Of a DNA stretch of 64,000 bases, positions 1-64,000 are shown piece after piece. Source of the DNA: an uncultured Candidatus Saccharibacteria bacterium (GTDB lineage: Bacteria > Patescibacteriota > Dojkabacteria > SC72); assembly GCA_964618765.1 (NCBI GenBank), contig CAZUDZ010000002.1:66129-130128 (forward strand). The letters run 5' to 3'. Both the position numbers and the translations under genes were made by a program. The notes beneath the pieces are model-generated. The model worked only from the letters and a program-made list of their open reading frames with translations. It did no database searches and was not told where the DNA came from. Numbering within the stretch: the first letter of the stretch is position 1; the number at the start of each line of letters is the position of its first letter.

Positions 1-396
1 TTTGTTTTAGACAGAAAGAATAATGACCTTACAGAGGAGATCAATAATAAGGTAGTACTTCTTTCAAATGAAAACTGGAAGAAAAATGCAATTCTTTTTG
101 ATAACTATCAAATACTTCTTACTAATGTTAAGGAAATAAAGACAGGACAAGATTTGAATTCCAATGAGATAAGTGAATTGATCAGTGGGATTCCTGCATC
201 TTTTAATTTACAATCCTTTTCTTACGACCAAGGTAGGGTGTCCTTGCATATCACTTCTTCAAACTTAGATACAGTTAAAAACTATGAATCTGCACTTAAG
301 GGAAATCCTGGTTATTATGATGTTCGATTTACTATAACCAAAGAGGATGCAGAGATTAGTGTAAGGGTAACTTTTAATTTATTCCCTACCGAGTAG
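1..396 (+). CDS. Type IV pilus assembly PilN-like protein, 5'-truncated by window edge (frame open from nt 1; listed ORF start at 154 is an internal TTG)
   Basis: No stop codon in frame 1 from nt 1 to 396; lies immediately upstream of a PilO-like gene with a 17-nt gap; PilN call is by synteny and not by a recognised motif. Confidence 0.4.
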   Translation, partial: FVLDRKNNDLTEEINNKVVLLSNENWKKNAILFDNYQILLTNVKEIKTGQDLNSNEISELISGIPASFNLQSFSYDQGRVSLHITSSNLDTVKNYESALKGNPGYYDVRFTITKEDAEISVRVTFNLFPTE

Positions 397-413
397 GGAA
401 AATATTTGATTAA

Positions 414-1028
414 ATGGCAGAGAAAAAAGTAAATACAGCAGAATATATAAAGATAATAAAGGAATCTCCCGAAAAGCAGAGATCATATATCTTCTTTGGG
501 TTCTCTCTCATTGTGGCTATCCTCTTAATACTGTTTGCAATTCGCCCTACCGTTACAACAATTTCTAGAATAAACAAAGAGATGAAAGAAAAGGCAAGAA
601 TCAATACCCTTTTGGAGCAAAAAATAAACACTCTTAATGATTTAGATAAAGAGTATGCAACTAATAGGGAAGCCTTTGATGCTTTGAAATTAGTTTATCC
701 GGCAGACAATAACTTTAGTCTTTTTTTGTCCAATATTGAGGCAATAACTGCAAGAAATGGATTCTCTCTTTCCTCTGTGAAGTTCGATAAGTACAGGGGA
801 AAAGAATACTCTCTAAATACAACAGTTCTCGTTCCCCACTCTGTTTCTTTTACTATAAGAGGGAGGCAAGTAAATATAATTGCCTTACTTAGGGATCTAG
901 AAGAGCTACCCATGTATCCAGTTGTAGAATCTCTGTCCTACTCTACTCAGGAGGGTTCAGATGGTTTAAGCTCTTTTAGTATAAGTCTAAGAATATACCG
1001 TATTGAGAATGATAATTTTTACAACTAA
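414..1028 (+). CDS. Type IV pilus assembly protein PilO-like (bitopic: short cytoplasmic N-term, one TM, coiled coil, C-terminal domain)
   Basis: ATG start; TM segment YIFFGFSLIVAILLILFAI followed by a coiled-coil stretch; C-terminal segment IIALLRDLEELPMYPVVESLSY resembles the conserved GspM/PilO C-terminal motif. Confidence 0.5.
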   Translation: MAEKKVNTAEYIKIIKESPEKQRSYIFFGFSLIVAILLILFAIRPTVTTISRINKEMKEKARINTLLEQKINTLNDLDKEYATNREAFDALKLVYPADNNFSLFLSNIEAITARNGFSLSSVKFDKYRGKEYSLNTTVLVPHSVSFTIRGRQVNIIALLRDLEELPMYPVVESLSYSTQEGSDGLSSFSISLRIYRIENDNFYN

Positions 1029-1032
1029 ATGA

Positions 1033-1269
1033 ATGGAAATAATTAAGAGAACTTTAGCCGCTTTAGTAATGTTATGTGTTGTGATATTGGTATGGGTCGG
1101 CTTTTACATATACTTTGAGAGCACAAATATTGATATAAATTCTAATGCTGAGAATTACACAAAGCAGCTCAAAAGCAATTTCGATTTAGAAGAGTTGGAA
1201 GAAATTAGTGAAAAGGTGGAAAATAATTTTCCTGTGGCCCCCGAAGTCTTTCTTTCTTTAGTTGATTAG
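1033..1269 (+). CDS. Small membrane protein (one TM), possibly pilus-operon associated
   Basis: ATG 4 nt after the PilO-like stop; hydrophobic segment LAALVMLCVVILVWVGFYIYF. Confidence 0.35.
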   Translation: MEIIKRTLAALVMLCVVILVWVGFYIYFESTNIDINSNAENYTKQLKSNFDLEELEEISEKVENNFPVAPEVFLSLVD

Positions 1270-1272
1270 TTA

Positions 1273-2352
1273 CTAATCAATATAATCATCGAGTTTCTGT
1301 TGTGCTGATTTCTCTTTTAATTTCTTTAGAGCTTTTGCTTCTATCTGCCTAATTCTCTCTCTTGTTACTCCAAATTCTTTCCCTACCTCTTCTAAGGTTC
1401 TAGAGACTCCATCATCTAGCCCAAACCTAAGTGAAAGGACACGCCTTTCTCTGTCCTGTAAGCTATCAAGAATTTCATGAAGTTGGTTCTTAAGATACTC
1501 TCCAGTAGCATAATCCTCTGGAGATTGTGACCAATCATCGGGAATAATGTCTTGTAGTTTACTATCCTTTTCCTCTCCTATAGGTGTAGCTAGGGAAGTA
1601 GGATTCTGTTTAATCTTCCTAATTTCTGCTATTCTTTCTACTTCAATATCCATTTCTTTTGCAATCTCTTCATCGGTAGGAGGTCTTCCTAGCTTAGTGG
1701 CTAAAATATTTCCTGTTTTATTAAACTTGTTAATAGTTTCTATCATATGTACTGGAATACGAATAGTTCTTGCTTGGTCAGCAATTGCCCTTGTAATAGC
1801 CTGTCGAATCCACCATGTGGCATATGTAGAGAACTTAAATCCTTTTCTGTAATCAAATTTCTCAACAGCTCTCATTAAACCGACATTTCCTTCCTGTATA
1901 AGATCTAGGAGTTCGAGATTGCTTTTACTATACTTCTTGGCAATACTTACAACTAACCTTAAATTAGCAGTTGTTAGCAATTGACGAGCCTCGTTGTCTC
2001 CTTTCTCCATTCGTTTCGCTAGGATAACTTCCTCTTCCTTTGTGAGTAAAGGGATCCTACCAATCTCGTATAGATACGATCTTATGGCATCAGTAGAAAC
2101 ATTTGTTTGAATAGTTTTTAAAATTCGGATCTTCTTTTCTAAGGTAAGTTCCTCTTTTGTTTCTACAGGGATATCCTCCTCAGGTTCTAATACCTCTATC
2201 TCGTTCTTCTGTAATTTCTCAAAGATCTCATCTAGAAGATCAATTTCCTCCTCTATGGTAGGAAAAACATCAAGAAGGTCTTCTTGTGTAAGAAATCCTT
2301 GATCTTTCCCCTTTTTAATTAAGTATTTAATGGATTTGCTTTTATCTGACAT
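1273..2352 (-). CDS. rpoD: RNA polymerase primary sigma factor (sigma-70 family, RpoD-like)
   Basis: ATG start; region 2 motif [22 protein letters not shown]; a region 4 HTH ([27 protein letters not shown]); 359 aa with short region 1. Confidence 0.9.
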
Positions 2353-2378
2353 TTAGATCTTGTGGTATAATTTTATAT

Positions 2379-2717
2379 ATGAATGATAAAGATAATAACA
2401 TACAAGTAAAAAAACAGTTCTTCTTAGACTCTGTCGCAAAGTTTTGTGACAAATGTGGCACTGCGTATAGTACAGACGATGTTAATATAATCCAGAATAC
2501 TGGAGTATCGGTTATTATACACTTTTCCTGTCATAGTTGTAAATCAAGGAACATAGCCACCTATATCCCACCGCTAGGAATGAGCAATAGAGTCCCGGTA
2601 AATTCCGATCTTACAGTTGGGGAAATTAAGAAATTTGCAAATCGGGACGAAGTAACTTTGGAAGAGATATTAAAGCTGTACACGCATCTTAAAGAGAACA
2701 GCAAAGTTTCTGTTTAA
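2379..2717 (+). CDS. Zinc-ribbon protein (CxxC ... CxxC), function unknown
   Basis: ATG start; cysteine pairs CDKC and CHSC about 27 residues apart; divergently transcribed from rpoD with a 26-nt gap. Confidence 0.4.
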   Translation: MNDKDNNIQVKKQFFLDSVAKFCDKCGTAYSTDDVNIIQNTGVSVIIHFSCHSCKSRNIATYIPPLGMSNRVPVNSDLTVGEIKKFANRDEVTLEEILKLYTHLKENSKVSV

Positions 2718-2728
2718 GAAGTGTTTAG

Positions 2729-5725
2729 CTAGTTAGGAATTCTCCATACTATTGGGAACTTTAAGTCTTGATTGAGTTCAAATCTCCCTGAGAGTTGGTT
2801 ACTGATACTATTAAGGCCCTTGGAGCTTTCTAAATTCCATGTGGATGGGTAAGTGACATCTAGCTTGTATGCATGTCTCTTTTCTCCAGGCTGTTTGAAC
2901 AGATCTACAGTGAAGAAGGCATTCTGTTCCTGCAAAACGATTGGGAAGCTAGATCCCTGTGAGTCTCTTTCGATTCTGTAGGATATTTCCAAAGTATTTG
3001 TAGATTGAATGGGAGTATTAAACCAACCACCTATAACTTTAAAACCACTCTCTCTATATGTACTATACTCATTATTTTCAAACCCACTAATCTTTAGGAT
3101 CGTAGCCTCTGGTGGGAGGTAGATTCTTTGGTAGTTAACATACTCTCCCTCTGGGTAATTTGTAGAGGTAGAAGTATTCTCTACGGTTAAGGAGTAAGTG
3201 AAATCTACGGTATCCGTATCTTTTATGTTTATCAGAAGATTGTGGTTCTTATCCAAATACAAATTTGCTTTATTCCCTCCCCAGTTCCAATCTATCCCTA
3301 TTGGGGCATTGTTATACTCAAAGCTCATGGAGTTTGCCCAGTTCCTGTAGGCAAAGAAATTAAAAGCATCTCTGTTTTTAAATGTTGCTTGAAGATGTTT
3401 TTCGTCTAGGGTGTTTGTAAAAATATCAGCAAGCTCAATTAATTCCATAGCATTCATAGAAAGGATCTTTTTGACAATCTCGTTTGCAAGATTAGCAAGG
3501 AAAGTTGTTTTTTGAGTTGAACCCGGAGTAAACTCCTCGTGCATTTCAAATATTCTGCCGTAAAGATTCTCTGCTGTTATGAGTTCTCTTTCTCCTGGCA
3601 CTTCAATTCCTCCCCATTTCTCAAGAAGCTTTTGGATAAAGGTTACATCTATTGTAATCAACCCATCTAAAGCAACCCCTTTTCCTAAATTCCTCACAAA
3701 AGGTTCTGCTTCGTTTAGAGTGTCAAGAAGGTCAGGATACCAGTTTATTAAAGCAAAAGGCCACTGTGTAATTTCTAAAGCATTAGCCATAGACCTAGGA
3801 GGAGTGTATCTTTTATTCTGTATGCTTAACATACCGTCTGCATTGTATATATCATCAACAAAAAGTTCTCGTATCTGTCCACCCTCTATACCAATAATCC
3901 CATAACTAGTCAGCCAGCCACCAGTACTTCTTAATTCCCCTTCGTTCTGAAGAAAAATTAGATATCGTTTCCGTTCTGTGACTCCTAGTAGGTCGGGTAG
4001 GAAAGAGTTTATCTCCTTAAAATTCTTAGTCCCTTGCTCTAATTCTGTTATGATATCCTTTATTTCTAAAACCTTCTCTTGGAGAACTTCAGGGAAAATA
4101 GCTGTATTAAGGTCATTAATAATTTGAGAGGCAAGGGATATCTTGTAGGAGGCCTCTACTAATCTGTAATCATTCTTCTTCATTCCTTCTAAATAACTTC
4201 TGTACTCCCTAGTGGTCGTCGGAGTTGCTGTTTGGAAGTCTAATGCAGGTTCAAAGTCATGGATATACTCAGTCAGAGGGAAGGCAGCCTCTACTAGCTC
4301 CTTAGCTCCCTGTACAGTATATTGTGCCCCTAGTATTAGCTGAGTACTGTTGTCATACAGTTCATCCTGTTTGGTGATTTTAAAAATCCAGTACATGCTA
4401 TCTACACTCTGGGCGACTCTATCCACATTTCTACTCATTCTCTCCACCGTTTTTCTTGTTTGGGTTTGATCTATATCCAATACAGATGTAGTCAATTCCT
4501 TCGCCGAAGAATTAATCAAAAATACTCCAATCAGTGTTCCAATAACGGGATAGATTAGAAAGTATGTTAATGCTAATAGACCAAGGGAAGAAAGAGTTAT
4601 TGTAAGAAGCTTTTTAATATCAAATACTTTGTTTCTCTCTCTTCTAACAACTTTTTTAAGAGGAGAGAAAATTCCCGAGAGAAATTCTCCAAGCTTTGTT
4701 TTCCCCACTGTGACCGTATCTTTTTTCTTCTGTGTTTTCTCTTTCTTTTCTATATCCCAAGTTTTGTTTGTATTCTCGTAATATTTCTGAATCTGCTCTA
4801 CTAAAGCCTCCTCCAAAATCACCTGTTGAACCCATCCATACTTAGTGGCATGTGGTGCTGGAACATAAAGGTCCTGGATGATAAATTGACTCTCTGGATT
4901 TTCAACAAATCTAATCGTTTGAGCTTCGGTATTAAGCTCTAAAAGCTTGTATGCTAAAGACAAGGTAGTATAGTCATTCTTATTTGCTAAAGAAATAACC
5001 TCCCCCTTTGTATTGTCAGAAAAAGAGAGTTTCAAAATGCCGTAAGTAGCATCAGCCTCATGGATCAAAGAGTGGATATCTAAGCCCTCACCCTTTATAA
5101 CTATCTGATTTCTCTGCACGCTATCACTTAACAATTCATCTAGTATCTCGTTATCTACCCTCTCTACACCTTTCCCAATTACTGTCCCCAACCTTAAAAT
5201 CCTAAGGTTAAGATCAGATTTGTCTTTGAACTCAGCAGCCAAAGTCTCAGAGTATTTCTGTAACTCCATATTTGAATATGGTGAGGGAGTAGCTAATTTC
5301 TCGTTATTTACCCTGTTTGCAAGCTCACGGTTTAATGGTAAGGAAGTAATGAGAGAAAACTTCGCATGATTCTTTTTGCTGTTTACAAGTGTATCTTCTA
5401 ATATTTTTGTCTCATTAAGAAACTCCTTGCTGTCAAACTCTTCCTGAGCGAGACGACTGTTTAGAAAATAGAAGAGATAATCAAACCTTTTAATATTCTT
5501 AAAGAGAGAATTAAAACCCTTAAAATCAAAGAAGTCAAAGAGCTCAGATTTTTTTAATTCAGAAAGGTACTTCTTAGTCTCACTATTAAACCGATCTATT
5601 ATGACAACATAACAACCTTGCTCTATCAAGGTTTTTGCAGTCAGATAGCCGATTCTATTGCCCCCATGTACAATAATTGAAATTGGGGTTTGTGGCTTAA
5701 TTTTATTTAATCTTAAGTTACTCAT
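2729..5725 (-). CDS. Large envelope protein: N-terminal NAD-binding Rossmann/epimerase-like domain with degenerate catalytic motif, single TM, about 590-aa extracytoplasmic C-terminal domain
   Basis: ATG start; Rossmann-type glycine-rich motif IIVHGGNRIGYLTAKTLIEQGCYVVIID; epimerase-like PSPYSNMELQKY in which the canonical YxxxK lysine position is E; TM segment LLTITLSSLGLLALTYFLIYPVIGTLIGVFLI near residue 380; 998 aa. Confidence 0.55.
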   Translation of the reverse strand: MSNLRLNKIKPQTPISIIVHGGNRIGYLTAKTLIEQGCYVVIIDRFNSETKKYLSELKKSELFDFFDFKGFNSLFKNIKRFDYLFYFLNSRLAQEEFDSKEFLNETKILEDTLVNSKKNHAKFSLITSLPLNRELANRVNNEKLATPSPYSNMELQKYSETLAAEFKDKSDLNLRILRLGTVIGKGVERVDNEILDELLSDSVQRNQIVIKGEGLDIHSLIHEADATYGILKLSFSDNTKGEVISLANKNDYTTLSLAYKLLELNTEAQTIRFVENPESQFIIQDLYVPAPHATKYGWVQQVILEEALVEQIQKYYENTNKTWDIEKKEKTQKKKDTVTVGKTKLGEFLSGIFSPLKKVVRRERNKVFDIKKLLTITLSSLGLLALTYFLIYPVIGTLIGVFLINSSAKELTTSVLDIDQTQTRKTVERMSRNVDRVAQSVDSMYWIFKITKQDELYDNSTQLILGAQYTVQGAKELVEAAFPLTEYIHDFEPALDFQTATPTTTREYRSYLEGMKKNDYRLVEASYKISLASQIINDLNTAIFPEVLQEKVLEIKDIITELEQGTKNFKEINSFLPDLLGVTERKRYLIFLQNEGELRSTGGWLTSYGIIGIEGGQIRELFVDDIYNADGMLSIQNKRYTPPRSMANALEITQWPFALINWYPDLLDTLNEAEPFVRNLGKGVALDGLITIDVTFIQKLLEKWGGIEVPGERELITAENLYGRIFEMHEEFTPGSTQKTTFLANLANEIVKKILSMNAMELIELADIFTNTLDEKHLQATFKNRDAFNFFAYRNWANSMSFEYNNAPIGIDWNWGGNKANLYLDKNHNLLINIKDTDTVDFTYSLTVENTSTSTNYPEGEYVNYQRIYLPPEATILKISGFENNEYSTYRESGFKVIGGWFNTPIQSTNTLEISYRIERDSQGSSFPIVLQEQNAFFTVDLFKQPGEKRHAYKLDVTYPSTWNLESSKGLNSISNQLSGRFELNQDLKFPIVWRIPN

Positions 5726-6431
5726 TTAGAACCTCCTCTACTTGTACTTCTTCTTCCTCCTCTTGGTCTTTAGAGGGATCATCCTTCTTGACTGTATCAA
5801 AAATAACAGGAATGGGGAAGTGGAAAGTTTTTAGATTTAACACATAATTATTTCTGATTAGAACTGGAATTTCAACACTTTCTGCTCCTGTAGGAACAAC
5901 TTTAATGTTGTATTGGCTTTCTTTTAGACTTAAATTCGTAACAGGAGAAACTTTAAGAAATTCTCCATCAAGGAAAACTCTTGCATCATCAGAATTACTA
6001 ATAACAGAGAGGAAACCTTCTTGCGAAGATGTTCTAACGGGGGTGTAATAAAGGATTATTCCTTGTAGTAAATCATCTGGACCGATCTCTAGATCTATTC
6101 TAGCAGAAGTATTTCTAGTTAATTGAATTTGAAACGCCTGTTTATTGTAGAAGGAAGATTCTCCAACAATTCTTTCTAGCTCTACCAGGTATGTTCCTTC
6201 TGCTAGGTTTTCTATTGTTGTTGGGGTCTCTCCATAGTCCTTTCCATCTATCCAGATTTTAGCAACTCCTTTTTTGGTTGTGATTTCTAAGGTTGTGTTA
6301 TTGTAGAACTGATTAATTATGGGGAGTTGTCCAATCAGTTGATTTAGAGGGAGAAAGTATAGCAGAATAGATACTGCTATTACAGAAACAATTATTATTA
6401 AAGCAGTTTTACTCTTTTTCATTATTCCCAA
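5718..6431 (-). CDS. PEGA-domain membrane-anchored protein (N-terminal TM, two PEGA-like beta repeats, acidic C-terminal tail)
   Basis: ATG start; TM ALIIIVSVIAVSILLYFL; PEGA-like repeats AKIWIDGKDYGETPTTIENLAEGTYLVEL and ARVFLDGEFLKVSPVTNLSLKESQYNIKVV; 8-nt overlap with the downstream 998-aa gene. Confidence 0.5.
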   Translation of the reverse strand: MGIMKKSKTALIIIVSVIAVSILLYFLPLNQLIGQLPIINQFYNNTTLEITTKKGVAKIWIDGKDYGETPTTIENLAEGTYLVELERIVGESSFYNKQAFQIQLTRNTSARIDLEIGPDDLLQGIILYYTPVRTSSQEGFLSVISNSDDARVFLDGEFLKVSPVTNLSLKESQYNIKVVPTGAESVEIPVLIRNNYVLNLKTFHFPIPVIFDTVKKDDPSKDQEEEEEVQVEEVLNE

Positions 6432-6527
6432 TTATATGCACTAAGAAGCCAGGCTTCCAGGCCCTATAGTATCTTCCTAGTGGGAAAGATATTGTCATCT
6501 TGATATAAAGGGAGTTTTAACCTTGAC

Positions 6528-7730
6528 TTAGTAAGAGTATTTTGACTCAGGACTTTCTTGCTTCTGTTTGTTTTCCTTTCGCCTGGAAGCCTTTACATTT
6601 ATATATACTACGAAACCTATTCCTAAAGCCAAAGAAATAGTCAGTGCGAAATAGCGCAGAGCACCAGTCGTTAATATCGCAAAAGAGCCAAGGAAGAGTG
6701 TAACGGACATTTCTGTTAAAACTAACTGAGACCTAGAGAGCTCAAGTTTCATTAACTGATGATGTAAATGGTCAGGTCCGCTTAATTTCATTAATTCACC
6801 AAGACTTTTTGGTTTGTGAGTAATATATCTTTTAATTATTACATAGATAAAATCTATTAAGGGAAGAATAAGTAGCATTATTGTAGTAGAAATCTTAGCG
6901 TCTGCAACAAGAGCCAGTATACAAATAAGAAAGCCATAGACGGATTTCCCCGCCGATCCCGTCATTATTTTTTGAGGTGGAAAGGCGAAAATCAAAAAAG
7001 CAAGTAACCCTCCTCCGATGAAGATACTAACGGTAGAGGAGAAAACAGATGAATCCCTTATGGCGATAATGAATATTAGTGAAAATATTACCAAGGAATT
7101 TGCTTCTATGATTCCCGGAGAACCTGCAGTCCATTTAACAGAATTAATACAAACAAGAATCCAGAAAAAGAGGAATATATCGCCAGGGAGAGAAAGAGAC
7201 TGCTGTATTCCTAGTACAGAGAAATTTAAATTAAAGAAGTTTAAATCAATATCAAAGAAAGGTATGGAATTTATACTTAAAATAGAGAGTGCTATTATCC
7301 CTGCAGCCATAACCTGGTAAATGATTTGTACTTTAGCTGGCAAATTCAAGACATCATCCAATGTTGCACCAACAATCAACACTACAAGGGCCACAACAAT
7401 GGGGATTGTAAAACTGTTAAGCTCAAAGAAAAACAGAATTGCTAGTAGAGCAGGGATTGTAATCGCTACCCCTCCTAGAGATGGAGTTATCCCTTCATGC
7501 AGGGCTTTCTGGGAGTTATCTGAATCTCTCCTTCCAACTCTTGGAATATATGTAATCCCATATTTTGAAGCGATATTACCTAATAACGGAGCCAAAAAAA
7601 GGGAAATCACAAAACCGATTAAAAATACCGGCCAGTATTCCAGATACTTGCCATACTCTGTTCCTTGGGCGAATACAGGAAATTGATTAATAAAAGCAGA
7701 GAAATACGATGTCGTAGATGAAAAATCCAT
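6528..7730 (-). CDS. Polyprenyl-phosphate phospho-sugar transferase, MraY/WecA (GT4) family
   Basis: ATG start; polytopic membrane protein; conserved motifs LDDVLNL (DDxxxL) and GPDHLHHQLMKL (the HHH-type motif of the MraY/WecA family); 400 aa. Confidence 0.6.
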   Translation of the reverse strand: MDFSSTTSYFSAFINQFPVFAQGTEYGKYLEYWPVFLIGFVISLFLAPLLGNIASKYGITYIPRVGRRDSDNSQKALHEGITPSLGGVAITIPALLAILFFFELNSFTIPIVVALVVLIVGATLDDVLNLPAKVQIIYQVMAAGIIALSILSINSIPFFDIDLNFFNLNFSVLGIQQSLSLPGDIFLFFWILVCINSVKWTAGSPGIIEANSLVIFSLIFIIAIRDSSVFSSTVSIFIGGGLLAFLIFAFPPQKIMTGSAGKSVYGFLICILALVADAKISTTIMLLILPLIDFIYVIIKRYITHKPKSLGELMKLSGPDHLHHQLMKLELSRSQLVLTEMSVTLFLGSFAILTTGALRYFALTISLALGIGFVVYINVKASRRKENKQKQESPESKYSY

Positions 7731-7731
7731 A

Positions 7732-8193
7732 TTAAAAAAGATTAATTAGATCAATTAAAATAAGTGTTTGGGATACGGTACAAAGTATGGAAGAAAAAAG
7801 TAAAAATTTAATTAATATCTTCTCACTATTATAATACCTTGATGTAAAGAGGAAAGAAAGGAGTAAACCTATTACGGAAATTGTTGGGAAGAGAATAATG
7901 TAATCTTTTACTGCTAATTTATTAGAGATAGAGATGAAATATTTAAAAATAGGAACATATGTAGGAAGGTCGGGTAATTTTGTTACTATCAAGTATATTT
8001 GTTGTGCAATCAAAACGGAGCTTATGCTAAAAGTCGCCCATACAAGAGGATCTTTCAGAAATTTTTTTACTTCAAATTTGAGAATTGCTAGGTCAATATT
8101 TCCTTTTATTTTGAAAAACTTGTTTTTGAAGGGTTCTTTTATCCCTAATCCAAGCTGTTCGTTTTTCTCCTTTTTCTCCTCCTTTTTCTTCAT
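7732..8193 (-). CDS. Hypothetical membrane protein (basic N-terminus, C-terminal TM helices)
   Basis: ATG start; 1-nt gap to the downstream MraY/WecA-like gene, so it lies in the operon; hydrophobic C-terminal half. Confidence 0.4.
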   Translation of the reverse strand: MKKKEEKKEKNEQLGLGIKEPFKNKFFKIKGNIDLAILKFEVKKFLKDPLVWATFSISSVLIAQQIYLIVTKLPDLPTYVPIFKYFISISNKLAVKDYIILFPTISVIGLLLSFLFTSRYYNSEKILIKFLLFSSILCTVSQTLILIDLINLF

Positions 8194-8212
8194 TCACTTA
8201 TTATATCAAAAG

Positions 8213-8980
8213 CTATCTGATATTACTGAAGAGAAATAAAAAGTCGTCAAGAGAGAGATGCTGTGGTCTTTTTGAAAGAAGAACTTCTGTTTCTTCTTCT
8301 GCGAACAGATAAGAGCCCTTGGTGTTGTTCCTTAAAGTCTTTCGTGGTTGCATAAAAGAAATCTTAAGAAATTTTTCAAAATCTGCAATATTAATCTCAC
8401 CAGGGATATCTTTAGGAGAGAACTTTATAAAAGAGCTAGTAACATTAGGCTTTGGCTTAAAGGAATCTCTTGAGATATCGAAAACCCTTTGTACATCAGC
8501 AAATAGAGAGGTTGTAAGGGAAAGAAGGTTGTTATTGGGCAGTTGGCTAGTATATTTGAGTGCAACCTCCTTTTGAATAATAAAATAACAGTTCATAACG
8601 AAATACTTAGACCTTATAATCTTTTTAATTATTCTCTTACTAACATTGTAAGGTAAGGATCCGAAAAAAAGTATTCTTTTACCAGCATGCTCTTCTAGTT
8701 CTGTAAAATCCCACTGCAGGAAATCATAGTTTTTTACATTAGCATTAGGGTATTGGTCGCACAGTGCTTTTGAGAGAGCATTATCCTTTTCGACAAGAAT
8801 TAAATCTGTGTCCTGTTGAGCTAAAAACTGTGTGAAAGATCCTGTCCCAGGTCCGATTTCTACTATTAAATCGGGCTCTTCTTGAGTAACAATATCGGAG
8901 ATTTGTTCTGCGAGGTTTCTATTTACGAAGAAATTCTGGCCTAAGGATCTCTTGTTTTTTACTTTACCCTGAAGTCCCAT
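8213..8980 (-). CDS. rsmA: 16S rRNA (adenine1518/1519-N6)-dimethyltransferase RsmA/KsgA
   Basis: ATG preceded by an AGGAGGAGG Shine-Dalgarno; N-terminal LGQNFFVN motif and SAM motif LVEIGPGTGSFT typical of KsgA. Confidence 0.85.
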   Translation of the reverse strand: MGLQGKVKNKRSLGQNFFVNRNLAEQISDIVTQEEPDLIVEIGPGTGSFTQFLAQQDTDLILVEKDNALSKALCDQYPNANVKNYDFLQWDFTELEEHAGKRILFFGSLPYNVSKRIIKKIIRSKYFVMNCYFIIQKEVALKYTSQLPNNNLLSLTTSLFADVQRVFDISRDSFKPKPNVTSSFIKFSPKDIPGEINIADFEKFLKISFMQPRKTLRNNTKGSYLFAEEETEVLLSKRPQHLSLDDFLFLFSNIR

Positions 8981-9891
8981 ACCTCCTCCTCTTTTTTAAA
9001 TGCCTGAGAGCATTTTTGACATGTAGCAGAATTGTTACTGTTGAAATTGAGATTTCCTTTACAGATAGGACAAATCAGTATGCTTTCTATTGTATCCAAA
9101 TCCTTCTGCTGCTCCTCTTTCTTTCGAAGTTTTGTAGCATACATAATACTTGGTGAGATATTTGTCCAAGAGAGTGTTCTTTGCAATATCTTTTCAAAAA
9201 AGAACATTATTTCTTGGTTAATTAGTCTTTTAATGAAGGGGGAACGCAAAAAAGAACTCCCAAATTTCTTTGTTAGAATAAAATCTTGAGAGATTAATAA
9301 CTTGTGAATATGTTTTGGGTGATAGTTTAAGAAGATTCCTCCATGTTCTTTCTGTGAACCTTCTAGATTTTTCCCTATTGGTTGGTTGTATGGAGATATA
9401 TTAAAGAACTCGAGATTAAATTTCACAAGGGCCTTAATACGGGCTTTAATGTGAATTTTGTTTGGGAATTCCTGTACATATATGGAATCGTTTTTAAAAA
9501 CTCTCCTTGCTTCTTTTAAATATTTTTTAGGTTCTTTGATATGATGTAAAACCCTTATCATCATACCGGCATCAAACACATTATCTCTGAAGGGCATTTT
9601 ATATGCATTTGCAGCTATTAGCTCAATATTTGGGTATTTATTTTTAATAATAGTTCTGTTTCTTTGCAAGGTCTTTAAGGAATAATCAATAATCAAGGGC
9701 TTCTTATATAGATGCGCATATGTAGATACTAACCTTCCATAAGATCCTCCAATATCTAGAAACCATTTTCCTCTCTGTTTGGAGAAGATTTTATCTAGAA
9801 TGTTTTTCTCGGCTAAGTTTTCATACCCTCTCTTCTCCCAGTATGTTGAGTAATCGTAGTTTAGCTTATCGTATTCTGAAATCTCAGTCAT
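8959..9891 (-). CDS. Class I SAM-dependent methyltransferase fused to a C-terminal Trm112-like zinc-ribbon domain
   Basis: ATG start; SAM motif I LDIGGSYGRL; C-terminal ICPICKGNLNF...CQKCSQAF resembles the Trm112/DUF343 fold; overlaps dnaG by 8 nt and rsmA by 22 nt. Confidence 0.65.
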   Translation of the reverse strand: MTEISEYDKLNYDYSTYWEKRGYENLAEKNILDKIFSKQRGKWFLDIGGSYGRLVSTYAHLYKKPLIIDYSLKTLQRNRTIIKNKYPNIELIAANAYKMPFRDNVFDAGMMIRVLHHIKEPKKYLKEARRVFKNDSIYVQEFPNKIHIKARIKALVKFNLEFFNISPYNQPIGKNLEGSQKEHGGIFLNYHPKHIHKLLISQDFILTKKFGSSFLRSPFIKRLINQEIMFFFEKILQRTLSWTNISPSIMYATKLRKKEEQQKDLDTIESILICPICKGNLNFNSNNSATCQKCSQAFKKEEEVWDFRVK

Positions 9892-11611
9892 TTTCTGCTT
9901 CTTTTAAAAGATTATTTATTTTTGTTAACTCCTCTAAGTGCTTTTCTGCTTCTTTCTGCCTGTGGTTTTCTTCCGCGAAAGCGACCTTCATACTAACATC
10001 TTTCTGTTTCACTTTCAGGTTATCAATAATGATTCGTCTTCTCACCTTCTTGAGTTCATCCAAGATTTCTTTTTTAGTAGGAGTCTCTGTTAGGTTAAAG
10101 ATGATATTTTCGAAACTCTCTGAGACTTCTTGGTTATCATGAAGCTTTGTGTAAAGAAGCTCTTTGCCTTTCTTGTGGTGAGCAAGGATTTCGGAGTAGA
10201 GTTTCTGTAGTAGGGGTGGGCGGATCTGTTCTTTTTCAAGTAAGATTTCCTCTGGTATTTTGTCTAGTAGTAACAGCAACTGGAGAAACTCCTTATAGAT
10301 TTTATTATCGGTCTCTTTCACACGAATTTTTGTTTCATGGTAATCTGAGGGGTTTTTACGGCTGTCAGAAATTGTTGTCTTAATTGAATCTATCTTGGTA
10401 ATGCTCGCAGCTTTGTTGCTATAGTATTTTTTAATGTCCTCATCTTTTACCGAAGAAATCAGGGAGCCTATAAAGTTTCTCACCCTCCCGAGGTCTTCTA
10501 GCCTGTTGAGGTTCTTCTGGTCTATATATTGCTCTAGAATAAAGAAGAATGCTTCCTTCTTGTTCTTAATTAGGGTTTTCATTCTCTTGGGATCTTTTTG
10601 TAATAATTCGTCTATATCTTTATAAGGTTCTGATGTTGTTGCGTATGGGGTTAATTTTAATTCTGATGCTAATTTAAATGCCCGCAATAGTGCGGATTTC
10701 CCAGCTTCGTCGCTATCAAAGAAAAAGAGAACATTCTTAGTTATCTTGGAGAGGTTTTCTAATTGTTCTTTTGTTAAGCCGGTTCCTAGTGGAGCTACAA
10801 TATTTTTAATGTTATGTTGATGTGAAGCCATTACGTCGGTTGATCCTTCACAGATTATTGCTAAATCGCTCTTTCTAATCTCTTGTCTAGATTCGTACTG
10901 TCCGAAGAGATTCTCTTTCTTATGGAAAATTGGAGTGTCTGGGGAATTCATGTATTTGGGTCCCCAATCGTTGCCTGGAAGCACTCTTCCAGTAAATGCA
11001 ATGACCTTCCCCCTTTTGGATCTAATGGGGAACATAATTCTGTCATAAAATTTCTCCTTTACTTCCTTGTTTTTTAGCGTGAAAAGGCCTGAATCTAGAA
11101 GTTCTCGTTGTTTGTACTCTTTACTTCTTAACAAATACTCCTTAAGCTTTGAATTCTTTGGAGCATATCCCACACCAAATTCTTTTAAGATATCTTTATT
11201 AAAACCTCTTTTCTGCATGTAAGAAAGTGCGCTAGGACTTTCTTTTAACTGATTGTAGAAATAGGTAGTTGCTTTGTAATTAATTTCTTCGAGAGTTTTG
11301 TATTTTGAGTCATAGGAAGATTTTTGAAGCTCAACACCGGCTTCCTTAGCAAGTTTCTCTAATGCTTCTGGGAAATCTATATTTTCTATTTCTTGTAAAA
11401 AATTGAATATATCCCCTGTCTGACCACAACCGAAACATTTATATCTTTGTAAGTCTGGACTTACAATGAAAGAGGGGGTTTTCTCTGTATGGAAGGGACA
11501 AAGTCCAGAGAAGTTTTTACCAGTAGGTTTCAATTTAACATATTTACCAACGACACTAACAACATCTAGCCTGTTTTTAATTTCTTCTATTTGATTGTTG
11601 GAAGAGTTCAT
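9884..11611 (-). CDS. dnaG: DNA primase DnaG
   Basis: ATG start; N-terminal zinc-binding motif CPFHTEKTPSFIVSPDLQRYKCFGCGQTGD; TOPRIM region (ICEGSTD ... FFFDSDEAGKSA); 575 aa. Confidence 0.9.
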   Translation of the reverse strand: MNSSNNQIEEIKNRLDVVSVVGKYVKLKPTGKNFSGLCPFHTEKTPSFIVSPDLQRYKCFGCGQTGDIFNFLQEIENIDFPEALEKLAKEAGVELQKSSYDSKYKTLEEINYKATTYFYNQLKESPSALSYMQKRGFNKDILKEFGVGYAPKNSKLKEYLLRSKEYKQRELLDSGLFTLKNKEVKEKFYDRIMFPIRSKRGKVIAFTGRVLPGNDWGPKYMNSPDTPIFHKKENLFGQYESRQEIRKSDLAIICEGSTDVMASHQHNIKNIVAPLGTGLTKEQLENLSKITKNVLFFFDSDEAGKSALLRAFKLASELKLTPYATTSEPYKDIDELLQKDPKRMKTLIKNKKEAFFFILEQYIDQKNLNRLEDLGRVRNFIGSLISSVKDEDIKKYYSNKAASITKIDSIKTTISDSRKNPSDYHETKIRVKETDNKIYKEFLQLLLLLDKIPEEILLEKEQIRPPLLQKLYSEILAHHKKGKELLYTKLHDNQEVSESFENIIFNLTETPTKKEILDELKKVRRRIIIDNLKVKQKDVSMKVAFAEENHRQKEAEKHLEELTKINNLLKEAEND

Positions 11612-11654
11612 ATGTACCTAAATTATACCATTTTTAGGTAATTTAAAGAGATTA

Positions 11655-12602
11655 CTACTCACAGGAAAGTTGATTGTCAGCAATTTCACATGTTAACTCT
11701 GCAACTCCAGCCCCTTGGTTTGTTCGCCATTGAATAGTTTCTCCGTTGTAAAGAACCTTTGTGTTACTAACTCTCCCAGTTATTATGTAAAGTTTTTCTT
11801 TTATGGTAAATTCCTGCTTTGAGGGTTGTATAACCTCGGAAAGTTTGTTTTCGTCGTCAATGTCTAACCTTACCCAGGCAGGAGAATCAAATACTTCTAC
11901 TGTAATCGTATTTTCTCCAATCTCTTCTTTTTCTTCTTTCTTAACATCTTCTGTATCTTTTACATAGGTGACTTTTACAACCTCAACTCTTTCTAAAGAG
12001 CTATTCTTTCTTGCTTTTACTGTTACTGTATTGGAACCTTCTTTGAGGGCTATTTCTTTTTGGAAGGATCCATCATCCTCAATTTCTACTGCAGTTCCAT
12101 TAATTTCTAGAGTAACCTCTTTACTGGTTTCTCCTTTGAGTAAAATATCCTCAGAAGTTACTGTGCTTTCGTTTTGTGGTTGTGTAATCAGTAATTTCGG
12201 TGGGCTTTGGAATTTATATATTTGAAACCCTATATATCCTACAACCAAGAGTAAGAAGGTAATTAAAAAGATAGTGAGAAGGCTTTTAGGGTTTAAGAAA
12301 CTTAATGCTTTTTTCTTTCTATTGGTAAATACTTCCTCTCTAACTTCTTTTACCTTGTCTGTACTTTTCCTTGGGTTACTTCTTCTGTAAAGGGCCAGTA
12401 TCTTGCTTGTGTCTAATTCTAAGTACTGTGCGTATATTTTTATGAATCCTGTTAGGAACACCTCCGAGTCAAAGTAATCGAACTGATTATTTTCTATATA
12501 TTCAAGAAATCGTTTTTGAATCTTTGTATCTAAAGAGACTTTCTCTAGGCTTCTTTTAAGAATCTCTCTCTTGTTTTTTAAAACTTCTCCGGCTGTAAGC
12601 AT
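11655..12602 (-). CDS. RodZ-like cytoskeleton-associated protein (N-terminal HTH, single TM, C-terminal beta domain)
   Basis: ATG start; architecture of N-terminal helix-turn-helix, TM LLTIFLITFLLLVVGYIGF and extracytoplasmic C-terminus; immediately downstream of ftsK. Confidence 0.45.
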   Translation of the reverse strand: MLTAGEVLKNKREILKRSLEKVSLDTKIQKRFLEYIENNQFDYFDSEVFLTGFIKIYAQYLELDTSKILALYRRSNPRKSTDKVKEVREEVFTNRKKKALSFLNPKSLLTIFLITFLLLVVGYIGFQIYKFQSPPKLLITQPQNESTVTSEDILLKGETSKEVTLEINGTAVEIEDDGSFQKEIALKEGSNTVTVKARKNSSLERVEVVKVTYVKDTEDVKKEEKEEIGENTITVEVFDSPAWVRLDIDDENKLSEVIQPSKQEFTIKEKLYIITGRVSNTKVLYNGETIQWRTNQGAGVAELTCEIADNQLSCE

Positions 12603-12606
12603 GTTC

Positions 12607-14871
12607 CTATTCTACTACTTCTTGCGTGTCTGCGTCATCCTCTGTGAGTTTCTCAGATATCTGGTCTGGGGAGGTTATGAGAACTTTTCGTGGTTTAGAG
12701 CCTCTCTGGGGTCCTATAACTCCAGCTTCGTGTAGTTGGTCAATGATTCTTGCGGCCTTGTTGTATCCGATTCTCATTTTTCTTTGAAGGAAAGAGGAAG
12801 AGGCTCTCTGGGAAGACACTACTACTGCAAGAGCTTTCTCAAATTCAGGATCCCTTTGTTTCTGTCCTCCTGGTGAGTCATCGCTTGGTCCTTTCTCTAT
12901 GGCTTCTGCAAGATCTTCTGAGTATTTAACTTCTTCCTCGTCTACCTGATCTTTTATTGCCAGAATTACCATTTCAGAGTCTTCGGTAGTTGTGTTTGTT
13001 CCTTGTATTCTCAAAGCTTTTGGTGTGGTTTGATCTTTGTAGAGCATGTCTCCATTCCCAAGGAGGGTCTCAGCTCCAGATTCATCTAAGATTACCCTAG
13101 AATCCATACTGGTAGCGACAGCGAATGCCATTCTTCCTGGGATATTTGATTTAATTAATCCGGTTATTACATTAACAGTAGGCTTCTGTGTAGCTAGAAT
13201 TAAGTGTATTCCTACAGCTCTTCCCATTTGAGCAAGTCTTTGAATTTTAGTTTCAACTTCTAGTGCAGATGTCAGTATTAAATCTGCCATTTCATCTATT
13301 ACAACTATGATATATGGCATGGCTAGATATCCTACTTTCTTGTTGTACTCAGTTAATTTTTTAACTCTAACTTGTTTCAATTGCCTGTATCTTCTCATCA
13401 TCTCTTCTATTGTCCATTGCAAGGCATTAATAACGGATTCAGGGTCTGTTATGACAGGATTGAGAAGGTGAGGAATTCCATTGTATATGGACATTTCTAC
13501 TCCCATTTTAGGGTCTATCATTAAAAACTTCACTTCATCTGGACTTTTGGTCATCAAAAGACCTGTTAGTAAAGAATTAATTGCAACGGATTTCCCTGTT
13601 CCTGTAGCACCAGCGACAAGGAGATGTGGGATTTTTGCAAGATCTTTGATTCTTGTTTTTGCTGTAATATCTTTACCTAAAATCAATGGTAACTCGTATT
13701 TCTCTTTCTCTTTATTAAGCCTTGCTACCATCTCTTTGGCGTAGACGAAGTTAGGTGTAGGATTGGGGATTTCTACTCCAACATATGAAGTTCCTGGTAT
13801 GGGAGCTTCTATCCTTACAGATGATGTTTGTGAGGCTAGTGCTAATGCTAAATCATTGCTAAGGTTTTTAATTCTAGAAACCTTTGTTCCCACACTAATA
13901 CTTAAAGAGAACCTTAATACAGTAGGGCCTACTGCGACAGCGACTACAGTTCCTTGTATCCCGAAACTTCTTAATGTTTTTTCAATGATTAAAGCTTTTT
14001 CTTTGTAAAGTTCCTTGTCCTGTTCTTGTACCTGTGGCTCTTCTAGGATATCTGGGCTAGGGAATCTCCAGTTTTGGTATCTTGGCTTGTCAGGCTCTTT
14101 CTCTTCTGTCCCATCAGGAATGTTACTGCTCTTGACCGGATCATCAGAGTCAGAGCTTTCTTCTTGTGCTCTCTCTGATTCCTTTGTCCTGTCTTCAGTA
14201 AGAATACTATCAAGCCTTTTCTGAATTTCCTCTTCACTCTCTGGTTTTGGAGTATCATCATCGGCTTCCTCTTGCTCTATTGGAATAGCTAGATTGCTAG
14301 GGGTTTTTGTAGGAGAAAATCTTTTTAAGAAGGATCTAAGGAAGGAATCTGTCTTTTTCTCTTCCTCTGGTACAGAATCTTCAAGGAAATCTCTAATCTG
14401 TTCTAGTGTGGTCCCTGTTATCAAGGAGAAAGAGATGATTAGTAATATTAGTACAATTATTATTTCAATGAAGCTTCCAAAGAAATTGTTTAGGGACAGG
14501 TGGAGTACTTTTCCTAATTGCCCACCAGCTCCTCTTAGTGCGCTATTGCTCTCCAACTGTTCTTCAATCAGCCAGAAAGAGAGTAGTACGGTTAAACAGA
14601 GAGAGAAAAGAAGCAACCCTATGGCTTGTTTGGTAGAGGTAAATTTCCTTTTTTTGGTAAGAAGAAAAAGGGAGAGATATATTACAAGGGTGCCCCAAGC
14701 AATGGAGGAGTAGCCTAGGGAAAGCGTTACTTGGTCAAACAGAGGGGAATCTTCTGGTATGAAGGGGGAGATGAGGATGGAGAGTCCGACAAGGAAAAGG
14801 ATTAAACCGAATAAGATTTTGGTCTCACTGCTTTGAATAGTAATTGTTTTTTTCTTTTTCTTTCTGGGCAT
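12607..14871 (-). CDS. ftsK: DNA translocase FtsK (4-TM N-domain, acidic linker, RecA-like motor, gamma domain)
   Basis: ATG start; Walker A VAGATGTGKSV; Walker B VVIDEMADL; C-terminal gamma-domain-like YNKAARIIDQLHEAGVIGP; 754 aa. Confidence 0.9.
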   Translation of the reverse strand: MPRKKKKKTITIQSSETKILFGLILFLVGLSILISPFIPEDSPLFDQVTLSLGYSSIAWGTLVIYLSLFLLTKKRKFTSTKQAIGLLLFSLCLTVLLSFWLIEEQLESNSALRGAGGQLGKVLHLSLNNFFGSFIEIIIVLILLIISFSLITGTTLEQIRDFLEDSVPEEEKKTDSFLRSFLKRFSPTKTPSNLAIPIEQEEADDDTPKPESEEEIQKRLDSILTEDRTKESERAQEESSDSDDPVKSSNIPDGTEEKEPDKPRYQNWRFPSPDILEEPQVQEQDKELYKEKALIIEKTLRSFGIQGTVVAVAVGPTVLRFSLSISVGTKVSRIKNLSNDLALALASQTSSVRIEAPIPGTSYVGVEIPNPTPNFVYAKEMVARLNKEKEKYELPLILGKDITAKTRIKDLAKIPHLLVAGATGTGKSVAINSLLTGLLMTKSPDEVKFLMIDPKMGVEMSIYNGIPHLLNPVITDPESVINALQWTIEEMMRRYRQLKQVRVKKLTEYNKKVGYLAMPYIIVVIDEMADLILTSALEVETKIQRLAQMGRAVGIHLILATQKPTVNVITGLIKSNIPGRMAFAVATSMDSRVILDESGAETLLGNGDMLYKDQTTPKALRIQGTNTTTEDSEMVILAIKDQVDEEEVKYSEDLAEAIEKGPSDDSPGGQKQRDPEFEKALAVVVSSQRASSSFLQRKMRIGYNKAARIIDQLHEAGVIGPQRGSKPRKVLITSPDQISEKLTEDDADTQEVVE

Positions 14872-15011
14872 TTGTATAGTATATAATATGATATTAAAAA
14901 TATTTTTACAAAGATACAGGGTACAGTATATAATAAATGTATCAGAAAAATTCTAAAAATGGTATAAATACCTTTTTTGGAATGGTCATATTTGGATTAC
15001 AACAATACTCT

Positions 15012-15078
15012 TTGACTATTCTACATAAATATGATAATATCCTTCGAGTTGTTAATTTTGTCTTTAGGGCGGTATAAT
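15012..15078 (+). promoter_or_regulatory. Candidate sigma70-type promoters upstream of rpoB (TTGACT-17-TAATAT at 15012-15040; TTGTTA-18-TATAAT at 15049-15078)
   Basis: Hexamer matches with canonical spacing inside the 278-nt ftsK/rpoB divergent intergenic region; not experimentally anchored. Confidence 0.3.
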
Positions 15079-15149
15079 CTAGTTTTTGGATCTACGATGA
15101 ATACTGTCCCAGTTTGTAATACCTTATAACATTACTAAAAATTTATCCT

Positions 15150-18100
15150 ATGGTAAAGCCCAAACGCAATAGATCCGGGAGAATAAATTTGGGGTTAGGT
15201 TATTCTGGAGAGGTAGAATTTCCTAGTCTCATAGAGGCTCAGTTAAAATCTTTCCAGGATTTTTTAGACCACGGTTTCCAAAATCTTTTCACTACTATCA
15301 ATCCAGTGAAAGATACAATGGAAAGAATGTGGACTTTAGAATTTAAAGATTTTAAATATGGTGAGCCATATAGAAGTATAGATGAAGCAATAACCAAAGG
15401 TCTTTCTTACGAAGTACCTGTCTATGCAAAAGTTCAGCTTTTAAATAACAGAACAGGAGAGATAAAGGAGCAAGAGATTTTTGTTACAGATATCCCAATA
15501 ATGACACATGATGGAGTTTTTGTGTTTAATGGGGTTAGAAGAGTTGTTACTCATCAGATTGTAAGATCAGAAGGAGTTTTGTATGAGAAGACTGAGAAAC
15601 TTCCCTTAAGAACTCTGTATAAGGTTAGATTAATGCCAGGAAGAGGGCCTTGGTATGAGATTGATACAAACAAACATAATGTCATATCAATGCGAATACT
15701 TCCTAAAAGACCAAAGGTTTTGATAACAGAGCTTCTTAGGGTTTTTGGGTGGGAGAGTGATGATGAGATAAGGAAACTTTTTGCAGATGTAGATACACAT
15801 GAGGAGAATAAATATATAGAGGCAACCCTTGCAAGAGATTTTACCAACAACAAGGAGGAAGCAGTAATTAGTGTATACAATAAGCTTCGACCTGATGAGT
15901 CTGTTACATTAGAGAGTGCCGAAAGATATATTAAGAGTAACTTCTTTAATCCTAGGAAATTTGATCTTGGGAGGATAGGAAGGTATCAGCTAAATAGAAA
16001 ACTAGGAACGGACTATGATATTAATGGTCCAGGAGAAATGGTGTTGTATCCTTCGGATATAACCCTCATTGTTAAGAGATTAATCCAAATGAACAATGGA
16101 GAGGTAGAGCCAGATGACATAGATCATCTTTCTAATAGAAGGATCAGAAGTGTTGGAGAAATCCTCGAAAGACAGTTAGCTAACGGGATTAGAAGGTTAG
16201 AGAAAAATATTAGAGACAAGATGAGCTTGTATGGACAAGATGCGAAGGTTACTCCTTCTATGCTTGTTAGTACAAAGCCCATAGCTGCATCAATACAGTC
16301 ATTCTTTGGGTCTAACGCTCTTTCTGGCTTCATGGATCAGACCAATGTTCTTTCTGAGTTAGAAAACAAAAGGAAAGTAACCGCCGGAGGACCAGGGGGA
16401 ATAGCGAAACAGAGAGCAACATTCTCCATAAGAGAGGTACATAATTCTCATTACTCTAAATTTGATCCAGTAACAAGTCCTGAGAGTTCAAATATCGGAG
16501 TTGTAGTCCAGTTAGCTATGCTTTCCAGAATTAATGAGTTTGGTTTCTTAGAAGCACCTTACAGAAAGGTAGTAAATAGGGTTAATAATAATAAAACAAA
16601 CTTAAAAGGTAGAATAATTGGGAAAAGCATTAAGGATGGTAACAAAGTAGTTGCGAAGAAAGGAGATAGAGTAGATGAGAAATTAATAGAGAAACTTACA
16701 AAGATAAAGGGTCTAAAAACAGTGAAAGTAATGCCATTCATAACGGATGAGATAGAGTATCTAGATGCAATGGATGAGGAGAAACACTACATCTCTACAG
16801 CAACAATTACTACAGATGAGGATAACAATATAACAGATACACTAATTCCTGTAAGACATGGAGGAGATTTCATGATGGAGGCTGTAGATATTGTTAAATA
16901 TGTAGATGTCTTGGCAAGTCAACAGGCAGGACTTGGTATGGCATTGATTCCTTTTGTTTCTCATAATGACGCAATGCGTGCTTTAACAGGTTCAAATATG
17001 CAGAGACAAGCAGTTCCACTGGTAAAACAAGAATCTCCTTTAATTGGAACAGGTGTGGAAGAGACAGTCGCTAGACAGTCTTCATGGGGAATTTTTGCGA
17101 AAGAAGATGGGGAAGTGCAGTATGTAGATGCCAAGAGATTATCTGTTAAGTATCAAAAGGAGGGGATAAAAGAGTATCCTCTCGCAACCTTCTATAGAAG
17201 TAATGACAATACTAGTTTTTCACAGAAACCAGTTGTTAGGGCAGGAGACAAATTTAAGAAAGGAGAAATCCTAGCAGATGGCCCAACTATGATTAATGCA
17301 GAGCTTTCAGTAGGAATCAATCTTAAAGCAGCCCTTATGTTCTACGAAGGATATAACTATGAAGACTCAGTCATAATATCAGAGAGAATTGTAAGAGATG
17401 ATCTTTTAACCTCTATACATATCAGAGAATATACAATATCTGTGAGAGATACAGAACTTGGCCCTGAAGTAATAACTGCAGACATACCCCATGTTAATGA
17501 AAGAATTTTGAGAAAACTAGATGCACAAGGAGTTGTAAGAGATGGAGTAAAAGTTAAGTCTGGGGATATTTTAGTAGGAGTAGTAGCTCCTAGAGGAGAG
17601 AAAGAGTTAACAGCAGAGGAAAGATTACTCAGAGCAATCTTTGGAGAATCTGCAAGCGATGTTAGAGATAACTCACTTAGAATTCCTCATGGAGAAGAGG
17701 GTATCGTTATCCGAAGCCAAATACTTTCTGCAGATAAAGGTGACAAATTAAGACCAGGCGTATTACATGAGTTAAGAGTTTGGGTTGCAAACACTAAAAA
17801 GATTGATTTTGGGGATAAAATTGCAGGAAGACATGGAGATAAAAATACAATAGCGGCAATTAGACCATTAGAAGACATGCCATTTACAGAAGATGGCGAA
17901 CCAGTAGATATTGTACTTACTCCAACATTCCTAAAACGAATGAACATGGGACAAGCAGAGGAGGTTCATTTTGGGAAGTATGCACAAATACTAAATGAAA
18001 GGTTAGCATTCCCAATTTTTGAAGGAGAAAATCTTAAGTGGCTTGAAAGAAAACTCAAGAAGGCTGGTGCAGATATGGCAGAGAAAGAAGATTTGTATGA

Positions 18101-18533
18101 TGGAAGAACTGGGAAAAAATTCCCAAGGAAAGTTACTGTTGGGACAAAATATGTTCTTAAACTGCATCATATTGCGGATGAGAAAGTACATGCAAGATCA
18201 ACGGGACCATACACTGCAGTATCACAACAGCCATTAGGAGGAAAAGCTCAGATGGGAGGTCAGAGATTTGGGGAAATGGAGGTCTGGGCATTAGAGGCTC
18301 ATGCAGCACCTTATGCTCTCCAGGAAATGCTAACAATCAAATCTGATGACATTAAGGGTAGATCCGCTGCTTACAAAGCAATTATACATGGGGAAGAAAT
18401 TGAAAATGTAAATATCCCAGAATCATTTAAGGTACTAGTCAAAGAACTGAATGCTCTTTGTCTCAACCTTGATTTAATTTCAACAAAACCAAATATTGAA
18501 GAAAAGGAGGTAAAAGAAGATGAAGAAAAGTAA
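15150..18533 (+). CDS. rpoB: DNA-directed RNA polymerase subunit beta
   Basis: ATG start; unmistakable RpoB blocks (for example GSNMQRQAVPL, NYEDS, LGGKAQMGGQRFGEMEVWALEAHAA); 1127 aa. Confidence 0.97.
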   Translation: MVKPKRNRSGRINLGLGYSGEVEFPSLIEAQLKSFQDFLDHGFQNLFTTINPVKDTMERMWTLEFKDFKYGEPYRSIDEAITKGLSYEVPVYAKVQLLNNRTGEIKEQEIFVTDIPIMTHDGVFVFNGVRRVVTHQIVRSEGVLYEKTEKLPLRTLYKVRLMPGRGPWYEIDTNKHNVISMRILPKRPKVLITELLRVFGWESDDEIRKLFADVDTHEENKYIEATLARDFTNNKEEAVISVYNKLRPDESVTLESAERYIKSNFFNPRKFDLGRIGRYQLNRKLGTDYDINGPGEMVLYPSDITLIVKRLIQMNNGEVEPDDIDHLSNRRIRSVGEILERQLANGIRRLEKNIRDKMSLYGQDAKVTPSMLVSTKPIAASIQSFFGSNALSGFMDQTNVLSELENKRKVTAGGPGGIAKQRATFSIREVHNSHYSKFDPVTSPESSNIGVVVQLAMLSRINEFGFLEAPYRKVVNRVNNNKTNLKGRIIGKSIKDGNKVVAKKGDRVDEKLIEKLTKIKGLKTVKVMPFITDEIEYLDAMDEEKHYISTATITTDEDNNITDTLIPVRHGGDFMMEAVDIVKYVDVLASQQAGLGMALIPFVSHNDAMRALTGSNMQRQAVPLVKQESPLIGTGVEETVARQSSWGIFAKEDGEVQYVDAKRLSVKYQKEGIKEYPLATFYRSNDNTSFSQKPVVRAGDKFKKGEILADGPTMINAELSVGINLKAALMFYEGYNYEDSVIISERIVRDDLLTSIHIREYTISVRDTELGPEVITADIPHVNERILRKLDAQGVVRDGVKVKSGDILVGVVAPRGEKELTAEERLLRAIFGESASDVRDNSLRIPHGEEGIVIRSQILSADKGDKLRPGVLHELRVWVANTKKIDFGDKIAGRHGDKNTIAAIRPLEDMPFTEDGEPVDIVLTPTFLKRMNMGQAEEVHFGKYAQILNERLAFPIFEGENLKWLERKLKKAGADMAEKEDLYDGRTGKKFPRKVTVGTKYVLKLHHIADEKVHARSTGPYTAVSQQPLGGKAQMGGQRFGEMEVWALEAHAAPYALQEMLTIKSDDIKGRSAAYKAIIHGEEIENVNIPESFKVLVKELNALCLNLDLISTKPNIEEKEVKEDEEK

Positions 18534-21500
18534 AAACGGATTTGAAAACTTTGATGTCCTGCAGTTAACTCTTGCGTCCCCTGATCAAATTATGGAGTGG
18601 TCATACGGAGAGGTAACTAAAGCAGAAACCATTAATTACAGGACATTTAGGGCTGAACCAGATGGACTCTTCTGTGAAAAAATATTTGGTCCAACAAAAA
18701 ACTACGAATGTTACTGTGGAAAATACAAAAAGATTAGATACAAGGGCATAGTATGTGACAAATGTGGCGTAGAGGTAACAACTCAAGATTCAAGAAGAGA
18801 GAGGATGGGTCATATTAACCTAGCTGTTCCAGTAACTCATGTTTGGTTTGCCTACGGAATTCCCAACAAGATGTCTATTGTATTAAATATGCCTCACAAA
18901 AAACTTCTCTCAGTAATCTACTATACAAGGTATATGGTTGTTGAGGTAGAGAAGCAGAAGAGGAAAGAGATAATTGAAAGAGCAACCCAATTAAGAGAAG
19001 AAGAGGTAACAGAGCTAGAAAGTCAATTGGAAAAAGAGTTGAAACAAACAGCGCAAGATTTCAAAGATCAATCAAAGGATTTAAAGAAATCTAAAGACAA
19101 GAAAAACGATTTCAAGATTAGCCAGATAGATCATAGAGAGAAGCAAGCCTTAGCTAGAGTTAGAAAAGAGTTTGCAGAGAAAGAAGAACAAATAGATTCT
19201 TTCTATCAAAGAATTATTCAAATACTTACAAAATTAAAAGTAGGAACAGTTCTTTCAGAGGACGAATATATGGATCTTTTGGAAAGAGATTTAATGTTCT
19301 TTGAAGCGATGATGGGAGCGGATGCCATAGAGAGACTTCTAGGAAAGTTAGATCTAAAGAAAGAGATAGCGAAATTGAGACTAAAAGCAGATAGAGAGAA
19401 AGGCGATAAAAGAGCGAAAACTACAAGAAGAATTCAGTATCTTGAAGGATTTGAAAATAATGAAATGAGTCCTACCTGGATGGTGTTAAGAACATTACCA
19501 GTTCTTCCTCCAGAGTTAAGACCAATAATCCCTCTATCGGGTGGGAAATTTGCAACTTCAGATCTAAATGACCTCTACAGAAGGGTGATCAACAGGAATA
19601 ATAGGTTAGCCAAGTTAGTAGAGATAGGTGCCCCAGAAGTTATTCTAAGAAATGAGAAAAGAATGCTTCAGGAGTCAGTAGATGCATTAATAGACAACTC
19701 ACATAGACCTTCTAAGCCTATGATGAATAGTAAAAGACTTCCTTACCAGGCTCTTACAGATGATTTGAGAGGTAAGAAAGGAATTTTTAGAAAAAATCTA
19801 CTTGGTAAGAGAGTAGACTATTCAGGAAGAGCGGTAATCGAAGGAGATCCAAGTCTTAAATTTGATCAGTGCGGATTGCCTAAATCTATTGCATTGGAAA
19901 TGTTTAAGCCATTCGTAACCTTCCAACTTTTAGATCAAGAACTAGCTCCTAATGTAAGGATTGCTAAGGAGATGATTGAGGAAGAGTCTGATGAGATTTG
20001 GGATATTTTAGAAAAAGTCATACAGAACAGACCCGTACTTCTAAATAGGGCTCCTACTCTACACAAGTACAGTGTTCAGGCGTTCTATCCAAAGCTTGTC
20101 GAAGGAGAGGCAATTAGAATACATCCTTTGGTATGTAAAGCTTTTAACGCAGACTTTGATGGAGACCAAATGGCAGTACATATTCTTTTAACAAAAGATG
20201 CCGAGGAAGAAGCAAGGAAGGATATGATGTCTTCTAAGAACATTGTAAATATATCAAATGGTCAAGTATTAGCTACCCCAGCTAAAGACATGTTGATAGG
20301 GTTCTTCTTAATGACAGATATGAAAGAAGTCAAGAAACCAAGACTTTTTGCTAATGAGCTAGAGGTTATAAGAACATACGAAAGAGGAGAAATATCCATA
20401 GAGGAAGAAATAATAGTTAGAATTAAGGGTAAAACTATACATACTTCTCCAGGTAGGGTCATATTTAATAGTATTCTTCCTGAAGACTATGAATTTGTAA
20501 ATGAACAGATAGATATTAAGTCAATTAACAGAATAATAGTCGAGATTAAAAAGGAAAATCCTTTAGAAGTCGTTGTTGAAATCTTGGATAACCTAAAGCT
20601 CTTAGGCTTTAAATATGCCACTGATTTAGGTTTCTCCTTTGCTATGGAAGATTGTGAAGTAGACTTTGATCTTAAAACAGAGATTAAGAAGATGGAGGAG
20701 AAAGATGAGCAGTTACAAGAAAATTACCTAGAAGGACTTATGACAAAAGCAGAGAAGATAAATATATCTACAAACATGTGGGATGATTTCTCTGGAGAGT
20801 TAGCAGATAAAGCTTGGGAAAAACTGGATACAGACAACCCTATTTATCAAATGGTTGAATCAGGAGGAAATGGAGGTAAGATTCAGGCTAGACAGGTTCT
20901 TACCATAAAAGGAGTAGTAAGAGACTCTAGAGGAAACTCGGTACCAATGCCTATTAAAAGCAACTATCGTGATGGACTTAGTGCTTTTGAATACTTTGTA
21001 GCAGCTAATGGAGGAAGAAAAGGAGTCGCAGATAGGTCTCTTAAGACATCTTCCTCAGGATATCTTACTAGAAAATTGGTAGATGTTGCTCATGATGTCA
21101 TCATAAGATCAGAGGATTGTGGCTATGACGGAGAAGGTTTTGTCATAAGGAAATCAGATGAGAGGAGAATCTCTTTTGAAGATAGAATTTACGGGAGAGT
21201 TCTTGCACAAGATCTTAAGATAGGTAATAAAGTGGTAGCGAAAAAGAACGATGTAGTTACTAAAGATATTGCGGAAGAAATTTTAGATGCAGATATTCCA
21301 GAAATTTTTGTTAGATCTCCAATACTGTGTGAAGCTCCTTTGGGGATGTGTAAGAAGTGTTACGGTTTGAATCTAGAGAATGATGAAGAGATTGAGATGG
21401 GTAAAGCTGTTGGAGTGATAGCAGCTCAGTCCATAGGAGAGCCAGGAACACAGATGACTATGCAAACTTTCCACAAGGGAGGTGTTGCAAAGGTAGATAT

Positions 21501-22401
21501 AACACAAGGTTTGCCAAGAGTAGAGGAACTCTTTGAAGCAAGGACTCCTAAAGCAGAAGCAGAGGTTGCTTCTATCGATGGAAAGGCAATGGTAGAGTTT
21601 GCTGAAGATGAATCTGCAGTAATTACCATTGTAGGGGAGAAGAGGATGGTTAGACACTATGTTGTATCCAAAGCTAAGAAAGTTGCAATAGAAGATGGAC
21701 AGGATGTAAAAACAGGCCAGCTTATGTACATAGATGCTGAGGAGGTAGAAAGACAGGCTCCATTTGATGCTCAAGTAATGTTAAAGGGAGGGATTTTAAC
21801 TGTAGTAGGAAAGGTTAAGGCTGAAGAGGTCATATCCGTTCTTCCAGGAGTAGAGATTTTAATTAAGAATGGAGATACAGTAGAGTCAGGTCGACAACTT
21901 ACAGAAGGATCAATAGACCCTAAGAAACTTACAGAGGTTGCTGATATTGTAACAGCACAGAAGTATATTCTTGACCAAGTACAACAGGTATTTGATGAGC
22001 AAGGAGTTTCAATTGATGATATTCACATTGAAATAATACTTAGACAAATGGTTCGATTAGGGAAAGTATTTGAATCAGGAAATTCCGACTATCTTGTAGG
22101 TTCTCTTGTAAACAAATATCTAGCTGAAGCCAAAAATGAACTCTTGTTGGAAGAAGGAAAGAACAAGGCCTTGATAATTCCTAAGATGCTTGGTATAAAG
22201 ACATCTGCCTTACATACAGAAAGCTTCCTTTCTGCAATCTCCTTCCAGGAGCAAGTAAGAGTCTTAACTAGCACTGCCATATTGGGTAAGAAGGATTATT
22301 TAAGAGGTATGAAAGAAAATGTAATCATAGGTAGGCCAATCCCAGTTGGAGAAGGAGCAGAGATAAAGGATATAAGAGAGATACCAGAGCTTAATTTTTA
22401 A
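18520..22401 (+). CDS. rpoC: DNA-directed RNA polymerase subunit beta'
   Basis: Zinc-binding CYCGKYKKIRYKGIVCDKCG; catalytic NADFDGDQM; 14-nt overlap with the rpoB stop; 1293 aa. Confidence 0.97.
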   Translation: MKKSKNGFENFDVLQLTLASPDQIMEWSYGEVTKAETINYRTFRAEPDGLFCEKIFGPTKNYECYCGKYKKIRYKGIVCDKCGVEVTTQDSRRERMGHINLAVPVTHVWFAYGIPNKMSIVLNMPHKKLLSVIYYTRYMVVEVEKQKRKEIIERATQLREEEVTELESQLEKELKQTAQDFKDQSKDLKKSKDKKNDFKISQIDHREKQALARVRKEFAEKEEQIDSFYQRIIQILTKLKVGTVLSEDEYMDLLERDLMFFEAMMGADAIERLLGKLDLKKEIAKLRLKADREKGDKRAKTTRRIQYLEGFENNEMSPTWMVLRTLPVLPPELRPIIPLSGGKFATSDLNDLYRRVINRNNRLAKLVEIGAPEVILRNEKRMLQESVDALIDNSHRPSKPMMNSKRLPYQALTDDLRGKKGIFRKNLLGKRVDYSGRAVIEGDPSLKFDQCGLPKSIALEMFKPFVTFQLLDQELAPNVRIAKEMIEEESDEIWDILEKVIQNRPVLLNRAPTLHKYSVQAFYPKLVEGEAIRIHPLVCKAFNADFDGDQMAVHILLTKDAEEEARKDMMSSKNIVNISNGQVLATPAKDMLIGFFLMTDMKEVKKPRLFANELEVIRTYERGEISIEEEIIVRIKGKTIHTSPGRVIFNSILPEDYEFVNEQIDIKSINRIIVEIKKENPLEVVVEILDNLKLLGFKYATDLGFSFAMEDCEVDFDLKTEIKKMEEKDEQLQENYLEGLMTKAEKINISTNMWDDFSGELADKAWEKLDTDNPIYQMVESGGNGGKIQARQVLTIKGVVRDSRGNSVPMPIKSNYRDGLSAFEYFVAANGGRKGVADRSLKTSSSGYLTRKLVDVAHDVIIRSEDCGYDGEGFVIRKSDERRISFEDRIYGRVLAQDLKIGNKVVAKKNDVVTKDIAEEILDADIPEIFVRSPILCEAPLGMCKKCYGLNLENDEEIEMGKAVGVIAAQSIGEPGTQMTMQTFHKGGVAKVDITQGLPRVEELFEARTPKAEAEVASIDGKAMVEFAEDESAVITIVGEKRMVRHYVVSKAKKVAIEDGQDVKTGQLMYIDAEEVERQAPFDAQVMLKGGILTVVGKVKAEEVISVLPGVEILIKNGDTVESGRQLTEGSIDPKKLTEVADIVTAQKYILDQVQQVFDEQGVSIDDIHIEIILRQMVRLGKVFESGNSDYLVGSLVNKYLAEAKNELLLEEGKNKALIIPKMLGIKTSALHTESFLSAISFQEQVRVLTSTAILGKKDYLRGMKENVIIGRPIPVGEGAEIKDIREIPELNF

Positions 22402-22427
22402 GTAGTTTTAATATATAATACGATGCG

Positions 22428-22847
22428 ATGCCAACAATAAACCAATTAATAAGAAAACCTAGAAAGCCCCAAGCTAAGAAAGCTAAACATATACAGCTTG
22501 CGAGGAATTTTAATCCTTTGAAGAATAGGTATAAAAAAACACCTAATCCCTTCAAGAGGGCTGTATGTTTACAAGTTAAAACAATGACACCAAAGAAACC
22601 TAACTCTGCTTTAAGAAAAGTAGCGAGGGTAAGGCTATCTAATGGTATGGAAGTTACCGCATATATTCCAGGGGAAGGACATAATCTACAGGAACACTCA
22701 GTAGTTCTGGTTAAGGCTGGAAGAAAAAGAGACCTTCCTGGGGTTAAATATATTGTCGTAAGAGGAAAGTACGATGCAGCAGGGGTTAAGGGCAGGAAAA
22801 AGGCACGATCTAAATATGGAGTTAAGAGGGAAGATATAGAAGAATAA
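22428..22847 (+). CDS. rpsL: 30S ribosomal protein S12
   Basis: [11 protein letters not shown]-terminus; [10 protein letters not shown] motif; 139 aa. Confidence 0.95.
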
Positions 22848-22873
22848 GAAACTTTTAATTAAAAATAACTACA

Positions 22874-23344
22874 ATGAGAGGTAAAAGAGCAAAAAAAAGA
22901 GAACAGAAAGGGGATAGGAAATACGGGAATGTTTTAATCAACAGATTAATAAATAAGGTAATGCAAGGTGGAAGGAAGTCATTGGCAGAAAGAATTGTTT
23001 ATGATTCTCTTGATAAAGCAACAGAAATAGTAAAAGAAAAGGATGTGACTGCCTTTATAGATAAGGTTGTAGACAATATTAGACCTGCCTTAGAGATCAA
23101 GGCTCGAAGAGTAGGAGGTGCAAACTATCAGGTCCCTGTTCCTGTTTCTCCTAAGAGACAGGAAGCATTGGCAATAAGGTGGATAGTAGATAGTACAAGA
23201 AATAAATCAGGAAAATCCTTTGAGGAGCTTTTAATAACTGAACTAACAAACGCATATAATGGAGAGGGAGATGCTATTAGAAAGAAACAGGAGACAGAAA
23301 GAATGGCAGAAGCAAACAAAGCTTTCGCACACTTCAGATGGTAA
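22874..23344 (+). CDS. rpsG: 30S ribosomal protein S7
   Basis: Typical S7 sequence including RVGGANYQVPVPV; ends in W; 156 aa. Confidence 0.95.
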   Translation: MRGKRAKKREQKGDRKYGNVLINRLINKVMQGGRKSLAERIVYDSLDKATEIVKEKDVTAFIDKVVDNIRPALEIKARRVGGANYQVPVPVSPKRQEALAIRWIVDSTRNKSGKSFEELLITELTNAYNGEGDAIRKKQETERMAEANKAFAHFRW

Positions 23345-23386
23345 ATCTGTTTTAGAAATTCCTACACAGTGAAACTAAGATCTTAA

Positions 23387-24328
23387 CTACTTTGTGCTTT
23401 CTATTCTTTCCCAACCATCTTTAGGCATTCCCTTCTTTAAAACATTATGTTGCCAAAATATCTTAATCCAGGTTATCAATCTTACGGGGAATAGGAGAAG
23501 AGACCAGAAGAACTCTTCGATATTCTTTGCGTATCTTAATACAAAAAAGGTGTACTTTAGCTCAATAAAGAAGCTTCTACTCTGTTTATCCTTGTTGAAT
23601 ATCCCCATCTTCTTAAGTTGCTTAAAACCTCCGATAGATCTAACTTTCTGCTTGTAGTAATCCTTTAAGTTTGTAGGATATTTAACATAGCAAATAGCAG
23701 TAGGTGTATAGGCAATATCTAGGTTCATATTTCTGAGAATATAGGAAACATATGCATCATCAGACAAAACATTAGGAGGGATATCAAAATCAACATTTCT
23801 GACAGCCATAATATATCCACTCATGGGGAAAAAGGTCTTCTTACTTACAAAGTACTTTTTTCCTTCAATCATTTCCATGGTATTTCTTCTTCTGTGGTCA
23901 CCCGAATCTGCTAATAGGTTGCCCCAATACCCGTAGCAATTATCCTTCCTATCTTGAGAAATAGGTCTCCCACTGACTCCTCCGACATTCTCAAGCTCAA
24001 ATGGTTTAAGTAATTCTCTTACAGAGTTTCTTTCAAAGTATACATCTCCATCCGTAAGGACAATTATATCTCCTTTCGCCTTCTTAAAGGCCATCTTAAG
24101 TGCATACGGTTTCCCTCTTTTAGGATCCCTGATTTGGATGTACTGCTTTTTACTTAAACCTAGCTTATGAGCTTCTTTTTTACCTTGTTTAAGAGTTAAC
24201 TCATCTGGAGATACTTGGATAATTTCAAATGGAGTAGGGATGCCAGAGTAGTTCCGATCTGCAATAGAGGAGATACATTTCCTTATCGTGTGTGGTTCTT
24301 TAAAGGATGTAATGATAACTGAAATCAT
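23387..24328 (-). CDS. Family 2 glycosyltransferase
   Basis: ATG start; N-terminal ISVIITSFKEP and DxD-region LTDGDVYF typical of the GT-A/GT2 fold; convergent with rpsG. Confidence 0.7.
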   Translation of the reverse strand: MISVIITSFKEPHTIRKCISSIADRNYSGIPTPFEIIQVSPDELTLKQGKKEAHKLGLSKKQYIQIRDPKRGKPYALKMAFKKAKGDIIVLTDGDVYFERNSVRELLKPFELENVGGVSGRPISQDRKDNCYGYWGNLLADSGDHRRRNTMEMIEGKKYFVSKKTFFPMSGYIMAVRNVDFDIPPNVLSDDAYVSYILRNMNLDIAYTPTAICYVKYPTNLKDYYKQKVRSIGGFKQLKKMGIFNKDKQSRSFFIELKYTFFVLRYAKNIEEFFWSLLLFPVRLITWIKIFWQHNVLKKGMPKDGWERIESTK

Positions 24329-24372
24329 ATGTCATTATATCGTACAACAGTCCAAATTTGAAAGGCTCCTGT

Positions 24373-25050
24373 CTATTCCTCCTCTTTCTTTCCCTTTGCT
24401 GTTTCCTCTGTGCTCTCTTCCTCTCCTTCTTCTCCCTCTTCGCCTTCCTCTCCTTCTTCCTCTTCCACTACTTCAGGTTCTTCTATAACAACCTCTTCCT
24501 GTAGCTCAGTTATTGTTACTACGGTAGTCTCTGCAAGATCTTCATTTACTAAAGAAATATTTTGAGGAATATCTAATTCATTTAAAGATATTGATTGCCC
24601 AGGGTGTTCTAATCCAGAAACATTTACCTCAATGGATGGAATTAACTCAGAAAGTTTACACTTAACATCTATGGAAGAAAGAACCTCGACTAATATACCA
24701 AGGTTGTTCTTAACGGCTGGAGCAATACCTGTGATATTGAATGGAATGGTAAATACCATCTCACGATCTTTATCAATTTCAAAAAAGGCCATGTGCCTGA
24801 TTTTTTCTGTTAAAGGATTTATATCTATCTCTTTTACAATCACTTTTATGTCTTTGCCATCGTATTGGGCATCAAGTACTGTAGCTGATGTAACTTCTTC
24901 AAGCACTTTACTAGCAATAGAGTACTCAATTTTGATGTTGTGTGAATCTCCCTTTGAGTTGTAAACAACCGCGGGAATAAAACCTTCCTTTGTTAGTTTC
25001 CTATTCTCTTTTCCAGTAACACTTCTTTTTTCTAAAATGATTTTCTCCAT
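24373..25050 (-). CDS. rplY: 50S ribosomal protein L25 / general stress protein Ctc with acidic C-terminal tail (start moved to internal ATG at 25050; listed ORF begins at a TTG)
   Basis: MEKIILEKRSVTGKENRKLTKEGFIPAVVYN matches the L25 N-terminus; C-terminal EEGEEGEEGEE low-complexity tail. Confidence 0.8.
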   Translation of the reverse strand: MEKIILEKRSVTGKENRKLTKEGFIPAVVYNSKGDSHNIKIEYSIASKVLEEVTSATVLDAQYDGKDIKVIVKEIDINPLTEKIRHMAFFEIDKDREMVFTIPFNITGIAPAVKNNLGILVEVLSSIDVKCKLSELIPSIEVNVSGLEHPGQSISLNELDIPQNISLVNEDLAETTVVTITELQEEVVIEEPEVVEEEEGEEGEEGEEGEEESTEETAKGKKEEE

Positions 25051-25105
25051 AACGAGTAGGAGTATATCAAAAAAAGATACAAGGAGCAATAACTTCCCTC
25101 TGTTA

Positions 25106-25134
25106 TTGACAGCTTCTTAATCTTCGACTATACT
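25106..25134 (+). promoter_or_regulatory. Sigma70-type promoter for hrcA-grpE-dnaK: TTGACA (25106-25111), 17-nt spacer, TATACT (25129-25134)
   Basis: Perfect -35 hexamer, 17-nt spacer and a 4/6 match to the -10 consensus, immediately upstream of the CIRCE-like inverted repeat. Confidence 0.5.
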
Positions 25135-25161
25135 TTAGCAGTTAATCTTTACTTTTGCTAA
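25135..25161 (+). promoter_or_regulatory. CIRCE-like HrcA operator (divergent): TTAGCAGTT-N9-TTTTGCTAA
   Basis: 27-nt element whose outer arms TTAGCA/TGCTAA form a perfect inverted repeat with the canonical CIRCE 9-N9-9 spacing; sits between the -10 box and the hrcA ATG at 25164. Confidence 0.5.
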
Positions 25162-25163
25162 AA

Positions 25164-25889
25164 ATGGATTTAACAGAGAGACAAAAAGAGATATTAATGG
25201 CAGTAATAAAGGAATTTATGGGAGAGGCGTCGGAGGTTGGATCTCTTGCTCTTTTAGAAAAATATGACTTAGGAGTAAGTTCTGCCACAGTTAGGAACGA
25301 AATGGTTAAATTAATGAGATTGGGACTTTTGGAAAAGAGTCATATATCTTCAGGAAGGCTTCCTACAGATCAAGCTCTAAGGTTGTATGTTACAAAGTAT
25401 CTAGATCGAGATAGTCTGAATCCTTTGGTTATGGTGGAGATAAGGCAGGGAATCTTTAGAGACAGGTTTTCTAAGGAGAGTGTCATTAAGGCAATTTTAC
25501 GAATACTCTCAAAAGAGACAGGGTCTTTAGCATTCATGATTCTCAACGAAGATATTCGAGCATATGGATATTCAAATCTACTCAAGTATGAGGAGTTTAG
25601 AGATATTGATACGATAGAGACAATTATGAACATTATTGAGGATGGAGTGTTCTTGCCTAATTTAGTTGAGAAATATTCTGGATCCGGGGTATCTTTACTA
25701 ATAGGGGAAGAGTGTGGAGTTGAGAACCTATCAAATTGTGCCCTAGCCTTTGCTCAAGTTACATTTTGGGAAGAGGACAGAGCATTTGTAGGGATAATTA
25801 GTTCTAAGAGGATGGAGTATTCGAAAGTGTTAGCAGCTTTAAGTGAAGTAAAAAGTGCATTAACAAATTCCATCTCAGGATGGAGATAA
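25164..25889 (+). CDS. hrcA: Heat-inducible transcription repressor HrcA (short form, 242 aa from ATG 25164; the listed ORF begins at an upstream TTG)
   Basis: MDLTERQKEILMAVIKEF...SSATVRNEM...SSGRLPTDQALRLYV matches the HrcA winged-HTH N-terminus; first gene of the hrcA-grpE-dnaK arrangement. Confidence 0.75.
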   Translation: MDLTERQKEILMAVIKEFMGEASEVGSLALLEKYDLGVSSATVRNEMVKLMRLGLLEKSHISSGRLPTDQALRLYVTKYLDRDSLNPLVMVEIRQGIFRDRFSKESVIKAILRILSKETGSLAFMILNEDIRAYGYSNLLKYEEFRDIDTIETIMNIIEDGVFLPNLVEKYSGSGVSLLIGEECGVENLSNCALAFAQVTFWEEDRAFVGIISSKRMEYSKVLAALSEVKSALTNSISGWR

Positions 25890-25906
25890 TTTAAGAAGGG
25901 ATTTTA

Positions 25907-26437
25907 ATGGAAGATTCAAAAGGAGTGAAGAAAAAGAAAAGTAACCAAGTAAAAGAATTACAAGAAAGGGTTCAGAGGCTTGCGTTAACAATAGATGAAG
26001 TAGAGGATGAAAAGCTAGAAGTTGAGAATCAACTGAAAAGAGCCCTTGCTGACTATCATAATCTTCTTAAAAATTCTGAGAAGAGAGATCAGATTAGATT
26101 GTTGCAAACCAAAAAGGAACTTTTTGAAGCCATAATACCTACTCTAGATGCCTTAATGCTAGGGATTGTTGCTAGTAGGGATGTGAATATAGATGAGAAA
26201 GGGAAGTCTTGGCTAGAAGGAATAAAGGCTAGTGTAGAGGGACTAATGAAAGCTCTTAAGGAAATTGGTTTTGAGCAGTATATGCCCGAAAAAGGTCAAG
26301 AGTTTGATGGAGAGATTCACGAAGCAGTAGCGACAGTCCCAGAGGGTAAGAAAGGGAAAATATATGACATTGTACAACCGGGATACATTTTAAATGATTC
26401 TGTAGTACGACCCGCAAGAGTCGTAGTATCGAAGTAA
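25907..26437 (+). CDS. grpE: Nucleotide exchange factor GrpE
   Basis: Coiled-coil N-terminus and C-terminal beta domain (ARVVVSK); position between hrcA and dnaK. Confidence 0.85.
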   Translation: MEDSKGVKKKKSNQVKELQERVQRLALTIDEVEDEKLEVENQLKRALADYHNLLKNSEKRDQIRLLQTKKELFEAIIPTLDALMLGIVASRDVNIDEKGKSWLEGIKASVEGLMKALKEIGFEQYMPEKGQEFDGEIHEAVATVPEGKKGKIYDIVQPGYILNDSVVRPARVVVSK

Positions 26438-26461
26438 AGTTAAATTATTAAATAAAATAAT

Positions 26462-28384
26462 ATGTCTAAAATAATAGGAATAGATTTAGGAACCACTAAC
26501 TCAGGTATGGCCTACATGGAGGGTGGTAAGCCTAATATAATACCCAATACACAGGGAGGGAGATTAACTCCTTCTGTAGTAGCAGAGGATGAAAAGGGAG
26601 AAGTTCTAGTCGGGACTCCTGCAAAGAATCAGGCTGTTACAAACCCAGAGGGTACAATCTACTCAGTTAAAAGATTAATTGGTAGATCTTGGGATGATCC
26701 TGAAGTAAAAAAGGATAAAGAGTTACTCCCTTTTGAAATGAGGAAGTCGGATAGTGGGGGCCTTGAGGTTAAAATGGGAAGTAAGTGGTACTCTCCTCAA
26801 GAGATTTCAGCCAAGATTTTGGCGAAGATGAAGAAAGATGCCGAGGAGTTCTTGGGAGAAGAAGTTAAGGAGGCTGTAATTACTGTCCCAGCATATTTCG
26901 ATGATTCTCAAAGACAAGCTACTAAAGATGCAGGGAAAATAGCAGGGTTAGTAGTTAAGAGGATAGTGAACGAACCAACTGCTGCAGCCTTAGCCTATGG
27001 TGTAGATAAAGGGAAGGACGAGAAAGTTGCAATATTTGACCTAGGTGGAGGAACATTTGACATCTCTATACTGGAAATGGGAGAGGGTGTTTTCGAAGTA
27101 CTTTCAACAAATGGGGATACTCATTTAGGGGGAGACGACTTTGATCAAAGAATAATAGATTACATAGCTGACAAATTCAAAGAGAAAGAAAACTTCGACC
27201 TTAGGGAAGATAGAACAGCACTTCAAAGATTAAGGGAGGCGGCAGAGAAAGCTAAGGTAGAATTGTCTACTTCAGAAGAGACAGACATCAATGTCCCATA
27301 TATTACAGCTACTGACAAAGGCCCAAAACATCTTAAAGAGAAATTAACAAGATCAGAGCTAGAGAAAATAACTGCAGATTTAATTGAACAAACAGTTAAA
27401 CCATCCGAAAAAGCTCTTAAAGATGCAGGACTAAAGAAAGAAGATATTAACCAAGTACTTCTAGTTGGGGGAATGACAAGAATGCCCGCAATAGTGAAGA
27501 AAGTAGAAGAGATTTTCGGTAAAGAACCAAACAAAGGTGTAAATCCTGATGAAATAGTAGCTATTGGGGCTGCTATTCAGGCGGGAGTATTAGCTGGAGA
27601 TGTTAAGGATATAACTCTTCTAGATGTAACTCCTCTATCTTTAGGTTTAGAAACTCTTGGAGGAGTAATGACAAAACTAATAGATAGAAATACAACAATC
27701 CCTGTTGAAAAGAAACAGATATTCTCTACAGCAGCAGATAATCAACCAGGTGTAGAAATACATATTCTTCAAGGAGAAAGAGAAATGGCTGCAGATAATA
27801 AGACCCTTGGAACATTTATCTTAGATGGTATCCCACCTGCTCCAAGAGGAGTACCCCAGATTGAGGTTACCTTCTCAATAGATGCTAACGGTATTTTAAA
27901 TGTTAAAGCTGTAGATTTGGCAACTAAAAAGGAACAGAAGATTACCATTACAGCATCTACGAGTCTTAAAGAGGAGGAGATAGAGCAGATGGTAGAAGAA
28001 AGTAAGAAGTTTGCCGAAGAAGATAAGAAGAAGAGAGAGAGGGCGGAAGTAAGGAATAATGCAGATACTCTTTGCTTTAGTGCAGAGAATTTAATAAAAG
28101 AAAATAAAGATAAGATTGATGAGAAGGAGAAAGAAGAATTAGAGAAACTTTCGGAGGAGCTTAAGAAATTAATAGAGAAAGAGGATTTCGACAAGGAAGA
28201 GGTAGAAAAGAAAACAGAAGTACTGTCTGAGAAGATGCAAGAGATTGGGAAGAAGATGTATGAACAGGCAAGTAAGGAGCAAAAAGAGGAAGAAGAGGAA
28301 AAGGATGGGAAGGAAAATAAGGAAGGAGATCAGAAAAAAGAAGGAGAAGAAGTGAAAGAGGGAGAGGTAGTCGAGGAGGAGTAA
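26462..28384 (+). CDS. dnaK: Chaperone DnaK (Hsp70) with long KE-rich acidic C-terminal tail
   Basis: [18 protein letters not shown] and [11 protein letters not shown] Hsp70 signatures; 640 aa. Confidence 0.97.
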
Positions 28385-28395
28385 AACCATAAGGG

Positions 28396-28431
28396 ATATG
28401 GGAGAAAGCAGTTGGCGTTCTCCCATATTTA
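28396..28431 (+). terminator. Rho-independent terminator after dnaK (stem TATGGGAGAA / TTCTCCCATA, 11-nt loop, TTTAT tail)
   Basis: Perfect 10-bp inverted repeat at 28397-28406 and 28418-28427, followed by a T-rich run. Confidence 0.6.
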
Positions 28432-28471
28432 TGGTAGCATTTAGACATTAATATAGGATTCCTGTCCCATA

Positions 28472-30817
28472 ATGCTAGAAGATTCCAAAGTAGAGAGAAA
28501 AGAGAAATTTAATATTTCTCTTTATCAGAAAAGCTTATTCAAAGCTCTACTATTTCTTTTGCCATTAGCTATTTTCCCCTTTCCTTGGGATTGGACCGAA
28601 GCAGCTATGTCTTTGTTAATTCTCTCTATCTCAATGATTATCTTAGGTCTAGAGGTAATTAAACTCTTTTGGGATGGTAAGTTGACCATTTTAAAGAGTA
28701 CTATGGATATAGGATTTTTCCTCCTTTTATTATCCCTACTTCTTTCAACGATATTCTCCACTGATTTTTCTACAAGCATATGGGGTATAGATGGAAGGTT
28801 GGGTGGTGGTTTAATACTTTTCATATCCGTTCTCTTTGTTGCAATATCTTCTAGAACATTCATAGAGGGAGAGGAGGATGTTCATTCTTTGATAATGGCT
28901 TTTCTAATTGGCTTTTTTATAAATAACTTTTTAAGTTTACTCTCATTCTTTGGGGTTAATATCTGGGGTTTAATTCCTGCTTATCGTGATTTATACCAAG
29001 CAGGATTACCACTTTTAAGATCGTCAAAGATTCACTTGCTAATTAATTTTGTAAATATCATTGCATGTATAGGGATTATTGGTGAGTATTTAATAAACAG
29101 TAAGAGAAAATTAGAATACATTCTCTCTTTTCTGTTTGGGTTACTCTCCGTAATTAATATTTGGTTTTACTCCATTAATCAAAAAATCACCCTTACACTC
29201 TTTCTCTTGGTAGGTGTAGCTATTCTTTTGTTAATTGCTTTGAAAGGAATTAAGCTAGAGAAAGAAACTTCTAAACAAATATTTCTTTTCTCTTTAATAT
29301 GTGTTTTCTTAATAGCGATACCCGTTATCTTTCTACAGATACCTAGAGTAAGAGATGCTATTTTAACAAAGGAGTTTGAAATGATATCCGAAGTATCCCT
29401 AGGTTTTGATATCTCTTGGATAATAACGGGATCTGTAATAGTAAGCGGTTTTGTAGGAGGACTCCTAGGATTTGGTCCTGCAACTTACTCAATTGTATAC
29501 CATATGTTTAAGCCGTATGATCTTGGATTACTAATGCTAGGAGATGCAACTTTCCACACAGGTACAAATGAAGTCTTAACAAAAGTAGCAAGTGGAGGAC
29601 TGCTGTGGTTTCTCGTTTGGCTTTTCATAGGATATTTGATTGTAAAAAGCTTTGTTTCTGATCTTAAAATAGGAAAAGATTCCTTAAAAAAAGTAAATGG
29701 ATGGAGAATCTTGATAGTAGATGTAGTTATTTTAACAATATACCTTTCCTCTTTCCTGCTCTCCTACTCTGTCTTAGTAATTTTTCTTCTGTTACTATTT
29801 GTATCTTTAAGATCAGTGTTGATATATGACTTAAAGAAACTAACCAACGAGAAATTCATTCTCAAGTTCTGGGCATTAAATGTGTCATCAACTCCTCAAG
29901 TAGGAAGCTCTTTGTATAGTTTTAATATATTTCTAACAGTTCTTGTATCTATTATCACCCTGGGTCTTTTTGGGATGTGGACCTTTAAAGGGATTGGGAG
30001 TATACAGGCAGTAAGGGCAGAAGCCTATTTAGCAAGGGAAAACCAAAAGTACAATGTTAATACAGAATTAGTTCCTACTATAGAGGAAAGGGAGGAAGCA
30101 ATTTCTACATTAGATAAACTGTACACTTCTGCTTTAAGTTTTGACAGGAATAACCCTTTGTATAACAGGAAAAAGGCTCTAATGCTATTGGAGAAGATAG
30201 GTGTGGTTGCTGAACAGTTCTCTTCTGTTGATGAAGAAGATACGGAACAGGTAGATCAATTAGTCTCTGCTGTTACAGCATTAAAGAGTGAAGCTATAGA
30301 GTACTCACGGAAAAGTACAGATTTAGCTCCTTCTGTTTATGCCAATTGGTTAACCAGAACAACAATATATACAGGCTTGGTGGGAATAGGATTCAATGAG
30401 CATATTTCAGATGCACAATCTTCCTTAGAGAAAGCCATAACTTTAAATCCTTTAAATTACCAACTCTATTACAGTATGGCACAGGTATATATAGTCAAAG
30501 GTGATCAAGATAGTGCCTTGAAGCTACTAACAAAGGTTTTAGAGATAAACCCTCAGCACATTCCATCTATACTCCTTATCGCAGATTTAAACAAAGAGAA
30601 AGGAAATATGGATATTTATGTTTCCTATCTACAAGCGGCACAGCAAATTTTAGAGAAAGAGGAAGCTACGGATACTGAAATCTATGATGAAATAATTAAA
30701 ACCTTAGGGGAATTAGATCTTGAAGAATTGGGGTTAGATAAGGAACCAGATACTAATTTAGGAGATGAAAAAGAAATAGAATCAAAGCAGGAGAAGAAGA
30801 ATCTCATTACTGATTAG
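28472..30817 (+). CDS. Polytopic membrane protein, O-antigen ligase/polymerase (Wzy_C)-like, with C-terminal TPR repeats
   Basis: At least 10 predicted TM helices over about 520 aa, then soluble TPR-like repeats (YYSMAQVYIVKGDQDSALKLLTKVLEINP); 781 aa; the enzymatic family call is tentative. Confidence 0.45.
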   Translation: MLEDSKVERKEKFNISLYQKSLFKALLFLLPLAIFPFPWDWTEAAMSLLILSISMIILGLEVIKLFWDGKLTILKSTMDIGFFLLLLSLLLSTIFSTDFSTSIWGIDGRLGGGLILFISVLFVAISSRTFIEGEEDVHSLIMAFLIGFFINNFLSLLSFFGVNIWGLIPAYRDLYQAGLPLLRSSKIHLLINFVNIIACIGIIGEYLINSKRKLEYILSFLFGLLSVINIWFYSINQKITLTLFLLVGVAILLLIALKGIKLEKETSKQIFLFSLICVFLIAIPVIFLQIPRVRDAILTKEFEMISEVSLGFDISWIITGSVIVSGFVGGLLGFGPATYSIVYHMFKPYDLGLLMLGDATFHTGTNEVLTKVASGGLLWFLVWLFIGYLIVKSFVSDLKIGKDSLKKVNGWRILIVDVVILTIYLSSFLLSYSVLVIFLLLLFVSLRSVLIYDLKKLTNEKFILKFWALNVSSTPQVGSSLYSFNIFLTVLVSIITLGLFGMWTFKGIGSIQAVRAEAYLARENQKYNVNTELVPTIEEREEAISTLDKLYTSALSFDRNNPLYNRKKALMLLEKIGVVAEQFSSVDEEDTEQVDQLVSAVTALKSEAIEYSRKSTDLAPSVYANWLTRTTIYTGLVGIGFNEHISDAQSSLEKAITLNPLNYQLYYSMAQVYIVKGDQDSALKLLTKVLEINPQHIPSILLIADLNKEKGNMDIYVSYLQAAQQILEKEEATDTEIYDEIIKTLGELDLEELGLDKEPDTNLGDEKEIESKQEKKNLITD

Positions 30818-31535
30818 TTTGTTTCAAATAGTATGCTCTTCCTCTGAACATACAGGCTGCATTAACTATTAAGTCTTCTCCCCAAAATTTTTTTAAACAG
30901 AAACAAATACTTTCTAAGGTAGATCCAGTTGTAATTACATCATCGATGATAGTGATACTTCTATATGAAGATATATTAAAATTACTATTAACAATAAAAT
31001 CTTTGTATGAGAGAGCCTTCCTTTCATCTTTGTCTTTTAAAGATTGATGCCCATAACTATTTCTTCGCTTTAAAATGTCTTCTGAAAACGGGATATTTAA
31101 TCTGTTAGCAAGAGTTTTTGAAACCCCTAATGTTTGATTAAATCCCCTTTCCCTCAGTCTGTTTAAAGAAATCGGCACGTTAGTTAAAATACTACCTTCT
31201 AAAACTGATGGGAAGGAAGAGTTCGAGATGTTCTCAATGAAAAACTCAGAAAGGGTGTCTGCAAGATCGTATACATAATTGTATTTATATCTCTTTAATA
31301 GATCTGCTGTAAGAGAATTATATTCCCAACACACAAAGACATGATCTAAAGCAGAGATTTTCTTTAATTCTTTATACTCCTTATGTGTTGTGTAATTTGA
31401 AGAGAGTCTTCTACAGCCGTAGCATTCGGGAAGAGTTCTTTTGAAAAGCTTTTTACACCTTTCACACAGGTAGCTTCCCTTTCTAGAGCATATGCTACAA
31501 GTTTTGGGGAAAACAATATCTAGGATATTTTGCAT
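30807..31535 (-). CDS. comF: ComF family protein (double zinc ribbon plus phosphoribosyltransferase domain)
   Basis: N-terminal CSICSRKGSYLCERCKK...CYGC; PRTase motif ITIIDDVITTGSTL. Confidence 0.7.
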   Translation of the reverse strand: MQNILDIVFPKTCSICSRKGSYLCERCKKLFKRTLPECYGCRRLSSNYTTHKEYKELKKISALDHVFVCWEYNSLTADLLKRYKYNYVYDLADTLSEFFIENISNSSFPSVLEGSILTNVPISLNRLRERGFNQTLGVSKTLANRLNIPFSEDILKRRNSYGHQSLKDKDERKALSYKDFIVNSNFNISSYRSITIIDDVITTGSTLESICFCLKKFWGEDLIVNAACMFRGRAYYLKQTNQ

Positions 31536-31575
31536 ATTTCTTCATTATTACACCCTGTTATTAAATCAAGATTAA

Positions 31576-31604
31576 TTGATAAAAAGTACAGTTTAAATTA
31601 TCAT
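31576..31604 (+). promoter_or_regulatory. Candidate sigma70 promoter for murJ: TTGATA-17-TATCAT
   Basis: Hexamers with 17-nt spacing about 30 nt upstream of the murJ ATG in the comF/murJ divergent region. Confidence 0.3.
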
Positions 31605-31632
31605 ATATTCGCATAACCAACATATATGAAAT

Positions 31633-33432
31633 ATGTCGAAAATTTTGAAACAAAAAAATAGTATTCACTTTGTAATGCTTCTTCTTTTAATTACTAAGAT
31701 ACTTGGTTTCCTTAAATTAAGAACTATTGCACAGTTATTTGGTGTTTCCCATGAGCTAGATATCTTTTGGGCTGCATTTACAATCCCAGATATGCTTTTT
31801 ATGCTTTTGGTTGCTGGGTCAATAAATGCAGCTATAATTCCAACACTCTCGGAAATTCTTCATAAAGAAGGAGAGGACTCCTTAAACAAATTTTTCAACT
31901 ATTTAACAATAATAATCTCTATTAGTTTTGTAGTTATTGCAACAGTTCTCTTCATTTTTACACCTCAACTTACAACACTATTAATAGAATCTGATTTTCT
32001 TCAAAATGTTCTAAAATTTGGAGATAGAATAGGACCAGAAGATTTTGACCAATTCGTTTCCTTAACAAGGATAATGATGATCTCTCCAATTCTTTTAGGA
32101 GTAAGTAGCCTTTTAACAGGATACCTACAAGTTAGAAAACAATTCTTTGTTACTTCACTAGCTCCTCTCTTTTACAATATGGCGATGATTTTAGGATCAA
32201 TAATTTTGGTCTCTGTATTTGGTATGGGGGTGGAAGGGATTGCGATTTCAGCTGTAGTAGGGTCTTTACTTCACCTGTTAGTACAGATCCCTGAATTTAA
32301 GAAATATTTTAGGAATCGTGTAAAGAAAGAATCTCAACCTTTCAAAGAGAAATTTTTGCGCAGTAAAGTAATTCAAACTGTAAAACTTGCTATTCCTAGG
32401 ACTATTTCGATTCTAGGAGAGGAGATGAATACAGTAATTAATACACTGATTAGTTTCTCCCTGGCTGTAGGAGCCCTTAGTGCTTACAAATTTGCAGTAA
32501 GTTTACATCTTTTCCCAATAAATATCATAGGCAGTGCTATAGCACAAGTAGCGCTACCTGACTTAGCTGAGAACTGTGAAAATGAAAAAGAGTACTGCAG
32601 AGTTTTAAATAAATCCATACAAACAGCTCTCTTCTTGGTATTCCCAATAGTTGCTATTCTAATAGTTTTGAGACTCCCCATAGTTAGGTTAGCGTACGGA
32701 ACAGGTGCTTTCGACTGGAGGGCAACAATTTTAACGGCTTGGTGTCTTGTACTTCTTAGTATCTCTGTTATCGGACAAACGGTAGTACAGATTCTTTTAA
32801 GAGCATTCTATGCTCTTAAGGAGACTTGGTTACCTTTGCTTGCCATAACGGTAGGAATAATTGTGAATATACTGTTAGCTTTACTTCTTACCAACTTCTT
32901 TAGCCACTATTACGATTGGAGACCAATAGTAGAACAAATGTTCCTGCAGATTACCGAGGCAAATGGCAAAGAATTCATAAATGTATTCATGTCTTTTCTA
33001 GGAGATATTGTCAGATGGTCAACGAAGAGGGGGGATTCTGATTTTGCTGTAGGAGGTCTCTCATTAAGTTTAAGTATCTCATATTTGGTAGAGATGGTAG
33101 TCTTAGTACTGTTGCTTAATCTTAAAAGTAAAGTCCTAACATGGAAGAAATCTGTTTATCCTACTTTCAAAAAAGCTCTCAACACTGTACTAATGTGTAT
33201 AGGGATGTATTTTGTCTTCAAATTATTTGATTTCCAGTTAGATACTACTAGGACACTCTCTATTGTGATCTTAACAGTAGTAACTTCTCTGTATGGACTC
33301 CTCTCATATTGGTTAGGTGCCAAGGTCTTCAGGATTAAGGAGATAGGGGTTATCGATGAAATTCTAACTGATATTGGTAATAACTTGTTTAGGAGGAATG
33401 GAAAAAATGGGCAAAGTGCAAAAAACTTTTAA
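31633..33432 (+). CDS. murJ: Lipid II flippase MurJ (MviN family)
   Basis: ATG start; N-terminal GFLKLRTIAQLFGVSHELDIFWAAFTIPDMLFMLL typical of MurJ; about 14 TM helices; 599 aa. Confidence 0.8.
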   Translation: MSKILKQKNSIHFVMLLLLITKILGFLKLRTIAQLFGVSHELDIFWAAFTIPDMLFMLLVAGSINAAIIPTLSEILHKEGEDSLNKFFNYLTIIISISFVVIATVLFIFTPQLTTLLIESDFLQNVLKFGDRIGPEDFDQFVSLTRIMMISPILLGVSSLLTGYLQVRKQFFVTSLAPLFYNMAMILGSIILVSVFGMGVEGIAISAVVGSLLHLLVQIPEFKKYFRNRVKKESQPFKEKFLRSKVIQTVKLAIPRTISILGEEMNTVINTLISFSLAVGALSAYKFAVSLHLFPINIIGSAIAQVALPDLAENCENEKEYCRVLNKSIQTALFLVFPIVAILIVLRLPIVRLAYGTGAFDWRATILTAWCLVLLSISVIGQTVVQILLRAFYALKETWLPLLAITVGIIVNILLALLLTNFFSHYYDWRPIVEQMFLQITEANGKEFINVFMSFLGDIVRWSTKRGDSDFAVGGLSLSLSISYLVEMVVLVLLLNLKSKVLTWKKSVYPTFKKALNTVLMCIGMYFVFKLFDFQLDTTRTLSIVILTVVTSLYGLLSYWLGAKVFRIKEIGVIDEILTDIGNNLFRRNGKNGQSAKNF

Positions 33433-34057
33433 AATTTTCCTCCTCTTTCTTTCTATTTTAATTATATTACTTTTCGTCTTTTTTATTACTCTTTCAAGAA
33501 AATATAGTAGATGGGAGGACAATATTTTAAAATCGAGTTCTGCACTAGTCTGTTTAGATGATATTTATACAGAGAAGAATATGGCTGAGATAGAGAGTGA
33601 AATAGAGCAGAAGGTAGAAAAATTTATCCTCTCGGATAGTAGAACTGATTTTGTTGTTTTAGATCAACAGGAAGTTTTACATATTTTAGCTAACAATATT
33701 CAGGAACAGCCATATTTTGATTTGCAAAATATCTGCTTATCTTCCTCAGTTGGTCTTTGGCATATATATACGAGGTATGATATCCGACCTCTCTCTTCTA
33801 AGAAAGTGATTTTCTCCTCCCTATGGATTGTTATGGATATTGTGAAGGATAATAGGGAGACACCTGAAATATATGTTAAGGAAATAAGGGTTGGGGATAT
33901 TAAGCTTCCTGAGATATTCACCAAAAACATTATTGTAGAAATAAACAAGGGGATGACAGATGCCACAATTCTGCTTAATGAGAATAGATTCTTGGGTAGG
34001 AGGATAGAGAATATAGAATTGCTTGAGGGGAAAGTAGTTTTTAAGGGGACAATATAA
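33407..34057 (+). CDS. Hypothetical membrane-anchored protein (start moved to ATG 33407, preceded by AGGAGG at 33391-33396)
   Basis: The listed ORF begins at a TTG inside murJ; an in-frame ATG lies 10 nt after the SD; N-terminal TM FKIFLLFLSILIILLFVFFITL. Confidence 0.4.
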   Translation: MGKVQKTFKIFLLFLSILIILLFVFFITLSRKYSRWEDNILKSSSALVCLDDIYTEKNMAEIESEIEQKVEKFILSDSRTDFVVLDQQEVLHILANNIQEQPYFDLQNICLSSSVGLWHIYTRYDIRPLSSKKVIFSSLWIVMDIVKDNRETPEIYVKEIRVGDIKLPEIFTKNIIVEINKGMTDATILLNENRFLGRRIENIELLEGKVVFKGTI

Positions 34058-34092
34058 TATTTCTCTTGTAGATAGGTCTTTTCACATTGTAC

Positions 34093-34122
34093 TTGAATAA
34101 TCCTTGTTTTGTGTGATACAAT
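34093..34122 (+). promoter_or_regulatory. Candidate sigma70 promoter for groES-groEL: TTGAAT (34093-34098), 18-nt spacer, TACAAT (34117-34122)
   Basis: Hexamer matches immediately upstream of the second CIRCE-like element. Confidence 0.4.
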
Positions 34123-34125
34123 TCT

Positions 34126-34152
34126 TTGGCAATCATTAAATTAATCTGCTAA
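34126..34152 (+). promoter_or_regulatory. CIRCE-like HrcA operator (divergent): TTGGCAATC-N9-ATCTGCTAA
   Basis: Same 27-nt 9-N9-9 architecture and outer arms (TTGGCA/TGCTAA) as the element upstream of hrcA; ends 7 nt before the groES ATG. Confidence 0.5.
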
Positions 34153-34158
34153 AACAGT

Positions 34159-34458
34159 ATGGCTAAAAGTATAAAAATTCAACCTTTAGGTAAAAGAGTT
34201 CTAGTAAAACCTGATGAGATAGAAGAAACTACATCGGGAGGTTTAGTTTTACCACCTAGTGCAAGTGAAGATCAAAAACCAGAAACAGGTATTATTACTA
34301 AACTTGGGAAAGGCAAAGAAGATGGAAAGGACATATCTTTTGAAGTTTCTGTGGGTGACCGAGTCTACTTTAAGAAATACTCTCCTGATGAAATATTAAT
34401 AAAGGAAGAGAAGTATTTCCTTCTAAATGAGGAGGATATTCTTGCAGTTATTAAGTAA
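34159..34458 (+). CDS. groES: Co-chaperonin GroES
   Basis: IQPLGKRVLVKP...GGLVLP signature; 99 aa. Confidence 0.95.
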   Translation: MAKSIKIQPLGKRVLVKPDEIEETTSGGLVLPPSASEDQKPETGIITKLGKGKEDGKDISFEVSVGDRVYFKKYSPDEILIKEEKYFLLNEEDILAVIK

Positions 34459-34477
34459 AGGGAGATATATAAAATAG

Positions 34478-36133
<1,656 letters not shown>

Positions 36134-36149
36134 AATCCTTAGTAATCTA

Positions 36150-36184
36150 AAAATAAAAAGGGGGCTGAAACAGCCTCCTTTTTA
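36150..36184. terminator. Bidirectional rho-independent terminator between convergent groEL and the XRE/S24 repressor gene (A-tract, stem AGGGGGCTG / CAGCCTCCT, T-tract)
   Basis: 9-bp stem with one G-U pair and a 3-nt loop, flanked by AAAATAAAAA upstream and TTTT downstream, so it is usable on both strands. Confidence 0.6.
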
Positions 36185-36210
36185 TATATATCTTCTTGTT
36201 ATCAATTCTT

Positions 36211-36759
36211 TTATACAAATCTTAATTCCTGTGCTAATACTCTCCCAATAATATCCTGTTGTTTTGAATTGAACCTTTTTTCTACGATTAATCCATCATT
36301 ATATCTCTTTAATACCAATTCGTTACTCTCAGTAGCGACTCCTAGTTTTGGAGAAATGAAGAGATAGCCTTTATCATTAAGAGAACCGTCTTTAATATCT
36401 ATCAAAGAGCTATCTATTACGAAACATTCGAAGTCCTTATCCAATACCCAATCAGGAGCAGTATAATACTCAAAAACTTGGGCATTCACAAAATCCATAT
36501 CCTCAGGAATCTCTTTGAATAGTGGAACTCTATTTAAGACATACTGCTTGTTTTCTTTGGGATTTTTTAAAAGATCAGAGGAGCTAATATTTAGAGCATC
36601 AGCTAGTGAGTCTATCTGTTTAAAGGGAGAACTCATCCCTCTTTCATATCTAGAAATCATTTCCCAACTTTTCCCTATTTTCTCTGCAAGGTCTTTCTGT
36701 GTCATGCTCTTTCTCTCCCTGTATATTCTAATGTTTTCGCCAATGTAATTTTTGTTCAT
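36211..36759 (-). CDS. XRE-family HTH repressor with C-terminal S24 (LexA/CI-like) autopeptidase domain
   Basis: N-terminal HTH (RIYRERKSMTQKDLAEKIGKSWEMISRYERG); C-terminal CFVIDSSLIDIKDGSL...LVLKRY aligns with LexA VKGDSMID...VTVKRL, conserving the Ser and Lys positions of the catalytic dyad. Confidence 0.6.
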   Translation of the reverse strand: MNKNYIGENIRIYRERKSMTQKDLAEKIGKSWEMISRYERGMSSPFKQIDSLADALNISSSDLLKNPKENKQYVLNRVPLFKEIPEDMDFVNAQVFEYYTAPDWVLDKDFECFVIDSSLIDIKDGSLNDKGYLFISPKLGVATESNELVLKRYNDGLIVEKRFNSKQQDIIGRVLAQELRFV

Positions 36760-36785
36760 ATATATAGATTCTAATTACATATTAC

Positions 36786-36799
36786 CTATTCTGGAATAG
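36786..36799. promoter_or_regulatory. Perfect palindrome CTATTC-TG-GAATAG upstream of the XRE/S24 repressor gene (candidate operator)
   Basis: 14-bp dyad 27-40 nt upstream of the repressor ATG, in the 116-nt region between the repressor gene and a divergent small ORF. Confidence 0.3.
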
Positions 36800-37037
36800 A
36801 AGAAGATTATATAAATAAGAAAAGAAGTTTCTTGTTTGACAGGAAGTTGTAAGAATTTTAATTTAAGATATCTCTATGCAAGGAAATATTAAGGAGAAAC
36901 TCCAAATTAAACTTGTTTCTGAACAAGTTATTATTAAGGCTCAAAAGATCTTGGATAAATTAATAACCAGAGAAGAATTTATAACAAAGGAAGAGATACT
37001 CTCTTTGAAGAAAGAGATTAAAAGAATGAAGAAGCTT

Positions 37038-37505
37038 TTAAGAGGATATAATATCTAACCAATTTTCCTTAAGCCATATATCAGCTTTTTCCTGTTCTTT
37101 AAGTAATTCTCTTTTCTGTAACTCTTTTCTTATTATATTTCCTTGGTGAGGCTTATCAAATTGTTTTTGTAGGGGGGAACTAAATCCGTGAGCGTAATGA
37201 CATAGTTCGTGGGCTATTGTAGCTTTTACAACAAACTTTGGAACTATGTCATACTGAAAGTATCTAGTTACTGTTATAACAGTAATACTTTTGTCATCCT
37301 GTACGTAGTAATCACTTTTTTTCTTTTTTAATATCCCCTTTATCTTGGTGCTCTTATTCGCTACCGTAATACTTCCAAGCTGTCGTTTGGAATATCTCCC
37401 ATATTTAATTATGACAAGATTTTTCCTAGGGATATCGCAGAAATGATTCTCCCATATTTCATACAGCAAATTTTCTAAAAATTCTACGCTTCTTGTTTTA
37501 CTCAT
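37038..37505 (-). CDS. SprT-like zinc metallopeptidase (HExxH)
   Basis: ATIAHELCHYAHGF contains an HExxH zinc-binding motif with a nearby third His, in the SprT/Wss1-like arrangement; 155 aa. Confidence 0.5.
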   Translation of the reverse strand: MSKTRSVEFLENLLYEIWENHFCDIPRKNLVIIKYGRYSKRQLGSITVANKSTKIKGILKKKKSDYYVQDDKSITVITVTRYFQYDIVPKFVVKATIAHELCHYAHGFSSPLQKQFDKPHQGNIIRKELQKRELLKEQEKADIWLKENWLDIISS

Positions 37506-37530
37506 CTTTTAAGCATGCTATCATATTTTA

Positions 37531-39339
37531 ATGATTGTACAAAAATTGAAACGAAAAATCTCTTCCTTGGGAAAAGCTCTAAAGTTCATATATTCTAAAT
37601 ACCCCTTTCCTGCTATATTTAGAGACATACTTTTCGTACTATCTACTGTAGCAGAAATATATGAAATTGCTGTGTTAGGAAAATTTATAGATGAGACAAC
37701 AAACATTCTGCTTAATTGGAAATCATTTGATTTTAGTAAGTATCTTTCAACTGATTCTTTCTACTATCTTTTGTTGATATTGCTTCTTTGGATTGTTATC
37801 CAGATATGTATTAGAACAAGGGAGTACATGTTCCAAGTTATAAGCGAAAAGGTGTGGGAGGATTCTCATCATATGATTTTAGATAAGGTTTCAGGAGCTA
37901 ATCTAGAGGATATAGAGACAGAAGATTTTCAAGATATGTTAACTTTTGCACCTGCATTTTCAATTGGGAGAATAACCTCGGTATATGAGAACTTTTCATC
38001 TGTACTGAGTAACAGTATTAGATTAATAAGTGCTGGAGCTATTCTTTTTAGAACGATGGGTTGGAGTGTCTTGCTGCTTTTACTTTTTGTACTTCCGGAA
38101 ACAGTAGTTGTGCATATTAGAAGGAAGAGGCTTTGGGTGTACAGAGAAAAGGAGATTGGTAAAATCAAATTTCTCAACTATGTTCAAAATCTAGGACTGT
38201 CAATAGCTAATTTTGTAGAACTGAGAGTTAATAATATATATTCATACCTTAAGAGAAGGTATAAAGAGGAGTATGATGAATATGTAGATGGACTATTAAA
38301 GAAAGAGGGAGATTTCTCTAGAGATAAAGCTACCTATTCCATCATGGGTCAGGTTATGAAGTTCTCGTATGTCATATATATGCTTTCTGTTTCCATCGTA
38401 AAAGGTTTGTCCTTTGGTACCTTTAAAGCCCTCTATGACTATGTAGATGTTGTATACACCAGTATCTTTAGAGTAATAGATTCTTTCTCCTTAATGTCAA
38501 TTAATTTGGAATACATAGGAGAGTTCTTTAACTTAATAGAATACAAAGGTTTTGGAGATTATGAACATGGAGATATTAAATTAAAGGAAGGAACTTCTGC
38601 ATTAGAATTCAAAAACTTGGACTTTGCATATCCTGATGATCCAAAAACCAAAGTTCTAAAAAAATTAAATCTTGAAGTTAAACCCGGAGAGAAAGTGGCC
38701 TTTTTTGGGGGAGATGGTTCTGGGAAGAGTACAGCCGTAAAAATATTAACAGGCTTGTATAGAGTAAAAGAGGGAAATTACTTCATAGATGGCCATGATA
38801 TTCAAGAATTAGATAGAAGACAGTTAAAGAAGAAACTTTCTGTAATATTTCAAGATTTCATAGATTATCACTTTAGCCTCATGGAGAATGTAGTGATTTC
38901 TGGAGTTAGGAAGAATATAGATAGGAAGCTGTATGATGAGGTTAGTAAAATAGCCCATGTGGGGAAATTTAAAAAGCAGATTAATCTAAAAGACAGTAGT
39001 ATTTTAGGAAAGACTTTTCCTGCAGGTAAAGATCTCTCTCCTGGATATTGGCAGAGGCTCTCGATAGCAAGAATGCTTTACAGAAATAGAAACATCTTTG
39101 TAATGGATGAACCGTTTACCTTCATAGATGACATTTCAGCAAAGGATATTCTTGAGGGTATGTTTGATTTTGTAGGAGATGACAGATCCATAATATACAT
39201 TACTAGAAGTGTTAATCTGTTGGAGGAGTTTGATAGAATCTACTATTTTGATAAAGGAAAGATCATTGAATCTGGATCTTGGGATGAGCTAATAAAAAAG
39301 AAGGGAGAACTGTATAAGCAAACACATAACCGTAACTAA
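37531..39339 (+). CDS. ABC transporter, fused permease (N-terminal TMD) and ATP-binding domain, exporter type
   Basis: Walker A GGDGSGKST; signature-like LSPGYWQRLSIARML; Walker B IFVMDEPFTFID; N-terminal six-TM region; 602 aa. Confidence 0.8.
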   Translation: MIVQKLKRKISSLGKALKFIYSKYPFPAIFRDILFVLSTVAEIYEIAVLGKFIDETTNILLNWKSFDFSKYLSTDSFYYLLLILLLWIVIQICIRTREYMFQVISEKVWEDSHHMILDKVSGANLEDIETEDFQDMLTFAPAFSIGRITSVYENFSSVLSNSIRLISAGAILFRTMGWSVLLLLLFVLPETVVVHIRRKRLWVYREKEIGKIKFLNYVQNLGLSIANFVELRVNNIYSYLKRRYKEEYDEYVDGLLKKEGDFSRDKATYSIMGQVMKFSYVIYMLSVSIVKGLSFGTFKALYDYVDVVYTSIFRVIDSFSLMSINLEYIGEFFNLIEYKGFGDYEHGDIKLKEGTSALEFKNLDFAYPDDPKTKVLKKLNLEVKPGEKVAFFGGDGSGKSTAVKILTGLYRVKEGNYFIDGHDIQELDRRQLKKKLSVIFQDFIDYHFSLMENVVISGVRKNIDRKLYDEVSKIAHVGKFKKQINLKDSSILGKTFPAGKDLSPGYWQRLSIARMLYRNRNIFVMDEPFTFIDDISAKDILEGMFDFVGDDRSIIYITRSVNLLEEFDRIYYFDKGKIIESGSWDELIKKKGELYKQTHNRN

Positions 39340-39404
39340 AATATTCTTAATATCCCCTCTCTAACCTGTAATTTTACTTAATAGAATGGTAAAATAGCGC
39401 ACAT

Positions 39405-40271
39405 ATGGAAATTCTTGATGGGAAATATGTCTCTAAAAAAATATTGGATGAGATATCTACTAGGGTAGAAAATATTTCGATGAATGGCGAAAAAGTTCCT
39501 CGTCTTGATTTGATTTTGGTTGGGGATGATTTTGGAAGTGTTCGGTATGTCAAAATTAAAGAAAAAACAGCTAGAGAGTTGGGGATAGCATGTCAAACAC
39601 ACCATCTGGACCAAAGCGTGCATACTAAAGATGTTGTCAACTTAATTGAAACATTAAATACTTTTAATGAGACAGATGGTTTGATGGTTCAATTACCACT
39701 TCCAGACAGTATAGATACAAATCTTGTTTTAGAGAGTATTAACCCACAAAAGGATGTTGATGGTCTGACCTCAGTAAATTTAGGTAGACTTTTTCAGAAA
39801 GATTCAAGAGCTATCCCTCCAGCCACACCATTAGGAATAATGAGACTTCTTGAAGAGTATGGTATTAAAATCTTTGGAAAAAAGGTTATCATATTAGGTT
39901 CTAGTAATATTGTAGGGACACCTTTGGCTGCAATGATGTTAAGAAAGAATGCTACAGTGACAATATGTAATTCTAAAACAGTTAACATTAAGGAGATTGC
40001 AAAGAGTGCTGACATATTAGTTTCTGCTACAGGAGTTCCACTTTTAGTTAATTCTGAGTTTCTAAAGAAGGATGTTGTTGTCGTAGATGTCGGATCAAAC
40101 AGGCATCCTGAAACGGGTCAATTAGTTGGTGATGTTAACTGGGGGGATGTACAGGGGGTTCCTTCTTACATTACTCCAGTTCCTGGGGGAGTTGGTCCAA
40201 TGACTGTTGCTTCTTTAATGTTAAATTTAATGAATTGCTATGAAAAAAATACAGGACAAATTGATAGATGA
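39405..40271 (+). CDS. folD: Bifunctional methylenetetrahydrofolate dehydrogenase/methenyl-THF cyclohydrolase FolD (TGA stop)
   Basis: ILDGKYVSKKI N-terminus; LVQLPLP; GSSNIVGTPLAAMM; PVPGGVGPMTVA; 288 aa. Confidence 0.9.
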   Translation: MEILDGKYVSKKILDEISTRVENISMNGEKVPRLDLILVGDDFGSVRYVKIKEKTARELGIACQTHHLDQSVHTKDVVNLIETLNTFNETDGLMVQLPLPDSIDTNLVLESINPQKDVDGLTSVNLGRLFQKDSRAIPPATPLGIMRLLEEYGIKIFGKKVIILGSSNIVGTPLAAMMLRKNATVTICNSKTVNIKEIAKSADILVSATGVPLLVNSEFLKKDVVVVDVGSNRHPETGQLVGDVNWGDVQGVPSYITPVPGGVGPMTVASLMLNLMNCYEKNTGQIDR

Positions 40272-41490
40272 TCTTTTGCAAGAAGAAAAGAAAAGACAAT
40301 TAGAAGGTTTAGAACTGATTGCTTCTGAAAACTATGTCTCGGAATCAGTCCTGCAATGTATGGGATCTATTCTAACTAACAAGTATTCTGAAGGATATCC
40401 TTCTAAAAGATATTACAAAGGGAACGAGTATGTGGATGAGATAGAAAGAGAGGCAATCCAAAGAGCTAGAGAGCTGTTTAAGGCAGAGCATGTTAATGTT
40501 CAACCATACTCAGGCTCTCCTGCTAATTTGGCTGTCCATTTCGCTCTTTTAGAGCCTGGTGAGAAAACCTTAGGAATGGCTTTAGATGCAGGGGGACACC
40601 TTACGCATGGATTTAAGGTATCCATCTCTGGCAAGTACTTTAACTCTGCTAGTTACGGGGTTAATGATGAGGGATATATTGATTACAATGAGGTTTTAAA
40701 GATTGCAAAGGAACATAACCCTAAGTTAATTTGGGCAGGATTCTCTGCATACTCTCGAATTATTGATTGGAACCAGTTTAGGAGAATAGCAGATGAGGTT
40801 GGTGCATACTTAGTAGCGGATATCGCACATGTAGCTGGATTAATTGCGGCGGGTCTCTATCCATCTCCAGTAGGTATTGCAGATGTCGTTACTACAACAA
40901 CCCACAAGACTCTCAGAGGGCCTAGGGGAGCCATAATTATGTCTACAGATCAGTTAGGTGAGAAAATAGATAAGGCAGTATTTCCAGGCCTTCAGGGAGG
41001 CCCACACAACCATATAACCGCAGCTATAGCTGTAGCTTTAAAGGAGGCAAACACAGAGGAATTTAGAAGATATTCTGAACAGGCAATTAAGAATGCAAAA
41101 GTTCTTTCAGAGGAACTATCTAGATTAGGATACAGTATTGTTTCTGGAGGTACAGACAACCATCTCTTTCTTGTAAATCTGATGAAATCCAAGAATATGG
41201 GAGGAATAGGGGGAGAAGAAGCCTCCTCTGTGTTAGAAGAAGCAAACATTACAGTAAACAAAAATGCTATCCCTAATGATCCAAGAAAACCGTGGGATCC
41301 ATCAGGGATTAGAATTGGTACTCCAGCACTAACTACTAGAGGAATGAAGGAAGCTGAGATGGTGAAGGTTAGTGGATATATAGATACGGTTTTGAGAAAC
41401 AGAGATAACAAGAAGGTAGTTAAAGAAATGAGAGAAGATATTAAAAAGTTTGCATCTAAATTCCCTATACCGGGTATTAAATTAAACTAA
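40240..41490 (+). CDS. glyA: Serine hydroxymethyltransferase GlyA
   Basis: LELIASENY; PLP-lysine region VVTTTTHKTLRGPRGA; 32-nt overlap with folD; 416 aa. Confidence 0.95.
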   Translation: MKKIQDKLIDDLLQEEKKRQLEGLELIASENYVSESVLQCMGSILTNKYSEGYPSKRYYKGNEYVDEIEREAIQRARELFKAEHVNVQPYSGSPANLAVHFALLEPGEKTLGMALDAGGHLTHGFKVSISGKYFNSASYGVNDEGYIDYNEVLKIAKEHNPKLIWAGFSAYSRIIDWNQFRRIADEVGAYLVADIAHVAGLIAAGLYPSPVGIADVVTTTTHKTLRGPRGAIIMSTDQLGEKIDKAVFPGLQGGPHNHITAAIAVALKEANTEEFRRYSEQAIKNAKVLSEELSRLGYSIVSGGTDNHLFLVNLMKSKNMGGIGGEEASSVLEEANITVNKNAIPNDPRKPWDPSGIRIGTPALTTRGMKEAEMVKVSGYIDTVLRNRDNKKVVKEMREDIKKFASKFPIPGIKLN

Positions 41491-41496
41491 TTGAGC

Positions 41497-43092
41497 ATGA
41501 AATTAAGCTTTAGAAAAGATTTACACATCGCAACACTTAAGTCCGAGTCTTCTTGGAACAAGTTCAAGCTTCAAGCACTGTTGCAAAACTGTGAAAGCAA
41601 ACAACCCTCTATCAATGCATACCTTGGAGCAAGGTATAGTAGGTCTGCTGATTCCGTGTTGGATATTGCATCGGAAATAGTAGAGAACAATACTGATGCA
41701 GCAGAAAGGTTAGAAAAGATATTTTCTGGATATGGACACAAGTCTGTGGGAGATATGGCAGAGCTTTTTGTTTGTTTGGAGAATATTCCTATGTATACCG
41801 CTATGAAAGTCTTCTACATGACACCAGTTATCTCAGGACAAGAAAGATCTACAAGGTATCAGAACTTTCAAGATCCTAACTTTGTGAAAATCCCGAAAGA
41901 AGTATGTGATGATTATGAAGTAAGCAGAGAATATGAAAGGATAATGTTAAAAGAGATGAAAGATTACAGAGAGTTGTTAGGGACTACCAAAGATGCTCTT
42001 AAAAAGCATTTTAGGATAAATGAAGAAAGTCCCCAGGAGCTGTCTGCTCTGAAGGCTAGGTCATTTGACGTTGCTAGGTATCTTCTGCCATATGGTCTTA
42101 GTACAAGTGCAGCTTACCTCACCTCTGCAAGGAGTTGGTCAGATTTAATTAGTTTTATGTGTGCTAGTGACACGGTAGTTGAAAATGAGATATCTGAAAT
42201 GCTACTTAATCTACTAGGAGAATCTAAACTGGATGCGAGGGGATATATTAGAGAGGCAGATGGATTAATTAGACATACGGATGCAAACTGTTGTAGAAAA
42301 GCATCCACAGAGAAGATATTGCAGTATTTGAGAGAAGATATCTCTTACGAGCAAATAACTGATATCCCTGAGAATGAGAGTGATGCAGTTGGGATAGCAT
42401 ACTCTCCTGATTGTATGGAATCACTAATCTCTCACTATGAGTATTTAATAAATCCTTTAGGATCTAAAAAGGAATTCGAGTTTTCAGAAGAGGACCAAGA
42501 GAAGCTAGGAGAGATGATCTTTGAAACTCATGATCATCACAATCAGCTAGGAAATATTGGTCAATCTGGCGCTATAAAGATAGAAGGATTCGCAAGTTTA
42601 GGAACATTAAAAGATTTAAATAGGCATAGAAGTATGGAAAGATTCATACCTCTTTTACATGACGAAATAGATATGAACAGCGAATTAGATAGAAGGGATG
42701 ATCAATGTTTCTACCTATGTAACCATCTAGAAATAAATTCGCTCTCCAAGCTTAAGAAAGAGTATATAAAAAGATTAGTGGAAACATATCAACTGATTAG
42801 AGAGTGGAGAAAATTAGCAAAAAACCATCTCTCCAAGGAGGTATGTGATGAATTTACTAAGTATTTACTTCCTCATGCACATGCGACAAAGTATATTTTT
42901 TACGGTTCTTTTGATGATTTACAGTATGTGATTAATTTAAGGACAAGAAATGGTGGGCATATTGCATACAGGGTTCTAGTATATGAATGGTTAAAGAATC
43001 TTAATTACTTGGATCCGATATGGAGACCTCTTTTAAGGAAGATTGTAGAGCCTAAGGTCGATGACAAACATCAGTTTGTAGATAGAAGCTAA
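41497..43092 (+). CDS. thyX: Putative FAD-dependent thymidylate synthase ThyX, tandem-duplicated (two ThyX-like halves with complementary motif loss); start moved to ATG 41497 (the listed ORF begins at a TTG)
   Basis: Half 1: GHKSVGDMAE...FYMTPVISGQERSTRY aligns to the ThyX block GHETPFEH...FRHRIASYNELSGRY, keeping S-x-RY but losing RHR. Half 2: HDHHNQLG...LNRHRSMERF keeps RHR but lacks S-x-RY. Lies between glyA and dcd. Confidence 0.5.
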   Translation: MKLSFRKDLHIATLKSESSWNKFKLQALLQNCESKQPSINAYLGARYSRSADSVLDIASEIVENNTDAAERLEKIFSGYGHKSVGDMAELFVCLENIPMYTAMKVFYMTPVISGQERSTRYQNFQDPNFVKIPKEVCDDYEVSREYERIMLKEMKDYRELLGTTKDALKKHFRINEESPQELSALKARSFDVARYLLPYGLSTSAAYLTSARSWSDLISFMCASDTVVENEISEMLLNLLGESKLDARGYIREADGLIRHTDANCCRKASTEKILQYLREDISYEQITDIPENESDAVGIAYSPDCMESLISHYEYLINPLGSKKEFEFSEEDQEKLGEMIFETHDHHNQLGNIGQSGAIKIEGFASLGTLKDLNRHRSMERFIPLLHDEIDMNSELDRRDDQCFYLCNHLEINSLSKLKKEYIKRLVETYQLIREWRKLAKNHLSKEVCDEFTKYLLPHAHATKYIFYGSFDDLQYVINLRTRNGGHIAYRVLVYEWLKNLNYLDPIWRPLLRKIVEPKVDDKHQFVDRS

Positions 43093-43128
43093 AGAATTAA
43101 AAACAAATTAAATTTAAAAAACTAGATT

Positions 43129-43695
43129 ATGATTCTTTCAGATAGAACAATTAAGGAGAAGGTTAAGAGTGGACAGATAGTTATAGAGCCTTTCTCAGAA
43201 GAGTTTTTACAGCCTGCCTCCTATGATTTACACTTGGATAAATATTTCTTGGTTTTTAATAGAGAGAATGTTGCAATTGTAGATGTCAAAGATAAGCCTA
43301 AGGATTTAATGAGGGAGATAGAAGCTAGTGAGAAGGAGGGATTTATTCTTCATCCTGGTGAGTTTGCGCTTGCTAATGTTAAAGAAATAACTGGAGTAGA
43401 TAGTGGGCATGTCGGAAGACTAGAGGGAAAGAGTTCTCTGGGCAGGCTAGGCTTGATAGTGCATGCAACTGCAGGGTTCTTAGATCCAGGAAATAAGTTA
43501 AGATTAACTCTAGAACTAGCCAATGTTTCTCCACTTCCAATTAGAATCTATCCTGGGATGAAAATAGCACAGATAGCTTTTGAAACACTGGATAGGGAGT
43601 GTAAGAGACCATACGGCAGTAAAGAGCTAAATAGTAAATATACTGGCGATTTGAAAGTAAGAGGAAGTGAGATGTGGAGAAATTTCAAAAAGTAG
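43129..43695 (+). CDS. dcd: dCTP deaminase (Dcd family)
   Basis: MILSDRTIKE N-terminus; VGRLEGKSSLGRLGLIVHATAGFLDPG block characteristic of the dCTP deaminase/dUTPase-like fold; 188 aa. Confidence 0.8.
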   Translation: MILSDRTIKEKVKSGQIVIEPFSEEFLQPASYDLHLDKYFLVFNRENVAIVDVKDKPKDLMREIEASEKEGFILHPGEFALANVKEITGVDSGHVGRLEGKSSLGRLGLIVHATAGFLDPGNKLRLTLELANVSPLPIRIYPGMKIAQIAFETLDRECKRPYGSKELNSKYTGDLKVRGSEMWRNFKK

Positions 43696-43748
43696 TAGAA
43701 GTCTTTAATTAAAAATGATTACCCTTCTAATTCTCTCCTCTTCCAGCT

Positions 43749-45098
43749 CTACATCAGAGGAGGTGCAGGAGGAATATCTTCTGTGTTCCCATCGTCTTGT
43801 TGCTGATTGATGTTTCCTGGGACAGGAGGGTAAGGATTTGGTTCTACCGTAGGAGTACTCCCCATATTTAGATCTGGGAAATTATTTTGCTGATTAGGAG
43901 GTATTATTCCTGGAGCGTCTGTAGGAGGAGAAGTTCTTTGCATTTGACCAATCTCCCTGTCTATACTTCCTTGAGATTCATAATCGGGCTGTACAATCGA
44001 AGGATTATTTCGCATGTATATTTCAGGGTTCTCAGGAGGAGTTTGAGGGGGTTCTTGTGGAATATTTTGTGCTACTGGTGGATTACCCATTTGCTCGGAA
44101 GGAGGCATTGCCCCTGTGTTTAGATTAATACTAGGATTAAATGGTGTATCTTGGATACCTTGTGACTCTGGAGGAGTAGCACCTCCCTCTCTCTTAAGAA
44201 TTTCTTGCAAATCATCCTCTTGTGTCTCTGGAGCAATGTTTGCTACGGGTTCTCTCTGTTGTGGTGGTACTTGAGGAACATTTTGTTCAAAAGGAAATTG
44301 TGAAGGCTGTGGAGGTTGAATGTCTCGATAGGTTCCTGTTTCTACAGGAGCAGATTGTGGGACTTCCTTATTAACCATATTTCTCAACGTTGGTTCCTCT
44401 TTAGAGGCTTCCTGAGGAGAAGATTCTGACTCTTTCGGTTCTTTTGTGGGCTTCTTTTTTGTTAGTAGTATAACAATAATGCTTATTAGTAATATTACTG
44501 AAGCACCTATTAGAATATATGGAAGATATTCTGTAATGTTGTCTAGACTAAAGCCAGATTCAGATGTTGTTGTTATTGCTTGAGTATCTTGAGGAGTTAC
44601 TAGTAAATCATCTTCTACTGGGGTACCCTCCTGTTGTCCTTCTTCTAATGCTACAGCGGTATCCTGCTCGGGGACTCCAATATTAACGACTTCTCCCACG
44701 CTAAGTTCTCCTAGATCTAAAGCCTCATTTTCTAGAAGTTTAAAAGTGTATGATTCCTCAGTAGATGTGAATGAAATAATGGCAAGAACTCCATTGAGAG
44801 CTGTAGGTTTTTCTAACTCACAATTTATTACTGCAATATTGTCATCTTTCCCATCATCAGTAGAGAAAGTAGAACATTCCACATCTCCCTTTGAGATATT
44901 TACCACAGTAACATCACTTGAGAATTCTATGGGAAGGACGATGTTCTCAGCTAGATCAGCTTCTGTGTCTATGTTTATCTTTATTTCTTGTACATCTTGC
45001 TTAGTGTTATCAACCATTTCTATATTTACTGCTGCAAAGGCAGAGAATGGAATTAAAAGCATAAGAAAAGAAACCAAGATGGGATATGTTTTTTTCAT
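43749..45098 (-). CDS. Surface/membrane protein: signal peptide, Ig-like N-terminal region, one TM, long Pro/Gln-rich low-complexity C-terminal region
   Basis: N-terminal hydrophobic signal LVSFLMLLIPFSAFA; TM YILIGASVILLISIIVILLT; C-terminal 230 aa are rich in P/Q/N (PPQPSQFPFEQNVPQVPPQQ...). Confidence 0.5.
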   Translation of the reverse strand: MKKTYPILVSFLMLLIPFSAFAAVNIEMVDNTKQDVQEIKINIDTEADLAENIVLPIEFSSDVTVVNISKGDVECSTFSTDDGKDDNIAVINCELEKPTALNGVLAIISFTSTEESYTFKLLENEALDLGELSVGEVVNIGVPEQDTAVALEEGQQEGTPVEDDLLVTPQDTQAITTTSESGFSLDNITEYLPYILIGASVILLISIIVILLTKKKPTKEPKESESSPQEASKEEPTLRNMVNKEVPQSAPVETGTYRDIQPPQPSQFPFEQNVPQVPPQQREPVANIAPETQEDDLQEILKREGGATPPESQGIQDTPFNPSINLNTGAMPPSEQMGNPPVAQNIPQEPPQTPPENPEIYMRNNPSIVQPDYESQGSIDREIGQMQRTSPPTDAPGIIPPNQQNNFPDLNMGSTPTVEPNPYPPVPGNINQQQDDGNTEDIPPAPPLM

Positions 45099-45229
45099 AA
45101 TTAAGGCAGTTTATATTATCTTCTCTAAGATTATCATGCCAGATTTGCAATATCAATAGTAATTCGAAGTTAAGTTGACTTAATTCTTTTCTAAATATAC
45201 ACTTTAGTACAAAATTAAATCTGTCCACT

Positions 45230-46495
45230 ATGAACTATCCAAATTACAATTCAGCATTGCCAAGTCAAGATATTAATGCTGTTATAGATGAAAACTTAAA
45301 TGAAGTGTTAGAGTTGGAAAAGAAACTTATCTCTTCGAACACCCCTGAAGGACTTAAGGAAGAGGCTATGAGAGGAATCCAGAGGCTTAAGAGAATGTTT
45401 AGGATGGGAGGGTATAGTTCTGAGTTTGAAACGGTTAATAAGTATATTGATTGGGTTACAAGAATTCCTTGGGGAGTAATAAGTAGAGATAATCTGGATA
45501 TTCAGAATACAAGGAAACTAATGGATGAGAGTCATCACGGTATGGATACCATCAAAGAGCTGATCCTTGATTATCTTGCTACTATGCAATTACAATCTAT
45601 GGGAAGCATAGAGAGAGTTAGGAGAGAGAGTATTCCTTCGCAAATTCCTTATGTTAACTCTGTAGCTTCTAGTGGCTATCAACCTAACCCGCTATCTAAT
45701 TCTAGTCAGTTTACAAATTTTGAGCTTAAGAAAGATGAGGCAGCAATACTAAAAAGTTCTTCAGCAAATGCTCCTGTATTCCTGTTTGTTGGACTTCAAG
45801 GTGTAGGTAAAACGTCTATTGCGAAATCTATTGCAAGCTCTATGGGGAGAAAGTTTGCAAGAGTTTCCTTAGGTGCAATAGGTGATGTGAGGACTCTTAG
45901 AGGGACTCCAAGATACTCAGCTGACTCAGAACCAGGTCAAATTATAAAGGCTTTGATAAGATGCGGTACTATGAATCCCGTTATTCTTCTTGATGAGATT
46001 GAGAAATCTAGTGGGGAGAAAGGTTTGTTAAGTGATGTAATGGCTGTTCTCTTAGAGATTTTAGATCCAGAACAGAACTCTAGTTTTGTAGATCATTATA
46101 TAGATTATCCAGTTAACCTCTCACAGGTCTTTTTTATTTGTACTGCAAACAACCTAGGCGGTTTATCTGCTGCACTTTTAGATAGGGTTGAAGTTATTCG
46201 CTTTACAAGTTACTCGGATCAAGAAAAAGAGGTTATTGGTAGAGAGTATATTCTTCCCAAAGTATTGGAGAACTTAAATATATCTCCTGATTATATTAAA
46301 ATAGAGGATGAAGTTTGGCCATTGATCATAAGACCAGTGGGGTTTGATGCAGGGATAAGGCAGTTAGAAAGGAATGTTACAACTATTGTAAGAAGTGCAG
46401 CGAGGATGATAGTAGAGGGAAAGCCCTTGCCAATAATTATTAATAGTGGGAACTTAACCCAATATGTACTTGCAGATCAGGGCCCTCTAAGTTAA
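45230..46495 (+). CDS. Lon-like AAA+ ATPase module without the Lon N-terminal substrate domain and without the C-terminal protease domain
   Basis: YIDWVTRIPWG, Walker A GLQGVGKTS, Walker B ILLDEIEK, LEILDPEQNSSFVDHY, sensor CTAN and AALLDRVEVIRF all align collinearly with the central part of bacterial Lon (from memory of the E. coli LonA sequence); the ORF starts after a 131-nt intergenic region and stops where the protease domain would begin. Confidence 0.75.
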   Translation: MNYPNYNSALPSQDINAVIDENLNEVLELEKKLISSNTPEGLKEEAMRGIQRLKRMFRMGGYSSEFETVNKYIDWVTRIPWGVISRDNLDIQNTRKLMDESHHGMDTIKELILDYLATMQLQSMGSIERVRRESIPSQIPYVNSVASSGYQPNPLSNSSQFTNFELKKDEAAILKSSSANAPVFLFVGLQGVGKTSIAKSIASSMGRKFARVSLGAIGDVRTLRGTPRYSADSEPGQIIKALIRCGTMNPVILLDEIEKSSGEKGLLSDVMAVLLEILDPEQNSSFVDHYIDYPVNLSQVFFICTANNLGGLSAALLDRVEVIRFTSYSDQEKEVIGREYILPKVLENLNISPDYIKIEDEVWPLIIRPVGFDAGIRQLERNVTTIVRSAARMIVEGKPLPIIINSGNLTQYVLADQGPLS

Positions 46496-46507
46496 TCCTA
46501 AGATGTC

Positions 46508-46792
46508 TTAATATCCCTTGAAAGGGTTGATTAATCTTAAAGATGAAACAGCTCTTCTTACTTGAGGGTTTGCTATTCCCTTGCTTATATCAGCCTTATA
46601 TCCTTGTTTCTCTTCTGCCTTACACAGTAGAGAGAGGTCTTCATTAACTTTTTCCTTGTTTAAACTGTTTGTATCTACGGACTCTGTTACAAGATAATCT
46701 GAGATATTTATCTCATTGGTAGGGTAAGCATCTTTCTGTTTGTCTTTAGTATTGTCTTGTTTGTTCATCTTCTTTTGACGGATAGCTTTCAA
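46508..46792 (-). CDS. Small lysine-rich hypothetical protein (possible last gene of the VirB4-like operon); start uncertain
   Basis: Open frame downstream of and overlapping the 3' end of the VirB4-like gene by 47 nt; no recognisable motif. Confidence 0.25.
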   Translation of the reverse strand: MKAIRQKKMNKQDNTKDKQKDAYPTNEINISDYLVTESVDTNSLNKEKVNEDLSLLCKAEEKQGYKADISKGIANPQVRRAVSSLRLINPFKGY

Positions 46793-49211
46793 TTAATCCT
46801 TGTGGGGTTAAGTGTCCCCTTCCTCTTTGTATATCTTCTCTTGATTTTACAGTCTGTCCAGATACTGTTCCCTCCCTTACTTCATCTAATATCGTCCTTT
46901 CTTTCAGAAACTTCTTTGGATTTAGTTCTCTCTCTTGTTGGTTTAATCTTTCCTGTAGTTCCCTTTGATACTCTTCTCTTTCGCTACTTATCGTATTTTT
47001 TTGTCCTTTTGTTCTTTCTATGGCCTCTTTAATAATGAGATCTTGTCTCTCCATCGTTTTCCCGTCTCTCATAGGTTTCTGTTCTGTTGGAGGATCAAAT
47101 ATCTCAGAAAGTTCAGCAACTGTTCTTGTATCTGTTTGACCTTCTCTTTCCTTCATTTTTGCTAGGTCTCTTGGGTCTGAAGTTATTAGTTCGTGTTCTG
47201 CAACGCTAGAGAGTACCTGTATTCCTACATGGTTTGATCCTGCAAAGAATAGTCCTTGGCCTTGATCGCAGTTAAGTAAGAAGTTCTTCTCTCCGTCTGA
47301 GAGGTTGAATACTTCTTGTAATTTCTCTACAGCTGTAGGGCTTTGCATCATTAGCATTTGTATTGAAGAGTTGGAGATTATTGCTTTGCCCATATCTGTG
47401 TTTAAGAAATCTGCTACATCTTGCGTGATGGTAGAAAGTCCTAAATAGTACTTTCTGGCTCTCTTAGCAATAGAGTACATAAAGTTGGCAGAATCCTCTG
47501 ACTGCATCATATACCAAGCTTCATCTACTATTAGTAATCTTCTCTTTTTCTCCTTCCTGATTTTAGTCCAAATGAAATCAAGCATTAGGTACATCGCTAG
47601 AGGTTTTAGCTCCTCTTGTAGATCTCTTACACTGAAAACTGTAAACGGATTGTTTATTTCGAAGTTACTGGCTTCGTTGAATACACCTGCTCCACTTCCG
47701 ATTATGAACTTTTCTAATCTTCTTGCTAGACCATGGGCTTCTGTTTCGGCCATTCCCTTAAGTACTTTGTAAAGATCTTCTAGCATAGGAGGTGTTTTAG
47801 TTTGTGTATTAGGATCAAATGTAATACCTTTCTCTCTATATGTGAGAATTAATGCTCTATCTAGTATAGAGTTCTCTATGTTTGTCAGTTTACCTAACAT
47901 AACCTTAAAGAATCCTTGAAGAGCCAGTAGCTTCATTCTTAATTCGTCATCGCCCTCTTCTGTTACACCAGAAAGTTCGAATGGATTCATCTTGTTTCCT
48001 TTGTCCTGTGAGAACGATATGTATGCACCATTAACGGCATTAGCGAGGTCTTCGTATTCTCTCTCTGGATCTATTATTAATATCTCTGTTCCAAGCATTA
48101 AGCTTCTTACGGCTTCAAGTTTTACAAAGTAGCTCTTTCCAGCACCTGATTTAGCAAATATCACGGCATTTGCATTTTCCAGTTCAAATCTGTCAAAGAT
48201 TACAAGACTTCTATTATGTAAATTAAGCCCATACATTATCCCATGATCCATTGTTAACTCAGAGGTTACAAATGGAAAGGTTGTAGCAAGAGAGGTAGTA
48301 TCCATGTTTCTTGTTATGTACAGATTGTCCAGTCCTAAAGGTTGTGAACTTACAAAGCCTTGTTCCTGTTGAAGCGTTGCAGGCTTCGCAGTTACATTAA
48401 TAGCGGCAAGTGTTGAGGTTACATTTCTAGAGATCTTCTCTAGAGCTTCTTGGTCTTTTGCGTAGAGTGTGATGTACATAGAAAAATGAAAAAACTTTTC
48501 TGTTCCTTCCGCGATAGAGTCTTGGAGTTGTTGAGCGTCTGAGAGTGCTACCTTTAAAGAAGGGTCTACTACTTTTCTTTCTTCCATCTGGGAGTAGAGG
48601 GATGCTTCCATTTCTCCTATCTTTTTCTTTAACTTCTCTAGAATGGTTTTGTTGTCTACGGGATAATAGAAGGAGCTAATTCTGAGAGAATGTTCAAAGT
48701 TTATTATTGGAGAAAGCCAGTTTGGCCCTACGAATCTTGGATATCCACTTACAAAAAGAGTTTTAAAGAAGTAAGATCCCATTTGGATATTATTGAAGTC
48801 TACCTCTAGATCTATTGGTGCGATGATGTCCTGAATGGACATATCTGGTGGTATTAGGTCATGGGTTTGCTCTCTCTCTGTATCAGTATCTAAAACAACC
48901 TCTTCTTCCTTTTGTTCCTTTTTTGCTTTCTTCTCCTTCTTCTTTCCAACAAGCCCAGCTATCTTATCAAGGGTTTTTATTATGAAGTTCTTTTTTTTCT
49001 TTTTATTTTCTGTAGACTCGGGGTCATTGTATCTATTAAATTTTTCTTTTTCATTGTTTTTCTCCTCTGCCTCTTTTTTAATATTAAGAACTTCCTGTTG
49101 AAGATCGGTGTATTTCTCTCCAGGAGTTTTTAGTTTCTCTTGTTGTTTTGTTAACATCTCCGATGTCTTTGTTTGAAAACTTCGATTGTAGTTGTTATTT
49201 GTTTCGTCCAT
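46746..49211 (-). CDS. VirB4/TrbE/PrgJ-like type IV secretion ATPase with Lys/Glu-rich N-terminal extension
   Basis: Walker A IFAKSGAGKSYF followed by IIDPEREY; Walker B LLIVDEAWYM (DEAW); N-terminal domain FFKTLFVSGYPRFVGPNWLSPIIN resembles the VirB4 N-domain; the start is TAATG-coupled to the upstream gene stop. Confidence 0.6.
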   Translation of the reverse strand: MDETNNNYNRSFQTKTSEMLTKQQEKLKTPGEKYTDLQQEVLNIKKEAEEKNNEKEKFNRYNDPESTENKKKKKNFIIKTLDKIAGLVGKKKEKKAKKEQKEEEVVLDTDTEREQTHDLIPPDMSIQDIIAPIDLEVDFNNIQMGSYFFKTLFVSGYPRFVGPNWLSPIINFEHSLRISSFYYPVDNKTILEKLKKKIGEMEASLYSQMEERKVVDPSLKVALSDAQQLQDSIAEGTEKFFHFSMYITLYAKDQEALEKISRNVTSTLAAINVTAKPATLQQEQGFVSSQPLGLDNLYITRNMDTTSLATTFPFVTSELTMDHGIMYGLNLHNRSLVIFDRFELENANAVIFAKSGAGKSYFVKLEAVRSLMLGTEILIIDPEREYEDLANAVNGAYISFSQDKGNKMNPFELSGVTEEGDDELRMKLLALQGFFKVMLGKLTNIENSILDRALILTYREKGITFDPNTQTKTPPMLEDLYKVLKGMAETEAHGLARRLEKFIIGSGAGVFNEASNFEINNPFTVFSVRDLQEELKPLAMYLMLDFIWTKIRKEKKRRLLIVDEAWYMMQSEDSANFMYSIAKRARKYYLGLSTITQDVADFLNTDMGKAIISNSSIQMLMMQSPTAVEKLQEVFNLSDGEKNFLLNCDQGQGLFFAGSNHVGIQVLSSVAEHELITSDPRDLAKMKEREGQTDTRTVAELSEIFDPPTEQKPMRDGKTMERQDLIIKEAIERTKGQKNTISSEREEYQRELQERLNQQERELNPKKFLKERTILDEVREGTVSGQTVKSREDIQRGRGHLTPQGLIESYPSKEDEQTRQY

Positions 49212-49849
49212 TACTCTTCGTCAGGATTATATATGGTATAAAATTCAGAAAGGAGTTCTTTAGTAGTTAATTGATGTCCAAAGAGACCCATTCTACTTAA
49301 CTGTTTTAATACATGGTCTCTTTTTGGGTAGAGAAATATTTTAGCCTTTTCGAGAAGTTGTTCTTCTTTCATTCCTTTTGCTTTTTCTTCTTCTTCTTTT
49401 GTTTTACGGACATCAAGAATGTTTGACCCTGGAATCGGGGCTCCTGGACTGTAGGGGATTACTATAAAGAAGTTTTTATCCAAAACATCATTTTGTACAA
49501 TTAATTTCTGTACAAAATGGGTATATATATTTAGTTGTTTTCTTAATCCTTCGCTAATCTCTGCTCTGTCGAGATTTGCTTTCAGATAGTCTAAATAGTT
49601 AGAGATATCGATTCTCTTTGTTCTGATTAGTATTTGGATTCGAAAATTTAAAGAATTGAGAAAACCAGCAAAAGCATATATTTTATTATCTTGTTCATAC
49701 TCTGCCAGAAGATCAAAGTTAATGGAGGAAGTTTGTATAACCATAGTGACACTTCCCTTACTAGTTATTATTAAATCATCTAAGATATCTTTAATCCCAA
49801 GATGATCTTGTGTTGATTCTGTTGCTCTTGCTCTAGTTTTCTTGTCCAC
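49211..49849 (-). CDS. Hypothetical soluble protein encoded between the PrgI-like and VirB4-like genes (T4SS-associated by context)
   Basis: Tight coupling: 1-nt gap to the upstream gene, and its stop overlaps the VirB4-like start; no recognised motif. Confidence 0.4.
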   Translation of the reverse strand: MDKKTRARATESTQDHLGIKDILDDLIITSKGSVTMVIQTSSINFDLLAEYEQDNKIYAFAGFLNSLNFRIQILIRTKRIDISNYLDYLKANLDRAEISEGLRKQLNIYTHFVQKLIVQNDVLDKNFFIVIPYSPGAPIPGSNILDVRKTKEEEEKAKGMKEEQLLEKAKIFLYPKRDHVLKQLSRMGLFGHQLTTKELLSEFYTIYNPDEE

Positions 49850-49850
49850 T

Positions 49851-50684
49851 TTAAATGCTATTAATTTTAATTGGTGCTTTGTCTTCCTTATTCATAATTT
49901 CTAATTGAACCTCCGGGAACCTATACACAGGATGTTGAAATTCTAACATATATGTTCCTGGATCCCACAGTTTGTTTGTAAGGAAGTATCCACTCTCTCC
50001 TGTTTTATTTGCATACAGAATTTTTCTTTCAGAATTTTTAAGATAAGTTATGACATTGGGTATTGGTTTTAAATCTTTTGTAGAAAGCCAAATATTTATA
50101 TTTCCTGGTAATCTGTCCTGGCTTTTAATCTGAAATTGGTAGTTAGAAATATTTTCCTTCGTTATGATCAGGAAATTAGGATCTACAGGAGATGGAGTAA
50201 CCAGTTCAGGATCCACAGTAAGTTGCTCATCTAGCATATCACTTACCTCATCCTCTGCGAGAATATCTTTCTTGATGGGGAGAGCCTCTCCGATTATCTT
50301 GTTCTTTTTAACCTTTACATCCGTAGGAATCAGTCGACCTTCTTGGTCAGGTTTAACATTAGGTTTAATTCCTTTGTTCTCCATATCCTTTGTCAACCAA
50401 ACTCTTTGTGTGGGAGCTGTAATTGCACTTATGTAATTTTTAATAAAGACATCAGCATCTTGGTCATTAATGGGGACTAGTCCTAAGAATATTCCAGCAC
50501 TAGCAGAGAAGATGAAAACAGGTATTCCTAAAATCGCAGGGAGTACATTGCTGACAACTAGATAAATCATTACTCCTCCAAAACCAAGCCCTATCGCTAG
50601 GTAGGCGAATTCCTTAAGTGTAAACTTTGTAAAGAGTTTAAATTCAACATCTAATATATTTTGAGGAATGGCATGTTGTCTCAT
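49851..50684 (-). CDS. PrgI/VirB3-like membrane protein (N-terminal TM hairpin) with C-terminal extracytoplasmic domain
   Basis: N-terminal KLFTKFTLKEFAYLAIGLGFGGVMIYLVV...PVFIFSASAGIFLGLV fits the K-x-x-F-x-F-T-x-x-Q/E pre-TM pattern of PrgI/VirB3-like proteins; first gene of the operon. Confidence 0.4.
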   Translation of the reverse strand: MRQHAIPQNILDVEFKLFTKFTLKEFAYLAIGLGFGGVMIYLVVSNVLPAILGIPVFIFSASAGIFLGLVPINDQDADVFIKNYISAITAPTQRVWLTKDMENKGIKPNVKPDQEGRLIPTDVKVKKNKIIGEALPIKKDILAEDEVSDMLDEQLTVDPELVTPSPVDPNFLIITKENISNYQFQIKSQDRLPGNINIWLSTKDLKPIPNVITYLKNSERKILYANKTGESGYFLTNKLWDPGTYMLEFQHPVYRFPEVQLEIMNKEDKAPIKINSI

Positions 50685-50747
50685 ATATTGGCAGATTTTA
50701 CTACTTTTAGATAGTAAAGTTTACCAGAATATTGAGAAAAGTTTTAG

Positions 50748-51578
50748 ATGTCTCTTTATTTCCTTTATAATACAGCTATGCAAACAGCACAGAAAGCGTT
50801 CTTAAATCTAATTAAGTTCAGATCCGCTATGAATTTAACTCTCTCTAGGGATGATATCAAATATATATGGGGGAGAAGATTTCTGAGAAACTGGGAGACA
50901 AGCAAAGAGAAAGAACTAAGTAGGGAGATTAAAAAGATTAGAGAGAATGAAAATGAGTATGTAGCTAGAAAGATTGAGATTGTAAAGGAGCAGGTATCAA
51001 AATTGAAGGTCTTTGATTGGGTACAGTTCATTGGAATATCGGGATCGGTAGCCGCGGGGTTTGCCAAGGAAGATGATGATATTGATGTTTTTATAGTAGT
51101 TAAAAATGGAACGGTATGGTTATATAGGGTTATTATAATTTTAAGGAATCTTTTCCATAATAAAATTCGTGCTAAGAGGCATAAGAATGTAAAAAATAAG
51201 TTATGTCTTAATCTCATATGCGAGGAGAGGGGAGTACAGTTTCCCAATGATATCTTTAATTTTCATGAACTAATCTTTCTTAAACCTCTATATAACGGAA
51301 AGTATAAAAATTACATCTTCTCACAGAACGCATGGTTAGAGAGGGAGTATTTTGTTAAAAAAGAATTGCTTAGAACAAGAGTAGTTTCTCAAAAAGATGC
51401 ATTTCTCGTAATTAAGATAGCTAACCATCTAGCATTCATTGCTCAGTTAGTATTCATGAGTATTTCAAGACATAATCCAGAGATTGGAAGACTCAAGGAA
51501 AATTTTAAGAAAGGGAAGATAGAGTTTTTTGACCAGGATTTTAGAGAAGATAAGTTAACAAAGTTTTTCAAAAATTAA
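50748..51578 (+). CDS. Polymerase-beta-superfamily nucleotidyltransferase domain protein with about 90-aa N-terminal helical extension
   Basis: GISGSVAAGFAKEDDDIDVFIVV matches the hG[GS]x9-13-DxD nucleotidyltransferase motif at residues 95-117; 276 aa. Confidence 0.55.
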   Translation: MSLYFLYNTAMQTAQKAFLNLIKFRSAMNLTLSRDDIKYIWGRRFLRNWETSKEKELSREIKKIRENENEYVARKIEIVKEQVSKLKVFDWVQFIGISGSVAAGFAKEDDDIDVFIVVKNGTVWLYRVIIILRNLFHNKIRAKRHKNVKNKLCLNLICEERGVQFPNDIFNFHELIFLKPLYNGKYKNYIFSQNAWLEREYFVKKELLRTRVVSQKDAFLVIKIANHLAFIAQLVFMSISRHNPEIGRLKENFKKGKIEFFDQDFREDKLTKFFKN

Positions 51579-52621
51579 GAAAAAGAGTTTAAATCTACTA
51601 GTTGAGCCTTCTCAAGTAATCTCTTGGGTAACTCTTTATACTCTATCATGGTAATGAAGGTTTGTTGTTTTCCTAAAAATTTGTCATTAAAAACTCTTTT
51701 TGTATTCTCTGTATCTAGTTCGGATGATATGTCATCAAGAAGTAGGATAGGGTAGAAACCTAGTTTTTTTGCAACTAATTCCTGTTTGTTGAAAATCAGC
51801 TGCCCAATTGCTAATCTCTTTTCTCCACGAGAACCAAATTTTTTAATATCTGTTCCATTAATCAATCTCCAATCATCTCTATGTGGTCCTACATTAGTGT
51901 ATCCTGTCGCTATATCTCTCTTCTTTGATTCCTCTACTGCTGTTTCTATATCATGATCTCCATTAGATTTAATATATTCTACACTCAAGTCTTTTGAGCA
52001 AAGGTCCTTGCACAGATCGTCTCTTTTCTGTTGAATCTCTACTGCTACTGTTATTAGCTTCTCTGTCCAGAAGTTTAATTGAGTGTCATTTCTGGCTACT
52101 ATGCCTTTCTCGTAGAAATCTTTAGAGAGCTTTTTAAGATATGCGTTTCTCTGTCTTAATGTTTTATTAAATGTCTTCAATGTGTCTGAAAAGTCATATT
52201 CCATGAGGGCTATGGCTTCATCTAGGAAGTTTCTTCGTTTACTGGAAGATATCATTAATATTTCTATCTGTTCTGGATTGAAGATAGTGGAAGCCGTTTT
52301 TTCAAAGAATTTTTTGGGTGTTGTTTTTTGGTCATTGATTTTAAAGACTCTTTTCTCATCATCCTTGTAAAATGAATATATTTTATCGTCTATATCCATT
52401 TCTATACGAGTGTGTTTACCTTTTACTTTTTGAGTATTTAATACATATTCATCTGAAGAAGCCCAGGGTGAAGTTCCATTTGTAATTAGCATTATTGATT
52501 CTAGGATTGTACTTTTTCCTTTTGCATTATTTCCATGCAATACTACAATTTCTTTCTCTATGGAGATTTCCATTTTATCAAATTTCCTGAAATTTGAGAG
52601 CTTAATATTTTTAATCTTCAT
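51575..52621 (-). CDS. recF: DNA replication and repair protein RecF
   Basis: N-terminal IKNIKLSNFRKF plus Walker A GNNAKGKSTILESI; C-terminal LLLDDISSELD; TAATG coupling to the lepA stop; 348 aa. Confidence 0.7.
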   Translation of the reverse strand: MKIKNIKLSNFRKFDKMEISIEKEIVVLHGNNAKGKSTILESIMLITNGTSPWASSDEYVLNTQKVKGKHTRIEMDIDDKIYSFYKDDEKRVFKINDQKTTPKKFFEKTASTIFNPEQIEILMISSSKRRNFLDEAIALMEYDFSDTLKTFNKTLRQRNAYLKKLSKDFYEKGIVARNDTQLNFWTEKLITVAVEIQQKRDDLCKDLCSKDLSVEYIKSNGDHDIETAVEESKKRDIATGYTNVGPHRDDWRLINGTDIKKFGSRGEKRLAIGQLIFNKQELVAKKLGFYPILLLDDISSELDTENTKRVFNDKFLGKQQTFITMIEYKELPKRLLEKAQLVDLNSFS

Positions 52622-54435
52622 TATGTCCTAAGAATAGCTAGAAATGCTTCCTGTGGTATGGAGACTCTTCCGAACTCTTTTAATCTCTTTTTCCCTCTCT
52701 TCTGTTTTTCTAAAAGTTTCTTCTTTCTTGAGTAGTCTCCACCGTACAATTTTTCTGTAACATTTTTTCTGAATCCTTTTACATTCTCTCTTGCTATTAT
52801 TTTAGCATCTATGGCTGCTTGAAGAGGGATTGGGAATTGTTGTCTAGGAATGACTTTTTTCATTTCCTCCAGAAGTTTTACAGACCTTGTTCGAGTATTT
52901 TCTTTAACATCTAAGAAATCTAAAGCCTCTATCTCTTCATGATTAACAAGTACAGAGACCTTCACAATATCGGCAGGGAAGAAATCAATGAATTCGTATT
53001 CCATTGAAGCGTATCCGCTTGTTATATTTTTCATGGTGTCAAAGAAGTTTGATATTAGAGAGGCGAGAGGCATGTCATATTCTAATTTCACATACTGTTC
53101 TTTCAGATTTATGTCTTCATCGACTGTTAAATATTTTGTATTAACATACTGTCCTCTTTTTAATTGGCAAAGTCTCATTAGGTCTCCAATATATTTGTCT
53201 GGGGTTAAGATTTCTGTTCTTACCCATGGTTCTCGGACTTCTTTGATTTCAGAGCTGTTTGGAAGTTCACTTGGAGTTTGGACATCTATCTCAGTGCCAT
53301 TCATTTTCTTTACTTTGTATTCAACAGTAGGGGCTGTTACTAAGAGGTTTACATCGTACTCTCTTTCTAGCCTTTCTTGTACTATCTCCATGTGTAGTAG
53401 ACCAAGAAAGCCACATCTAAAACCAGAACCAAGGAGGTTTGACCGTTGGTCTGTGAATACTAGGGAGGAGTCGTTTAATGAAAGTTTCCTAAGAGCAATC
53501 TTTAAGTTTTCGTATTGTTCAGGATCAATGGGGAAGAATGTTGCATACATATTTGGTTTGGGGATCTTGTAGCCTTCTAGTGCGGCCATCTCCTCACTAT
53601 CTGACACCGTATCTCCGACAGTAAAATAACCGATATCTTTCATCCCAGTTGCAATATATCCTACCTGTCCTGTGTTTAGAATGTTAGTCTCTTTTAGATT
53701 TGGATTAAATATCCCTATCTCTGTAGGTTTGAAGGATTCTTTTCTTTGTATCATGTGTAATACTTGTGCTTTTCCAGCGATATGTTCTACTTTCCCATCA
53801 AATACTCTGATTGCTATTACAACTCCTCTGTGTTCGTCGTAGAAGGAGTCAAAGACTAGTGCTTTAAAAGCTTTTTCTGGATCTCCCTTTGGAGGGGGAG
53901 AGTCTTTTACAATTGTATCTAGAAGGAGATCTACATTCTCTCCTGTTTTTCCGGATACTTTAATTATTTCTTCCTTTTTAAATCCGAGTAATCCTTCTAT
54001 CTCTTTCTCCCTCTCTTCAATGTTAATGTGAGCGATATCTATTTTGTTAAGCACAGGAATTATTTTTAATCCTAATTCTAGAGCCTTTTTAGTGTTAGAT
54101 ATGGTTTGGGCTTGTATCCCCTGACTAGCATCTACTAAGAGTATTGCTGATTCACAAGCTGCAAGAGATCTGGATACTTCGTAAGAGAAATCCACATGTC
54201 CAGGAGTATCAATGAGGTTTAGTTCATATCCTTTCCAAATCATTTTGCACGCTTGTAACTTTATACTAATACCCTTTTCCTGTTCTAGCTCTAACCTGTC
54301 TAAGATCCTTTCTTTCCTTTTTTCCCTAGAAAGGTCTGTATGCACAGCTTCTAGAATCCTATCGGCTAAAGTAGATTTGCCATGGTCTATATGTGCTATT
54401 ATTGAAAAATTGCGTATCTTATCTAATTCTTTCAT
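52621..54435 (-). CDS. lepA: Elongation factor 4 (LepA)
   Basis: NFSIIAHIDHGKSTLADRIL G1 motif; DTPGHVDF; 604 aa with the LepA-specific C-terminal domain. Confidence 0.92.
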   Translation of the reverse strand: MKELDKIRNFSIIAHIDHGKSTLADRILEAVHTDLSREKRKERILDRLELEQEKGISIKLQACKMIWKGYELNLIDTPGHVDFSYEVSRSLAACESAILLVDASQGIQAQTISNTKKALELGLKIIPVLNKIDIAHINIEEREKEIEGLLGFKKEEIIKVSGKTGENVDLLLDTIVKDSPPPKGDPEKAFKALVFDSFYDEHRGVVIAIRVFDGKVEHIAGKAQVLHMIQRKESFKPTEIGIFNPNLKETNILNTGQVGYIATGMKDIGYFTVGDTVSDSEEMAALEGYKIPKPNMYATFFPIDPEQYENLKIALRKLSLNDSSLVFTDQRSNLLGSGFRCGFLGLLHMEIVQERLEREYDVNLLVTAPTVEYKVKKMNGTEIDVQTPSELPNSSEIKEVREPWVRTEILTPDKYIGDLMRLCQLKRGQYVNTKYLTVDEDINLKEQYVKLEYDMPLASLISNFFDTMKNITSGYASMEYEFIDFFPADIVKVSVLVNHEEIEALDFLDVKENTRTRSVKLLEEMKKVIPRQQFPIPLQAAIDAKIIARENVKGFRKNVTEKLYGGDYSRKKKLLEKQKRGKKRLKEFGRVSIPQEAFLAILRT

Positions 54436-54513
54436 AAGAGGAATTATATCACAGGAATACTGGAAGAAATGACTTTTGATGCTATTGAAGGGGAACTTCC
54501 TATCAAGTTTTAA

Positions 54514-55068
54514 CTAATTGATATTCAAGGTCATATCAAACATCTCTGAGAATTGTATTCCAGAGAGATTTTCTAATGCAAGAAAAAGAATAATTTTATC
54601 TCCAGATGAAACGGGGATTTTTTGCTCGTATGTGTTTCCCTTGTAATCTTGAAGCCTGTATGTTTCTTCATTAATTATTAAATATATTTCAGACTTAGTA
54701 TTGCTGAGAGTTTGTCCCCAAACGGAAATAACCTTCTCTTCTGCTGTTTTATTCTCTATTTCCAATATCGGTTTTGAGTATGAGTCCGCACCTCGCTTCC
54801 CTAGTCTTGCAGAGTATGCGTATTTAGAATCTTCAGTCTGATTAAGAGTTTCTTCGGAGAAAACTTCATGTTTTCCTCCGACTAGCCTAACGATGGTATC
54901 ATTCTGGGTCGTCACTCCCAAGATATCCAGTTTTTTAAGTTGTTTGGTAATTGGAGTTAGATTCATCACAGTTATTATGGGGAGGATGAAGAAAAGGGCT
55001 AGTAAGCCTAAAGCAAACGGTTCTAGTATTTGGGAAAATACCTTTTTAGTTTTATTTGTCTCCTTCAT
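54514..55068 (-). CDS. Hypothetical membrane-anchored protein (N-terminal TM, extracytoplasmic domain)
   Basis: ATG start; TM FALGLLALFFILPIITVM; 2-nt gap to the upstream gene. Confidence 0.35.
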   Translation of the reverse strand: MKETNKTKKVFSQILEPFALGLLALFFILPIITVMNLTPITKQLKKLDILGVTTQNDTIVRLVGGKHEVFSEETLNQTEDSKYAYSARLGKRGADSYSKPILEIENKTAEEKVISVWGQTLSNTKSEIYLIINEETYRLQDYKGNTYEQKIPVSSGDKIILFLALENLSGIQFSEMFDMTLNIN

Positions 55069-55070
55069 TG

Positions 55071-55619
55071 TTAGTAATAGTTGCTTTCCTTAGGATATAT
55101 CTTATCAGTTTCCAATTCAAATGTCTTTATGGTTCCCCAAATAGAGAGGAGTGCAATTACACCTGATGTAATTCCTATCCACTCATATGTTTGTCCCTGT
55201 AGGGTATGGATTATCGTAATGATGGAGCTTATTGTTACAAAGCTAGACCATATAAATATTTGTAAAAAAGAGGTGTCCTTTTTTGTTATCCATTTTAAGA
55301 TGTTTAGTTTTGTTACTTTCGCTATAGTTCTAGGATTTTGCAATGTAGTTTGGTAAATAGATGTTTTTGCAATGAAATATATGGCTGGTACTGCAAGGAA
55401 TAGTAACATAGTTAGGTTAGAAACAGAGTTAACAAAGAGGGTAGTACTATTGTCTGTAAAGGAGATTTGTATTGATACAAGACCATTCATTTCGTTTTGT
55501 ACGAAAAATTCTAGATCATATATTGCTGTAGGAATTATGATACCTAAAAACTTCCCAGCGATCATCAAAATAGCTGGAGTTAGGGATATTTTAAGCGCTC
55601 TTTTTAGCAGTTTTGACAT
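55071..55619 (-). CDS. Hypothetical polytopic membrane protein (about 4 TM)
   Basis: Four hydrophobic segments; overlaps the rpsT stop by 29 nt, so apparently co-transcribed with rpsT. Confidence 0.35.
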   Translation of the reverse strand: MSKLLKRALKISLTPAILMIAGKFLGIIIPTAIYDLEFFVQNEMNGLVSIQISFTDNSTTLFVNSVSNLTMLLFLAVPAIYFIAKTSIYQTTLQNPRTIAKVTKLNILKWITKKDTSFLQIFIWSSFVTISSIITIIHTLQGQTYEWIGITSGVIALLSIWGTIKTFELETDKIYPKESNYY

Positions 55620-55887
55620 TAGGTTGGGACAGTTTGTTTAAATTTTTTGTAAGACGAGATTTAATACGATCTGCCTTACCTTTCTTTATAACATTTTTCT
55701 TAGCTGTCTTGTCAAGAACTTTGTAAACATTTTTAAGATTTTTTTCTGCTTCTACCTTATTTCCTTGTTCCACTAGGGTATTTTGTTTTTTAACCGCTCT
55801 TTTAACTCTGTTTCTTAATCTGTCATTATTGACTTTTCTTCTTTTATTTTGTCTTAAATCTTTTATTGATGCTTGAAGATTTGGCAT
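55591..55887 (-). CDS. rpsT: 30S ribosomal protein S20
   Basis: MPNLQASIKDLRQNKRRKVNNDRLRNRVKRAVKK is a typical S20 basic N-terminus; 98 aa. Confidence 0.75.
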   Translation of the reverse strand: MPNLQASIKDLRQNKRRKVNNDRLRNRVKRAVKKQNTLVEQGNKVEAEKNLKNVYKVLDKTAKKNVIKKGKADRIKSRLTKNLNKLSQPNVKTAKKSA

Positions 55888-55988
55888 TTGAATTTTTAAT
55901 ACATGTAAAATATATGACTGGTATGTCAGGGCATTATATATATTTTACCCTTATTTGTAAACAATTGTTTTTGTGTTAGACTATTTCT

Positions 55989-56414
55989 ATGCAAGGTAGT
56001 AGTAAGTTTAAGATATCATTAAGTGTATTCTTAGTAATTTTAGTAGCATCTCTTACTTTTGTATATGTAGAGTTTTATGGGCAAGAGCAGCTTAGGGAGG
56101 AGACAGAGGAGGAGGTCATGGGAGTTAACACAGATACTGGGATTCCATATATTATTAGTTTAGCGCCAATTGTTGCAGAAGTAGGTAGTTTGTATGAGTA
56201 TCCTATTACCGCTGTAGATCGTGACACAAGACAGGGAGATTTGGTGGTAGAGTATGTTGAAGGACCAGGATGGTTAGTGTTAAATGATATGGTTTTAAGT
56301 GGATTAGTTCCACAGGAGAGTGAAGGTACTTACAAAGTTGTATTAAAGGTTTCTGATGGCTACAATAGTTCAATCCAAGAGACTTATATCTTAGTAGAGG
56401 AAGAGAATGAATAG
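55989..56414 (+). CDS. Small secreted/membrane-anchored protein with cadherin-like (He_PIG/putative Ig) domain
   Basis: N-terminal TM/signal ISLSVFLVILVASLTFVYV; PIVAEVGSLYEYPITAVDRDTRQGDLVVEYVEGPGWLVLNDMVLSGLVPQESEGTYKVVLKVSDG matches the He_PIG/dystroglycan-cadherin-like pattern. Confidence 0.45.
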   Translation: MQGSSKFKISLSVFLVILVASLTFVYVEFYGQEQLREETEEEVMGVNTDTGIPYIISLAPIVAEVGSLYEYPITAVDRDTRQGDLVVEYVEGPGWLVLNDMVLSGLVPQESEGTYKVVLKVSDGYNSSIQETYILVEEENE

Positions 56415-56817
56415 GAAAAAGTTTTGCATAATAGGAGGGATTTTATCTTTTATTCTTGCCACTATTGGATTTCTACTAATAGCAACTAGGGAGTCAGCAA
56501 AGATCGATGTTAAAGGAGCTTCTCAGGGAGATTGTGTTCCATATAATATTTTTGTCATGAAGAGTTCCAATGAGTACTCCGTTGATATCATGTGGAGTAC
56601 AAGGGCTGAGTGTGTTAGTTTTGTACTGTACGGTAGAGATAGGGGAAACTTGGATATGGTGGGTGTAGATCTAGTAAATAGGAGTAGTTCTAAGGAGCAT
56701 ACTGTTACTTTGGATCAGTTACTTACAACAGAAACATACTATTTCCTTATCAACTCTCAAGAAGAAACTTACGGTAATAACGGGGCACCTTTGGAGTTTG
56801 TATTGGAAAATCTCTAA
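56407..56817 (+). CDS. Small membrane-anchored protein with fibronectin type III-like beta domain
   Basis: N-terminal TM FCIIGGILSFILATIGFLLIA; beta-rich domain (YSVDIMWSTRAECVSFVLYG...TYYFLINSQ); 8-nt overlap with the preceding gene. Confidence 0.35.
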   Translation: MNRKKFCIIGGILSFILATIGFLLIATRESAKIDVKGASQGDCVPYNIFVMKSSNEYSVDIMWSTRAECVSFVLYGRDRGNLDMVGVDLVNRSSSKEHTVTLDQLLTTETYYFLINSQEETYGNNGAPLEFVLENL

Positions 56818-56818
56818 A

Positions 56819-58618
56819 CTACTTTCTGTCTCTTTCTTTCTTACTTAGTTCTTTAATGATTTTCGTTTCAAAATATTTCTTTGGTTTGAATATCTTCCAA
56901 GAGGCCATTTCTGCTTCTTTGTACACTCCTGATTCTACTAGCTTTTCCACGAGTGCCTGTCCCATCGGTTTTGAATATATATACCAACCAATTAAGAGTA
57001 CAAGTGCTCCAGTAATTATCCTTCCTATTACAGAATCAAATATCCCTGTTTCAGGTGTGGTAGGTGTATCTGGCTTCGTGACCTCCTCTTCATCCTTCTT
57101 CTCTTCTTCTACAGGATCTTTACAGGATTGTGCAACTTTCAAAACTAACTCAGCTCTTAAGGTTGTTGGATCTTCTGGTATTTCTAGGGGAGTTACAACT
57201 ACCTCGTTTTGATTGTCACCTGTGAGTGCATTTTCATCTACTTGGGATTGGAAAAGTATCGTTAGGGATTCTCCTGCTTTTATCTCCCATTCATCGGATT
57301 TCTCCCAAACCACTTCCTTTGTTTCTCCTACATCGGTTACTGTAACATAATCAGTATCTGATGCTGAGACCCCATTTATTTTTGAGGAATTTTTTACATA
57401 TGTAAATCCAAGAGGGAGCTTGTCTTTCACAGACGAGACATTTTGAGTTATGGTTCCTTGGTTTGTAGTTGTAATCGTAAACTGGGCGATATTATTAGGG
57501 GTAACCCTTTCAACACACTCTACGTTAGAAGTCTTGGTCACATTAAATTTAGATTCTTGACTCTCTGTTTGGGGAGCCTCTTCTTTCTTTTCTGGAGTTA
57601 TCTCTGGAAGATTAACAGTACCTTTAACAGTACCGATTAATTCTGTCTCTGTTCTTACCTCGGCAGTGACTTCTATTGTTCCTTTTAATTTGTCTAACTG
57701 AGAGAAGTTCAGTTCTGTTTCGAAATTATCTTTGTTGTAAAGAGCTTGTTCTAGTATCGTGATTTCTCCCTTTGCTGTATCTACTGTAAACCCTTCCTTC
57801 ATTAGAAGGTCTGCTAGGTCATTGTTGAAAGAGAATCTTATCTTAAGTTGCATCTCCTCTGAAATATTTCCTATACCAATTCGTACCTTAGAGATCTTGT
57901 AGTTATCACCATCTTGTCTTGGTTGTACCTGAAGATCACTAACATCAGACTCAGCCTCTTGAGTTATCTCTACTAATCTTCGACAGATAGGGGAGTTGAT
58001 TTGGTTTCCACTACTATCAGTTGCTGTCGCAAAAATATTTAAGGCAGAAGTACTTAGGTCAGTATAGACCTTAGTAATTGTTAACCCGTCTGGTGATACT
58101 TGATCTGGTTCTATTTCTTGATTGTTTATTATAAATTTGTGTGCAGTATATTCTTTGTCGAACTTAGCCTCTATGGTTATTTCATCGTCGGGGAGTATCT
58201 TTCCAGTAACTATCTTTCCAGCTTTGTCTGTAATTGTCATCGTATTACAGCGAACATCTTGTACTACCTGAAGGTTACAAATCTTGTAAAGCTCCTGTTC
58301 AGTATTGCTATTTAGTAAGTTTGTGGAGATATTGCTAGTAGAGCATGGGGCCTTACAAACCTGGTCGCTTGGTACTGTTGTTAATTCAAAAAGGAAACCT
58401 CTTCTAGGGTCTCCACACTCAGAGATAATAGCAGGATCTATGTAGTAACAGGCACAGGTGGTTTCAGTTAAAGTTTCACTTTCAGGACTCTCTCCTATTG
58501 TGTAAAAATACACAGCAGTAGCGATGAGAGCGATACCCAACATAACTGCCAATATTATTAATAGGGTTGTACTTTTTTTCTTTTCTTTTGTGGTGGGAAC
58601 TCTCCTAACTTCTTCCAT
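56819..58618 (-). CDS. Large surface protein with DUF11-like conserved repeat domain, N-terminal signal anchor and C-terminal TM plus short basic tail
   Basis: N-terminal TM LLIILAVMLGIALIATAVYFY; DUF11-like block LPLGFTYVKNSSKINGVSA...EIKAGESLTILFQSQV; C-terminal TM IITGALVLLIGWYIY and a KK/RDRK tail; 599 aa. Confidence 0.5.
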   Translation of the reverse strand: MEEVRRVPTTKEKKKSTTLLIILAVMLGIALIATAVYFYTIGESPESETLTETTCACYYIDPAIISECGDPRRGFLFELTTVPSDQVCKAPCSTSNISTNLLNSNTEQELYKICNLQVVQDVRCNTMTITDKAGKIVTGKILPDDEITIEAKFDKEYTAHKFIINNQEIEPDQVSPDGLTITKVYTDLSTSALNIFATATDSSGNQINSPICRRLVEITQEAESDVSDLQVQPRQDGDNYKISKVRIGIGNISEEMQLKIRFSFNNDLADLLMKEGFTVDTAKGEITILEQALYNKDNFETELNFSQLDKLKGTIEVTAEVRTETELIGTVKGTVNLPEITPEKKEEAPQTESQESKFNVTKTSNVECVERVTPNNIAQFTITTTNQGTITQNVSSVKDKLPLGFTYVKNSSKINGVSASDTDYVTVTDVGETKEVVWEKSDEWEIKAGESLTILFQSQVDENALTGDNQNEVVVTPLEIPEDPTTLRAELVLKVAQSCKDPVEEEKKDEEEVTKPDTPTTPETGIFDSVIGRIITGALVLLIGWYIYSKPMGQALVEKLVESGVYKEAEMASWKIFKPKKYFETKIIKELSKKERDRK

Positions 58619-58787
58619 GTGGGGCAGCTAAACTTATAATATTGAAATCCTTATTTTCATTCAGTAAAGTTTAGTTTAATGCTGCACGACTGTCAACTGT
58701 ATAAAGGTGAGTTGAGGTCTGTTTCTGATTTAAATAGGGAGTAAGATTCTGTCAGATATAAAAATCTTTTAGAAAATGACTTGATAT

Positions 58788-59729
58788 CTACAAGAATGGG
58801 CATATCAAAGTTAATCCTAAATTAGGATCAATTCGTCCACTCTTTATTTGAAAATCAAGATTAGAAAGCTTTGAATAAAGGAGTTTAATCCGATCAGTTG
58901 AGTATTTAGAGGATGCTCTCATAAGGGAGGGGGTTGTAAATGGAGGTATTTTTAAAGATGATGATATTCTTCTGTAATCTAGACCTTTTTCTGATAAGTG
59001 TTTTGTTAAATACATTAAGCGAAGGTTTCGAGCAAGCATACTGAGGATATAGTTGGGATCAGTATTCTGAAAAGAGAGCTTCTCTAATATTGATATACTC
59101 TTTTCTTTGTCTTGTTGGTTTATAGCATCTGTGAGATCCCAAATTTCCCTCTCTAATGTGTTTGTAATGAGAGCTTGGACATCCTCTTTGCTTATAATTT
59201 TGTTCAAATTATTTAATTTAAATTTCTCTATCTCATTGCTACATCTTTCGGGGTCATAGTTTGTTCTTTCAGCTAATTCTTTTACAACAGATGGTTCTAT
59301 TTTCAATTGGTGGCTTTCTAGCCTGTCTCTTAACCATGTTAGGAAGGTTCTTTTGTTTAGTTCAGCGATTTCTTCTACAGAGTTGTTTTTTTTAAAAAAT
59401 TTGTAGTACTTTGTATTAGACCTGATTTTTTGATCTTCCCAAAGAATTATGTGATCATCTCCTCTCTTCTGTCCTAAAATTTGCAGTATATTTTCTATTA
59501 GTATATCCTTGCTTTTGTTTCTATAGGTGCGTTTAAGAAGAAGAATTCTTTTAGATGAGAATAGGGAATTAGAAGTTAGAAGGTCTATTATATTATGATC
59601 TTGGACGGAACTAGCTTCAACAATATTTAGAGTTATTGAGGGTTCCTTTTCTTTTATCTCCTCTATATGGGCGTGTACTGCCTCCAATGAGAGGAAAGAA
59701 GAGCTCCCATGGTATAGGGTATATTTCAC
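58788..59729 (-). CDS. holA: DNA polymerase III delta subunit (HolA)-like, GTG start
   Basis: Size (313 aa), helical composition and position at the end of the alaS-ruvX-mltG-lcp operon; weak N-terminal similarity to the delta subunit; not motif-proven. Confidence 0.4.
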   Translation of the reverse strand: MKYTLYHGSSSFLSLEAVHAHIEEIKEKEPSITLNIVEASSVQDHNIIDLLTSNSLFSSKRILLLKRTYRNKSKDILIENILQILGQKRGDDHIILWEDQKIRSNTKYYKFFKKNNSVEEIAELNKRTFLTWLRDRLESHQLKIEPSVVKELAERTNYDPERCSNEIEKFKLNNLNKIISKEDVQALITNTLEREIWDLTDAINQQDKEKSISILEKLSFQNTDPNYILSMLARNLRLMYLTKHLSEKGLDYRRISSSLKIPPFTTPSLMRASSKYSTDRIKLLYSKLSNLDFQIKSGRIDPNLGLTLICPFL

Positions 59730-59733
59730 TTTA

Positions 59734-61188
59734 TTAATTCTCCTTTATTCCAAGATTACTTCCTAACAAGATTGTAACATCTTCTCCGTTAAGGTTGGTA
59801 GTAATATATTCTGGTTTGTCCTTTTGTTCACTTTCTAGAAACTTAGAAAATCTTTCAATACTGTACTGGTTCTCTTTCTCTTTGTTGGAATATATGACCA
59901 CTTCTTGTTTGTCAGAGTGAAGTGTTCCTCCAAATAGGATATTTAAATAGGGGAACTCTTCCTGTAGGATGGTTGTAGTTTTTCTAGCTTTCTGATTCCC
60001 AGCTCCAGTATCATATACCATTATGGTTGGGTCTTCACTGTATATTTCTGGAGCATTTAGGACTGTAGAAATATAGTTTTGAATATCCTTGTATGCTCCT
60101 AATCCTAATTTAGGCCCGATGGCATAGGCACCACTTTCTAACACTTTTTTCTCAACCAGAGAGTAGTTCCCAACAGAAGGGTCTAAAACAAAAGAGTATG
60201 TTTTTCCTCCCTTCTCTTCATATGTTTTAGCAAGTTCTAATGCAGCCTCTACATCCTTGATTGTAAACTCAGATATCTGTACATTACCAGCGATAGAAGA
60301 AAATATCCCAATTAATTTCTTAGGATTTGTTAAGGACTCACTTGAGAGTAATTTGTCTTTGAGAGCTTGTATTACCTTCTGTTGTCTTTTAGCTCTGGCA
60401 AAGTCAGATCCCTCACTATTTTGCATAGAGTGTCTGGATCTAGAAAATATTAATGCCTTTTCTCCATCCATACTTTGGGGTCCAGCTTGAAAAGACACTG
60501 TTTGGTAATCCTTTCCTAATGGGTATCTGTAATCTGTAAAGCTATTTTCTACATTAATATCAAGACCACCAACTGCATCTATGATCTCTGTAAATGCTTT
60601 GAAATCAACTACTGCATAGTACTGTATTTCTTGACCACTTAATCTTTCTACTGTTTTTCTCAACTCTTCTATTCCAGAGTTCTTCTTTTTTTGCTCTGCA
60701 TTGCTATATATGCTGTTTATTCTGACATACCAATTTAAATCCTCTTCGATTTCAACATGGAAATCTCTAGGGACAGAGATGAGAGATATGTTGTCAGTTT
60801 TGTAGTTGTATGAAGCCATTATTATGGTGTCTGTGTTTAGTAATCCTCCGTTTTCTCTGGTATCTAATCCCACCAGCAGAACGTTAGTGAAATTACCAGA
60901 GGAATCCTTCTTAAGCTCTTGTTCTTCTCTTAAAATTAATGAGCCCGGACCAAATCTAAATCCGAAGTCATGGGAGAAAATATATCCTTTGTAAATGAGA
61001 AAACCCATTCCTAAAACAAGGAGTAGAACAGTGAAAACTATTATCATTATTTTCTTCTTTTTTCTTTTCTTCTTCTCTTCTGGAGTTGCAAAGGAGTTCC
61101 TTTTTTCTCTTGAGGAGATTTTCTTGGACTTTACGGGGACAAATTTTTGGTCCAGCTTACTATCTTTTAAGTCAATGTCTATGGTCAT
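59734..61188 (-). CDS. LytR-CpsA-Psr (LCP) family cell-envelope phosphotransferase
   Basis: N-terminal TM; LCP core NVLLVGLDTRENGG...NTDTIIMASYN...SVPRDFHVEIEE; 484 aa. Confidence 0.75.
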   Translation of the reverse strand: MTIDIDLKDSKLDQKFVPVKSKKISSREKRNSFATPEEKKKRKKKKIMIIVFTVLLLVLGMGFLIYKGYIFSHDFGFRFGPGSLILREEQELKKDSSGNFTNVLLVGLDTRENGGLLNTDTIIMASYNYKTDNISLISVPRDFHVEIEEDLNWYVRINSIYSNAEQKKKNSGIEELRKTVERLSGQEIQYYAVVDFKAFTEIIDAVGGLDINVENSFTDYRYPLGKDYQTVSFQAGPQSMDGEKALIFSRSRHSMQNSEGSDFARAKRQQKVIQALKDKLLSSESLTNPKKLIGIFSSIAGNVQISEFTIKDVEAALELAKTYEEKGGKTYSFVLDPSVGNYSLVEKKVLESGAYAIGPKLGLGAYKDIQNYISTVLNAPEIYSEDPTIMVYDTGAGNQKARKTTTILQEEFPYLNILFGGTLHSDKQEVVIYSNKEKENQYSIERFSKFLESEQKDKPEYITTNLNGEDVTILLGSNLGIKEN

Positions 61189-61204
61189 TGTGGTAGCGTG
61201 TTAG

Positions 61205-62230
61205 CTATCTTAAGTATTTATTTACATTCTGGTTATGCTCTTCAAGGGTAGCTGCATAATGGGCTTGTTTATCATCATCGTGAATGTAATAGTAATACTT
61301 TGTTTCTTCTGGATCCCATACAGCCTTTATTGATTGAAGTCCGGGATTACATATTGGGGTAGGAGGAAGGCCTATCTTTTTATATGTATTGTAAGGGTTT
61401 TCTTCTGCCTTATCTGCCTGTGTAATTACATGTTTCCAATCCTTGACTGGGTAGAGTAGTGTGGCATCTGTTTGTAAGAGCCATCCTTCCTCAAATCTTT
61501 TAATTATTATTCCTGCAATTATTGGCCTGTCATTACCATTGTATCCCTCTCTCTCCACTATGCTAGCAAATATTATGTCTTGATAGGTATACTCTTTTCC
61601 TACCTTATTTATAAAATTGTTAACAAGATTTAGAATCACCTGCTCAGTTGTAATCTCCCTTGGGAATGAGTATTTATCTGGGAAAAGAAATCCTTCAAGG
61701 TTATCTACTTCTACTGTTAGCCCTAATGAGGATATGAACTCTTTGTCATTGGAGAGTTTTAAGAAGTTGTCTTTGGAGAAATTAGAATTCCCATCCTTGT
61801 TTAATTCTTCGGATATGATATCTGCTATCTCGTCTTTTCTAAGTCCTTCGGGAATAGTTACCCAGATTTCCTGAGCCTTTCCAAGCTGTAATGAGTCGAT
61901 CAATTCAACAATAGTTAAGTTTTTGGGTATTTCATATACTCCTGCCTGCAACTTATGACCTAAGTCATTTATTTTTAGGTAGAATTTTGTGTAATACATG
62001 TTCTTTCTTGAGGCTAAGAGATCTTGATCTGTAAGTGATTGTAATATTTGATTAACACTTTCTCCCTCGGATATCTCGAAAAGAACTTTTTCGTCATTAT
62101 TACTATTAGAGAAATTAATAGCTCTGTTGTAATCAATTATAACTACTACTATACCAATTAGTACTAACAGTAGTAGAAAGAGAACTGTCTTCTTTACAGA
62201 TCCGTTGTTATTCTTACTCTTCATTTTCAT
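61205..62230 (-). CDS. mltG: Endolytic murein transglycosylase MltG (YceG family)
   Basis: N-terminal TM, then YceG-like domain with C-terminal GLPPTPICNPGLQSIKAV; conserved position after ruvX; 341 aa. Confidence 0.65.
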   Translation of the reverse strand: MKMKSKNNNGSVKKTVLFLLLLVLIGIVVVIIDYNRAINFSNSNNDEKVLFEISEGESVNQILQSLTDQDLLASRKNMYYTKFYLKINDLGHKLQAGVYEIPKNLTIVELIDSLQLGKAQEIWVTIPEGLRKDEIADIISEELNKDGNSNFSKDNFLKLSNDKEFISSLGLTVEVDNLEGFLFPDKYSFPREITTEQVILNLVNNFINKVGKEYTYQDIIFASIVEREGYNGNDRPIIAGIIIKRFEEGWLLQTDATLLYPVKDWKHVITQADKAEENPYNTYKKIGLPPTPICNPGLQSIKAVWDPEETKYYYYIHDDDKQAHYAATLEEHNQNVNKYLR

Positions 62231-62660
62231 CTTGATTTTGTTTTTTAGAATTTAAAAATTCCTGTAGGAATACAGTAGCAGCTATCTTGTCTATTTTACC
62301 TTTAGATCGCTTACTGTTTTGTCCCAAAGATGTTAGCATATTTTGAGCATTGGTTGTAGAGAAACTTTCATCGTAGGTGATAATTGGTGTATCAGTAGTT
62401 TTTTTTAATAATGAAATGAATTTGTTAACCTTCTCTTCTGTTTTTTCCTGCTTTGGAGTAAATATTTGCGGTTTCCCTACTAGAATTGTTCGAACTTTGT
62501 ACTCTCCAATTATTTTAGAGATCTCCTCTAAGAGGGTGTGAATATCTCTATTCTTTGTAATTGAGAGAACTTCTAAAGGAGAAGCAACTATTCCTTTAGA
62601 ATCAGAGATTGCTAGTCCTAAATGTTTCTCTCCATAATCTATTGCTAATATTGGGTACAT
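62214..62660 (-). CDS. ruvX: Putative pre-16S rRNA nuclease / Holliday junction resolvase-like YqgF (RuvX)
   Basis: MYPILAIDYGEKHLGLAISD N-terminus (RNase H-like YqgF signature); 148 aa. Confidence 0.85.
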   Translation of the reverse strand: MYPILAIDYGEKHLGLAISDSKGIVASPLEVLSITKNRDIHTLLEEISKIIGEYKVRTILVGKPQIFTPKQEKTEEKVNKFISLLKKTTDTPIITYDESFSTTNAQNMLTSLGQNSKRSKGKIDKIAATVFLQEFLNSKKQNQDENEE

Positions 62661-62671
62661 GATTGTTACTG

Positions 62672-64000
62672 TTAATCTAATACGGCCTTTATCCTTTTTA
62701 TTCCTGCTCCTACGTTCTCTTGTTTTACAATTTTTAATTTTGTTAATTCCTTAGTGTTTTGTACGTGAGGGCCATTACATATCTCTACGGAGAAGGGATT
62801 ATCTTTTGGACCAATGTAGTACAGCTTGACTATGTCCCCGTATTTTTCTACAAAGGATGCAGTAGAAGAATACTTATCTATGATTTTAAGAGCCTCCTCT
62901 TTAGACTTGTCCTCATGTGATATTTCTAGACCTTTATCGATTACATCATTGACAATATCTTCTACTTGTCTAATTTGCTCTGGTGTTAGTTTAGATTTGT
63001 TTGGATAGTCCAACCTTAATCTTTCTGAAGTAATATTACTACCCATTTGATATACATGTTCTCCAAGTACCTTGCGTAGTGCAACAAGTAGTAGGTGTGT
63101 AGCGGTATGATATTTGATTGATATCTCTGAAGTGTCTGCTAGTCCTCCCTTGAACAGTCCTTTAGATGCACCTCTGGATTTCTCTTGATGTTTTTGTTGT
63201 GCTTTAAAAAAGCTTTCCCTATCTTGAAGTGTAATGTTTTTTTCTTGCAAAATCTCCTCTGTTACTTCGAGGGGTAATCCGTATGTTTCGTAAAGCTTGA
63301 ATGCCATATCTCCGTCTACCAAACTTTCGCTAGTCAGTAACCGTTCTAGTTCTTTAAGGCCATTTTCTAAGGTCTTACTAAATTTTATTTCTTCTTTTTC
63401 TATGATTTTCAAGATCTCATTTTTCTTCTTTTCTAAATCAGGATATATTTCAGAGAACTGTTCTATTGCAACTTTTGCCACCTCTTTTGTAAAGAGGTTC
63501 TCTATGCCCAGTTTCCTTCCATGTCTTACTGCCCTTCTAATTAATCTTCTAAGGACATATCCTTGCTGATTGCTTCCTGGTAGCACTCCATCCATAATGA
63601 TCCAAGTAGCAGCCTTTATATGATCTACTATGATTCTTTCCGATTTAACATTACTGACTTTTCCTAGCTCTTGGACTTTTTGTAGTATTGGTTTGTAAAT
63701 ATCTATCTCGTATATACTATCTACTCTTTGTATAAGGGCAGCTATCCTTTCTAGTCCTCCTCCAAAATCTACATTATGTCTGCCAAGTGGAGTAAAAGAG
63801 TTTCCTTTCTTGAAATACTCCATGAAGACATTGTTGCCGATTTCTACATATTTGCCACAATTACAATTAATGTTGCAATCACTACAACATTCCTCTTTAC
63901 CTGTATCGTAGAAAATTTCAGAATCTGGACCACACGGTCCACCTGACTCTAGTCCCCACCAATTTTCTTTCTTTCCATACTTTTGGATTCTTTCTTTTGC
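62672..64000 (-). CDS. alaS: Alanine--tRNA ligase, 5'-truncated by window edge (C-terminal portion including the editing domain present)
   Basis: The frame stays open to nt 64000, encoding W...GPCGPDSEIFYD (class II AlaRS catalytic motif); downstream HTATHLL editing-domain zinc motif; the listed ORF start at 63823 is internal. Confidence 0.85.
   Translation of the reverse strand, partial: AKERIQKYGKKENWWGLESGGPCGPDSEIFYDTGKEECCSDCNINCNCGKYVEIGNNVFMEYFKKGNSFTPLGRHNVDFGGGLERIAALIQRVDSIYEIDIYKPILQKVQELGKVSNVKSERIIVDHIKAATWIIMDGVLPGSNQQGYVLRRLIRRAVRHGRKLGIENLFTKEVAKVAIEQFSEIYPDLEKKKNEILKIIEKEEIKFSKTLENGLKELERLLTSESLVDGDMAFKLYETYGLPLEVTEEILQEKNITLQDRESFFKAQQKHQEKSRGASKGLFKGGLADTSEISIKYHTATHLLLVALRKVLGEHVYQMGSNITSERLRLDYPNKSKLTPEQIRQVEDIVNDVIDKGLEISHEDKSKEEALKIIDKYSSTASFVEKYGDIVKLYYIGPKDNPFSVEICNGPHVQNTKELTKLKIVKQENVGAGIKRIKAVLD

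Follow-up and report, generated by a model that had tools for sequence, protein, structure and literature searches.

The window analysed here, a stretch of DNA of 64,000 nucleotides, carries a gene for a 421-aa protein that aligns with the central part of the LonA protease. The features of the gene and its product are listed below.

45175..45203, + strand: weak promoter-like site TTGACT-17-TACACT, 26 nt before the start codon (consensus scan, 9/12 matches)
45230..46495, + strand: gene for a 421-aa protease-less Lon-like AAA+ ATPase, stop codon included (ORF list, ATG start)
45263..45601, + strand: residues 12-124, helical region equivalent to the LonA segment preceding the ATPase, i.e. the end of the long helix plus the NTD3H bundle (phmmer, AF2)
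45596..45763, + strand: residues 123-178, Ser-rich, disordered, length-variable insertion in the linker preceding ATPase strand 1 (unaligned to Lon)
45764..46219, + strand: residues 179-330, AAA+ alpha/beta subdomain (Pfam AAA)
45899..45937, + strand: residues 224-236, pore-loop 1, RGTPRYSADSEPG, versus canonical RGHRRTY(I/V)GAMPG (family-versus-Lon alignment)
46220..46468, + strand: residues 331-413, Lon-type lid (alpha subdomain) with sensor-2 R377 (Pfam Lon_lid, PDB alignments to residue 413)
46469..46495, + strand: residues 414-421, conserved C-terminus LADQGPLS plus stop, at the start of LonA's ATPase-protease linker

The gene is preceded by an intergenic region of 131 nt (45099-45229), in which nine promoter-like sites were observed against 5.5 ± 2.4 expected from shuffles, and a terminator scan of the 12-nt gap on its 3' side found none. 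A first-pass annotation, made from the sequence alone, had described the product as a stand-alone Lon AAA+ module. Every motif that it quoted was recovered in the translation of 45230..46495: YIDWVTRIPWG (residues 72-82), GLQGVGKTS (188-196), ILLDEIEK (252-259), CTAN (304-307), LDPEQNSSFVDHY (278-290), and AALLDRVEVIRF (314-325). The key AAA+ residues are Walker A G188-T195 (GLQGVGKT), Walker B D255-E256, sensor-1 N307, and the Arg finger R319.

Pfam analysis of the product returned AAA (residues 185-326, E 4.6e-19) and Lon_lid (residues 350-398, E 1.3e-8) alone, with neither Lon_C (PF05362) nor LON_substr_bdg (PF02190) matched. Against NCBIfam, TIGR00763 'lon' scored 309.3 bits with a cut-off of 608, its best stretch covering model positions 347-567 of 795, and NF008053 scored 220.9 bits with a cut-off of 891; at E ≤ 0.01 these LonA models were followed by weak Clp-type matches and by no LonB- or LonC-type model. 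A phmmer search of the PDB retrieved LonA chains at E 1e-69 as two collinear stretches, the first aligning query residues 23-122 with the helical pre-ATPase region of MtaLonA and BsLonA (57-62 bits) and the second aligning residues 177/180-398/413 with the LonA AAA+ module (174-181 bits). AF2 placed helices at residues 12-35, 40-58, 65-78, 91-101, and 106-124, with pLDDT values of 80-93 in the helical region, and the top 50 Foldseek matches to the predicted fold were all LonA or LONP1 (best E ~1e-27). These results bore out the description as a Lon AAA+ module: by alignment, the protein corresponds to LonA residues ~220-585, comprising the pre-ATPase helices, the AAA+ alpha/beta subdomain, and the Lon lid. 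The ORF ends at the linker that leads into the Ser-Lys protease domain in LonA, so that its limits, after an intergenic region and before the protease domain, are those first proposed.

Residues 123-178 could not be aligned to Lon. This segment contains 13 Ser in 56 residues, is gapped in most homologues, and was modelled as disordered (pLDDT <50 for residues 126-180). The first-pass annotation had reported an approximately 55-aa Ser/Asn-rich insertion replacing the segment just upstream of Walker A; the Ser-rich stretch is present at that place, but it is inserted into a normally short linker and replaces nothing.

Every Lon is said to combine an ATPase domain with a protease domain (PMC9569914). 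With LonA (endopeptidase La, MEROPS S16 subfamily A; MtaLonA, BsLonA, EcLon, human LONP1), the protein shares the collinear pre-ATPase helices and the AAA+/lid module, ~40-46% identity to canonical Lon within the ATPase module, identical key residues in Walker A/B, sensor-1, the Arg finger, and sensor-2, and a predicted fold closest to LonA. It differs from LonA in having no LON substrate-binding N domain (PF02190) and no Ser-Lys protease domain (PF05362), in falling below the TIGR00763 cut-off (309 versus 608 bits), in its Walker A sequence (GLQGVGKT versus GPPGVGKT), in the change of LonA YTrEaGVR to RPxGfDaGiR, in the disordered linker insertion, and in its pore loops, where neither the pore-loop-1 Tyr nor the pore-loop-2 aromatic is conserved.

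The natural N-terminus lies near the laboratory truncation point of N-truncated LonA constructs (PDB 4ypl, 8k3y_F MtaLonA 'AAAP', and 3m6a BsLon), query residue 23 aligning with residue 20 of the 570-aa 8k3y_F chain, and PDB 6n2i (E. coli Lon AAA+ domain) is likewise an AAA+ module without protease. However, such constructs are artificial fragments of a protease with canonical pore loops, whereas the protein described here is a natural stand-alone product with altered ones. LonC of Meiothermus taiwanensis (MtaLonC) is also a natural Lon-family member that gave up one activity (PMC3391209; PMC13069640), but as a mirror image, keeping the protease with an ATPase-dead module where the present protein keeps the ATPase residues and is missing the protease. 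No match to the LonB, LonBA, or LonC subfamily models was obtained, and no B- or C-type protease domain is present. ClpX and ClpB/Hsp104 resemble the protein as ring ATPases without a covalently attached protease; they keep aromatic-hydrophobic pore loops for threading, which the protease-less Lon-like family does not. Matches to ClpA, ClpB, ClpC, and CLPB (E 1e-5 to 6e-10) were far weaker than those to LonA.

Relatives of the protein are encoded in at least 157 species-level genomes (GTDB species representatives). The 120 relatives among the matches listed showed identities of 64-100% and were all 365-425 aa long, and the identical protein (100%) was found on seven other contigs. The top homologues were all protease-less proteins of 343-507 aa, with no ordinary full-length Lon among them, and the nearest representatives among 1.84 billion proteins were also protease-less, with AAA and Lon_lid as their only domains and a Walker A of the form G[LIV][QVAP]GxGKT instead of GPPGVGKT. 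The ORF could be traced in 76 loci; in every one of them the stop codon lay exactly 234 residues past Walker A, and 68 of these 76 species loci ended in QGPLS. The family alignment showed a mean column identity of 67% and more than 100 invariant positions, many of them within the helical pre-ATPase region.

A Lon N domain or protease domain encoded in an adjacent frame was looked for with tblastn, using as queries the first 230 aa (N domain) and the last 200 aa (P domain) of 3-4 canonical Lon proteins; there were zero matches in the 64-kb window and zero in any frame of 98 related loci (1.47 Mb). A candidate degenerate protease tail in the Dojkabacteria relative P0144 was rejected, its 187-aa C-terminal tail being Ser/Asn-rich low-complexity sequence with no Lon_C remnant. 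Taken as a whole, the pattern of conservation identifies the Lon-like ATPase as a naturally selected, stand-alone gene product under strong purifying selection, in agreement with the earlier view that the gene is no decayed pseudogene.

Judged from the alignments, the family is derived from LonA and occurs in two related Patescibacteria (CPR) groups, Dojkabacteria/WS6 and the Microgenomates group, with thousands of sequence clusters across these two large CPR lineages. The sister subfamily, widespread in Microgenomates-group bacteria, is 347-398 aa long (118 members among the matches listed) and ends in FLP[TS]W, versus DQGPLS in Dojkabacteria; the length-variable linker insertion is mostly restricted to the Dojkabacteria branch. 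As the first-pass annotation had supposed, this is no standard annotated family: no dedicated Pfam or NCBIfam model for a protease-less Lon-like family was found, and the names given in databases are 'AAA family ATPase' or, in error, 'ATP-dependent Lon protease' (JGI/IMG). Taxon labels of MAGs are unreliable, many Dojkabacteria-like MAGs in the species listing being labelled Saccharibacteria. A search with a canonical CPR Lon (P0186) retrieved full-length 'endopeptidase La' entries, showing that canonical Lon is present in Patescibacteria; most of the entries listed were labelled Parcubacteria/Paceibacteria, two Roizmanbacteria/Microgenomates, and none Dojkabacteria, and the canonical CPR sequences carry PF02190. 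A literature search on protease-less Lon, or on Lon from Dojkabacteria, Patescibacteria, or Microgenomates, retrieved no relevant work.

We aligned 120 core (close) and 20 distant family members with 63 canonical Lon proteins and compared functional residues. The Walker A Lys, Walker B Asp-Glu, sensor-1 Asn, trans Arg finger, and sensor-2 Arg were present in 140/140 family members and 63/63 canonical Lon, and the residues predicted to bind and hydrolyse ATP in the ring are thus all invariant. The pore loops showed a different pattern. At the pore-loop-1 Tyr column, Tyr was found in all 63 canonical Lon and in 0/120 core members; five of the 20 distant members have Phe, and 14 of the 20 have no aromatic anywhere in pore-loop 1. 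The canonical motif is replaced by an acidic loop with an invariant E-P-G at its end, in most cases D-A-E-P-G. The pore-loop-2 aromatic was likewise absent from the core members (0/120), and among the Microgenomates members listed only 19 of 118 have an aromatic in pore-loop 1. In MtaLonA, degradation requires Tyr397 and Trp431, both of which contact the substrate (PMC8503904). By this comparison, the two pore-loop aromatics with which LonA grips and pulls the polypeptide are lost or displaced. Some substrate gripping may be possible in the Dojkabacteria branch, since in 103/120 of its members a Tyr immediately precedes the canonical position.

Neighbourhood analysis showed that the gene is convergent with a VirB4-like operon, its stop codon lying 12 nt from the end of the convergent ORF (46508). 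The gap and the operon are as first described, but the gene directly adjacent is a small ORF of 94 aa that closes the operon, and not VirB4 itself. A VirB4 homologue lies within 12 kb in 86/91 loci. In Dojkabacteria, the whole ~20-kb block (GroEL...FolD-GlyA-ThyX-DCD...RecF-LepA) is syntenic; in a distant genome (P0122, 64% identity), both outer flanks have changed and the LonAAA-(M23)-small-VirB4-TrsD-PrgI-NTase block is retained. The virB4 linkage is limited to Dojkabacteria and one neighbouring lineage and is absent in the seven other contexts examined, no VirB4 lying within 10 kb in Microgenomates and the other distant members examined. The VirB4 adjacency is therefore Dojkabacteria-specific synteny, and the linkage was rejected as functional evidence.

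In Microgenomates, the gene lies in a co-directional array with few-nt gaps, DnaK-DnaJ-NusA-IF2-S15-PNPase-[gene]-(RNase J)-FtsK-RodZ-like. It follows PNPase by 3-50 nt in 3/3 loci, with RNase J (overlapping in locus L099) and/or FtsK plus a RodZ-like gene downstream. The context in P0145 is DUF4012-[gene]-FtsA-like...FtsK, and GroES/GroEL lie close to the gene in two other lineages. In Dojkabacteria, FtsK and the RodZ-like gene are 30 kb off (at 11655-14871 in the window). The neighbourhoods vary by lineage, with no consistent functional partner.

[quoted passage not shown] The protein would still form a Lon-like hexameric ATPase and may act as an ATP-driven remodelling or chaperone-like housekeeping factor; it would not be a processive threading unfoldase feeding a protease, nor have a dedicated role in the neighbouring secretion system. 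An unfoldase function is made less plausible by the non-conservation of the pore-loop-1 Tyr and the pore-loop-2 aromatic, the substrate contacts of LonA. Proteolytically inactive Lon has been proposed to act in a chaperone-like manner. A bolder version, which we offer tentatively and hold to be possible though not probable, is that Dojkabacteria, and perhaps most of the Microgenomates group, have no Lon protease and use a repurposed Lon ring whose aromatic 'paddles' have been swapped for acidic D-A-E-P-G.

Should the ring instead belong to a split protease, it would dock on a peptidase encoded elsewhere (Lon_C-like, ClpP-like, or HslV-like) or regulate canonical Lon as a co-assembled subunit. 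The protein does end exactly at the linker between ATPase and protease, Patescibacteria do have canonical Lon, and the extreme C-termini (DQGPLS; FLP[TS]W) are strongly conserved, recalling the docking tails of other AAA+ partners. However, the two subfamilies have different C-terminal motifs, for the most part homologous to the (Y/F)LG with which the LonA lid ends, the 1.47 Mb of DNA flanking the 98 loci held no Lon_C-like sequence, and the loss of the translocating pore-loop residues argues against the feeding of a proteolytic chamber. None of the contigs listed for canonical Lon could be matched to one listed for the family, which is weak evidence in the same direction. We consider such a partnership unlikely.

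The first-pass annotation had also suggested a dedicated unfoldase for a secretion or uptake substrate and had proposed, as a check, an analysis of co-occurrence with VirB4-like genes across related genomes. On that reading, the protein would be an unfoldase or secretion chaperone preparing substrates for the adjacent VirB4/TrsD/PrgI, at least in Dojkabacteria, in keeping with the 12-nt convergent arrangement, the VirB4 homologue near most loci, and the retention of the LonAAA-to-NTase block in P0122 despite different outer flanks. Yet the adjacency is not specific, because the whole 20-kb block is syntenic, and it is lost in Microgenomates and other distant members; the Lon-like gene and the operon are convergent and therefore not co-transcribed; and the pore-loop aromatics are lost. 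Pfam analysis of the Lon-like protein found no T4SS domain (VirB4, VirD4, or VirB11 homology). The adjacency is lost in these members although VirB4 occurs in 18/20 Patescibacteria classes surveyed, and the survey of genes near virB4 reports no AAA/Lon-like component (PMC12102498). A T4SS role thus appears improbable, and the co-occurrence, while numerically real, does not sustain it.

If the arrangement PNPase-[gene]-RNase J-FtsK-RodZ-like is taken as the older context, the protein could be a factor in nucleic-acid metabolism or cell division (RNA turnover, chromosome segregation, or division). The close spacing to PNPase, the RNase J, FtsK, and RodZ-like genes downstream, and the P0145 context are compatible with this, as is DNA binding by LonA (PDB 6n2i is titled 'DNA-binding ATP-dependent protease La'). 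However, the arrangement is not kept in Dojkabacteria, and an acidic DAEPG pore loop would be unexpected for a nucleic-acid translocase. Adjacency to PNPase and FtsK is itself weak evidence, because long co-directional housekeeping arrays are typical of small genomes. We therefore regard this role, too, as doubtful.

A defence-type AAA+ (BrxL-like or another anti-phage module), for which there is generic resemblance and a weak PADLOC match to DolB (35.9 bits, E 1.2e-9, over the AAA core), is effectively refuted: the sole link to BrxL of BREX is the first-pass annotation's mention of Lon-like modules in that protein, PADLOC gave no BrxL or other specific match, GC content is uniform, and in more than 150 species the gene sits at a conserved, syntenic, single-copy place on the chromosome, surrounded by housekeeping genes, with no adjacent defence genes and outside any defence island. 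A pseudogene, a frameshifted lon, or a chimeric assembly fragment, suggested by the truncated architecture and nothing else, is refuted by the conservation data, namely the identical protein on seven independent contigs, the intact ORF with the same stop in every species locus traced, the invariant catalytic residues, and the absence of N or P domain remnants in any frame of the window and the 98 loci, and also by the convergent gene just 12 nt past the stop.

Lon ranks among the most conserved machines of protein quality control. In the literature searched, every Lon subfamily is an ATPase fused to a protease; the family described here appears to be the motor without the protease, the substrate-recognition domain, or the gripping residues. 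While the type IV secretion system of Patescibacteria would gain no component from it, metabolic and proteostasis reconstructions may credit these organisms with a missing protease, because the JGI/IMG name is 'ATP-dependent Lon protease'. If the bolder version holds, automated 'Lon protease present' calls based on such names would be wrong for the Dojkabacteria and Microgenomates lineages, and a non-threading mode, e.g. ATP-gated binding and release of basic clients, would be a different way of working for an HCLR-clade AAA+ protein. The Lon-like ATPase is retained in ~0.7-Mb genomes, where little dispensable DNA survives. The family may show what a Lon ATPase can do without proteolysis, and would provide a natural minimal Lon ATPase for structural studies.

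The ORF under study encodes a LonA-derived protein that ends at the ATPase-protease linker. A 131-nt intergenic region lies upstream of it, and a convergent 94-aa ORF, the terminal gene of a PrgI/VirB3-like - TrsD-like - VirB4 operon, ends 12 nt past its stop codon; the first-pass annotation gave this distance and orientation correctly, the immediate neighbour being the small ORF rather than VirB4.

Features of the window, with the Microgenomates counterpart of the gene
11655-14871, reverse: FtsK and RodZ-like pair, 30 kb from the Lon-like gene
41491-43092, forward: ThyX gene, 533 aa, two Thy1 (PF02511) stretches
43749-45098, reverse: 449-aa protein, no Pfam or PADLOC match
45230-46495, forward: protease-less Lon-like ATPase gene, ATG start, 421 aa
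46469-46492, forward: its conserved C-terminus (DQGPLS)
46508-46792, reverse: conserved small ORF (94 aa), overlapping the VirB4 end
46746-49211, reverse: VirB4, T4SS core cluster
49211-49849, reverse: TrsD/TraC-like gene, T4SS core cluster
49851-50684, reverse: PrgI/VirB3-like gene, T4SS core cluster
50748-51578, forward: nucleotidyltransferase-domain gene, kept beside the T4SS cluster in 51 loci
62672-63823, reverse: alanyl-tRNA synthetase ORF, 383 aa, tRNA-synt_2c (positions 212-435) and SAD domain
10001-11071 (locus coordinates): Lon-like ATPase gene in the Microgenomates loci L097, L098, and L099

Pfam analysis of the 421-aa product revealed AAA (185-326) and Lon_lid (350-398) with neither Lon_C nor LON_substr_bdg, in agreement with the stand-alone module proposed earlier, and all motifs quoted for it were present in the translation. 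The NCBIfam model TIGR00763 ('lon') gave 309 bits where its cut-off is 608, with only model positions 347-567 of 795 in the best stretch, and the families ranked after it (ClpA and others) scored at most 38 bits. The top PDB-sequence matches were LonA chains (E 1e-69) aligned in two collinear stretches, with residues 23-122 corresponding to the helical region N-terminal to the ATPase and residues 177/180-398/413 to the AAA+ module. The N-terminus lies approximately where laboratory N-truncations of LonA begin (residue 23 aligns with position 20 of 8k3y_F, a 570-aa chain). An AlphaFold2 model from 41 homologues (mean pLDDT 73) contained the expected helices and Rossmann-like core, and its best Foldseek matches were all LonA/LONP1 (E ~1e-27), confirming the likeness to LonA noted earlier. 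Residues 123-178 fell outside all alignments, contained 13 Ser in 56 residues, and were disordered in the model; the previously noted Ser-rich segment of about 55 aa is present, but it is inserted in a linker that is normally short rather than replacing a segment. We consider this identity and architecture very probably correct.

The identical protein occurred on seven other contigs with unchanged neighbours. The best 120 relatives in a collection of 5.8 billion proteins were all 365-425 aa long (64-100% identity) with AAA and Lon_lid only, named 'AAA family ATPase [Candidatus Dojkabacteria bacterium]' at NCBI and 'ATP-dependent Lon protease' at JGI. Scanning one genome per GTDB species identified a relative in at least 157 species; among the 80 loci retained (58-79% identity, Dojkabacteria/WS6-type MAGs), the stop lay exactly 234 residues past the Walker A start in 76/76 traceable loci, with QGPLS as the C-terminus in 68. 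With the first 230 and the last 200 residues of canonical Lon sequences as queries, tBLASTn detected no Lon N or protease domain in any reading frame, either in the 64-kb window or in 98 related loci (1.47 Mb). This conservation, the fixed stop, and the empty search therefore exclude a pseudogene, frameshift, or assembly chimera, in line with the earlier view that this is not a decayed lon, and leave a negligible chance that the gene is an artefact.

When 1.84 billion cluster representatives were searched exhaustively with phmmer, the nearest relatives (database entries P0121, P0122, P0126, P0129, P0134, P0136, P0137, P0141, P0145, P0148, P0149, P0153, and P0155) were all protease-less rather than ordinary full-length Lon, had AAA and Lon_lid only, and ended within about 6 residues of the query C-terminus. 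The relative P0144 carried a 187-aa C-terminal tail, which was rejected as a protease remnant because it is low-complexity and Ser/Asn-rich. Walker A in these nearest relatives reads G[LIV][QVAP]GxGKT, versus GPPGVGKT in canonical Lon. A profile built on the distant members brought up a large subfamily whose proteins are 347-398 aa long, assigned where NCBI-named to the Microgenomates group, Gottesmanbacteria, Shapirobacteria, and Roizmanbacteria, with Walker A GLVGTGKT in 115/118 listed members and a conserved C-terminal FLP[TS]W. Within a family common to two related CPR lineages, the window gene thus represents the Dojkabacteria branch, which is characterised by the long disordered insertion; Microgenomates members have a short linker. 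The extreme C-termini are kept but branch-specific (DQGPLS-COOH in 68/76 Dojkabacteria loci; FLP[TS]W-COOH in Microgenomates, P0293-P0410) and may represent structural or docking tails. Many Dojkabacteria-like GTDB MAGs are titled 'uncultured Candidatus Saccharibacteria bacterium' at NCBI, such taxon labels being unreliable. Unrelated to this family, P0123 (1113 aa, Candidatus Dependentiae), P0124 (1233 aa), P0125 (997 aa), and about 40 further phmmer representatives have 2-3 Lon-type AAA+ modules in tandem followed by a single Lon_C; Pfam detected no LON N domain in the three named proteins.

Alignment of 120 close and 20 distant family members with 63 canonical LonA modules revealed that the Walker A Lys, Walker B Asp-Glu, sensor-1 Asn, Arg finger, and sensor-2 Arg were present in 140/140 family and 63/63 canonical sequences. 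The pore-loop-1 Tyr, which in MtaLonA (Tyr397) touches the translocating substrate and is needed for degradation (PMC8503904), was found in 63/63 canonical modules, whereas this column held Ser, Ala, Glu, Val, or Thr in the close members (aromatic in 0/120; a Tyr lies one residue upstream in 103). Pore-loop 1 lacked any aromatic in 14/20 distant members and had one in only 19 of the 118 listed Microgenomates members. The pore-loop-2 aromatic position (MtaLonA Trp431) was Leu, Val, or Ile in 120/120 close members. Canonical RGHRRTY(I/V)GAMPG was replaced by a variable stretch with a conserved acidic (D/E)(A/S/N)EPG end, of which E234, P235, and G236 are invariant across the Dojkabacteria branch; the pore loops are re-modelled and acidic. 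Judged from these residue patterns, the ATP-hydrolysis machinery is under strict selection, including the trans-acting Arg finger, which makes sense only in a ring, while the residues making LonA a polypeptide translocase are not.

Such a protein would assemble into a Lon-like hexamer and hydrolyse ATP, would be incapable of degradation by itself, and would be unlikely to thread polypeptides processively, which would leave a role in general cell physiology, either chaperone-like or in remodelling, and driven by ATP. On balance we favour the combined explanation of a LonA-derived architecture and a non-proteolytic housekeeping ATPase; its functional part, predicted from sequence, is tentative. 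The first alternative, in which the protein works with a peptidase from another locus or forms rings together with canonical Lon, seems rather unlikely. A CPR full-length Lon as seed retrieved at least 120 canonical 'endopeptidase La' proteins (PF02190, AAA, and Lon_C); by their unreliable MAG labels, most of those listed were Parcubacteria/Paceibacteria, two were Roizmanbacteria/Microgenomates, and none was Dojkabacteria. No contig shared by the listed entries and known carriers of the truncated family was recognised. This distribution is compatible with Lon replacement in Dojkabacteria.

A Dojkabacteria-specific T4SS role, close to the dedicated unfoldase suggested in the first-pass annotation, is doubtful. 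The gene adjoined a T4SS operon in 86/91 Dojkabacteria loci, but the whole ~20 kb is syntenic there (GroEL, ABC, FolD, GlyA, ThyX, DCD, the gene, small ORF, VirB4, TrsD-like, PrgI-like, nucleotidyltransferase, RecF, LepA). The only hint of specific linkage was the more distant P0122 genome, where the outer flanks differ and the gene still lies two genes from the VirB4 cluster. No VirB4 occurred within 10 kb in the genomes of relatives P0271 (L25, the gene, FtsA-like, GroES-GroEL-ClpB), P0145 (DUF4012, the gene, FtsA-like, FtsK), P0280 (divergent from GroES), and P0147 (unrelated genes), or in three Microgenomates genomes (L097, L098, and L099). The latter carry HrcA-GrpE-DnaK-DnaJ-NusA-IF2-S15-PNPase, the gene, (UDG), (RNase J), FtsK, and RodZ-like in a co-directional array with overlaps or gaps of a few nt; its PNPase-RNase J-FtsK context suggests a connection with RNA turnover or with division, a reading of similarly low probability. 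A survey of Patescibacteria T4SS neighbourhoods lists VirB4, TrsD, PrgI/VirB3, VirB6, and VirB2-like proteins and does not mention a Lon-like or AAA component (PMC12102498). PADLOC matched the gene neither to BrxL nor to any other specific defence model, and a defence role is highly improbable. Block-wide synteny, the missing VirB4 elsewhere, the silent survey, and the empty PADLOC result leave the T4SS and defence links unsupported; the family has the character of a housekeeping gene, with neighbours that vary by lineage.

The T4SS core cluster at 46508-50684 (reverse strand) is of the kind typical for Patescibacteria. ThyX is usually about half as long as the 533 aa found here; the double length is kept in other Dojkabacteria loci (531-532 aa), and the gene may be a tandem fusion. 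The 449-aa protein is hydrophobic at its N-terminus and in a segment near its middle, is rich in Pro and Gln throughout its C-terminal half, and is poorly conserved (homologue in only 43/91 loci; an aminotransferase instead in locus L005). The N-terminal part of the alanyl-tRNA synthetase may be a separate ORF or lie past the window end.

Although built from LonA parts, the protein lacks the defining N and protease domains of LonA, falls below its curated cut-off, and has lost the canonical pore loops. All Lons have been described as having both ATPase and protease domains (PMC9569914). Among natural proteins LonC comes closest in spirit, but as the converse: it retains the protease and has lost ATPase activity (PMC3391209, PMC13069640), whereas the present family keeps the ATPase residues without the protease. 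The literature searched describes neither a protease-less Lon family nor Lon in Dojkabacteria, Patescibacteria, or Microgenomates, and this well-supported family is apparently undescribed. Its sequences are plentiful in databases, where their names are generic or wrong, and 'ATP-dependent Lon protease' (JGI/IMG) on protease-less proteins and Saccharibacteria MAG titles are annotation pitfalls.

Follow-up and report, generated by a model that had tools for sequence, protein, structure and literature searches.

The four minus-strand open reading frames at 46508–50684 of the window (the whole 64-kb stretch of DNA that was analysed) very probably encode the cytoplasmic-membrane ATPase core of a chromosomal, Patescibacteria-type type IV secretion system (T4SS) descended from the conjugation machinery of monoderm bacteria (MPF-FATA). 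The genes follow the order prgI-trsD-virB4-orf86 and all four are intact (Table 1). A 1-nt gap separates the TAA stop of the 277-aa ORF from the GTG start of the 212-aa ORF, whose stop overlaps the start of the 821-aa ORF as TAATG; both features bear out the tight coupling of the four genes described in the original prediction. Its assignment of the locus to a VirB4-centred T4SS module also stands, as scores with VirB4-family models greatly exceed those with HerA, FtsK or Ced models. The host belongs to Candidatus Dojkabacteria (WS6), homologues and related loci carrying Dojkabacteria or WS6 names, and the suggested link to episymbiotic bacteria with reduced genomes is correct, the organism being a Patescibacterium and thus one of a group of ultrasmall bacteria that depend on a host.

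Table 1. Genes and protein features of the prgI-trsD-virB4-orf86 locus (window coordinates)
Feature	Position	Strand	Remark
PrgI/VirB3-like protein, 277 aa	49851–50684	-	PF12666 above cut-off
PrgI/VirB3 domain with membrane hairpin, residues 6–95	50400–50669	-	Pfam match, coordinates checked by translation
C-terminal β-sandwich of PrgI, CnaB / transthyretin / CarboxypepD_reg type, residues 170–277	49854–50177	-	
TrsD/TraD-like protein, 212 aa, GTG start	49211–49849	-	Remote TrsD match
VirB4 ATPase, 821 aa	46746–49211	-	NF045971 conju_CD1110 above cut-off
Lys/Glu-rich low-complexity N-terminal extension of VirB4, residues 1–110	48882–49211	-	25 K + 17 E, pI 9.1
Walker A GAGKS of VirB4, residues 356–360	48132–48146	-	20-residue block around it 90% conserved (72 orthologues)
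Walker B DEAW of VirB4, residues 563–566	47514–47525	-	Block around it 90% conserved
C-terminal extension of VirB4, residues 681–821, charged	46746–47171	-	Past the end of all VirB4 models
Small NPFKG protein, 86 aa from ATG	46508–46768	-	ORF intact in 62 related loci

The 821-aa protein matches the NCBIfam model NF045971 conju_CD1110 with 388.6 bits (cut-off 325), further VirB4-specific NCBIfam models with 279 and 178 bits, PF19044 P-loop_TraG with 95 bits (4e-27) and the C-terminal domain of VirB4 in PDB entry 4ag5 (3.3e-48), while its N-terminal domain is matched by CagE_TrbE_VirB (22.6 versus a cut-off of 21) and TraC_F_IV. The predicted VirB4 hallmarks were all found, with DPEREY at residue 381 lying between the GAGKS and DEAW motifs. 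Weak matches to DUF87/HerA (31 bits) and AAA_10 (38.7 bits) would speak for a HerA/FtsK-type P-loop translocase without relation to type IV secretion, but the probability of this alternative is practically nil: the VirB4 models are far ahead, the N-terminal domain is of the VirB4 kind, the prgI and trsD genes adjoin virB4, and the genome's true FtsK (4TM, alpha and gamma domains), the only FtsK-like protein in the 64 kb, sits elsewhere (12607–14871). The score comparison thus refutes a HerA/FtsK identity. In a conservation profile of 72 orthologues, the VirB4 core (approximately residues 120–680) shows column identities of 67–99%. Residues 1–110, whose predicted richness in Lys and Glu agrees with the residue counts, are poorly conserved (9–39%) and are missing in a 621-aa VirB4 of Pontibacillus, with which the alignment begins at approximately residue 124. 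At the other end, VirB4 models stop at residues 648–667; the C-terminal extension beyond them is 33–52% conserved among orthologues, and its tail forms a conserved HLTPQGxIESYP motif in the junction alignment.

The match to the 752-position CD1110 model begins only at approximately 170, which indicates that the 821-aa protein lacks the part supplied by TrsD. The 212-aa protein had been described as having no recognisable family; this does not hold, since it matches the NCBIfam TrsD model, albeit with 37 bits and hence far under the curated cut-off of 200, and it aligns with the far N-terminal end of full-length VirB4 proteins. Its structure model resembles the TrwK structure of R388 at low model confidence (pLDDT 61), and a profile search of PDB sequences with the protein returned no match. 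No similarity to the 821-aa protein was detected with hhalign, so that TrsD represents the missing piece and not a duplicate. Judged by these sequence comparisons, the 212-aa protein is TrsD/TraD-like, a separately encoded N-terminal VirB4 subdomain that is absent from the 821-aa protein. The gene order is TrsC-TrsD-TrsE in pGO1 and TraC-TraD-TraE in pIP501. Like the locus described here, the pGO1/pSK41 and pIP501 systems combine a small VirB3-like membrane protein, a separate TrsD/TraD and a VirB4 ATPase; unlike it, they reside on plasmids, mediate conjugation and include a relaxase, a coupling protein, a hydrolase and VirB8-like proteins. TrsD/TraD remotely resembles the VirB4 N-terminus, and its MPF-FATA subclass is the only one with TrsD (PMC12102498).

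For the 277-aa protein, PF12666 PrgI scored 35 bits against a cut-off of 27 in the Pfam scan. The AlphaFold model contains helices at residues 23–44, 50–69 and 77–89, disorder at 129–165 and a β-sandwich at approximately 170–277 (pLDDT 86–91), in agreement with the predicted PrgI/VirB3-type N-terminal membrane hairpin. This long-form PrgI consists of a conserved N-terminus, the two-helix hairpin, a conserved helix with a PTQRVW motif, a charged disordered linker and the β-sandwich; full-length orthologues are 55–77% identical, with M1 to F26 and PTQRVW near-invariant. An extracytoplasmic location had been claimed for the C-terminal domain, which the topology does not support: the sole hydrophobic region is residues 25–74, and two helices with no third membrane segment place the β-sandwich on the side of the N-terminus, which is cytoplasmic in VirB3 proteins (PMC12857230). 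On the basis of hydropathy and charge, the β-sandwich should lie in the cytoplasm. Adjoining genes for a two-helix VirB3 anchor and VirB4 are likewise found in pCF10 (PrgI-PrgJ) and R388 (TrwM-TrwK)(PMC12857230). In contrast to the chromosomal trio with its separate TrsD, both are conjugative plasmids in which VirB4 is a single polypeptide, and PrgI of pCF10 has 117 aa with short cytoplasmic ends.

The fourth ORF can be read as 94 aa from a TTG at 46792 or as 86 aa from an ATG at 46768. Public gene calls and orthologues favour the ATG, giving a 23-nt overlap with virB4 in which the small protein starts within the last virB4 codons; its frame relative to virB4 is +1 in 62 of 63 loci. Public pipelines annotate the ORF as a gene, whereas its product matched no Pfam or NCBIfam family. 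The protein has no membrane segment and carries the motifs YLVT, DL..L.KAE.K and, at the C-terminus, RA.SAL.L.NPFKG[Y/V]. Its description as a small basic protein applies to the family (median pI 9.3) but not to this member, which is not notably basic (pI 7.8). Among the loci found, the NPFKG protein occurs 3' of virB4 in Dojkabacteria only.

The surroundings of the operon are those of a chromosome. Window genes encode sigma-70, DnaG, FtsK, DnaK, GroEL, ThyX, LepA, RecF, HolA and AlaRS, and the predicted divergent NTase beside the operon weakly passes as a nucleotidyltransferase (22.4 bits versus a cut-off of 21). Eighty species-representative genomes of Dojkabacteria preserve the arrangement lepA-recF-(NTase)-prgI-trsD-virB4-orf86 with a convergent Lon-like gene after it, which shows that the module is not a mobile element. 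Pfam scans of approximately 50 ORFs in the 64 kb gave no match for a relaxase, VirD4/T4CP, VirB6 or VirB8, as had been noted originally, and together with the housekeeping neighbours and the fixed synteny this upholds the view that the locus is not a classical conjugative element. The prgI-trsD-virB4-orf86 set occupies a constant place in the chromosome and has been passed on vertically, with no relaxase or coupling protein nearby. It is very unlikely that the trio belongs to, or is what remains after decay of, an integrated conjugative element or plasmid from a monoderm bacterium, even though its best match among curated families is a conjugal transfer ATPase from mobile elements of Firmicutes and the nearest plasmid relative is the T4SS cluster of a Bacillota megaplasmid. 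Neither an integrase nor repeat boundaries were detected, the GC content hardly varies along the window (0.32–0.39), the four ORFs and their catalytic motifs are preserved, and VirB4 proteins with identical neighbours, at 61–83% identity among the 80 genomes, point to long vertical inheritance. The conserved neighbours, the intact ORFs and motifs and the lack of mobility genes essentially refute such a remnant.

On the megaplasmid of Pontibacillus sp. ALD_SL1 (NZ_CP062975), the gene order matches, with overlapping junctions between a 116-aa gene, likened to PrgI by size and position only, and those for a 274-aa TrsD-like protein and a 621-aa CD1110 VirB4; identity to the proteins described here is 38% for VirB4 (587 aa aligned) and 29% for TrsD (202 aa aligned). 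However, this trio belongs to a full monoderm cluster, in which it is flanked by a pilin-like Mbov_0395-family gene and the genes for a 779-aa membrane protein and a 1050-aa peptidoglycan endopeptidase. Its short PrgI-sized protein lacks a β-sandwich, its TrsD, unlike the one described here, bears its own N-terminal membrane helix, and its VirB4 has neither of the two extensions.

Quiñonero-Coronel et al. (2025) surveyed systems of this kind across 3,035 genomes of Patescibacteria, Dojkabacteria included, and report a Patescibacteria clade of 2,425 VirB4 proteins that falls within MPF-FATA (PMC12102498). TrsD is the most abundant VirB4 partner there, PrgI/VirB3 is associated, relaxases are rare, and Dojkabacteria genomes of the dataset are marked VirB4-positive (PMC12102498). 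We place the locus in this published clade on the grounds of host taxonomy and gene order. In Southlakia epibionticum, the trio SEML1_0010/SEML1_0009/SEML1_0008 is essential by Tn-seq (PMC10633639, Wang et al. 2023). It has the same order of a long-form PrgI (300 aa versus 277 aa here), a TrsD homologue (293 aa versus 212 aa) and VirB4, and it shares with our locus the 1-nt boundary overlap between the TrsD-homologue gene and virB4, the chromosomal position without a relaxase or coupling protein nearby and a Patescibacteria host. In contrast, the C-terminal region of Southlakia PrgI was assigned a helical fold where we find a β-sandwich, and the Dojkabacteria VirB4 is approximately 200 aa longer owing to its N- and C-terminal extensions. 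The Southlakia trio also sits in a 14-gene cluster with VirB6-like, NTF2/VirB8-like and peptidase/lysozyme genes and six VirB2-like pilins, none of which occurs within the 64 kb here.

Neither the 64 kb nor the ±10 kb around the 80 related loci yielded a channel component (VirB6/PrgH), VirB8-like protein, VirB1-like hydrolase or VirB2 pilin, and for this reason a complete secretion apparatus is an assumption of our reading. A stand-alone, repurposed membrane ATPase module, serving another envelope process with no secretion channel in Dojkabacteria, would account for the missing channel, pilin and hydrolase genes; the fixed position amid housekeeping genes (lepA, recF) and the lineage-specific additions on VirB4 and PrgI are in line with it. 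We consider it unlikely. No VirB4 is known to us to function in the absence of a channel, and in other T4SS the components can be dispersed. Detection of VirB6 is difficult in Microgenomatia and Gracilibacteria, a difficulty ascribed by the authors to extreme sequence divergence (PMC12102498). VirB2-like pilins are present in 1,948 VirB4-bearing Patescibacteria assemblies, often distant from virB4 (PMC12102498). The original term of a minimal VirB4-driven apparatus is accordingly sound as regards the VirB4 T4SS module but overstated as regards minimality, which one window cannot show, since VirB6, VirB8-like proteins and VirB2 pilins exist in other Patescibacteria and their genes may lie a long way from virB4 (PMC12102498).

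For the preferred reading, the ATPase core of a T4SS, we propose, by analogy with R388 and the monoderm T4SS literature, the following hypothetical working in which (i) the PrgI hairpin would be embedded in the membrane, its two ends facing the cytoplasm; (ii) the conserved PrgI N-terminus and the helix after the hairpin would clamp the N-terminal module of TrsD/VirB4; (iii) TrsD and the 821-aa protein would together make up a complete VirB4, forming a hexamer at the membrane; (iv) ATP hydrolysis would drive assembly of a translocation channel and probably also of a VirB2-type pilus, the subunits of both coming from genes in other parts of the genome; (v) the channel would move macromolecules at the interface with the host cell, rather than serve conjugation. 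The PrgI β-sandwich, the VirB4 tails and the NPFKG protein would be lineage-specific accessories, perhaps for docking of partners or substrates on the cytoplasmic side.

An alternative that concerns function, not gene identity, has parallels in archaeal Ced and Helicobacter pylori ComB, in which a VirB4-related ATPase serves uptake rather than conjugation and which both have no relaxase. Here, the VirB4 motor would pull in host nucleic acid or other macromolecules, offsetting missing nucleotide synthesis. The absence from the 64 kb of the relaxase and coupling protein needed for DNA export is compatible with import, as is a ComFC-like gene 15 kb off (30807–31535). Reviews suggest uptake, with the S. 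epibionticum T4SS essential and competence dispensable (PMC11665869), and for a cultivated relative a 2026 preprint connects the acquisition of host RNA with VirB4 and possible T4SS pili. The 821-aa protein has weak but real matches to CedB (3.1e-16) and CedD (2.4e-6); however, these reach 59 bits against a cut-off of 700 and 26.5 against 600, far from the score of the conjugative CD1110 model. Neither a CedA homologue nor the VirB2–4 and VirB6–10 homologues that ComB needs were seen. Sequence cannot reveal the direction of transport, and Wang et al. prefer protein export or ‘an alternative capacity’ (PMC10633639). Import is conceivable, though rather doubtful.

In summary, the locus represents a kind of system that is already known, T4SS having been described earlier across Patescibacteria, Dojkabacteria included. 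Possible novelties may be the long-form PrgI, which is widespread, the virB4-coupled NPFKG protein and the Dojkabacteria-specific N- and C-terminal extensions of VirB4.

The four minus-strand genes prgI, trsD, virB4 and orf86 appear, judging by sequence, to form one more member of the known type IV secretion systems (T4SS) of Patescibacteria, and the one unusual trait of the locus is its lone trio of PrgI/VirB3, TrsD and VirB4, with lineage-specific additions. Homologues and related loci carry the names Candidatus Dojkabacteria or candidate division WS6, and the window proteins were found identical in two public metagenome assemblies. The 821-aa protein is by profile and motif a VirB4: it scores 388.6 bits (cut-off 325) with NF045971, the VirB4-like conjugal transfer ATPase family CD1110, and the models of mycoplasma ICE VirB4 and F-type TraC give it 279 and 178 bits, respectively. 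Pfam P-loop_TraG matches it at 4e-27 (95 bits), CagE_TrbE_VirB lies above its cut-off, and its sole solved relative by sequence is 4ag5, the VirB4 C-terminal domain (3.3e-48). A HerA/FtsK-type translocase was rejected, as Pfam HerA/DUF87 reaches only 31 bits compared with 95 for P-loop_TraG and 388.6 for CD1110, and the VirB4 identity advanced in the original prediction therefore survives this comparison. The hallmarks on which it was based are present at residues 356 (GAGKS, Walker A), 381 (DPEREY) and 563 (DEAW, Walker B), and the Walker A and B blocks are 90% conserved among 72 orthologues. The first 110 residues are Lys/Glu-rich as described (25 Lys and 17 Glu); this N-terminal extension occurs in orthologues and is barely conserved. 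The C-terminal extension (residues 681–821) is 33–52% conserved and ends in the motif HLTPQGxIESYP.

TrsD, the 212-aa protein, and the 821-aa protein are complementary. Because the CD1110 alignment of the 821-aa core begins only at approximately position 170, and because hhalign found no similarity between TrsD and the Dojkabacteria VirB4 profile (probability 0.04%; a weak negative, as the alignments are shallow, Neff 1.6), we favour the reading that TrsD represents the missing N-terminal piece of a split VirB4 rather than a duplicate. The alternative, in which TrsD would be a paralogue of an N-domain retained in VirB4, was rejected on this same weak null result. Further support for a split VirB4 comes from the nearest plasmid relative of TrsD found by tblastn, a 274-aa gene on the Pontibacillus sp. 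ALD_SL1 megaplasmid NZ_CP062975. It overlaps with the beginning of the next gene, a virB4 of the CD1110 family (621 aa), and follows a 116-aa gene that corresponds to prgI in size and position; the Pontibacillus VirB4 is 38% identical to that of the window, in an alignment beginning at approximately window residue 124. Unlike the lone trio of the window, the Pontibacillus genes belong to a full monoderm cluster that also encodes a pilin-like protein, a membrane protein of 779 aa and a peptidoglycan endopeptidase of 1050 aa. This T4SS-like cluster occupies 351–361 kb of a replicon typed as non-mobilizable, beside chemotaxis and flagellar genes. A PDB-sequence profile search with TrsD gave no matches even at E = 10, and TrwK was recovered by fold comparison only. 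With the TrsD-like relative in Pontibacillus and TrwK by fold, the initial description of the 212-aa protein as having no recognisable family no longer holds.

The 277-aa protein, encoded two positions upstream of virB4, matches PF12666 over residues 6–95 (35 bits, cut-off 27) and contains two membrane helices. Canonical VirB3/PrgI proteins measure 10–15 kDa and have a pair of membrane helices between short cytoplasmic ends. The window PrgI, at about 31 kDa, departs from them in size and in its C-terminal part, where 190 aa make up a linker and β-sandwich; it keeps both helices and the Pfam match and is thus a long-form variant. The PrgI/VirB3-type transmembrane hairpin had thus been correctly recognised, but the extracytoplasmic location originally given to the C-terminal domain does not agree with hydropathy and charge. 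No third hydrophobic segment was found (the maximum 19-residue hydropathy past residue 90 is 0.49), and Lys/Arg residues are clustered at both outer flanks of the hairpin and absent as a cluster from its loop. Together with the cytoplasmic location of both termini in VirB3 proteins (PMC12857230), this leads us to infer that the tethered domain more likely lies in the cytoplasm. Searching 1.84 billion cluster representatives with a profile yielded 1,629 PrgI matches (1,107 at E ≤ 1e-10), the best 150 of which are mostly 260–780 aa long with two matched stretches. All eight long homologues examined combine an N-terminal PrgI domain with a long Pro/Gln/Ser-rich or coiled-coil linker, and seven carry a C-terminal CarboxypepD_reg domain; the linker, disordered or coiled-coil, spans approximately 100–600 aa. 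The long architecture is thus widespread and not peculiar to the window locus.

The tight, co-directional arrangement first reported is confirmed by the ORF coordinates (see table). The TAA of prgI is followed after 1 nt by the GTG of trsD, whose stop codon overlaps the virB4 start in TAATG. The fourth ORF would measure 94 aa with a TTG start; with the ATG favoured by public gene calls and orthologues, it overlaps virB4 by 23 nt. A promoter scan of 46200–51000 returned 13 promoter-like sites against 12.9 expected, and a terminator scan of the same interval returned 8 terminator-like sites against 2.9 expected, positions relative to the operon ends not being considered.

Coordinates of the T4SS genes and of other features in the window
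Feature	Position	Strand	Remarks
PrgI ORF	49851-50684	-	277 aa
PrgI C-terminal β-sandwich	49854-50177	-	
TrsD ORF	49211-49849	-	212 aa, GTG start
VirB4 ORF	46746-49211	-	821 aa, ATG start
orf86	46508-46768	-	86 aa from ATG at 46768; public gene calls and orthologues
Lon-like AAA+ protein	45230-46495	+	421 aa
Surface protein	43749-45098	-	
NTase-like gene	50748-51578	+	divergent, between recF and prgI
Membrane protein	54514-55068	-	1 segment and β-rich domain
Membrane protein	55071-55619	-	4 segments
ThyX	41491-43092	+	533 aa, two Thy1 matches
FtsK	12607-14871		carries its own 4TM, alpha and gamma domains
Small ORF	154-396	+	left window end
Small ORF	414-1028	+	left window end
Small ORF	1033-1269	+	left window end
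AlaRS ORF	62672-63823	-	383 aa

An intact small ORF without a membrane segment follows virB4 in 62 related loci. Its product, which matches no Pfam or NCBIfam family, shares the motifs YLVT and DL..L.KAE.K and ends in RA.SAL.L.NPFKG[Y/V], in which NPFKG[Y/V] is invariant. The label of a small basic protein fits the family (median pI 9.3) but not the window copy (pI 7.8). A word-indexed homology search with the 86-aa protein gave just seven matches, and tblastn on the related loci yielded much more; among the loci compared, the ORF was found in those of Dojkabacteria only. Its ATG lies within the last 8–71 nt of virB4 in nearly all loci, and the relative frame is constant. A programmed frameshift joining VirB4 and orf86 was considered and set aside, given this position of the ATG nearly everywhere and the lack of a slippery motif conserved at the junction across loci. 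With no such motif, the junction looks like ordinary translational coupling, which is the simpler reading.

The module is a fixed part of the chromosome that has been inherited vertically, not a mobile element. Across 80 species-representative genomes, VirB4 identity is 61–83% and the genes stand in one order (lepA, recF, the NTase where present, prgI, trsD, virB4, orf86, the Lon-like AAA+ gene in convergent orientation, the surface protein gene and dcd). Pfam identifies sigma-70, DnaG, KsgA, FtsK, DnaK/GrpE/HrcA, GroEL, ComFC-like, MurJ, FolD, SHMT, ThyX, dCTP deaminase, RecF, HolA, MltG, RuvX and AlaRS in the window; LepA was already annotated on the matching contig. Pfam scans of the ORFs of 100 aa or more in the 64 kb detected no relaxase or coupling protein (T4CP) domain, and no VirB6, VirB8, hydrolase or integrase was found in the window. 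This agrees with the first impression that VirD4, VirB6, VirB8 and a relaxase are missing. A conjugative T4SS or ICE of monoderm bacteria (class MPF-FATA) was rejected on the lack of relaxase, T4CP and integrase, the same flanks in 80 genomes and the uniform GC content across the window; the flanking scan and cross-genome synteny show no mobile behaviour, in line with the earlier view that this is no classical conjugative element. Neither a VirB6-like channel nor VirB2-like pilins were found in the window or within ±10 kb of the related loci. Small intergenic ORFs inspected by eye are mostly short and unconvincing as VirB2-like pilins; only GroES and ribosomal protein S20 were recognised.

Several neighbouring genes deserve a description of their own. 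Two membrane proteins form a conserved pair between rpsT and lepA in 49–51 of 82 loci, on the same strand as the T4SS genes and upstream of them; tried as hidden VirB6/VirB8, they gave no Pfam, NCBIfam or PDB-sequence match, and they could be divergent envelope components. The Lon-like protein has AAA and Lon_lid domains with no Pfam protease-domain match; its gene converges on the T4SS operon with stop codons 12 nt apart, a position kept in 75 of 82 loci. The surface protein comprises a signal peptide, an ectodomain (about 165 aa), a single membrane helix and a Pro/Gln-rich tail (about 235 aa) predicted on the cytoplasmic side. It is fast-evolving: its position is conserved, but of the 30 loci in which it could be detected, most show just 30–39% identity. 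The NTase-like gene has tblastn matches in 55 of 82 loci, some contigs being truncated, and is undetected in about one third; where it is absent on complete flanks, recF ends approximately 50–60 nt before prgI, and the gene is apparently a variable insertion. ThyX, encoded together with FolD, SHMT and dCTP deaminase in a dTMP cluster, looks from its sequence like a tandem-duplicated (fused) flavin-dependent thymidylate synthase. The three small ORFs at the left window end have no Pfam assignment and by eye resemble type IV pilus alignment proteins (PilN/PilO-like), the second and third having a hydrophobic N-terminal stretch resembling a single membrane segment. The AlaRS ORF matches the catalytic-domain model from position 212 and contains a SAD domain; its N-terminus may be encoded in an ORF of its own or lie beyond the window end.

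In their survey of 3,035 Patescibacteria genomes, with Dojkabacteria included and marked VirB4-positive, Quiñonero-Coronel et al. (2025) obtained 2,425 VirB4 proteins; these form a monophyletic clade, nested in monoderm MPF-FATA, that holds 98% of the VirB4 in the dataset (PMC12102498). TrsD is the most abundant partner and PrgI/VirB3 is commonly adjacent, relaxases are rare and coupling proteins are seldom linked to virB4 (PMC12102498). The window shows this same combination: a VirB4 with intact nucleotide-binding motifs, a TrsD homologue encoded next to it, an associated VirB3/PrgI homologue, and a patescibacterial host with a housekeeping context and no nearby relaxase or T4CP. VirB6-like channel and VirB2-like pilin genes near virB4 are frequent, though not universal, in Patescibacteria T4SS and absent near the window module; since channel and pilin components are unlinked or undetectable in several Patescibacteria classes (PMC12102498), their absence here does not exclude membership of the clade. 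The gene order and the 1-nt junction of the window recur in Southlakia epibionticum, whose SEML1_0010 (a 300-aa protein of the PrgI family), SEML1_0009 and SEML1_0008 (VirB4) were all scored essential (PMC10633639). Assignment to the archaeal Ced DNA importers was rejected, with CedB at 59 bits (cut-off 700), CedD at 26.5 bits (cut-off 600) and no CedA-like gene recognised.

Based on these comparisons, we propose the following as the most likely mechanism, in which (i) PrgI would tether the assembly of TrsD and VirB4 to the membrane; (ii) the hexameric ATPase would drive assembly and operation of a channel whose parts would be encoded elsewhere; (iii) a pilus, its parts likewise encoded elsewhere, would probably accompany the channel; and (iv) the machine would work at the host interface, its direction and cargo not being readable from sequence. 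The role of Patescibacteria T4SS has been called 'completely unknown', with effector delivery and nucleotide or nucleic-acid uptake as proposals (PMC11665869; and a separate preprint). The original prediction of a T4SS-like module, perhaps a minimal surface or DNA-uptake apparatus, was accurate in its observations, the ORFs, junctions and motifs all being present, and its interpretation is supported in part.

The window locus does not represent a system of a new kind. Among T4SSs, that of Patescibacteria was the first to be shown essential to its own bacterium. In at least 80 species of Dojkabacteria a single chromosomal site has retained the trio by itself, which marks the trio as the indispensable core. 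In those parts of the T4SS literature reached by a term search, no mention was found of long-form PrgI, nor of its β-sandwich, the VirB4 C-terminal tail or the NPFKG protein. The β-sandwich, the VirB4 tails and the NPFKG protein are conserved additions that may bear on substrate recognition without a coupling protein. As a speculation that we consider improbable, additions to the ATPase core could, in Patescibacteria, replace the missing coupling protein and form a cytoplasmic substrate-docking platform. Its candidate parts may be the PrgI β-sandwich tethered by a linker of variable length, the HLTPQGxIESYP tail of VirB4 and the coupled NPFKG protein. If this were true, the docking platform would serve a relaxase-less T4SS that swaps macromolecules with the host cell.
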